Below, in pieces: positions 1 to 36,289 of a DNA stretch of 36,289 nt; within the stretch, counting starts at the first letter, position 1, and each line of letters begins with the position of its first letter. The notes under the pieces were generated by a model. That model searched no databases, had not been told where the DNA came from, and saw nothing but the letters and a program-made list of their open reading frames with translations. The position numbers and the translations under genes are program-made. Source of the stretch: Nemertoderma westbladi. Taxonomy: Eukaryota > Animalia > Xenacoelomorpha. The DNA lies in NCBI GenBank assembly GCA_032718475.1, contig JAUCBJ010005070.1, forward strand, positions 1 through 36,289, written 5' to 3'.

Positions 1-2
1 AA

Positions 3-802
3 AAAGGTCTGCATTTTTTGCATTTAAATGCACGATCTCTGCTTCCCAAACTTTCCGAAATTCGTATTTTAATCAATAAATCCAACCCAGCAGTTTTAAC
101 AATCTCTGAATCTTGGCTAGATGATAGCGTTTCTGATAGAGAAATTTATATTGATAATTAAGGTAAGGATATGGACAGACACGGTGGTAGTGTCTATACT
201 TACATTCGATGTGATTTAGCTTTTAATGGTAGGGAAGACCATAGGGAAGTTTTACTGGTGGAACTTTTACTTCCTAAAACTAAACCTATTTTAATGGGTA
301 CTTTATATCGGCCCCCTAAACAATCAGATTTTTTGCAAAATTTTGAAAATACAATCTTAGGTCAGACTGTGAAATATATTTCTTAGGTGATTTTAATATC
401 TGTTATCATCACAAAGCATCCCCCATCTGTAAACAGTACCAAAGTATTTTAAATTTGTTTGGTTTAAAACAAATTATTCGAGATTCTACCAGAATTACAA
501 GTATAACTTCTACTTTACTAGATCACATCCTTTGTAATAATACTGATATTATTTCTCAATCTGGGGTTTTACCTATAGGTCTAAGCGATCATTTTATAGT
601 TTTTTGCACAAGAAAGACACAAAAATCTTTTTTCGGGGATCATAAAACAGTAACAGTTAGGTCTTTGAAAAATTACAGCAAGGAACGCTTTTTAAGTTTG
701 TTAGTTAATTCTGACTGGGAACCCTGTTTTAAGGCTGCTGACATTAACTTTGCATACACTGTTTTTAAAGATATATTTCTAAAGGCACTTAATACTGTAG
801 CT
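3..802 (+). pseudogene. LINE (CR1/L2 group) ORF2 apurinic endonuclease domain, disrupted (LINE-A, 5' part)
   Basis: Frame 3 reads HLNARSLLPK...ISESWL...GGSVYTYIR...LYRPP. After a frameshift it reads FLGDFNI...TRITSITSTLLDHI...SDHFIVF. These are the canonical APE motifs; there is one in-frame stop and one frameshift. Confidence 0.9.
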
Positions 803-1391
803 ATAACTATTTGTATAAATTTAGGAAATACCATGTTTTAGCTGATTATAATAATTACTGCAAATATAGAAACCTTGTCCACATTGGTAATCTTGTATCT
901 GACTGACTGTAGGCCTGCCGACAATAAGACCAAGAAAGATACCGTTACTAGGCCTATATAGTTTTTATCCTTTGAGTCAGACTACAGCCAGACAGCACAA
1001 TGTCACCGCTCTTAATCTCCACAGTTGTCATCGTTCTGGGCCGTTTCGTTGTTGGCAGAACCATCCGATCCGCGGGGTAACCCTGCAAGCCACCCAATAC
1101 CCGTATTGGACTGGTTTGCGGAACACCCTGTCGCTACCGTTTCGTACTGCGGCACCGAATCGACGGAGATGTGGTCGACGAGTGGATTTAGCCTCTACTG
1201 CTCTCATCGGGGAAGAAGATCTTGGGTCTCCTCTCCACGAACTAGAGGCCTAATCGTCAATCCCGGAGTAAGATCGTCCAATGCGAGAGTTGTGACACAT
1301 TTGTACATTTAAAATGTTACCGTAGGAAAAGCAGTAATTTATTCTCCACCAGAAACAATCTTGAACCAAGTTTTCTCTGCAATATTCACAG

Positions 1392-2149
1392 CTTAAATGT
1401 AAATTACAAGTAGCTCAGAATAAAGTAGTACGATTTATTAAAGACTACAAACCTAGGCACCACCTAACTCCAGATGACTTTTCTGAATCTGGACTACTTA
1501 ACTTAGATAGTAGAGTTAAGCAGCTACGCCTTAACCATGTGCATAAAGTGTATAATGGTAAATGTCCCAATTACCTAAAACAAAAATTCAATAGAGTACG
1601 CGATACACACTCTTACAGTACCAGAGCTAGTGTTTCAAACTTCTACCTCCCGAATTGTAAATCCTTCGAATCTGATACTTTCTTTTTTAATGGCATTAAA
1701 AATTGGAACGCTCTGCCTAATGAAATTAAAAACCTAGATAATCAACATTCTTTTAAATCTGCAGTTAAATCTCACCTCCGTGTGTAATGTAAAAATAGGT
1801 ACAATAGTCCTACAGTAAGTTATTAGTTTATTAATTATTTACTATTTATACTGTAATTACGTTTTATAATAAATTGTTCTGTACATTACATCTTTATCGT
1901 TGAGTCGGACATTGTCACGCTCTCGGTAAAGTTGTACATGTACATAGTGTATTTACGTTTTATATGGGTTTTAGGTTAGCGTAGTGTAATATTGTATTTG
2001 TAACCAAGTAACATAAAGGACCCCCTTGGAAATAAGCTGCAAAGCTTTAGGGGTAATCCTAATGTTGGACAATACCTTTATACCAGTACATTGTTTTGTG
2101 TATTTGTTATTGTTTTTACATAATGTATAAATAAATCTATCTATCTATC
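1392..2149 (+). mobile_element. 3' end of LINE-A: ORF2 C-terminus, 3' UTR stem-loop and (TCTA)n tail
   Basis: LKCKLQVAQNKVVRFI...HSYSTR...FFFNGIKNWNALP...SFKSAVK, stop at 1787, is a typical CR1/L2 ORF2 C-terminus. The UTR has a stem-loop at 2018-2059 and an ATCT repeat tail at 2135-2149. Confidence 0.85.
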
Positions 2150-4484
2150 ATACGAACTGAATCTATTATCGACCACATACTTACAAATATTACTTCTTGC
2201 GTATCAACATCCGGAACATTTAAAGTAAAAATCGGTACATCAGACCATCAACCAACCTTCATCTGTCTTCAAAATTATTCCTGCTATTTTAAAAAACCCG
2301 ATCAACATAGTGCATTTGATTTTTCAAAATTTAACACAACTAACTTTCTTCACGATGTCAAACTCACATCCAACTGGTCTTATACAGATAAAAACGTTGA
2401 CAATTTTGAAAAATTTAATGTTTTTTATAAAGATCTCGAGAGAATTTGTCATAAACACGTCCCAACAAAAATTATAACGTCTCAACGAAAAATTCCCGAC
2501 AAGCCATGGATGACAGATTCTCTTATAACTTGTACTCTCCAGAAAAATAAACTATACCGCAATTACTTAAAATCTCCAACTGAAGTTAATCATGACATCT
2601 ATAAAAAATACCGTAACAAATTAACTTCTACCTTGCGTGTCGTGGAAAAAAACTACTATCAAATAAAATTTGAAGAAAATAGAAATAATATTAAAAAAAC
2701 CTGGGTAATTATAAATTCCGCTCTACATAGAAATAAGAAATCAAATATCCCAAATCAATTAACAATAAAAACAGATAATTCTGTAGAAGTTATTACGGAC
2801 CCCACTAAAATTGCCACTATTTTTAATAGTCATTTTGCTACAGTAGGACCAAAATTAGATAAACAAATTCCATTATCAAGTCGTTCACCTCTTCGTAATA
2901 TTTCACGATTCAACCTCCGCCCTAACTCCTTTGTTCTTACAGAGATTTCTCCTGTTGAAATAGAATACTTGATTCTTCAATTGAATCCTAAGTCCGCCAC
3001 TAATGACTCGCTCCCAATTAAACTAATTCAACTTGCAGCTAAGCCTCTCTCTATCCATCTAAACTACATAATTAATCTGTCGATTACTCATGGTTTTTTC
3101 CCTAGCGCCCTTAAAATAGCAAAAATTATTCCTGTTTTTAAATCTGACAATCCAAAAGACCCAAATAATTATCGGCCTATCTCCCTCTTACCAGTGTTAA
3201 GTAAAATTTTTGAGCAATTAATTAACTCACAGCTTCACTCTTACCTTACTAAATATTCAATCCTCTCTACGTGCCAATACGGATTTCGTCCAAAAACCTC
3301 GACATCGCATGCTTTACTCTCAGTTACAGAAAGAATCCATCAAGCCCTTGAAGAAAAAAATTCAACCTGTACCATCTATATAGATCTCAAAAAGGCATTC
3401 GATACCATTAATCATAAAATTTTATTAAACAAGTTAGAATGTTACGGTATCCGAGGATCTCCTTTGGATCTCATATCAAGTTTTCTGACTTCTAGATTTC
3501 AATTTGTCTCCATATCTGGCCACTCATCACCACTACTGCCCTTAACTTGCGGCGTACCTCAGGGAGGTCGTTCTATCACCGTTACTGTTCCTTTTGTACA
3601 TTAACGACTTGCCTAACGCTACTTCTCTTCTAACAACTCTCTTTGCCGACGACACTACTCTCCTTCAATCAGCTAAACATATTAATACTCTAATACATGA
3701 AACTAATAACGAATTAAATAAACTGACTGAATGGTTAGTAGACAATCGCCTTTCATTAAACTTATCTAAAACGGAATTTACTTTATTCACAAATACGGTG
3801 CAAAATACAACAAATATACCTCCACTACAAATTAATTCGAAAAATGTTAATAAATCCATATGCACAAAATTTTTAGGAATTCATGTAGACAACAAACTAT
3901 CCTGGAAGTCACACGTACAATTTATTACTAAAAAAATTTCTAGAACAATTGGCATCTTTTATAAACTTAGGCACTCTTTTCCACTGATTATACTCAGACA
4001 ACTTTATTTTTCACTTATACATCCATATATAAACTATGGTATAATCATATGGGGAAGTACCTATCCCTCTATACTTAAACCTCTACGTACCAAAATAAAT
4101 AAATTTGTCCGCTGCGTAACTTTTTCACACTCTCAATCCTCCTCACTACCTCTATATAAATCTCTATCTATTTTGCCCCTTGAATTATTATATAAACATC
4201 AAGCAGCCCTATTCATGCACGATATCCATTATAGTAATATTATATCTAATACTAGCCATATAGGCAAATTATTCATAAAAACTGCTTCCACCCACAGATA
4301 TTTCACGCGTTCTGTAGCACATGGAAACTATCATGTGCCATCAGTCCGGCTAGACTCCTCGAAACGGTCCCTGAGATATCAAGGTCCCTTGATTTGGAAC
4401 GACATTCCGCTAGCTGCTCGTGAATCAAAAAACAAAAATACTTTTTCGCGTAAATTTAAGGAAATATTGTTTGCCTCTACTTAA
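2150..4484 (+). pseudogene. LINE-B ORF2 reverse transcriptase, single frameshift near 3565
   Basis: Motifs NYRPISLLPVLSKIFE, QYGFR, DLKKAFDTINH, GVPQG / (frameshift) VLSPLLFLLYINDL, FADDT, LSLNLSKT, KFLGIHVD, YGIIIWG. Combines ORFs 2510-3604 and 3594-4484. Confidence 0.93.
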
Positions 4485-4905
4485 ATTTAAATATCTAATT
4501 TTGTATGTCGATTTATTGCATAATCCACATAATTAAAACATAAATCAATACAACGCAGTAAATTTTCACGGTGCCATGTTATTATAGTAGCCACCAAGGC
4601 CCTCAACTAAATTCGCAAAATTAGCTGAATAAGGTATACCCACGGACATTGTCACTGATTACCCCCCCCCCCCCTCCCCCAACCATAGCCTCACCCCCCC
4701 CCCCCCACCCTACCCCCCTCCCCCCACCCTACCCCCCATACTTTCCCCAACCCCTGGTTTCTCTAGCTGCTGTAGTTGGACTTTACTAGCTCTGCTATTG
4801 TCCGGCTACAGCAGCGCACTTTCATTCCTCCACTAAATTGTTAATGTAATCGTTAAAAGGTGCAGTTTGAGATATCAGAAGGAAATATACCTGATTTGAT
4901 TTGAT
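2150..4905 (+). mobile_element. LINE-B, CR1/L2 group (Crack/Daphne-like), 5' end missing
   Basis: Open frame from ~2150 (IIDHILTN...SDHQP, the end of APE) through RT. The 3' UTR has a poly-C tract (~4662-4740), a 16-bp hairpin (4766-4815) and a (GATTT)n tail (~4893-4905). Confidence 0.9.
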
Positions 4906-5911
4906 CTGCTTAAACTCTCCTACTTGTGGTTTGTATCTACAAGTTATAAATATCAACGAATTTCGGCCAACTACTTTGCCACATTGCTAAGAGTTGATGA
5001 TCTCAACAAGGAATTTATGGAATCATTTATTGGTTTTGACCAAACAGGTAAATTTGTTCGAATTATAATTGCATTTTAATTATATCTTGGTTAAAATATG
5101 GTCTTATAAAAACTTAGGACACACTTAAGCTAAATAAATAGAAAAAAATTTACAATGCAGACACCAGGGGTCGAACCCGCATCTCAGGATTACCGGTAGA
5201 GTATTCTACCATTAAACTATGTCCCTGGTTCGAACCCCAGTCTCTGCAATTTTGCAGTGACCCAATGTTATTTTATTAATTTCACATTTTTTAGGAAGAA
5301 ATAAAGGCCAGGGCATGGACTATCTACTGGAGGAAATACACCAACTAATCAAAGCCTTAATGTACGCTGGACAACCTAGGACAATGGAAAAGTGGAATCA
5401 GTTATATGGATCCATAAAGTCATTACATAAACTTCGCACTGAACTATTCGATTTGCTATCAGTTACCGATCCTAAGGAAGCCTACAAATCGCTCGAGCGG
5501 TATTCATCAGCCTATTTAGAAAACATGGACGACTGCGTCACGTGTTTGAGAGAATATATTCGAAGCTTAGGAACCCTTGACCCACAGCGCCAAAATTGTT
5601 AAATTACTGGCTTATCCGGAATCATGAGGTCATCCCAGCATGTGTCATGGTACAATACTGGAGCACTGTTTCATCGCTTAAAATCAGAACCCCACATCAC
5701 TTCCATCCCACGATTTCGTCCTTTACCTGTCACCAAACATGATGATGACAAAGGTAGGAATATTATCAATTGGACTAAAGCTGAACTAATTCAAATGGCT
5801 GAGGATATCAAGGGGGATCTTGGTGGAAATATGCTATTGGAATTTGAAAGAAAATGTCGAAGTGCGCAAAATAAAAATGATTATGTAGCTTTAATCAATG
5901 ACTTTTTATAA
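4906..5911 (+). pseudogene. Spliced, decayed C-terminal part of a putative DNA-transposase-like gene (Academ/DUF6589-like; family tentative)
   Basis: Exon 4906-5047 (LLKLSYLWFVSTSYKYQRI...FDQT) joins across a GT-AG intron (5048-5294) in frame to GRNKGQGMDYLLEEIHQLIK. ORFs 5315 and 5624 are the same frame, separated by one TAA. Confidence 0.5.
5156..5248 (-). repeat. tRNA-derived short repeat with an inverted second T-arm, inside the intron
   Basis: Minus strand has A-box TAGTTTAATGG and B-box GGTTCGACCCC. Plus strand has a second GGTTCGAACCC...TGCA, so the ends form an imperfect inverted repeat. The anticodon stem does not pair. Confidence 0.6.
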
Positions 5912-6059
5912 AGAAAATGAGTTTACAGTTAGTTTCAAAGTTTAAACTGAGAAGTATATTATTTACAGTACATACTATTTACTTTAATAAATGAGTTTCA
6001 AATTGAAAGTATATTATTTACTGTATGTAGTATTTACTTTAATTAATGAGTTTATACGT

Positions 6060-7095
6060 TTATACGAGTTTATGTATTATACGGCGGTACAGATCCAGTT
6101 GATGATCCATTCCTGAGTTTATTTCTTGTTGCTGCTTCTTCTTTAATGCCTTTGTTTTGGCAGCTTTTATAGCTGCATTCTGCCTTGATATCTTAAGGGC
6201 AGTCTTTTTCTTTTTCTTGGCTGCTGCAGCAGCTGACCCTCGGTGTTTAGAAGCTTGACTCAGTAGTTTAAGTTTTGCCGTTTGGTCGGACCTTTCTCTA
6301 ATCCCAGATCTTTTACTGGAACTCGCAACCACAGAGCCAGTTGCCTTTGGGGCCAGATTTAAAGACCTGCGAGATTTCCTCATAGCCTGTCTTTTCTTCT
6401 TCTCGTCACATCACTAGAAGAAAATTTAGATTGCGAAATTGCTAGATAAAAAATATGACCATGACCAATGATAAAAATTTAAACAAATTGATTTGTTTTA
6501 TAAAAATTTATATTAAACTTTTGAACCAACCCTATACATGATTTGCAGAACCATCTTGTCCCGGCTATGGTTTCTTGACCAAGGTCAATAACTCCAGTGC
6601 AGATGATGCGACCCCAGTTCCTAGGGAATTAATTAAAAAAAAAGTATATTCATATTTTATACAAATTAAATCATTTTTACATTGAAAAATTGCAACTATA
6701 TTTTTCTTTTTTTTACAATCTGATTTCTATTATAGAGCCTATAACATAAAATTCTTACTCGCATTGACTGCACGTGAGCCAGTCGGACCCGATCAATTTT
6801 TCCTCCCTGGAGTTGTAGTGTATGCCACAAAGGTTGCAAGTATTACCAGAAGCTGCTTGTTGGTTAACCTCTGCATCGTCTCGGCACTTAGAGTGAGATG
6901 GCGAGAAGCTCGTCGTTTCGGCATCTTTCTCGGGGGAAGCAGTTGTAGGCATTCCAGTGGCACCAGGTTCCTCCACGGGAGAATAAATTTTCTTCAGGAG
7001 CGAGCCTGGGATTGATTCTCCAACAAATACGCCAGGGTGCTGGTTGACAATTATTATCATTTCGTCCCCAGTGGCTGTCTCAAAATCTTTGCACT
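6060..7095 (-). pseudogene. Spliced PHD-finger gene relic with a Lys/Ala-rich basic tail
   Basis: Exon ending at 6759 (CNLC...WLTCSQC) splices over a GT-AG intron (6758-6621) to ENWGRIIC...WFCKSC, a PHD pattern with H changed to R. The last exon is ~6441-6060. Confidence 0.65.
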
Positions 7096-7408
7096 GAAAG
7101 ATGAAACATATTAATTAAATGCATTACAAATAAAAATAACAAAATACAGTTAAATAACAGTTTTTTTATTTATAAATTGTTGTTGTGCACACATATTCGG
7201 CAAAGAGACGAGATGCTCTAACCACTAATTATTTTTTCACTGGTTCGTGGTCATTCAGAATTAAATTATTATAGTTAGTTTCTGTAACGATTGTAAGTTG
7301 TAACTACAGAACTAACAATGACTTTCAATTGGATCTTTTTTTGCTGCAAAAATTCCACAACGCCGAACCACTGAGTTTTTCTGTGGGTGCTTAACTCTAG
7401 TCTTCTGA

Positions 7409-7526
7409 GGGACCTCTTCGGATGCGATTGGAAGAGTAGGGGCCTCTTGGGATGCAAGGAAGTGTAGGGGCCTCTTGGGATACGATTGGAAGAGTAGGGG
7501 CCTCTTGGGATGCGATTGGAAGAGTA
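7409..7526. repeat. Tandem minisatellite, four copies of a 28-30 bp unit
   Basis: Unit GGGGCCTCTTGGGATGCGATTGGAAGAGTA; encodes TLPIASQEAP on the minus strand, possibly an upstream exon of the PHD gene. Confidence 0.85.
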
Positions 7527-7815
7527 TCTACCAGCAACAATAAAATGTCATTGCATATGCATATGCCGGAATTCAAAGCCATTAACAATGTACATCAATG
7601 AACAAAATGCACGGTACCGAAAGATAAATGTTCTTGTGAAATTTTGAATTAAAAATGATTTATACCAGTAATGTTTTAATGCTTTTCAATTTTCGTTTTA
7701 TAAGAACGTTTAGCTATTTAAAATAGAAGTAAACAATAATGGCAGAACTGTGTTAGGTATATAATGGTTTTACCTTTCAACAGACAAAACTCAATCCATA
7801 CAGCCAAGCCATACG

Positions 7816-8584
7816 TACGGAGCCCCTAAAGGGACATGGGTTTCCCCCTTTTTTTTCTAAGTCCGGCCCGGAGATACTATCTCAGGCCCGGAGATAAAAT
7901 ACAGAACAGGTTCATAGATGTTATAGCGCTGACACAGCAATCAACAGAAACAAATTGCAGCCAATCAGCTAACTGGGTTAATTCCAGATCAATGGCTGTT
8001 CTACAAGTACAGACATCTTGACCGGGAACATGGAAATTAAGTTTCACATTTCAATTTGTGAGATATTTAATATGGAGACACAAGAGTATTGTTAGCACAG
8101 CACAATACAAAGTAATTACATATCTGGAGGGAGGCATGACCCCGTGCCATTGAATAAAAGCCGACCTACCAACGGGCATTTACTTAATGATAATACCCTT
8201 CTACGGCTACAGAAATGAACTACCAATAATAAGAACATTCCATATTATTTGGAGGCAATGGCTGAATAGCCGCATAAAGTTAAACTGCAACAGAGGTGTA
8301 TGTAAACCGAAACAAATAGGCCACGGTCACTCACAAAGGCCTGAATGAGATGATATGAGTATGACAAGCAGCTTTGAAGTATTGGCTACCCCAGAAACTA
8401 TAGTAACTGTATGAGATGGCAGAGTATCTCCGGGCCTGAGATAGTATCTCCGGGCCGGACTTAGTATCTCCGGGCCTGAGATAGTATCTCCGGGCCGGAC
8501 TTAGTATCTCCGGGCCTGAGATAGTATCTCCGGGCCGGACTTAGAAAAAAAGGGGGAAACCCATGTCCCTTTAGGGGCTCCGTA
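7816..8584. mobile_element. Non-autonomous TIR DNA transposon (IS3EU-like MITE)
   Basis: TIRs of ~80 bp, TACGGAGCCCCTAAAGGGACATGGG...CCCATGTCCCTTTAGGGGCTCCGTA. Direct repeat CATACG on both sides (7810-7815, 8585-8590). AGTATCTCCGGGCC subterminal repeats at ~8422-8540. Confidence 0.85.
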
Positions 8585-8730
8585 CATACGAGTCTATTCA
8601 CTAGTTGACAGTTGATTAATGAGACAGCAGGCAATCAACAAAGAGCGGGATAGCTCATTGGTTAAATGTAAGTAATGATCCTAACCAGGTTAGATCGGAT
8701 GTAACGTGGAGGCAGTTCCTTGAAAGTTCG

Positions 8731-9037
8731 CCTATCCTAGCTAGGATAGTTTTTATTATTGATTTTATTCAGAACCTATCTCCACTAGGATAGCTCTCTT
8801 AAAACGACTAATTTCCCGCCAAGCTTTCATTTCTACAGTGTGGCACTAAAATTCCTGGATGTTGGGGGCGGGAATTTTGAAATGTTATTAGAACTGCATC
8901 TATACAATCAGCCACTTCATGCACAATCGGCAAAATGTAAATAAGGTACACCTATCCTAGCGGGATAGGAACCTAGCTCCACTAGGATAGGTCAACATTT
9001 TTGACCTTCAAACACCCTATCCTAGTGGGGCTAGATC
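8731..9037. repeat. Cluster of inverted and direct CCTATCCTAG / CTAGGATAG motifs, probable remnant of another TIR element
   Basis: CCTATCCTAG at ~8731, ~8951 and ~9016; ACCTA(T/G)CTCCACTAGGATAG at ~8774 and ~8971. Confidence 0.5.
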
Positions 9038-9039
9038 CT

Positions 9040-11264
9040 CTACTGATTGATTATCTGGCATGCCGTGGTGTACCTCTAACACCAGGAATCGTTATGTTGT
9101 ATGCCAAGTGCATTGATAATTCTATTGTTCAGAATTGGAAATACGAGAAACCTGTATTTAGCAATAATAACAGCCATATGTATCACTGGTTTGGTGGCTT
9201 TATGAAGCGTCATCCTGGTCTGCGAATGCGAAAGGCTGCACGTAAAGATAAGGCCGGTGTGCTATTACAGTCGGTGATATTCGAGATTATTTTGCCATGG
9301 TAAAGGAGATTCTTGTCAAATCAAACATTGCCAAACTCAAACTCTGGATGATGGTTCATTGCAGATCATTAATCCTCAGTGTGTCTCAAATATGGATGAG
9401 ATGGCCATTGATTTGTGTAAGGATGCAAGTAAAGTCGTCATTCCCATCAAGAAGTTGACACGATCAGCTAAGACAAAGGTAGCCAGCAGTGAACATGTTA
9501 GTGTGGCCTGTACAGTGAATGCCGATGGTAGTGATCTTCCTCCCTTTGTTATCTTCCCCGGTGCTTTCTTTGGTGGCAACTACACTCAAGGTGGGCTGCC
9601 AGGTGCAGTTTATGCCAGATCAGAGTCAGGTTTTATGGACAGTGACCTTATGGTTAAGTACTATGTGAAAGTGTTCCGTAAGTATAAGAAAACAAGGAGG
9701 GTGTTGACAATGTTTTATTCTTGGATAGCCTTAACTCTCACCTTTCAATGGCACTTATTGATGAAGCACGGAAAGATAAGTCACATCTAGTGACATTTGT
9801 GCCAAATGCTACCCACATCACTCAACCACTGGATATTGCCATATACCGTAGCTTCAAGGCAGCACTATCCCGTATTGTTAGTATTGGGCAGGCCCCACGA
9901 GGATCCCTTTGGATTGCCAAAACAGACATCCACAGAATACTCCGCATCCCTCTTGATGATTCTCTTACAAAACGGAATATTGCATCAGGATTTCGAGAAG
10001 CAGGAATAATTCCTTATAACCCCAATGCAACTGATAAGACTCAATTAATTTCATCTGGCATTATTAGTAGTAAATGTGTTGACCTGAGACCAGATTATTG
10101 CCATTTTCCTGAGTCAAATGTTTCTACTTCCACTTCCACCCATGATGATTTCAGATCGGTTGGCCCTCAGCAGTCAAACGTTGTTGCTACTTCCACTTCC
10201 ACCCAAGATGACTTCAGATGGGTTGGCCCTCAGCAGTCAAACGTTGTTGCTACTTACTTCCACTTCCACCCATGATGACTTCAGATTGGTTGGCCCTCTG
10301 CAGTCAAACGTTGTTGCTACTTCCACTTCCACCCATGATGACTTCAGATCGGTTGCCCTCAGCAGTCAAACGTTGTTGCTACTTCCACTTCCACCCAAGA
10401 TGACTTCAGATGGGTTGGCCCTCAGCAGTCCAACGTTGTTGCTACTTCCACTTCCACCCATGATGACTACAGCTCAGTTAGCCCCTCAGTAGATGAATAC
10501 CTAGTAGATGAAGAAGACAGTGATAGTATTAGCACTCTACCAAGTGGGAGTGATAGTGGGGATACGGATATATGTGAGCTAGAAATTCTATTGGGCATAG
10601 AGAATCCTCTTAATAGTTTTCAAATGATAACACAACAGGTTGAGTTATCTTCACAATTGCATCAGGAACCTTCAGTGCATCTAACACCACAACTCGGACC
10701 ATCTTCACAATTACATCATGGACCTTCTGTGCATGAACACCCATTGGTTCGCTACAATGTCGTCCCTAGAGAATATGCTGATATATTTACCCCGGCTATT
10801 CATTATGTACCACCAGGTAGAAAGCGACCCCTGAGGGTGAAGACGAAAGCCCGTGTATTAACTTCTGATGAAGTGGTAAGTAATCTCAAAGAGCAAAGAC
10901 AAGAGATAGAAAAGAAGAAGGTTGCTGCTGAACAGAGGAAGAAGAATGCTCAAATCAAGAGAGCACAGAAAGCTGCTGTGGTTGAAACAAAGAGGAAGAG
11001 GAAGCAACATAAGAAATCGTTCCGTGGCAGTATTAAGAAAAAGACCAATGATTTTTGTGATATATCAGTTCTAATGATTCTGATGATGATATATATGATG
11101 TTTGTTATCTCTGTGGAACTAATGGTCTGGATAACAGTGCTGCCTGCACATGGGCTGGATGCAAACATTGTTCTCGCTGGGTCTGTGAGGATTGTGTTCC
11201 AATGACATTTGAAATTGGTGTAGACGACTACATCTGCGATATTTGTACCAGTATTGAAGATTAG
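9040..11264 (+). pseudogene. pogo/Tigger-type (DDE_1, CENP-B-like) transposase with C-terminal PHD finger, frameshifted
   Basis: HTH end (HWFGGFMKRHPGL), then NMDE, HVSVACTVNADG..LPPFVIFPG, SESGFMD, LDSLNSH, PNATHITQPLD. C-terminus is ARVLTS, a K/E-rich helix, then CYLC...WAGCKHCSRWVCEDC...YICDIC with TAG at 11262-11264. Confidence 0.88.
10120..10490 (+). repeat. 63-bp coding tandem repeat (~5.5 copies) inside the transposase
   Basis: Unit encodes TSTSTHDDFRSVGPQQSNVVA; a 4-bp insertion near 10251 and a 1-bp deletion near 10355. Confidence 0.9.
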
Positions 11265-11364
11265 GTGGTTTTAATCAATATAAATCACTTAAAAACTCAA
11301 TCTAAATAGTGTTAATTAAGCAAGCAGTTAATACTCTATTTATGTTAATCTGGTAGACCTATTT

Positions 11365-11633
11365 AAGTAAGTAAATTTTCTTCGGCCGCTAGGCCAGGGA
11401 TTACGCACAAAGTCTGACGACTTATTTCCAGTGCGGTCCCCCCAGAACTTTACTCCCCAGAGGAAACTCCAGTACTCATTTAGCTACCACTTAAGGATGC
11501 AAGGCAGAGATGCGCCCTGGCTGGTCCCTTTAAAGCATTCGTGCCAAAACGAAAACTGCCCTGGCCCATGTGAGGATCGAACCCACGACCTACGGGAGAT
11601 GTGAATTCAATGCAACCACTACACCAAGGTGGA
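11365..11633 (-). mobile_element. tRNA-derived SINE with a LINE-like 3' stem-loop and (TTAC)n tail
   Basis: Minus strand has A-box TGGTGTAGTGG, B-box GGTTCGATCC, a central CATCCTTAAGTGGTAGCTAAATGAGTAC (Deu/Nin-domain-like, from memory), a stem-loop at 11398-11439 and tail TTTACTTACTT. Confidence 0.8.
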
Positions 11634-12805
11634 ACCTACGATTTAATTGGTTACAAGTAATTGAAGCTGTTAATCTTTTAATTCATTGTTTCTGTTTGTG
11701 CTGATTAGTTAGCCAATATGTTAATCACTTACCGTAACGATAATCTAAACTGTGTTACTATAATCAGTTTAACTGCCTAGTGGTAGGTAGAGCTGTAGAG
11801 TGGTATAACGGTAGGTACAGGAGTTAAGTACATTAGTGCAATAATTAATACATTGTGTTGTAATCATTATATATTATGGCGGAATGGAGCCAATTAATAA
11901 TACAAAAATGATTAATATATGTTTGGGTCGACCATATATTATTCAATTTTTTTTATTAATGAGAACAATTTAGCCATTATGTAGTTAATTATGTATGTAC
12001 CAGTATATTACCTACCAGTATGTTTGTATTTATCAGTTGTAAGTAGTGTTGTACAGTTGTATGGTAAATCTGTAAGGCAAAACCTATATTTCACTTTACT
12101 TCATTGTGTTAATCCTTAATATAATCAATCAGTGCTGTTTACTGGTGCGTTAGTCCATTTCGTAGTTCACTATGGTGTCCTATAATATAGTGTGGATTTT
12201 ACACCCCTCCTAGCTTATTCAAAATATCTCCTAGATGTTCTAGTTATGTATTTGTTGTTTTTGTTAGTTTTTTATATTTTCTATCCATATAAACTGCATT
12301 TAGCATTCAATGAAAGCGCTATCATCCAAAAAATAAAACTTCAAATTTTACAGTTTTTTAGCAGATTTTGTAGTGCTTGTATTTTGTCCTAATCCATTGT
12401 TTTGGGCTATTTTTTTTTTGCCCTGTTTGTATAGTTTTTTTTTTAATTTCCAATGGTGCCCACAATAGGGGGTATCTTAGAGCAAAAATCAACCTAATTT
12501 ACATTTTAAAAGGTCTGTTGAAGAGAAGGTTAAAATGTCCACTTTGGGGTAAAACTGTTTTTTTTACCTTAAAGTGGGCACTTTTTTAAAATTTTAAAAA
12601 AATATATAAAAACTTGAAATAAAATAAATTGTTAAAGATTTATTGAGTAGATTAGATGTCAAAGTTTCATTTAATTATATTTAGTGATAGGCCTCTTAAA
12701 ATTAAAATATAATATATTGCAGTTTTTTAAAAAGTATGGCCACATTAGGGTGTCAACGGTAGCTACTATAGGCCTACCGGTAATAATAACAACATATCCC
12801 CGACT

Positions 12806-13011
12806 TCCATATTACAGCCTCATGGATCTTCACCCAGATCAAACACTATTGAGCATCAAACTTCAGGCTCAGGTCTTAAGAAGTTGTATCCAAAATCAGT
12901 TCCTGTGTCACGCTTAATGAAGGCCAGAAAATTGAGCCTGGGCACATACGAAACGGCTGAGATTGAGTTACAGGAGTTTGATATAGAGAATTCGACTTGG
13001 GGGTCCTAAGA
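12806..13011 (+). pseudogene. Exon-like fragment resembling the region upstream of alpha-kinase domains in invertebrate proteins
   Basis: Open frame ...KKLYPKSVPVSRLMKARKL...EIELQEFDIENSTWGS; resemblance recalled from memory only. Confidence 0.3.
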
Positions 13012-13104
13012 GTAAGGTTATTGTATTCATAATATTATTATTTTAATTTGATCATTTACTTAAATCCGTCACCGCTTTATTTAAAAATTTCTCCCACCAC
13101 CTTA

Positions 13105-13552
13105 CCCGCTTATCCCGCTATCACCATCCGCCCAATCTTCTTCCTGATCCTCAGCATCATTACCACCACCACCATCACCCAACATCTCCATCATTCCTTC
13201 CAACTTTGACCAACTTCCAACCGATTGATTCTCTCCTCCATCGCTTTCTCCCGCGCACATCTCTCCGCCTCCCGCGCTCTCCTATCCCCCTCCGCCTCCA
13301 TTTCTAATGTCCAATCTTCTCCCCACGCGCTGTTCTTCCTCGCCTCTTCCTCCAAATAATTTTTTTTTCTATCTCCTCCCACTCATTCCTTGGATTTAAC
13401 AATCTTTCTAGCCGCGCTTCTTCTCTCTCCCTCACATACATTGCTACCAATATCTCTTCGTTCTCCTTCGCTACATCCTCATCTTCCTCCTCTTCCTCCA
13501 CATCCATATCCACTTCATCCACGGCAAGCTCATTTTCTCCCAACATATTCAC
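13105..13552 (-). pseudogene. Acidic, Glu-rich helical protein of unknown function (frameshifted)
   Basis: ORFs 13304-13552 and 13191-13382 join through a slip in a poly-A run (EIEKK/NYLEEE). A further shifted acidic tail ends near 13110. Confidence 0.5.
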
Positions 13553-13775
13553 GTATAATAAATAAATGTGTATATAATAATAATAATAATAATGTATAAT
13601 ACTATAAATAAGAAATTTATATAATATTTATTTCAATCGATAATTCATTATACCAACAAATAATTTACCACCACAAAATAATAATAATAATAATTTAACC
13701 GTGTCCGGCTCGTTGCAGCGACACTGCCTATGAACATGGTCTATTTATATAATAAAGTTTCTACCGCTCGAAGAT

Positions 13776-15067
13776 TCACACTGAATGTTTATTCTTCTTT
13801 ATTTGAGGTTGCCCATTAGTCTTGATTTCATTGAAAATGTCTTCACCATCATCCGTATCATTGACGATGTCCTCTTCAAAGTCGCCGATATCTTCATACG
13901 CATAGCTTGGTGTTTTATTCACGATGAGATCAATTTTTCGCTTAAGCGTTGTTCTTTCATGGCTTTAGGTGTTTTCATCTTCATCTGAGCGCTCACACCC
14001 CCAATGAGGGTATCAATATCCTTATAATCATTTTTTTTTTCAGCGCCGTTTACCCATTCATTTTCTGCAATCGCGGGCAACCAGATTTTTTTCTCATCCA
14101 TTTTCTTAGCAGTGACTTTTACTGCTTCGTACGTCTTCAGCTGACTAGCGTTGTTCGGCATTTCCACTTTCATTAGTTCCTCGTCCGCTAATTCATCAAT
14201 CGCAGCCTCAACAACTAACTTTTTAATCGGTAGAAACTCACACCCAGACGGAATATCGTGGCCCGCATACTTCTGTAATTGCTTAATTATCTTGACATTT
14301 GTGTTGTTTCGAGGGATGAAAATAACCTTGGTGTCGAAGTTGTGGGACAAATATATCCCATTTTCGTTAACGGTTGATGTGTACCTCATACTAACCTCAT
14401 CGATATTCTCGTTAACATTCTTATCTATGTTAAAGTCGAGCAAACAGAATTCATCCGCTCTGAGATTCAACCCATCGTAATATAGAACACCCTTCCATTG
14501 TCTACCTATATCATCCGCTTCCCAAACGCCGACAAATCGTTGCCCTTCAAAGTCGTAGATATATCCAATGTACCCACAATCTTCGAACTCCATAAAATTA
14601 TCACCGTGAATTTCCTTTTTCTTCGGTTCAATACGGGAAAGAACGACTTTGCCGTAGATGCTTTGTAAGACATCTAGAATTTTTAGGGAGATAAAAATTG
14701 ATGCGCCGTTTTTCCCAATGCGTAAGTACGCATGATTTATTGGCGTTATAAGCAAATTGCCTCTGGTGTATTCCTTGTAATATTCAATGGCTATTTTCTT
14801 ATAATTGAGGAAGTCAAATAGGAATCTTATGTTCTGGTAAGTAAGACTTACCGATTCTTGCACGACGTTGCATCCTTTGGTATCACCCCAATGGTTGAAT
14901 CGAACGTATTTCCCGTTAAATGCTTTTATTTCTATTCCTTCCCCCAAACACTCGAGGCCCCACACACTCTTACCTGTAATCACCGATACGTATGGGGCGG
15001 GCGCACTATCAGTAGAGCTACCGCTTAATGACATCATTTTTGGTTGTGATGGTTTCACAGATTCCAT
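13776..15067 (-). CDS. Putative tandem PC4-like (ssDNA-binding / coactivator fold) protein with an acidic C-terminal tail; probable late frameshift
   Basis: 383-aa ORF with two segments like the PC4 pattern: KAFNGKYVRF...SVSLTYQNIRFL and YDFEGQRFVGVW...DGLNLRADEFCLL. An alternative frame continues ...YEDIGDFEEDIVNDTDDGEDIF...HSV to a stop at 13776. Confidence 0.5.
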
Positions 15068-15189
15068 CAATAAATTTTGCGAAATATTAATAATTAAGTG
15101 TAAAAATACAATAATATCACGCTATACAATGTGCGAAAAATATGAATAATGAATTATAACCCGAATGACGAAATAAAGTATTTTACGAC

Positions 15190-15620
15190 GTATTTATAAT
15201 ATAATGATGGGCTATCGGGAAAACTGGTATATTTTAACCACTCAACCGGATTAATTGCTATTGTCCTGAGAGAATTTTTTTTGAAAAACTTCCTAAATTT
15301 CAAAGGAAATATTTATTTACGCTTAAATTGGTTGACGTAAGTAGTAACAGCTTGCGGTGGCGATTAATGCGACCTATATAAATTTTTATAGACACACCCC
15401 CGAATTTCCACAGAATATTACTCACGGTTAAATTGATTGACGTCAACTGTATTAACTGTGTAGCTTCTTAGAAGTTTCATAATTTTAAGCATGAGCGAAT
15501 TTAATTTAATGTCGGCATCGTAAACTTTCTCTCCCGATGGATATTTTTCTGTAATCATTTACTAAAAACGAATGATTGCGGCGCGCGAACGACGTTTTAA
15601 AGACACACCCATTATAAATA
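15190..15620. promoter_or_regulatory. Divergent promoter region between the PC4-like and dUTPase-like genes
   Basis: TATAAATA pointing outward on each side (15191-15198 minus, 15613-15620 plus). Duplicated TTAAATTG(G/A)TTGACGT(A/C)A at 15323 and 15428, the second a perfect CRE (TGACGTCA). Duplicated AGACACACCC at 15390 and 15601. Confidence 0.55.
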
Positions 15621-15654
15621 TACCCATTGGTCAAAATATTATTGATTAAGCGAC

Positions 15655-16312
15655 ATGACAATACTGGGGCAGCTTGAGTCTATAGATAAGATCATTTTTT
15701 CAAATATATTATTCATTGTTACCTTTCTTTTCGGAATATTTTTAGGTAAAATACGCCGTAATAAAAAAATGTTTCCAATAATACAAGCTAAAAATAGTTA
15801 CCGCGGTCCTAATTCAATTATTCCAATTAAAATTGAATTGTTAAGCCCCGCAGCTCGGGCGCCTGTATGTGGCTCATATAGTCCCGATGGGATTGATATA
15901 TATAGCGCCGTGAATAGAACAATAGAGCTGCACTCACGAATGTTAATTGAGATGGGTGTTAAAATATATTTACCCGCCAATTATTTTGGAAGAATTACAC
16001 CGACTTTTAGCTTGACAAAAATTGGCATTGATGTTGCAGAATGTGCGGTCGATTCCAATAATTACAAGTTGATCTATATTACCACGCGCGCGTGGTAATA
16101 TAGATCAACTTGTAATTATATTGATTAACAACACATCTAAGGAATACGTTGTAACATCGGGCGATAAAATATGCCAGCTTATATGCCAACAATGTAATGC
16201 GGCAATACTATACGTTTCTAATATTTATTCGGATGATTATTTTGGGCTTTTAGCGACGAATTTAACGCTGTATGGGGAAGAGATTAATTCAGCATTTCAC
16301 CGCACATATTAA
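15655..16312 (+). pseudogene. dUTPase-like protein with N-terminal hydrophobic helix, interrupted by an inverted duplication
   Basis: APVCGSYSPDGIDIYS, LPANYFGRITP, GIDVAECAVDSN..RGNI, LINNTSKEYVVTSGDKICQLI follow trimeric dUTPase motifs I-IV. Motif II RSG reads TFS and motif V is absent. Confidence 0.85.
16058..16119. repeat. Perfect 62-bp palindrome
   Basis: ATAATTACAAGTTGATCTATATTACCACGCG followed directly by CGCGTGGTAATATAGATCAACTTGTAATTAT. Confidence 0.97.
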
Positions 16313-16605
16313 ATATGTGACATTAAACGCATAACACAAAACTCGGGTGGTGACACATGTCAATACTATTTCAATACTCTTACACGCGATTATACAACAT
16401 AGTTAATAGAGCATATAAATAGGATAATTGTCAGTTCAGTAAATTTTGGTTGGTTAAATGGTTTCTAGCGCGGGTGGCTGACTGGGTATTGGATATATTT
16501 ATCTACATAAAATCTGCCGCATCTCTTTCATCGGCATATTGTAAATATGTTTTCTGTACCTACGTTAATAAATATATTATAATCGTAATAATAATAATAA
16601 TTATA

Positions 16606-19600
16606 ATGATGGAGATTAATTGCGTTTTTTGCGGTTGTACTATACTTAAGAAAAATTATTTATGGCATTTACGCACACATTTCGATGGGTATGTTTGCGA
16701 TAATTGTAATTGCCAAACTACTTCTGAAAGAATAGCAATATTTCACAGTAATAGATGTTGCGGGTTGTCTTGCCCGAATTACACCTACCGTGGTTACGCT
16801 CTATCCTGCCCAACATGCTCTGATGATTTTGAAAACTTTGATTCATATATCGAACATAGTTGCCATCAAAACCATTACAATTCCCGCAAACGCAAACATA
16901 ACCAAAAACAATCAGAACCGATATTTCAATCGAATCTCAACGTTGGTTCGCCTGTAAGCATTACAAACAGCTCAGATACACCCAACGAAGGTTTTCATCT
17001 CAAAAACATGTCACGAATCACGCGTTCAGGAATATACTCATAATGTACCATCTAATGAGATGTATCCGGATGTGCCGAATTATTTAAATTATATGGGGAT
17101 ATATGCTTCGCGCGCTTTTAACACGGCTGCATCGGCTTTTATTGATATGTTTTTTAAAGTGTGTGTGATTGCTTCGGTGATAATGGAACGTGATGATGCT
17201 AATTATACTTTACAAGAAGAATTCCATTTTACTTCGATAGGTACAGATAATTATATTGAAAATAGCTTGGATTTTGAAGAATGGTACTACACAGTCATTT
17301 CCCATATCGGTGAAAAAATATCGCAATTTATTAGGCGGGGTAGTGGTTGGAAACTTGTAACTCTATCGTGCATCAAACTTACTATTGCGTCATACTTGCG
17401 ATCGGTATATCGTTTTGGACATAGTGGTGATGCCAACCAATCAATCCCGACAAAATAAAAAATAAACATTGTATAATAAATGTACCGTGTAATGAAGGTG
17501 AATGTTTTAAGTGGGCGGTCCTGACAGCAAAATTTTCAAAACATATATCGGATGATCACACACTGTGCCATATTTCACTCCAAAGTTCTTATAATCAGTA
17601 TTTAGGGTTTTTTAATTTAAGCGAATTAGATTCTACCCTATCATGGAAACTAAATATTCTAAATTTTGAAAAAAATAATCCAAATTATTTAATAAATTTA
17701 TTGTATTTCGATAGAAGTAGCGAAAAAATGTCCTTTCTACGAGAACCGAGCGCTAAAAAAGCTGAAGGTAAAAGATTGCTAAATTTATTGCTTATTGAAC
17801 GTCAAAATTTAACCTTAACAAATCACATCGTCGGGGTTTCCAACTTAAATAGATTATTTAATGGTCGCGGGGAAGGCAATAGCGACACTCATTGTCTTCG
17901 TTGTGAGCGGTGTATTCGTGGCTTCTACAGTCCAAATGCGTTAAAACGCCATAGATTGTGGTGTTGGCAAGGTGGACGTCAAATAGAGGAGATGCCATCT
18001 AAACTGAATTTACACTTTACTAATTACTATGTGAGTACACCTTTTATAGTATATATGGATTTCGAATTTACGCTTTACTAATTACTATGTGAGTACACCT
18101 TTTATAGTATATATGGATTTCGAAGTGGTACTAGCCCCAACAAATAATGTAAAAAAATATTATATAGCCGAACATCTCCCGTCGGCCGTTTCATATTTGA
18201 TTGTCCCCAATAGCGAATTAATTAACCCACCAAATTATTTTTTGTCTACATTTAGACAAAATATCGATAATAACTCGGTACAGAATTTTATCGATAGTCT
18301 GGTTTTTGATTTATTTAAGTGTTATGAATGGTCTACCTTTAACACACACCACCCCAAACACCTGGATCACACACAATACCAAGCTTATATGCGTAACGCA
18401 AATTGCTTTAATTGTAAATCATTTTTTCGGGAAGATATAAATCCAAGTGTAATGCATCAGAACCATTACAACAGGGCTTTCATTGGTGCGGCATGTATTT
18501 CCTGTAATAAACAATTAAGTGTTAAACGTCACCTATTCCCAGTTGTCTGTCATAATTTTTTTTTATGATTCACATTTAATTTTACAAAAAGGGTTTGCCG
18601 GTAGTAAATATAAAAACTGGAACATTGAAACTATTGCAAAAAATACTGAAAGATATATCTCACTTCGCATAGATATTCCAATGTCAGAAGCACTTAGCGT
18701 GCTTGGTTATGCTATTCCAGAAAAGGACGTAAGAGGGCTCCCAACCAGCAAATCAATAACTATACAGGTTATTGATTCATTCGCGTTTATGGGATTTTCC
18801 CTTTCTGCTTTGGCTGGGTTTTTGACAAAAGATGTATCAGATTTAACAACCGTTATTCCACATACGGTGAAGCAAATGAGAAAATTATATCCAAATGTTA
18901 CCAACGAAATTTTACGTCGTAAGTCAGTTTTTCCTTACGAATATGTCGATTCCTTAAGTAAATTGGGGGATACTAAATTACCGCATCCAAAAGAGTTTTA
19001 CAGCGAATTAACATTATCATCTATTAGCCCTGAAAAAACTAAATCTAAACTAAATTGAATTTACGCTTTACTAATTACTATGTGAGTACACCTTTTATAG
19101 TATATATGGATTTCGAATTTACGCTTTACTAATTACTATATGAGTACACCTTTTATAGTATATATGGATTTCGAAGTGGTTCTAGCCCCAACAAATAATG
19201 TAAAAAAATATTATATAGCCGAACATCTCCCATCGGCCGTTTCATATTTGATTGTCCCCAATAGCGAATTAATTAACCCACCAAATTATTTTTTGTCTAC
19301 ATTTAGACAAAATATCGATAATAACTCGGTACAGAATTTTATCGATAGTCTGGTTTTTGATTTATTTAAGTGTTATGAATGGTCTACCTTTAACACACAC
19401 CACCCCAAACACCTGGATCACACACAATACCAAGCTTATATGCGTACCGCAAATTGCTTTAATTGTAAATCATTTTTTCGGGAAGATATAAATCCAAGTG
19501 TAATGCATTACAACGGGGCTTTCTTTGGCTGGGTTTTTGACAAAAGATGTATCAGATTTAACAACCGTTATTCCGCACACTGTGAAGCAAATGAGAAAAT

Positions 19601-21437
19601 TATATCCAAATGTTACCAACGAAATTTTACGTCGTAAGTCAGTTTTTCCTTACCAATATGTCGATTCCTTAAGTAAATTGGGGGATACTAAATTACCGCA
19701 TCCAAAAGAGTTTTATAGCGAATTAACATTATCATCTATTAGCCCTGAAAAATATACATTTGCTCATCTTTCGTGGGAACAATTTGAATGTGAGACACTT
19801 TTTGATTATTTGGAAGCTTACTTACATCTTGACGTGTTGCTGCTAGCCGATATTTTTGAAAATTTTCGCGCTTATTGTACTAAACATTATTCGCTTGAGA
19901 TCTCGAACTATTACACGATGGCGGGGGTTAGTTGGGATGCGGCTTTGAGATTTTCCAAGTCACATATTTGTCTACTTGCAGACCATGAAATGTATTTAAC
20001 ATTCGAAAATTCCATTAGGGGCGGAGTTTCTTACACCAACCTTCATATGGCAAATGCGAATATACCAGGCACAGAAACATACGACCCTAATAAACCTGAA
20101 GCTCATTTATATAATTTAGATTTCAACAGTTTATATAGCGGTTCATTGTTGGAGAAACTTCCTTATTTTGACTTTGAATGGTTGGATGTTGATAGTGTCG
20201 ATATCATGAGTCTGGAAATTGATGATATATATGGTTATTTTGCTGTTGTAGACCTTGAATACCCAACGACTATTCATGATGCCACAGCGGAGCTTCCATT
20301 TGCACCGGAGCATGTTAAACTCGATAGTAGGTATCTCAGTCCACACATGAAAAGTCTTTGGCGACATTATAATGGTGATAAAATTTTCAATAGTTCAACG
20401 AAAAAATTGATGTTAACCCAATTTGATAAGTATGAGTACGGTGTGCATCTAAAATTATTGCGCTTTTATATTCATCATGGCATGCGCTTGATTAAAGTTC
20501 ATAAACTTATTAGATTTAAGCAAGGTTACATTTTTAAGGACTTTATTGAATATAACACCCAGCAAAGAAAAATAGCAAGCAATGACTTTTATGATAAGTT
20601 TCACAAAGGAACAAATAACGCGCTTTTCGGGAAAAGCATGGAGAATATACGGGACCGTGTCTCATTTCGCTTATGTAATTCAATCGAGAAATGTGACTTA
20701 TTATTATCCAAGCCGAATCACAAAAATTTAATTATGTTCACTGATTCATTATCAGGTCACGTCCTATCTAAAACTGCGGTTTGTTTGCATAAACCTATTT
20801 TTTTAGGCCAAGCTGTATTGGACCTGTCGAAGTTAGATTATTACAGTTTCTTCTACGAGAAATTAATGCCCCTGGAAGCCGAATTAAATTGTAGTATAAA
20901 TTTGTTAGGCGGGGACACGGATTCTTTTTTTTACAGTGTGTTGGTTTATCCCAACACCAATTTTTATCTGCGTTACAATCAAAAAAAGTTTTAGACTGTT
21001 CAAATTATCCTATTACACATCCGCTGTATACAGTAGAACAGAAAGGGAAATATAGATATTTAAAGGATGAAGGGAAGTCTATCCCGTTTGACCATGTTAT
21101 TTTACTTAGACCAAAATGTTATAGCTTTCGTGGGGGGCCAGTTCCAAAACGTGTCACTAAAGGCGTAGGAAAAATGGTTATAAAAAAGAAACTCTCCCAC
21201 GAATCATATTTAAAAGTATATAACGAGGTTAGCGAGCATTACGAATACAGTCAAAGGTTTCAATCTAATTTACATAAAATCTACACCGTTTCACAAAGAA
21301 AAAAATCGCTAACACTGTGGGAAGATAAAAGATACTACACATCGACTAATGAAAGTCTACCTTACGGCCATTATAAATCACATTTGGATCGTAAAGCGCC
21401 TGCCCCTAAGCTTTATATACCGCCCATTATAGAATAG
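16606..21437 (+). pseudogene. pPolB: Protein-primed family B DNA polymerase (Zn fingers, terminal-protein region, vOTU-like, exonuclease with endonuclease VII-like insert, polymerase); fragmented and partly duplicated
   Basis: RRGSGW, NEGECFKWAVL, PFIVYMDFE, HNFF/YDSHLI, DSFAFM, RKSVFPYEY, DVLLLADIFENFR, IRGG, DFNSLY, KGTNNALFGK, GDTDS, KDE, LRPKCYS, KGV, EDKRY, LPYGH. Confidence 0.96.
18000..19751 (+). repeat. Tandem duplication within pPolB (period 1051 bp); second copy internally deleted
   Basis: ~18000-19036 recurs nearly identically from ~19050. Both copies contain the same 58-bp duplication (18006/18064 and 19057/19115). Copy 2 lacks ~18483-18809. Confidence 0.93.
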
Positions 21438-21446
21438 CGGATTGCG

Positions 21447-22011
21447 ATGTCTTTTAGTGTTGTCAACAGTAATATAAGTTTGAGGTTGGTTGATGGGTGC
21501 ATATCATTCGATGTGCTGGCTAAACGAATTCGAAATGGAAAACTCATCTTAAAGCCTTTTCAATATATCACCAAAATTTGCGGATGGACGTGTCTCTTTT
21601 TCCCGAGCGGTAAGGTCACTGTACTCGGTAAATCGCCTAAAATAAAAAAAATTATTAAGTATATATATAAGCATACTGATTATAAACTAACTTTTATTTC
21701 AATCAATAGCCAAACTTATATTATTAACAATCTAGACATAGACTATAGGAAATTAATGAAAACGGTCGGGTTTCATTTTTTAGATAATTATTATAATGCG
21801 GAGGGAGGTGAAATATGAGCCGGAGATATTTAATAATATTCTTGTGCAGTTTTATCGTCGGGGTAAAACTAGTTCTAATATCATAACATTTTGCATTTTT
21901 TACACACGAAATGTTGTGTGTATGGCAAGACCCGGGATATTTCGAGTATTTTTTCCAAAGTTTTTGAATTTTATTGGTAATTTAGATAGTCATTTAGGTA
22001 GAAATATTTAA
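21447..22011 (+). pseudogene. TATA-binding-protein (TBP)-like protein, one frameshift near 21800
   Basis: Repeat 1: VVN...ISFDVLAKRIRNG...KPF...TCLFFPSGKVTVLG. Repeat 2: SIN...IDYRKL...KYEPEIFNNIL...FCIFYTRNVVCM. These match TBP motifs TALIFSSGKMVCTG, YEPELFPGL and LIFVSGKVVLTG. Confidence 0.8.
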
Positions 22012-22431
22012 TTTTTTCATTTCTGGTGCCAGTTTTAGGTTTGTCCGGCGGGATCTCGTTAGGTTTTTAAATAAACGCGGATATTACCATTATTCACATT
22101 ATATATAACGTGTTTTATCGGTAGTCTTAGGTTGTCAAGGGCGTCAATTTCATTTCTGATGTTGGTTTACATTTACATAAATCTAGTCTATCTGTCTATT
22201 TGTCGGTCTTTCTGTCAGTCAGTATGTCAAACTTAATTCATTGTTCGCGTTATATAATGTATTTTATTAATTATCGATGTTAGGTTTTAAAGAGTGCTGG
22301 TTTCTATAATTGCTCGGTTTTATCGCGTGAAAAACCCCACCCGCGCATATACTCGATACTATTTATAACGGTGGCGGTGTTTTATTACTTACTATTATTG
22401 TTCTCATTTATATAAGTTATTAATATATGTA

Positions 22432-22896
22432 ATGAAATCACTCAAAGCTTTAATTAAACAATTTGACGGGGATTTAAAGTTCTTATCTAACACCTCCCTT
22501 AACCGTAGAAAAACCTTCTTACACGTTGGTGGAACCGATGAACTTATAAGTTTCCTAATTAATATTATTCTAAATGTATTAAATGGTAAGGTAAAAATTC
22601 CTGAGCAAACAATCGCAAGGTTAAAACGCCATAAAAAAACAATACGCGAGATCGCTAAAAAACCAACAGCAGCCAAGTATCCCATCAGAATTTACCATAA
22701 ACGATTGGTGCAAAGGGGCGGATTTATAAATCTACTAATCTCTGGTTTAATGAGTGGGCTTAACGCTTATCAGAAAATATCACCCATAATAACGGCTGTA
22801 AGAGGCAGAAAATTAGCCCAATCCCGCCGGGGGTATAGACCTAGTACCTCTGGTATACGCGTCAACCGTCAAGTTTCTAGGTTTCCTATCTACTGA
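22432..22896 (+). CDS. Basic Polinton virion/core-type protein with a putative adenain cleavage site
   Basis: NIILNVLNGKVKI...LKRHKKTIREIA...LVQRGGFINLLI, a Gly-Gly site followed by an amphipathic segment; sits immediately upstream of the ATPase. Confidence 0.65.
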   Translation: MKSLKALIKQFDGDLKFLSNTSLNRRKTFLHVGGTDELISFLINIILNVLNGKVKIPEQTIARLKRHKKTIREIAKKPTAAKYPIRIYHKRLVQRGGFINLLISGLMSGLNAYQKISPIITAVRGRKLAQSRRGYRPSTSGIRVNRQVSRFPIY

Positions 22897-22913
22897 GTGG
22901 CTACCTATCAACA

Positions 22914-23624
22914 ATGTCCCGAGAGCCGGCGATATCGCAGGAACCAATCACATCATACAACACCTCTTTCAAGATGGGTTTGGCCATGATTATTGCGGGT
23001 CCAAGTTCTTCCGGAAAAACAGTGCTGGTATCAAAAATTGTTAAAAATAAAAATTTAGTTTTTGATATAACCCCGAAGCGTGTATTATTCTTTTATGATG
23101 CCACCCCACCTGAATTCCCAGGTATAACACATCTATTCAAAGGTTTACCGCAAAAAATTAATTCTATTTTCCGCGAAAACGATCTAATTATTATAGACGA
23201 CTTGTTAAGCGAAAGTAAGAGTGATGAGAGTTTGACAGAAAGCTTCACAAAAACCTGCCATCATACTTCCTGTTTCATTATCTATATAACACAAAATTTT
23301 TTCAGTAAAGGGGCGGAAACACGGACTAGAAGTCTAAATGCCCAATATTGTATTTTCACAAAAAATCCCCGCGACGCAAGTCAAATTAGTTATATAGCAC
23401 GGCAAGTGTAACCAAAAAATAGCAATTTTATTGTTCAAGCATATAGCGACGCCACACAAAAACCATTCACACACCTTCTCTTAGACTTTCATCAAAAAAC
23501 GGATGATAGTATAAGAGTTAGGGGTGATATTTTCAACCCATTAGGGCAAACTGTTTATCAACCCACGAACACGAACTCTAACACACCACACCAAGGCCCT
23601 GAGGCTCAGTCTATACCGCAGTAG
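22914..23624 (+). pseudogene. A32/FtsK-like genome-packaging ATPase, one premature stop at 23409-23411
   Basis: Walker A GPSSSGKT, Walker B IIIDDLL, ITQNFF, RTRSLNAQY, KNPRDASQI. The same frame resumes after TAA with AYSDATQKPFTHLLLDF to TAG at 23624. Confidence 0.92.
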
Positions 23625-23746
23625 CGACGCCGGACGAAAACCATTTTCACACCTTGTTTTAGACTTTCATCAAAATTAGGTTATTATCTGTCCATGAACG
23701 TGAACTCTAGTATATAGTATTAATATATTAATAATGATATATAACG

Positions 23747-24205
23747 ATGAAAAATAATGAGATTAGCCTCGGAAATTTTAAGAAGTTGTATCTAGTTTCT
23801 ACTTTATTAATGGATACTTATAATAATAATAAGAAAAGCAATAATATAATACAACCGCTAGATGGTATGGCAATTTCATTCCAGAAAGCCAAACGATTGT
23901 TGAGTTATTTGATGCGATTCTCGCGAGACAGAGTATGGTGGAGTGATAATAATAAACTCTATATAGAAAATGAACTTATACCCGGAGCGAATATTGATCA
24001 TTTGATTGAATTGCTGACTACAAAAAAAAATAAGAAAAACACCAAAATAATTCCAAGACAAACAACATTTTTGGGGTTATTAAAACGATTAAGGATACCA
24101 AAACGATTAATTGGTCGCGGTTGGTTGAAACGACAAGGGGTCCGTGTGACCCCCTCCAACGCAAAACGCGTCGACGCGTGGAAACAATACGTAGGATTAC
24201 AATAA
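23747..24205 (+). CDS. Basic hypothetical Polinton protein
   Basis: KAKRLLSYL...WSDNNKLYIENELIPGANIDHLI resembles an ORF I recall near the ATPase/integrase of such elements; intact 152 aa. Confidence 0.55.
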   Translation: MKNNEISLGNFKKLYLVSTLLMDTYNNNKKSNNIIQPLDGMAISFQKAKRLLSYLMRFSRDRVWWSDNNKLYIENELIPGANIDHLIELLTTKKNKKNTKIIPRQTTFLGLLKRLRIPKRLIGRGWLKRQGVRVTPSNAKRVDAWKQYVGLQ

Positions 24206-24323
24206 ATCGACGTGTGGAAACAAAACGCGGGATAACATTAAAATAGTAGTATGTTTTTTGAACGTTTCATATTAAGTATTAACTGTCATTGCAAGTGTTT
24301 TCTACCGCGACTCGACACAACCG

Positions 24324-25415
24324 ATGGGGAGAATCGTAGAAAATTGAACAAACAAACGACTGGGAAGAATATATTACGATGTTTCAAATGCTGCCGGTTT
24401 CGCGAGCGTAACCAAACTAGCGAAAGCCTCTAAAGTTACGAGAAATCGCGCAAAGGAGTGGTTGAGCTCCCAACGAATGTATTCCCTACACGTGCCGGCT
24501 AGGCGCCATTACCCGACATCAAAAATTTTCACGGGCGGCATTGGAGATCTATATCAGGCGGACCTATGCGATATGCAACCCTTTAGGGTGGAGAATAATG
24601 GTTATGGTTACATAATTACTTGTATCGATTGCTTTAGTCACAAGGCGTGGGCACTAGGGTTAAAACGTAAAACCGGTGTCGAAATTAAACGCGCCCTAAC
24701 CACAATATTCGAAGAAAGAAAGCCTAAAACACTGGCGGTTGATCAGGGTACTGAGTTTGTAAATAAATTAGTGAAAGAATTCTTACAGAATAATAATGTT
24801 AATTTTTATACATTAGTTAGCCAATTTAAAGCTAGCATCTGTGAGAGGCTTAACCGCACACTTAAGTCGAAAATGTATAAAGTGTTCACAAGGCGGCAAA
24901 ATAAGAAATGGATCGACATATTACCAAAGCTGGTAATTTCATATAATAATTCAATACATAGAACCATCGGTATGGTGCCAAACTCAGTCAATAAAAATAA
25001 TGAAACTGACTTATTTTTAAAACTATATGGCAGTGTGCGCCATCCCAATAAAAAGAAACGCCGCGAACAGCGTCGAGTTTATTTCAAAGTTGGTGATAAA
25101 GTGCGTCTGAGTTTAACCGCGATGCCATTTTCCAAAGGATATACACCTAACTATACCTGGAAAATTTTCGAAATTTCTAGAATGCAGATGGATCGAGAGC
25201 CGTACCCTATGTACGAAGTTATGGATGTGAATAGGCGTGTTATTAAAGGGACATTTTATCAATATGAAATGAAAAAGGTGAAAGAACCGTTTGAGTTCTT
25301 ACCAATTGAAAAAGTAATCAAGGAAAAAGTAATTAACAAAAAAACAGGAAAAAAACAATACCTGGTAAAATTCGTTGGTTATGCGAAGCACCGGTGGGTT
25401 GATAGGATACAATAA
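24324..25415 (+). CDS. Retroviral-like (rve) integrase with C-terminal chromodomain; in-frame stop at 24345-24347 after the likely ATG
   Basis: IYYD...EWLSSQRMYSLH, QADLCDM, CIDCFS, VDQGTEF, ASICERLNRTLK, YNNSIHRTIGMVP, FKVGDKVR, FSKGYTPNYT, IEKVI...YLVKFVGY...WV. Confidence 0.93.
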
Positions 25416-26284
25416 TGGATCGCTTACATTTGACATTGACTTCTGACGCCAGTCTAGATAAATATCCTAACAACACCCCGAGCAATTTTACAATTGAATT
25501 GTCCAAACCTATCCCCATTACCACGGATTGGGTTGTGGGCCTAAAAGAAATACAATATATATCAACTTATAGGAATATTGAGCAAAGATCCGGAATTAAA
25601 ATTGGTGAATACATGGAAGATGGGGATATACCATTCCACATTGCCCCGTATAATCTTATTGAAATCGATCTTAATCATGGGCTGTATGCTTCCGTTGAGT
25701 CAATTATAAATTATATTACCGTATATTTGAAAAAAAATTCCGTAGCACATCATGGTTTCTCCGATGTTAAGTTTAATTATCACAAGCATACATCGAAAAT
25801 ACATTTGCATTCTATGAAATTTCCAATTCTACGGGGATTTAATAAATATATTTGGCTTATCGTCTTTAAAAAATAACATACTTGGTCTTGGTGCATTTTG
25901 GTCAATACATTACAACCCAGAAGACAACTTACTAAGTTTAGGCTCTAGAAATTCAGACAAAAATGGAATTGAATTTCCTGAACCCTGCGATATAACGAGG
26001 GATAGACATACAATGTTTATATATACAGATATAATTGAATCTTCCCACGTGGGGCATTCTATGGTTCCTCTTTTGCGGATAATTCCGTTAAAATGGCAAC
26101 CATACTCATTTATAAGTCAAGAGTTCGAAAACACTCATTACAAACAGTTAAAAAATCAAAAAATTTGTTAATACAATTAGTATAACGCTTCGCGATCATA
26201 AAGGAAAGCATATAGTGTTTCATGGTGGTAAAACAATTTTAGTTCTAGAACTAAAAAAACAGTCGCAATTACAAAACTGGTATA
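25415..26284 (+). pseudogene. Minor capsid protein (penton-like) 1, frameshifted; 3' end approximate
   Basis: N-terminus LTLTSDASLDKYPNNTPSNFTIEL...WVVGLKEIQY; shifted C-terminus MFIYTDIIESSHVGHSMVPLLRII...ISITLRDHKG...TILVLEL. Start overlaps the integrase stop (TAATG). Confidence 0.85.
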
Positions 26285-27090
26285 ATGATGAACAGTTATT
26301 ATGTTGTACTACCTTCAAACGCGAACCCAATAGAATTTTCACTTAATAATGCTAGCGATTTCCAAACAAATTTACAAATTCCTTTACCTATTGCTAGAGG
26401 GCAATGGTTAGTAGGTTTGACTAGTATAACCTACGTATCTAGTATTCGTCACGATAATAGTAACATTTATATAAAGGCTATAAAAAATAAAAAAATGGAT
26501 ACAAGAGATGTCACTCTCCCAGAAGGGTCGTTCCTGACATTGGAAAGAATCATTGAGTTCTTCAACAAAAGCATTATTAAAGCACAAATTAATATAGTTG
26601 ATAATAGAGCGAGGTCAGGCGATATAACTATTCATTTCAAAGGGAAAGAATGGGAAATATTCGTTAGCAAACGTTTGGGTGGTTACCTAGGATTAATAGA
26701 GCACGATATTGATAAATTAGGTTTCAAGTGCGTAAAAACCGACGTCGGAGATTATAATTTATTAGAATTAATCCGCGGAATAATAAGTACCAGTGCCATA
26801 AACATCCCGACGCAGTCGAGATACTAGACCCTAACATAAATATTCACCTTAATTGTGTTGAATCTCAATTTGTGGACAATAACGAATATCGGCTGTTGCG
26901 AACCATACCATTAGAAGGGGAATACGGCGAAGTCATTACTAGGGAAGTCAAACAGATATACTATAAAAAACTTAAAGTAACATCTAATTTACGCTATATA
27001 CGGGCTAAATTGGTTGGGGATTCGGGTGATCTGTTGCGCTTTCATTATGGAAATTCAATATTGATGCTTCATTTTATACGAATTGACTGA
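26285..27090 (+). pseudogene. Minor capsid protein (penton-like) 2, frameshifted
   Basis: YVVLPSNA...NNASDFQTNL...WLVGLTSITY; C-terminus VESQFVDNNEYRLLRTIP...YYKKL...GDSGDLLRF...LMLHF. Confidence 0.85.
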
Positions 27091-27164
27091 GATAGTCACA
27101 ATTTAATCGATGTAAATTATTTATTATTTATTATTATCTGATTATCTGAAGTAATAGCGACTAT

Positions 27165-27730
27165 ATGGATAAATTTCTAAGTCGCAGCTGCGGGCGTGAT
27201 TATTACCTGATGCTGGAAAACCCAGGAATAATAGTAGATTTCCAATATTATACGCATCATCCGCAGATCGGCCAACACCCCGTTGCAACCATTTATTTTA
27301 AAGAGTTTGCGGCTTATAATACTACCATCAAATCATTAGAAAATGTATGGTTTATTAATGGACCGCCCGCAAAAATTTTAAGTTTAAGCGAATGCGATCG
27401 TCTCACACAACTCGCCAATATTACGCATCATATTAATTTTGACTATGGATTTATGGACCAAAGCGCATTTAAAATGTACATACAGGAATGGTTACAAGAA
27501 AAAAAACGGTTGGGGTTTCAAATATTAATACGTGGAATACCGAAATTATTTATTTTAAAAAATGAATTTAATGTGAATGGAACACTTCTAGAAATGTACG
27601 GCATAAACGAAAAATATGTCGATTATGACACCAAATGCATTTTCCATACCATTCTGATAAAGATTCTTGTTTTAATTACTGTTCTATGAAACTCGCAGTT
27701 GGTTATGGGAAATGGTTGTCATCAAATTAA
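27165..27730 (+). pseudogene. DEDD/RNase H-fold nuclease-like protein with Maelstrom-like E..H..CxxH..C pattern; late frameshift
   Basis: IIVDFQYY...FKEFA...THHINFDYG...ILIRGIPK...CIFH, then in a shifted frame SCFNYCSMKLAVGYGKWL to TAA at 27730. Confidence 0.5.
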
Positions 27731-27852
27731 TGTGTATATATTTATTAATTATATTGTATTATTATGTGGTACATATATTATTTGTTGATTACACATATAT
27801 GTATGTAGTAAAGAATTATTATTATACGTTATAATAAATACTCATAATAATA

Positions 27853-28380
27853 ATGTCAGATTCTAATTTGTTTAAATTATATAGCACCCCACAAATCCAA
27901 CTGGGAAGTGGGAATTATAGCGATATACCCGTTTTTAAGGGTGGAAGCATTCTCCCCGGGTTTGGCCCATCTACTGGTGTATGGAATAATAAGAATAATA
28001 AATTCGGCCAGCGACACACCCAAAATCGTCAGCGTGGGCGCGGAATATTAACAACTGGCCTCAGTATATTAGCGCGCAAGTTAGGGAGAAAGGTGCTAAC
28101 TAAAGCACTCCCCAAAGCAGCAAAAGCGGCGCGGAAATACATAATACCGGAAGGAAAACGTATTTTACGCAGTAAAGCAGATGATTTGATAAATAAAGTG
28201 GCCGCGCGGTTAGAACCTTATCCAAAGACACGCCAAATCGCCCAACGGGTATACAATGAATTTACAAACCCGAAAAGTAAAAAAAAGAGGAGCGGGAAAC
28301 GGCGACACCCAAGTGTGGGTATGAACGTTGGGCGCAAACGTAAAAAGCGAAATAATAAATGTTGTGATATTTTCATGTAA
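27853..28380 (+). CDS. Arg/Lys-rich core (pVII-like) protein with putative protease cleavage sites
   Basis: QLGSG, VFKGG and QRGRG sites, a very basic C-terminus ending DIFM; directly upstream of the major capsid gene. Confidence 0.7.
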   Translation: MSDSNLFKLYSTPQIQLGSGNYSDIPVFKGGSILPGFGPSTGVWNNKNNKFGQRHTQNRQRGRGILTTGLSILARKLGRKVLTKALPKAAKAARKYIIPEGKRILRSKADDLINKVAARLEPYPKTRQIAQRVYNEFTNPKSKKKRSGKRRHPSVGMNVGRKRKKRNNKCCDIFM

Positions 28381-28387
28381 TTTAACA

Positions 28388-29638
28388 ATGAGTAAATTAG
28401 AATTATCATTATTCTCTAGTAAAACAAATCAGCGAGAATATACAACTTCACATTTTTTGGATATCTACCCGATTTCTACTCTTGACACGAATGCCAGGCA
28501 AATAGAGTTCTTTATACCCCAGTCAAATGTTCTATATACTGATTTAAAGAATTCGAAATTTCACATTAAATATAAAATTACATGGGACGGTAATAGGGCT
28601 AACGACGATACAACCCTCCACCATCTCAATTACCCAGATGGGTCACTGTTTGAGAATTGTACGTTGTACCTAAATGAAAAGCTAGTTGAAACCTCGAATG
28701 GGTTCTACGCCTATAAGTCTACGTTTCAGACATTACTGTTGACAGATGTTAACGAAAAACGCGGTATTTTAAGAGCTGGTGGTTATGAGGATACAGATAA
28801 TAATCTAGGCGGGGTACCTGTCGCTACTGGGAACGACGTTCGTGGGAATTATGTTAAATTCGTTGTGGCCCCAATTTTTTTAGACCTAACAAGTCAGGAC
28901 AAATTACTGCCGCCAGGAATTAACATTCGACTTCGTATAGACCGAGTATCGAATAATTTTTTTTTGAAAGTTGAACCCCCCGCAGGATTGGCAAACCCAA
29001 GAGTTGAAATCATGAATATTAATTTAAAAATAAAACACCACAGGATTGATGCCGGGGTTATGCGCGCGCATTTGTTGGGGTCACAAAAAAATGACTTTAT
29101 TTATAACTTGTTAAAACAAGAAGTGAAAACCTTCACTATTGGTAGCGGACAGTCCAGTTATACAGAATCGAACATAATCCAAGGGAAATTACCTAAGTAT
29201 ATTTTGATTTGAATGCTTACCAACGCCAGCTTCAACGGAGAATTAAGCAGTAATCCGCTACATTTTAACCATTTCGGTTTAAATTATGCCGAACTAAACA
29301 TCGACTCCCTTATTATACACGGGTATCCATATCGCCCTAACTTTCCAGAAAACAATTTTATGTTGGAATTCGAAAGTTTAATGAACGTGTTCAAGAGCTT
29401 GAGCGGCGTATTTTGCTCGCTAACACCAGAACGGTTTCGTACCCAATTTCCTTTGATAGTATTTGATCTTACAGTGGGAGGCAATCGAAGCCATGAGATT
29501 CAACCTAGTATACATACAAGCGGGCATTTGATTCTGAAATTTAGTAATACGCTAGTTAACACTATTAACATTATATTAATGGCAAGCTATGACGCTTTTC
29601 TATCTATTTCGGAAGCCAAGGAAATAATAACCGAATAA
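28388..29638 (+). pseudogene. Major capsid protein (double jelly-roll), one premature TGA at 29210-29212
   Basis: MSKLELSLF, IEFFIP...YTDLKNS, SLFENCTLYLNE, YAYKS, QDKLLPPGINIRLRI, GKLPKYILI*MLTNASFNGELSSNPLHFNHFGL, VFDLT, GHLILKFS. Both ORFs are in one frame. Confidence 0.9.
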
Positions 29639-29737
29639 ATAAAGATCTCGCATAGTACAAAGTAAGCGAAGCCGCACCGCACCGCCTGTGGAATTAGAAA
29701 AATTCTCTTAAACTTTTAATGATACGCGCACGCTAAG

Positions 29738-30273
29738 ATGTTGGACTCTATACAATTAGCGAAATTCCCGGTGGGGCCCGAATACATCGGTGTTTACGCA
29801 ATCGACCAATTACACCTAATACACGCAAAAAAAATAAGCATAAACAAAATTATTCATTTATTATTAATAATCAACGTATAGGCCTACCGGGGCAACACTG
29901 GTCTTGCATATGCGTGGTTAACAGAATTGCTTATTATTTAGATTCGTTTGGTAAAGCCCCACCACCGAAAATATCCTATTGGTTGCATAAATATACCCAA
30001 AGGCATACTTGGAATTGTAAAATATTTCAAGCGCCACATTCGACTCAGTGTGGTCTATTTTGTCTGTATTATCTAACCGAGGTGCCGAAAAATCCCGGAG
30101 CAATGAATATATTCACCTCTAATTTGCGGTACAATGATTTATTGTTATTACTGTGGACACTTTCGTTAATAAAATTATTTATTTATTTCGGTTATGGGTA
30201 TATTCAATTGCGGTGTGTGAAAATATTATTAGCATTAATATTAATAATAAATATTTATTTCTTGGGTATATAG
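29738..30273 (+). pseudogene. Adenain-like cysteine maturation protease, frameshift near 29830-29850
   Basis: YIGVYAIDQL / FIINN...PGQHWSC...YYLDSFG...FQAPHSTQCGLFCLYY; catalytic H, D, Q and C are present. Confidence 0.9.
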
Positions 30274-30924
30274 TAATAGCAATATTTTTAATAAATATAT
30301 GGGACGTGGTAAGTGACGTGGGTGGGGTCTTCACGCGGCACTATTCGTTTTTTAATTTTTTTAATTTTCATCGTCAATCACTGAAACCTTGTGAGGTAAA
30401 GTCTTTAGCGCGTGGGCGCCAGTAAAACCGGAATAATTAGACATAGCCATATTGGGGCCCAACTCTTTCCATTATATACCAAGCATCTGCCGCCCAACCT
30501 ATGTGGTTAACACAAAGGCCAGAATCTCTATCCATGCTACGCGCATTAGACAATAATTAAACGCTCTAACGACAATCAAAGGTCTGGGTTCAATTTACTC
30601 GCATATGTGACCGGTTTCACAAAAGAAGAAATAAGCCATATACGAAGCATAGATAATTAGCCTTACCAAATTAGCTAGTTCTGTTATAATAGTATAATAG
30701 TTTACTATATTAACATCGGGAATAGCGATACCGATATCACTTTATTAATTAAATTATTAAATTATAAACTATCTAAATAAACTAAAACTCACTATGCTTT
30801 TTATATTTAGTAGTTTGAATGTTAATTCAATAGTTTTATATTAAGTTAGATTTCACATTATTGTTTGTAAAACTTATATTTTGTAAGTCAATAATTAAAT
30901 AAACAACTAAAACATATCGACATA

Positions 30925-31392
30925 ATGGCTGCAGGCGGTGATAAATCAATCTCGGAGATTGCCGCAACTTTATTGTGGGTGAGACGGCGGCAAGAGCTAC
31001 GAAGCGACGCAAACCCGAATCCAGAAGCAGAAGACCCCATCCAACAAGTACCTGTTTCTGGCAGGGTGCCCCAAACTTTCGGCGAGGGGACTCGCGGTGG
31101 TACCATTGAACCCCTTAGAAGGCCTAATACACCAATGGCAACGGCATATAGGCCTATCAATTTTTATCCGACGATTGGTAGGCCTCTTAGGCCTATTGCC
31201 ATGGTATTTCCGAATAGGCGGCCCCGAGGGCGAGGTCGTGGTTTATCGCCGTGGTTCTCCCCGGATCCACCGCAAGAAGGGGTACTCCCTGCGGAGCCAG
31301 GGAGAATTGTTGGTGGGGGAGTCCGCCCGACTTGCGCCTGCCCCCCAAGAGTGATAGGGCAAACGAGAATGCAGCCTCCCACCCAACATTAA
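30925..31392 (+). CDS. Pro/Arg/Gly-rich hypothetical protein near the right end of the Polinton
   Basis: Intact 155-aa ATG ORF forming a GC-rich island between AT-rich flanks, with AATAAA downstream. Confidence 0.5.
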   Translation: MAAGGDKSISEIAATLLWVRRRQELRSDANPNPEAEDPIQQVPVSGRVPQTFGEGTRGGTIEPLRRPNTPMATAYRPINFYPTIGRPLRPIAMVFPNRRPRGRGRGLSPWFSPDPPQEGVLPAEPGRIVGGGVRPTCACPPRVIGQTRMQPPTQH

Positions 31393-31759
31393 TGTAAGTA
31401 ATAATTTAATTTCAACAATTAATATAATAACAATAAATAATTACCAAAATTCAACAATAGTACCCATACGCTAAAGGCTTTGCTCACTCCGCGCTGCGCG
31501 GGTACCCATATTCTAAGGCTTCGTTCGATTCATGGCTCGTCCTATTTTTTCATCAAATCACTGTATAACCGAGTTATTAGCAATTAAAATTTATGTTGGC
31601 GCCGGACGGCGATAAGACAACTCACCGATAGCGCGTATATGCTTTCACACACTTCATGGCTCACCCCTCTGCATATAAGTAGAATAATCATAATAAAATA
31701 ATATTATAAATACTATAACTTTATACTCACTTCACGGCTCGCCCCACAACTAGTGGTTT

Positions 31760-31856
31760 AGTCAAATGTTCTATATACTGATTTAAAGAATTCGAAATTT
31801 CACATTAAATATAAAATTACATGGGACGGTAATAGGGCTAACGACGATACAACCCT
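31760..31856 (+). repeat. 97-bp copy of major-capsid segment 28521-28617
   Basis: AGTCAAATGTTCTATATACTG...GACGATACAACCCT reads identically at both places. Confidence 0.95.
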
Positions 31857-32643
<787 letters not shown>

Positions 32644-33522
32644 AATGACACGCACGCACATATCATGACACGCACACACACTCCAAAATGTAAATGTAAA
32701 GCACAGTTGCGACACACATTGTGTGTGTGAAATGATGACCGCTATGGGCTTCCGTAAACATCAGATAATCTATAGAGCTTCTTAAACAACCAAACATCTG
32801 CAATCAATCATCAACTCTGGGCTGAATTTCGTACGACCAGCCAAAAGGAAATTGAGTGAGATTTTTTAATTAAGTTTCTTTGCCAATCACCCTGCTAAGT
32901 AAAATTTCATCGCATTGTTTTTATTTTGGCTGATGGTATTATCAGCAAACAGAATAAGGTGATTCACTGGGGGGTTGGAAGATAAAAAAAATGGTGCTAT
33001 AAACTTATTACTGAGTGTGCTCCTTTTCCTGGAAAATCTGCTTCAGCGATTAAGGGGGGGGGGGGGGATCCTGGGGGGGTGTACCCCCCCAGGAGAGTTA
33101 TTTTTTAACCAGCTCTAACTTCGTGTAGTAGGTCAATATCATTGTTATGTTGTGTTCAGCCAACTTGGGGAAGGCCAAAGAGCAATACAAATTGAAATTT
33201 TAAAATTTTTTGGGTCCCTCAAGCGGCGACTGGCAGAATTAAATATTTCACTAAAAACACTACTAGTCCCAATGCTGCATACAATATGCACTAGAATGCA
33301 AAGAGACGGAAGTACGAAATCTTTCAAATGAAAGTATAGTTTCAATGATTGGGGGTATCTAATATGTCTGTCTGACAGTTTATATGTCTGTCTGTCTTCT
33401 GAATTTTGACGGACAAACTGATAGACGGAAAGTCAGCGATAACTCGAGCACTAAAAAAGATCTCGTCAAACCGTTTTAAGATTTGAACTTCCCGTTCTCA
33501 TTGCGGTTTCAACGAACTAAGG

Positions 33523-34607
33523 GTGATATTTGCTGTTTGCCCTAGATGTAAGACAAAGGTTCAAAATAAAAAGAAGAAATGCTGCGGCATTGAAATTGAA
33601 AACGATTGGATAACGTGTCCAATATGTGACACCGACACACTTTGCTCACAGGACATGACCAGCACTAACAGTTGTTGTGATACCGGTAATAAATGCACAG
33701 CTTCTGATAAGCGTGACCTACTGGAAACGGAACAAATAGGCGATAAAATCTTTTACATCCCCAAATTAAATGAAAAGGAAAACGTAGATTTGGTCTCTGT
33801 ATTAAAGATTGATATTGATGATAAGGAAATAAAGATGGGTGGTAAGGCATATAGGGAATATAGGGAATGAGAATATTCGAGACAGATTTTGCATTAAGAT
33901 CCATTGACAATTCGGATGTAATATCACTATCAGTCTGTACAATCTATCCTGAGTTTGAATTTCGCCATCATAGAATGCGAAGGAAGGATATAATATTTCG
34001 CCGATCCATTAGTGAACGACGCCACAACCGCGTTCAAGCTGAAAAGGGAAATCGCAACAAAGGAACTTCAGGTTCAGCGTCAAAGGATTCCGATAAGGAC
34101 GAATCAATGATAGAGTTTGGTGCCGAAGCTCCTAAAGCCAAGAAACCAAGGAAACTGATTCTTTCAAAACCACCAACTAAGGGGACAAAAAAAGAGAAGG
34201 AAATTCATAAAATATCTGTGCCATCATCAAGTTCGGAATCTGATGTGGAAGGTGTAATCTCCATCACCTCTGACGCCGATGTTGTCTCTGATGTTGTTTC
34301 TAATTGTGAGGATCAGGATGTTCGTGATAGTTACCAAGTTGGAGATTGTGTGTGGGCCAAACTTAAAAAACGGGACAAATTTTGGCCTAGTCGAATATGT
34401 GAGCCATATGGAACGCCGAAAAGTTCTAGACCGTACTGGGTGTTCTTTTACGGATCCAACAATTATGGATGGGTTAGCGGAGCCATGGTTTTAAAATATG
34501 ACAGGGGGGCCGATGATTACACTTCACTCGTCAATTCATCTTCGAATAAACTATTTACTAAAGGTGTTGCTGAGTTGGATGAGGAGCTTGGAAAAATCGT
34601 TACATGA
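33523..34607 (+). pseudogene. Intronless Cys-rich plus PWWP-domain protein (two overlapping ORFs, probable frameshift near 33860)
   Basis: N-terminal CPRC...CC...CPIC...CC; C-terminal YQVGDCVWAKL..RDKFWPSRI...YWVFFYGSNNYGWV...LFTKGVAEL is a PWWP domain. Confidence 0.75.
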
Positions 34608-34979
34608 TGGATGTTGGTTTAACTGAATTGAGTAGGATAATATTGTGTTGGTTGCTTGTTTAATAGAATGCATCATTTGCCCTCACACAATCGGTTCCTT
34701 AAACAAGGCTCCACTTGCAATTTTTGTTGCAGTGCAGTTACAGGATCTTTCACACTACAGGCGCCACTTTTCATATGGAAAACATACAGCTGTACGACCT
34801 TTACGACCTTTATTGTGAGGTAATTTTAATTAGGGATGTATTCTTTTTAATGTGCAATATCTCGAGAAATAATCACTCTAATCTTGATCTTAATCGATCA
34901 TCGCAGTTCTAATGAGTTAATTTAATTAACCTATGGGTATCAGGTATATACCGGTACCAAAAGTGGGTCATTCAAATTT

Positions 34980-35056
34980 TCATATTCTTTTTATAATTTA
35001 TTTTTATATTCTTTTTATAATATATTTTTATATTCTTTTAATAATTTATTTTTATA
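34980..35056. repeat. 24-bp AT-rich tandem repeat, three copies
   Basis: Unit approximately TATATTCTTTTTATAATTTATTTT. Confidence 0.8.
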
Positions 35057-35417
35057 CTTATGATGGATTTTATATTCATGCCAACTATTGCTATTTGGCA
35101 CATTACAAACGACGTTGGTGGACCCAGTAAACATGAAGAATTTTCAGTAGGCCTAATGTTTCATTAAAATGAACCCAATAGCAGAAGTACGTATGATTAT
35201 GTGAATGTTTTCAAAATTATAGGGCAAATGATGCTGATGCACCATATTTGTTTAGGTTAATGGTTGGTTGGTTGGGTATATTAGTTACTGGTAAAATACT
35301 TATCATCAAGTATTCACTGTCGCTATATACACCAGATTTACCCTACTAAGTTGGTGAATTAAGAAAAATGGCAAACATGAATATCAATTATATATCACAT
35401 TTATTATTATTTTATAT

Positions 35418-36289
35418 AGTAAAGTTATCCGTTCCCCGGACGGAATCTTTGCTTATATTCCTGCACTATGGGTGGGGTTATGCCGCCGTGCGTGGGTTAA
35501 GACTGAATTGCATTATTTAACGGCTGTATTTTTAATTGGCTGGCTGTTAGCTTATTCAATCCCGCCAACACCCCATAAAGTTAAGCCGATAAGCAATATT
35601 GGGGGACACGAGATTGGGTAATTACCAACTCGTGTCTCCCCAACAAAATGGGAAGGAGAAGCACACAATGAGGGTCAGGGGTTAGTCCCCTGACAAGAGA
35701 GAGAATAGCTGGGGTGAACGGGGACGCCCCAAAAGGCGCCAACAAGGGTATCAACCAATCAGAGGGGGGAATGGCACCGATTGAGTAGAGCAACAAGGCC
35801 ACCCGTGCAATATAACCAGTTACCTGTAATCATATCAGTTAGTTATCTCAGTGTGTCATATTGGTGCTAGCTAGGTCAGTAAGTTTAGTTAGGGAAGGAC
35901 CGGGACTTTAATTACCGTACGTCAACATCAACCCGCCTTCCGTGTACAACAATCTATAACTGTATCTATATCCATTTATATCCGCTATCATTATATACGA
36001 CGAACATCATACAAACTCTTTTACCCTTCACGCACGGCGGGGACGACGCACGCGTGAATTAACAAACCGGATAAATCGGGATCCTTCCTGGATCCCGTCA
36101 CAGTAATTAAACCCTTCGGTAGCCAGTAATTAAATCAGAGCTGCCGCCCTAGCTAAACTCAGATAACTACCAGTGACTACCAGCCACCAATCTAAAGTCA
36201 AAGAAAATGAGTCGGTCAGGAGAAACGACACCGCCGCGGACCCCGGACGTAGAACAAACGATCCGTGAGGCCGCGACCAGACGGTACAG
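35418..36289 (+). mobile_element. Possible 5' end of a tyrosine-recombinase (DIRS/Ngaro-like) or other retroelement
   Basis: Abrupt GC rise; short inverted motifs (TTGCTTAT / ATAAGCAA; CCGCCGTGCGTG at ~35483 / CACGCACGGCGG at ~36029); an ORF opens at ATG 36207 and runs off the window. No catalytic domain is visible. Confidence 0.3.

What the first reader, a model, noticed from the sequence alone, without database searches (positions are those of the whole stretch)
13010..31759. Adintovirus-like element with a putative transcription and host-interaction accessory module
Seen: besides the complete core (pPolB, ATPase, integrase, protease, MCP, two mCPs), the element carries TBP-like, PC4-like, degenerate dUTPase-like, DEDD/Maelstrom-like, acidic and Pro/Arg-rich ORFs. 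A divergently transcribed left block is followed by a co-oriented structural block. Known: cellular PC4 acts at the TBP-containing preinitiation complex. Inference: TBP, a PC4-like protein and an acidic activator-like protein could form a minimal viral transcription module. I do not recall this combination described for Polintons, but I cannot check the literature.
Basis: partly seen in the sequence, partly recalled or inferred. Interest (0 to 1): 0.8.

Follow-up and report, generated by a model that had tools for sequence, protein, structure and literature searches.

The report
Decayed Polinton virus carrying own TBP
A broken copy of a repeated virus-like transposon (Polinton/adintovirus) in a likely animal genome carries its own version of the cell's TATA-binding protein, which likely helps switch on viral genes; its other extra genes likely serve DNA copying and evasion of silencing rather than forming one transcription machine.

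Summary
The element is real (13010 to about 31730): a decayed copy of a Polinton/adintovirus with an Alpha-type polymerase. Host DNA runs cover its whole length with many variant contigs. At least six of seven core genes are interrupted. The TBP-like gene holds up: Pfam TBP, two repeats, E 3e-4 when read with X at its frameshift, plus Atlas support. A second TBP-bearing element (L044) groups with it on a polymerase tree (long branch). The dUTPase-like gene holds up. The PC4-like call rests on weak scores, the Maelstrom-like call on motifs seen by eye; the acidic and Pro/Arg ORFs have no support. The three-gene 'transcription module' is not supported. Related elements carry PC4 genes with no TBP detected, and Starrett et al. 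2021 already label MOSUB (PC4), MAEL and dUTPase on adintovirus maps and TBP on a related virus map. Best reading: TBP is likely a viral promoter factor working with host polymerase II, and the PC4-like protein is likely a single-stranded-DNA-binding protein for replication. No shared late-promoter box was found here. This scan noted Polinton TBP, PC4 and MAEL genes before on other DNA.

The parts
13010..13065 (.). left end, imperfect terminal inverted repeat
   Evidence: flank contig ends at 13010; 79.6% match to 31673-31723 reversed
13304..13546 (-). acidic/charged low-complexity ORF (33% D/E, 19% K/R); gene status unproven
   Evidence: no family or homologue; length differences between copies at three places nearby
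13919..15067 (-). 382-aa ORF with repeated beta-meander+helix units; likely tandem PC4-like (MOSUB-type) single-stranded-DNA-binding protein
   Evidence: hhalign to Polinton PC4 family E 0.015, probability 3%; low-confidence folds; top VIA row 7jta, PC4-like, Z 5.3, rmsd 1.8, 44 aligned, tied with unrelated folds; 11 of 24 listed differences in residues 1-270 synonymous; AATAAA at the stop
15192..15200 (-). TATA box (ATTATAAAT) upstream of the PC4-like ORF
15611..15619 (+). TATA box (ATTATAAAT) upstream of the dUTPase-like gene
15655..16312 (+). degenerate dUTPase-like gene in two frames, with a fold-back repeat at 16041-16136 inside it
   Evidence: Pfam dUTPase 3.2e-4 and 1.1e-5; PHROG 135 2.8e-7; inverted repeat I5
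16606..17043 (+). Cys/His-rich ORF; likely the zinc-finger N-terminus of pPolB cut off by a stop, or an Oncoid-like gene (no LxCxE)
   Evidence: related pPolBs carry C2H2 fingers (P0047, P0082; L044 N-terminus)
17060..21437 (+). protein-primed DNA polymerase B (Alpha/PF03175 type), broken by frameshifts and internal duplications
21370..21378 (+). TATA box (ATTATAAAT) 77 nt upstream of the TBP-like start, inside the pPolB 3' end
21447..22011 (+). two-repeat TBP-like gene, frameshifted near 21800 in this copy
   Evidence: Pfam TBP E 3.4e-4, 2 stretches, 20.8 bits against a cut-off of 22.9, read with X at the break; Atlas 26 of 30 hits TBP clusters; own TBP profile E 0.0067 among 5503 sequences
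22432..22896 (+). conserved basic virion-module gene
   Evidence: homologues in 7 loci; family profile E 3e-13
22914..23624 (+). packaging ATPase with an in-frame stop at 23409-23411
23747..24205 (+). conserved small gene before the integrase
   Evidence: family profile E 4e-4
24348..25415 (+). RVE integrase (open frame; start codon uncertain)
   Evidence: Pfam rve 2.5e-11; homologues in 45 loci
25415..26261 (+). minor capsid protein 1, frameshifted
26285..27090 (+). minor capsid protein 2, frameshifted
27165..27730 (+). possible MAEL (Maelstrom/DEDD-like) gene; a Cys-containing tail continues in another frame
   Evidence: no tool match; motif resemblance is recalled, not from a call; frames
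27853..28380 (+). basic core-protein-like gene in the pre-MCP slot
   Evidence: profile of the relatives' pre-MCP gene not significant; shares a QRG-G motif and a terminal DIF with them by eye
28388..29638 (+). major capsid protein with an in-frame stop at 29210-29212
   Evidence: phmmer to 6 and 5 loci for the two pieces; AATAAA at the stop
29738..30273 (+). cysteine protease (adenain-type), frameshifted
30925..31392 (+). Pro/Arg-rich ORF; gene status unproven
   Evidence: no homologue; several joints in other copies skip DNA just upstream and into its start
31673..31727 (.). right-end imperfect inverted repeat

Best explanation
This is a decayed copy of a repeated Polinton/adintovirus whose extra genes likely do separate jobs: the TBP-like protein is likely a viral promoter-recognition factor working with the host's RNA polymerase II, and the PC4-like protein is likely the single-stranded-DNA-binding protein for strand-displacement replication. 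Shown: the gene set, the two-repeat TBP gene, a TBP gene downstream of pPolB in a related element, PC4 genes in related elements where no TBP was detected, ordinary TATA boxes before the PC4-like, dUTPase-like and TBP-like genes, and poly(A) signals at several stops. Inferred order of events: (1) host TBP reads the ordinary TATA boxes and expresses the non-structural genes first; (2) pPolB copies the linear genome from its ends while the PC4-like protein covers the displaced strand; (3) the viral TBP, which keeps the aromatic DNA-contact positions and the acidic YEPE loop, would then bind A/T-rich DNA before the structural genes and recruit host TFIIB and polymerase II; (4) the MAEL-like and dUTPase-like products would act on host silencing or signalling, not on transcription initiation. 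This copy cannot do these things itself: most of its genes are broken.
For: TBP identity from three tests. Motifs line up with TBP repeats printed by tools: LFFPSGKV and YEPEIF with LIFRSGKV and YEPEQF of an archaeal TBP, and with the yeast repeats shown. L044 has a Pfam-passing TBP (5e-13) downstream of its pPolB and groups with the window's pPolB at SH-aLRT 98-99 in two quick trees. PC4 genes in L016, L085 (two) and L102, with no TBP hit there. In 7 of 7 syntenic loci the stretch between pPolB and ATPase gave no TBP hit. Canonical TATA in 4 of 6 non-structural upstream regions (P 0.035) against 1 of 10 structural ones. PC4-fold proteins bind single-stranded DNA, and the phage T5 homologue is a predicted replication/recombination SSB (PMC7549692, PMC8545432, passages). 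Herpesvirus TBP mimics drive late genes with host polymerase II (PMC7498053, abstract).
Against: The PC4 call for the window protein is not statistically established, so its role is inferred twice over. No shared box before the 11 structural genes passed a family-wise test for exact words, so the target of the viral TBP is unknown. L044 has two small ORFs between pPolB and TBP that look PC4-like by eye, which would favour co-occurrence; tools do not confirm this. Most related loci are fragments, so absence is weak. The window's tree branch is long (1.35-1.64), and long branches can attract each other. The TATA counts rest on few genes and on my own choice of start codons. That the YEPE loop binds TFIIB and that the phenylalanines intercalate DNA is recalled knowledge.
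Confidence: 0.55

Rival explanations
1. The first reader's module: viral TBP, PC4-like coactivator and an acidic activator act together as a minimal pre-initiation unit on viral promoters.
For: TBP-like and PC4-like genes share the same upstream box ATTATAAAT (3 of 6 non-structural genes, shuffle mean 0.16; motif chosen after looking), which suggests co-expression. L044 may pair TBP with PC4-like ORFs (by eye only). Human PC4 is described as a replication and transcription cofactor (PMC7549692).
Against: PC4 genes in L016, L085 and L102 have no detected TBP. The three genes are not clustered (13.3, 13.9 and 21.4 kb). The acidic ORF has no homologue and varies in length between copies. The shared box also precedes the dUTPase-like gene, so it marks early genes in general.
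Confidence: 0.17
2. The TBP-like protein is a decoy or repressor: it occupies TATA boxes or soaks up host TFIIB, shutting off early viral or host genes rather than activating late ones.
For: No private late box was found. The gene sits behind an ordinary TATA box. The sequence is far from cellular TBP (no PDB hit; below the Pfam cut-off), so partner surfaces may be lost.
Against: Both repeats and the YEPE loop are kept. Known viral TBP mimics activate late genes (PMC7498053, abstract). Earlier notes of this scan report matching late boxes in other Polintons (unchecked).
Confidence: 0.15
3. The accessory ORFs are passengers: captured host or viral fragments that decay and have no function in the element's cycle.
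For: TBP-like, dUTPase-like and MAEL-like genes are broken in this copy. No close homologue of the TBP-like half or of the 382-aa protein in the large protein searches.
Against: The core genes are broken just as often. Host contigs cover the accessory genes along with the core in three runs, and high-depth contigs differ in length from this copy at several of its frame breaks (table 4). Residues 1-270 of the 382-aa ORF show a synonymous excess (11 of 24; P 0.004-0.047 by model, region chosen by me; whole ORF 12 of 32, P 0.018-0.16). TBP recurs in L044.
Confidence: 0.13

Closest known systems
Adintoviruses (animal Polintons/Mavericks) with Alpha PolB; Starrett et al. 2021, PMC8502044
   Same: PF03175-type pPolB, integrase, FtsK-type ATPase, adenain, hexon, penton. 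The text of Supplementary Fig. S2 lists MOSUB, MAEL (4 times), dUTPase and SSDBP as gene labels.
   Different: Two minor capsid genes; a TBP gene behind pPolB (in that paper TBP appears only in the legend for MELD viruses with adintovirus-like PolB); pPolB at most 43% identical to anything found. I could not see the maps, so I do not know which genome carries which label.
Syntenic Polinton-like loci L016, L065, L084, L085, L092, L100, L107
   Same: Same virion-module genes in nearly the same order; tandem PC4 gene on the opposite strand near an end in L016 and L085.
   Different: No TBP, dUTPase or MAEL-like hit; one minor capsid gene; their PC4 proteins end in a Cys/His motif and match the window's protein only weakly.
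Locus L044 (metagenome contig, 5.7 kb)
   Same: pPolB followed by a two-repeat TBP gene; sister to the window on the pPolB tree, with L035.
   Different: Two small ORFs lie between pPolB and TBP; its TBP is closer to cellular TBP; the contig ends inside the TBP gene, so the rest of the element is unseen.
Beta/gamma-herpesvirus TBP mimics (KSHV ORF24 and homologues); PMC7498053
   Same: A viral TBP-fold protein in a nuclear DNA virus that uses host polymerase II (abstract).
   Different: ORF24 has a separate N-terminal polymerase-binding domain and five viral partners; the protein here is a bare 187-residue core and no partner or late box is shown.
PC4/Sub1 fold family, including the phage T5 PC4-like SSB; PMC7549692, PMC8545432
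   Same: Repeated four-strand-plus-helix units predicted; two units in one chain form a domain in type I members.
   Different: Membership of the window's protein is unproven; it may hold up to four units plus a variable tail (by eye).
mael-associated polintons of insects; bioRxiv 10.1101/2025.02.07.637071
   Same: A mael gene as a Polinton accessory (passages).
   Different: The window's ORF was not matched to MAEL by any tool.

Membership tests
Polinton/Maverick (adintovirus) | [quoted passage not shown] | tested here: met
   Pfam DNA_pol_B_2 4e-15; 695 homologues; gene broken in this copy
Polinton/Maverick (adintovirus) | RVE integrase | tested here: met
   Pfam rve 2.5e-11
Polinton/Maverick (adintovirus) | packaging ATPase, cysteine protease, major and minor capsid genes | tested here: met
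   capsid identity is by homology to syntenic loci, not by a fold
Polinton/Maverick (adintovirus) | long terminal inverted repeats and target-site duplication | tested here: inconclusive
   only a 54-nt, 80% repeat; no duplication seen; right end rearranged
Alpha adintovirus | PF03175-type PolB | tested here: met
   definition from PMC8502044 section 3.1
Alpha adintovirus | N-terminal OTU domain of PolB | not tested
   the N-terminal piece matches 59 related pPolBs, but no OTU profile was run on it beyond Pfam (no hit)
Alpha PolB with Beta-class virion module | Cupiennin and GasderminX genes | not tested
   no reference sequences fetched; two basic genes occupy such slots
TBP family (PF00352) | two TBP repeats | tested here: met
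   2 stretches, E 3.4e-4, just under the curated cut-off; Atlas clusters with TBP on 47% and 43% of members, score 0.91, 185 of 256 features, low recognition score
TBP family (PF00352) | binds TATA-type DNA and TFIIB | not testable with these tools
   motifs kept; binding untested
PC4/Sub1 (PF02229, MOSUB) | sequence match to the PC4 domain | tested here: inconclusive
   no Pfam hit; hhalign E 0.015 and 0.046; own repeat profile not significant
PC4/Sub1 (PF02229, MOSUB) | four-strand sheet plus helix, paired with a second unit | tested here: inconclusive
   models of mean pLDDT 31.6 and 49.3; best VIA row a PC4-like protein at Z 5.3, tied with propeller blades
Maelstrom/DEDD (MAEL) | RNase H-like DEDD fold with Cys/His zinc site | tested here: inconclusive
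dUTPase | dUTPase domain | tested here: met
dUTPase | five catalytic motifs intact | tested here: not met
   by eye against recalled motifs: several are altered and the C-terminal glycine-rich motif is not seen; Pfam match covers profile positions 15-107 of 129
herpesvirus-type late transcription system | viral TBP plus a distinct late-promoter box | tested here: inconclusive
   TBP present; no shared box before 11 structural genes in this one decayed copy

The most novel reading that the evidence does not exclude
A polymerase-defined lineage of Polintons (this element, L044) carries a bare two-repeat TBP as a one-protein early-to-late switch: host TBP opens the early genes at ordinary TATA boxes, then viral TBP with the multi-repeat PC4-like protein as promoter-melting cofactor redirects host polymerase II to the capsid genes. 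This would be the smallest viral pre-initiation system known, coupling replication and late transcription through one single-stranded-DNA-binding protein.
Probability: 0.2. Interest if true: 0.8.

Novelty: new variant of a known kind. Interest (0 to 1): 0.42.

Why it matters
How Polintons time their genes, and what protects their displaced DNA strand, is not described in the papers I read. A captured TBP that marks one polymerase lineage gives a direct test: does it bind and activate structural-gene promoters, as herpesvirus TBP mimics do? The rest of the accessory set is already labelled in print, and this copy is too decayed to show the promoter logic, so the finding mainly adds one more member and one tree link to a pattern that this scan has noted several times.

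Tried and rejected
No whole genome is held for the window, so copies could be seen only through contigs of public runs. Protein searches gave no homologue for the 382-aa ORF or the TBP N-half. Direct viral-contig scans with MCP and integrase found nothing; alignment-based scans did. PDB sequence searches were blank or chance for the TBP pieces, the 382-aa and the DEDD-like ORFs. No phage-collection match for pPolB. The single-sequence fold of the full 382-aa protein was unusable. Foldseek on the 125-residue model gave no match at E 0.001, and no PC4 or Sub1 entry proper is among the 50 VIA rows shown; with such a model this shows nothing. The Atlas gave no answer for the PC4-like and DEDD-like proteins. 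No RNA holder was listed, so expression is untested. My first Pfam survey covered 300 of 303 cluster representatives of 453 filtered ORFs and missed the L044 TBP because my overlap filter had dropped it; the later profile searches over all 5502 stop-to-stop frames replace it for TBP. Whole-record searches reached only 5 of 44 loci asked for and found neither TBP nor PC4. Motif search before structural genes: no exact word passed (best family-wise P 0.07); the one-mismatch run gave a few 4-of-11 words, none TATA-like, under a null that was too lenient (60 shuffles scored against themselves), and I rejected them. The TBP-PC4 complex prediction was not run: the TBP gene is broken, neither chain has an alignment, and a blank would not count as evidence. 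The careful tree did not finish; both trees are quick ones.
Full report
What is there. The stretch 13010 to about 31730 is a Polinton (Maverick, adintovirus). A host contig of ordinary depth ends exactly at 13010, a 54-nt imperfect inverted repeat joins the two ends (79.6%), and CpG is not depleted inside, unlike the left flank. Contigs of three of four public DNA runs cover all 30 bins of 12500-31850; the fourth covers 23. In run X1 the summed depth is 13,000-85,000 between 13.8 and 29.9 kb against about 100 for the flank contig, with hundreds of differing places. This is no copy count, but it fits a family of many copies and shows that the accessory genes belong to the family, not to this site alone. 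The flanks hold a reverse transcriptase, a DDE transposase fragment and a PWWP ORF, so the host is a eukaryote, likely an animal.

The core. pPolB, integrase, ATPase and protease are seen by Pfam; MCP and two minor capsid genes by phmmer to related loci. The polymerase is of the PF03175 (Alpha) type; the 120 best of its 695 relatives are 35-43% identical. The copy is decayed: frameshifts and internal duplications in pPolB, in-frame stops in ATPase and MCP, frameshifts in both minor capsid genes and the protease. High-depth contigs differ in length from this copy at several of its frame breaks, so many breaks are likely private to it.

The TBP-like gene. Its halves alone hit nothing in Pfam, PDB or 1.84 billion representatives. 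The Atlas gave 26 of 30 hits in clusters where 43-47% of members carry Pfam TBP (score 0.91, 185 of 256 features; recognition score low, so moderate evidence). Read with X at the frameshift, it matches Pfam TBP in two stretches (E 3.4e-4, 20.8 bits, cut-off 22.9) and is the best non-self hit of my TBP profile among 5503 sequences (E 0.0067). LFFPSGKV and YEPEIF align with the same motifs of an archaeal TBP. By eye, four phenylalanines fall where the yeast repeats printed have them; their DNA-intercalating role and the TFIIB-binding role of the YEPE loop are recalled knowledge. I take the gene as a true, divergent, two-repeat TBP core of 187 residues.

A second TBP element. Of 112 Polinton-like loci searched in all frames with the TBP profile, 1 has a TBP gene: L044, downstream of its pPolB (Pfam 5e-13; PDB TBPs at 6e-7). 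On two quick pPolB trees (107 rows; then 46 rows chosen by me, leaving out the long branch L076) the window groups with L044 and L035 at SH-aLRT 98 and 99. The window's branch is long, so this is suggestive only. L035 ends at its polymerase gene; L076, in the same group in the first tree, gave no TBP hit in the 1.4 kb held behind its polymerase.

The PC4-like gene. The 382-aa ORF is open, has a poly(A) signal at its stop, and among the 40 best-supported of 79 differences to other copies, the 32 inside the ORF include 12 synonymous ones (11 of 24 in residues 1-270): mild purifying selection. Its PC4 identity is likely but unproven: no Pfam hit, hhalign E 0.015 and 0.046 to the Polinton PC4 family, low-confidence models with repeated strand-meander-plus-helix units, and a PC4-like protein (7jta; PMC8545432, passages) as top VIA row at Z 5.3, tied with unrelated folds. 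Real tandem PC4 genes are present in 3 of 109 related loci (L016, L085 twice, L102), two of them in the group of seven loci that share the window's virion-module genes and order. None of the three gave a TBP hit. PC4 is thus an accessory of this virus group that does not need a viral TBP, as far as these partial loci show. For a genome copied by strand displacement, a single-stranded-DNA-binding role is the simplest; the phage T5 PC4 homologue is a predicted SSB. Against this: L044 has two small ORFs next to its TBP that look PC4-like by eye but score nothing.

Other accessory ORFs. The dUTPase-like gene is real, split around a fold-back repeat, and by recalled motifs not an active enzyme. The DEDD/Maelstrom-like ORF matched nothing; I keep it as possible MAEL on recalled motifs and a Cys/His tail. 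The acidic and Pro/Arg ORFs lie in the variable ends of the family, have no homologue and no LxCxE motif; nothing supports an activator role.

Promoters. Canonical TATA boxes lie within 200 nt of 4 of 6 non-structural starts (P 0.035 against shuffles) and 1 of 10 structural starts; ATTATAAAT precedes the PC4-like, dUTPase-like and TBP-like genes (motif chosen after looking). This fits early genes read by host TBP. No shared box before the 11 structural genes passed a corrected test, so the late-switch idea taken from earlier notes of this scan is not confirmed on this copy.

What is known. Starrett et al. 2021 (PMC8502044): I read part 1 of 3 of the Results, section 3.4, search passages and the text layer of Supplementary Fig. 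S2, not the figures. The supplement labels MOSUB, MAEL, dUTPase and SSDBP on animal adintovirus maps; MoSub1 is a PC4 orthologue (PMC4350104, start of abstract). The Fig. 5 legend has TBP for MELD viruses with adintovirus-like PolB. mael-linked polintons are described in bioRxiv 10.1101/2025.02.07.637071 (passages). TBP genes are known in mirusviruses (PMC10132985, passages) and as late-gene factors in herpesviruses (PMC7498053, abstract). Term searches inside PMC11161782, PMC11131425, bioRxiv 10.1101/2023.08.22.554363 and 10.64898/2026.10.13.758929 found no TBP or PC4. Library searches pairing Polinton, Maverick or adintovirus with TBP, TATA or PC4 (listings of 20-40 rows seen, not all hits) showed no paper on a TBP of animal Polintons or on a TBP-PC4 pair; subscription papers and Repbase reports are not covered.

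Verdict. Observation partly confirmed; interpretation partly supported. The element is a new, divergent member of a known virus group. Its accessory genes are mostly catalogued types. The three-gene transcription module remains possible (about 0.17-0.2) but has no direct support. Interest 0.42.

Noticed in passing
window 31760-32642: Directly after the right end lies a 101-nt, 99% identical copy of part of the MCP gene (28521-28621), then an (AC)393 run; a rearrangement or an assembly artefact.
   Followed up: partly
window 16041-16136: Fold-back inverted repeat (48-nt arms, no spacer) inside the dUTPase-like gene.
   Followed up: partly
window 17999-19759: Internal duplications in pPolB (about 490 and 230 nt, 96-98% identical) and a 58-nt tandem repeat; contig depth is lower over the second copy.
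   Followed up: partly
window, 16 gene starts in 13010-31730: 6 of 16 start codons are preceded by TA (TAATG; background 13%, P 0.014); integrase and first minor capsid gene overlap this way, and close stop-start overlaps also occur in L065, L085 and L107.
   Followed up: partly
window 31703-31711: The ATTATAAAT box also sits inside the right terminal repeat, facing outward.
   Followed up: no
window 7812-8588: Small element with terminal inverted repeats and internal 20/40-nt tandem repeats, likely a non-autonomous transposon.
   Followed up: no
window 2510-4484, 9392-10275, 33867-34607: Reverse transcriptase of a LINE, DDE_1 transposase fragments and a PWWP-domain ORF in the flanks.
   Followed up: no
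L085 2298-2666 and 13550-13933: Two PC4-family genes in one element, one near each end.
   Followed up: no
L102 4778-6849: Bcl-2 homologue and a tandem PC4 gene behind pPolB.
   Followed up: no
L055 5447-6085; L112 7353-7913: Other Polinton-like loci carry other transcription-type genes: a VLTF3-like factor and an HMG-box protein.
   Followed up: no
L111 2740-4248: One ORF matches both the integrase and the protease of the window: a likely integrase-protease fusion.
   Followed up: no

Follow-up and report, generated by a model that had tools for sequence, protein, structure and literature searches.

The window, that is the whole stretch of 36,289 nucleotides that was analysed, contains a decayed Polinton of about 18.7 kb, at approximately 13.0-31.75 kb. 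The features are listed in Table 1. The marks of a Polinton are present: a protein-primed DNA polymerase B (pPolB), an integrase, an ATPase, a protease and capsid genes, where the capsid labels are based on position and on likeness to a related Polinton locus, L028. All of these genes contain stops or frame breaks. Two further labels are our assumptions: the small basic ORF is taken to be the core protein, and the two genes after the integrase are presumably minor capsid genes, given their position and the gene content of other Polintons. No RNA polymerase gene is recognised by Pfam in the element. Polintons are not known to have an RNA polymerase.

Table 1. Features of the decayed Polinton, with positions in the window.
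Feature	Position	Strand	Basis
Left inverted-repeat remnant, 54 nt, 80% to 31673-31723	13013..13065		repeat search
382-aa ORF, no recognised family, left arm	13919..15067	-	no Pfam match
dUTPase-like ORF	15655..16098	+	PF00692 E 3.2e-4
Protein-primed DNA polymerase B (pPolB), several frames	16606..21437	+	PF03175 E 4e-15; presumed start at 16606
TBP-like 5' piece: pseudo-repeat 1, with its FPSGK turn and a basic helix, and the start of pseudo-repeat 2; ends just past the frame break	21447..21818	+	profiles, alignment, secondary-structure order
Frame break of the window copy	21796..21818	+	high-depth sibling contigs differ by an indel, the only one listed for the gene
TBP-like 3' piece, with the YEPExF loop (by homology the stirrup facing TFIIB), Phe 3 and 4 and the final helix	21796..22011	+	hhalign prob 67, E 5e-5; profiles; alignment
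AT-rich intergenic region: AATAAA at 22070, a number of TATA-like words, and TATATAAG at 23 nt upstream of the following ATG	22012..22431	+	sequence
Small basic core-type ORF, common to the related Polinton L028	22432..22896	+	phmmer E 8.5e-9
A32-like packaging ATPase, frame ends early	22914..23411	+	Pox_A32 E 0.002; 14 related loci
Retroviral-type integrase	24348..25415	+	rve E 2e-11; 23 related loci
Two likely minor-capsid genes, two frames each	25415..27090	+	match to L028 ORF, E 7e-9; putative label
Likely major capsid gene, in-frame stop at 29210-29212	28388..29638	+	E 5e-17 and 7e-8 to a 471-aa ORF of L028; putative label
Adenain-type cysteine protease with a break close to its start	29738..30273	+	15 loci; C48 E 0.086, C5 E 0.16
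Right inverted-repeat remnant	31673..31723		repeat search

Polintons have terminal inverted repeats of 100-1500 bp and target duplications of 5-8 bp, according to the available part of PMC10748475, while the window element retains a 54-nt remnant at 80% identity. Both remnants are AT-rich. The right end of the element runs into a duplicated piece of the capsid gene: a 101-nt copy (99%) of positions 28521-28621 is found at 31760-31860, directly before a CA array of about 800 nt. In the flanks we see a LINE reverse transcriptase, a DDE_1 (pogo-type) remnant and a PWWP-domain ORF (2510-4484, 9094-11205 and 33867-34607), and therefore the host is likely an animal. At 7812-8588 there is also a small MITE-like element; its inverted ends are 85 nt long (98%), and it has subterminal repeats of 20 nt.

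In gene content and order the element resembles the Alpha-adintovirus (group 2) Polintons: it has a PF03175 pPolB, an rve integrase, an A32 ATPase, a protease and capsid-type genes, arranged as in L028. In the part of PMC8502044 that was available, a PF03175-type PolB corresponds to the Alpha adintovirus class, which is binned with group 2 Polintons. The element differs from such Polintons in its terminal repeats, of which only remnants are left, and in having an extra gene, similar to the TATA-binding protein (TBP), between pPolB and the structural block.

A few other features of the element can be observed. The pPolB gene has 652 relatives, with up to about 42% identity, and many of these carry an endonuclease VII domain (PF02945). 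It is internally duplicated (17999-18486 and 19050-19528, 488 nt at 96.5%; 18808-19037 and 19523-19752, 230 nt at 97.8%), with a 58-nt tandem repeat within the duplicated region 17999-19752; this is a rearrangement either of the window copy or of the assembly. A Cys-rich insert is seen in pPolB at 18113-18568 and 19140-19637, and the frame at 18113 has no Pfam match. Where the dUTPase-like frame ends there is a hairpin without a loop (16041-16136, 48-nt arms, 83% complementary). The ORFs at 27165-27689 and 30925-31392 have no Pfam match, and the former is unmatched across 34 related loci. For the ORF in the left arm, a likeness to PC4 noticed by eye in two stretches was not supported.

The TBP-like gene consists of a 5' ORF of 123 aa and a 3' ORF of 71 aa that overlap in a G/A-rich stretch. 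Reading through both frames, with an X at the break, gives 187 residues; the coordinates bear out the proposal of an earlier note on this DNA that two ORFs can be joined across one break in a G/A run. Between the stop of the last pPolB frame at 21437 and the ATG of the TBP-like gene at 21447 lies a spacer of 9 nt. The stop-to-stop frame of the 5' ORF opens at 21438, so the gene has no N-terminal extension, and both this and the short distance to pPolB agree with the earlier description. The gene is intronless and the 5' piece is basic (18 K+R against 6 D+E). The copy in the window is broken and dead.

How similar is this gene to TBP? The best Pfam family for the read-through is TBP (PF00352), with an E-value of 3.4e-4 and 20.8 bits in two stretches, which is under the cut-off of 22.9 bits, and neither half alone has a Pfam TBP match. 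We also built profiles, for the whole protein and for single repeats, from 25 TBPs: 12 cellular ones from the protein database and 13 from viral contigs. The 13 contig TBPs were chosen by the motif YEPExFPG, a bias that favours the 3' piece, while the Pfam result and the 5' piece are independent of it. With both profiles the two unjoined frames take ranks 1 and 2 among the 333 frames of the window. Shuffled sequences matched the real profile scores of the 5' ORF in 3 and 2 of 2000 cases, and those of the 3' ORF in 0 and 0 of 2000. Among 1588 frames from 34 other Polinton-like loci the best E-value to the TBP profiles was 0.62. Two collinear pseudo-repeats within about 180 aa are present in the Pfam stretches, the profiles, the alignment and the order of strands and helices. 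Since the two highest-ranked frames are neighbours and follow each other in the right order, a chance match is unlikely. Taken together, the sub-cut-off Pfam match and the profile ranks support the view that the gene encodes a divergent TBP homolog, and the observation of such a homolog adjacent to pPolB is confirmed.

Other searches with the protein or its pieces gave less. In the ESM Atlas the top two clusters for the 5' piece carry PF00352 (0.91; 185 and 175 shared features), and 26 of the 30 matches belong to the PF00352 set, matches that are weak given the low recognition value of 1562. A word search of 5.8 billion returned 42 candidate relatives, with 0 at E<=0.01. The 5' piece found no relatives in 1.84 billion sequences with phmmer, and a sequence search of the PDB gave no TBP and one unrelated match (E 0.94). 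Locus scans with the 5' piece returned one T4-like phage and three unrelated bacterial-type genes, all rejected on inspection, and single-protein scans with pPolB and the capsid protein found nothing. The internal repeat of the 5' piece is not significant, as 934 of 2000 shuffles do as well. When modelled, the 5' piece has the expected order of strands and helices at low confidence (pLDDT 36 alone, 53 with 12 TBP rows). Structure searches of the PDB and of viral structures returned no TBP, and none of their matches reached E<=0.001 or Z>=8; rows of T4 MotA are found among the weak matches. At this low model confidence the searches do not decide the fold.

The residues expected at the DNA face were compared with cellular TBP, using yeast numbering from an offset that reproduces the residues tabulated in PMC12529657. 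The protein resembles cellular TBP (PF00352) in its two pseudo-repeats within about 185 aa, in F99, F116, F190 and F207, in N69, in the SGK turn of repeat 1 and in the YEPExF motif. It differs in that the beta2-beta3 region of repeat 1 is shorter and repeat 2 carries an insertion. Among the 16 DNA-facing positions in the available part of that paper, eight are kept (N69, F99, L114, F116, N159, F190, F207 and V213) and eight are changed (V71, A101, V122, T124, V161, P191, L205 and T215). Repeat 2 is also without G210 and G216, which are 100% conserved across the 25 TBPs. The losses of G210, G216 and P191 are common to the sibling copies described below. Given the loss of P191 and the changes on the hydrophobic face, the protein is probably a TBP variant and not a canonical TATA reader.

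The earlier note had listed candidates for all four intercalating Phe and for both Asn. All four Phe align in the window copy: those in LFFPSGK, YEPEIF and CIFYT do so firmly, and the Phe of KPF falls on yeast F99. However, most sibling contigs differ at two positions in the KPF codon, so Phe is not the family state at F99, where the siblings stay aromatic by the listed letters. The claim thus stands for three Phe, and for the fourth in the window copy. For the Asn the picture is more mixed. MAFFT aligns N69 with N7, as had been proposed, and puts N159 on N95 and not on the Asn of SIN (N87); a gapless slide favours neither register. The Asn assignments are positional only, and sequence does not settle the registers of beta1 and beta1'. 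If SIN were N159, both repeats would read N-S-N/Q where TBP has N-x-V, resembling the V161-to-Asn change of the herpesviral protein ORF24. The YEPExF loop is intact and the positions of E186 and E188 are kept; E186 we take to be a TFIIB-contact residue. In the available part of PMC12529657 E188 is named as a TFIIB contact, and P191 is needed by ORF24.

The stretch was found in four public sequencing runs with one organism label, from three samples and three studies, and one of them may be its source. None of the listed public runs containing the stretch is an RNA run. Contigs of mixed identity fall on the element in all four (3468, 4401, 1361 and 158); the runs were found with the window stretch itself, and contig depth does not give copy number. 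In runs X1-X3 the coverage of the TBP bin is level with that of the polymerase and ATPase bins. Over 21420-22040 the only listed indel sits at the break, in all of the listed depth of X2 and X3 and about half of that of X1, and a 332-bp contig with a depth of 3345 spans it. Because most sibling contigs have this indel, the break is specific to the window copy.

Further, two rows of X3 agree in length and depth and adjoin each other in the record, and we take them as a single contig of 711 bp. It spans the end of pPolB, with 63 differences over 419 nt, and the start of the TBP-like gene, with 31 over 174 nt, and neither part contains a gap. A subfamily that is 15-18% apart (about 82% identical) therefore keeps the gene as well as the order pPolB-TBP. 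The TBP-like gene is thus a member of a many-variant element family and is found family-wide. Its region differs from the siblings at 8 of 621 sites, two of them in the KPF Phe codon, while 27-30 are expected from the element average of 4.4-4.8% (Poisson P about 1e-5 or lower). This is a hint of constraint; the low divergence could also come from a mosaic copy rather than from selection.

In other Polintons the gene is not seen. We gathered 34 Polinton-like loci, many of them partial, with a pPolB alignment, and neither Pfam (0 of 174 ORFs) nor our own profiles (0 of 34 loci) detect a TBP in them. The 174 ORFs comprise 173 out of 205 candidates with a length of 110-290 aa and one further ORF; presumed ATPase, integrase, protease and minor capsid genes and duplicates were set aside. 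A family search over 6 of the 34 loci matched none. In L028 the genes follow the same order and none lies between pPolB and the ATPase, which indicates that such elements work without a TBP. TBP is thus not a core gene of Polintons, as the earlier note had held. In L028, which by gene order is the closest Polinton, an ORF at 11373-11885 (-) has a weak match to PC4 (E 0.0034).

What could a Polinton use a TBP for? The most likely reading, to which we would give about an even chance, is that the divergent TBP serves the element as its own promoter-recognition factor for host Pol II. The protein would be made early, together with pPolB, and would bind an AT-rich box through the minor groove and bend it, its base preference being altered. 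The acidic loop would recruit host TFIIB, and hence Pol II. The targets might be the downstream packaging and capsid genes, giving an early-to-late switch, which is the step with the least support. The promoter-factor reading is suggested by TBP homology in both halves, membership of the family, the fixed gene order, the retained YEPExF and the changed DNA face. It is weakened by the sub-cut-off Pfam score, the unsettled registers of beta1 and beta1', the loss of G210, G216 and P191, L028 managing without a TBP, and the lack of a late-gene box.

This last point comes from an unbiased k-mer search before 10 structural or late gene starts, with three windows and three word lengths. No common motif was found beyond chance: in all nine settings, 72-197 of 200 random sets performed as well as the real one. 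The claim that the protein steers Pol II to the capsid block is thus left without support from the gene starts, and the overall interpretation of the earlier note is partly supported. However, one decayed copy with uncertain starts provides little power, so the result weakens the promoter-factor reading and does not refute it. Before the 14 gene starts, YATAAACR, TATAAGA and TATTWAA are found in no case, and TAAGA and TATATAAG in one case each. The word TATA(A)CG, picked afterwards, lies 10-120 nt before 5 of the 10 late starts and 0 of the 4 others (background 0.08). Its nominal P of about 5e-4, a hand estimate, is within the range of the best chance motifs, so as an element box it is a lead only.

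The missing late box would also fit a protein that helps replication or integration by bending DNA, binding the AT-rich ends of the element and helping to load pPolB or the integrase. Host factors bend the adenovirus origin in a comparable way. The tight linkage to pPolB, with the 9-nt spacer and its retention in the divergent subfamily, and the AT-rich repeat remnants agree with such a helper, which we nevertheless consider unlikely: the best-kept motif is the TFIIB-side YEPExF loop, which a pure bender does not need.

That loop could instead be kept by a decoy that no longer starts transcription. Such a protein would sequester TFIIB or further partners of TBP, or sit on the TATA boxes of the host, and thereby dampen host expression or defence. 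Half of the DNA-facing positions and both repeat-2 glycines are changed and no target box was found, as would be expected for a decoy. However, the three firm Phe and the aromatic fourth position argue for DNA contact, and we regard a decoy, too, as rather improbable.

There is also a small chance that the resemblance to TBP is distant or in part accidental, and that the gene encodes an alpha/beta protein of other function with two short TBP-like motifs. The Pfam score below the cut-off, the halves unrecognised on their own and the three protein searches without relatives would be consistent with this, while two neighbouring frames that independently top 333, in the right order and with the right spacing, and the absence of TBP matches among the 174 other ORFs, speak against it. 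Finally, a retrocopy of host TBP or TRF, inserted into a single element and since decayed, which the intronless, extension-free and broken window copy might suggest, is very improbable and largely refuted: the pieces share 20-22% and 24-31% of their residues with cellular TBPs, so no recent retrocopy is involved (cellular cores are 72-98% identical among themselves, in a set without TRF2/TBPL1), the gene is present family-wide and in a divergent subfamily, and its base composition is like that of the other element genes.

Returning to the promoter-factor reading, one close known parallel is the herpesviral vTBP (ORF24/UL87/BcRF1; beta/gamma). KSHV ORF24 is, in the available part of PMC12529657, a 752-aa multidomain protein with a Pol II-binding N-terminal domain beside its TBP domain; it belongs to a six-protein complex, has hydrophobic-to-polar changes on the DNA face and reads a non-canonical box, TATTWAA. 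The two proteins have in common that they are virus-encoded, that Phe are kept and the DNA face has turned polar, and, if our reading is right, that host Pol II is used. In contrast, the element protein is a bare core of about 187 aa without a large N-terminal domain, and it keeps the acidic loop and lacks P191, while ORF24 is without the acidic TFIIB residues and keeps P191. At the TFIIB side this is the opposite of the herpesviral solution.

In its fullest form, the proposal is a lineage of animal Polintons with a one-protein early-to-late switch, in which a minimal, re-tuned TBP, made with the polymerase, reads a family-private TATA variant and so directs TFIIB and Pol II of the host to the genes for capsid and packaging. 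We offer this tentatively, and think it somewhat doubtful as a whole. If true, these elements would have, independently and on a much smaller scale, an equivalent of the late complex of herpesviruses with its six proteins, and there would be direct genetic evidence that they go through a regulated cycle producing virions. A conserved, family-wide TBP variant is a testable handle on how Polintons time their capsid genes, with a small protein, one intergenic block and TBP-less sister elements as natural controls. The variant also serves as a natural experiment on one of the most conserved proteins, with the DNA face rebuilt and the TFIIB loop kept.

A TBP in a Polinton-like genome is not entirely without precedent. 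The label "TBP" appears in the legend of Fig 5 of Starrett 2021 (PMC8502044), for MELD viruses with an adintovirus-like PolB. The novelty implied by the earlier note was for this reason somewhat too high. It is a label only, in the section on non-animal datasets as far as that text was available, and the shared point is a TBP-like gene in a Polinton-like genome; the covered part of the supplement contains no match for TBP. A Polinton TBP is absent from the available parts of PMC10748475, PMC12220804, 10.64898/2026.10.13.758929 and PMC10675990, the last of which describes TBP in mirusvirus-like elements. No other precedent in Polintons, Mavericks or adintoviruses was found in the literature covered, which is without most subscription papers and the Repbase reports.

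According to the available part of PMC10132985, mirusviruses have a TBP and encode their own RNA polymerase. The TBPs of mirusviruses and giant viruses (contigs L042, L046, L055 and L063) are likewise virus-encoded, in large genomes as opposed to an integrating element of about 19 kb. A profile of four large-virus sequences is the best one for the 3' ORF (14.0 bits versus 4.0 and 5.6), a difference too weak to indicate descent. The TBP of the element is real and is a variant among the virus-encoded TBPs, not a separate type of system, with a putative role as promoter factor. On L055 (4326-6398) a TBP gene and the capsid-like gene are arranged tail-to-tail. Its repeat 2 and that of the window protein carry an insertion in the same loop, and these two insertions are probably convergent.
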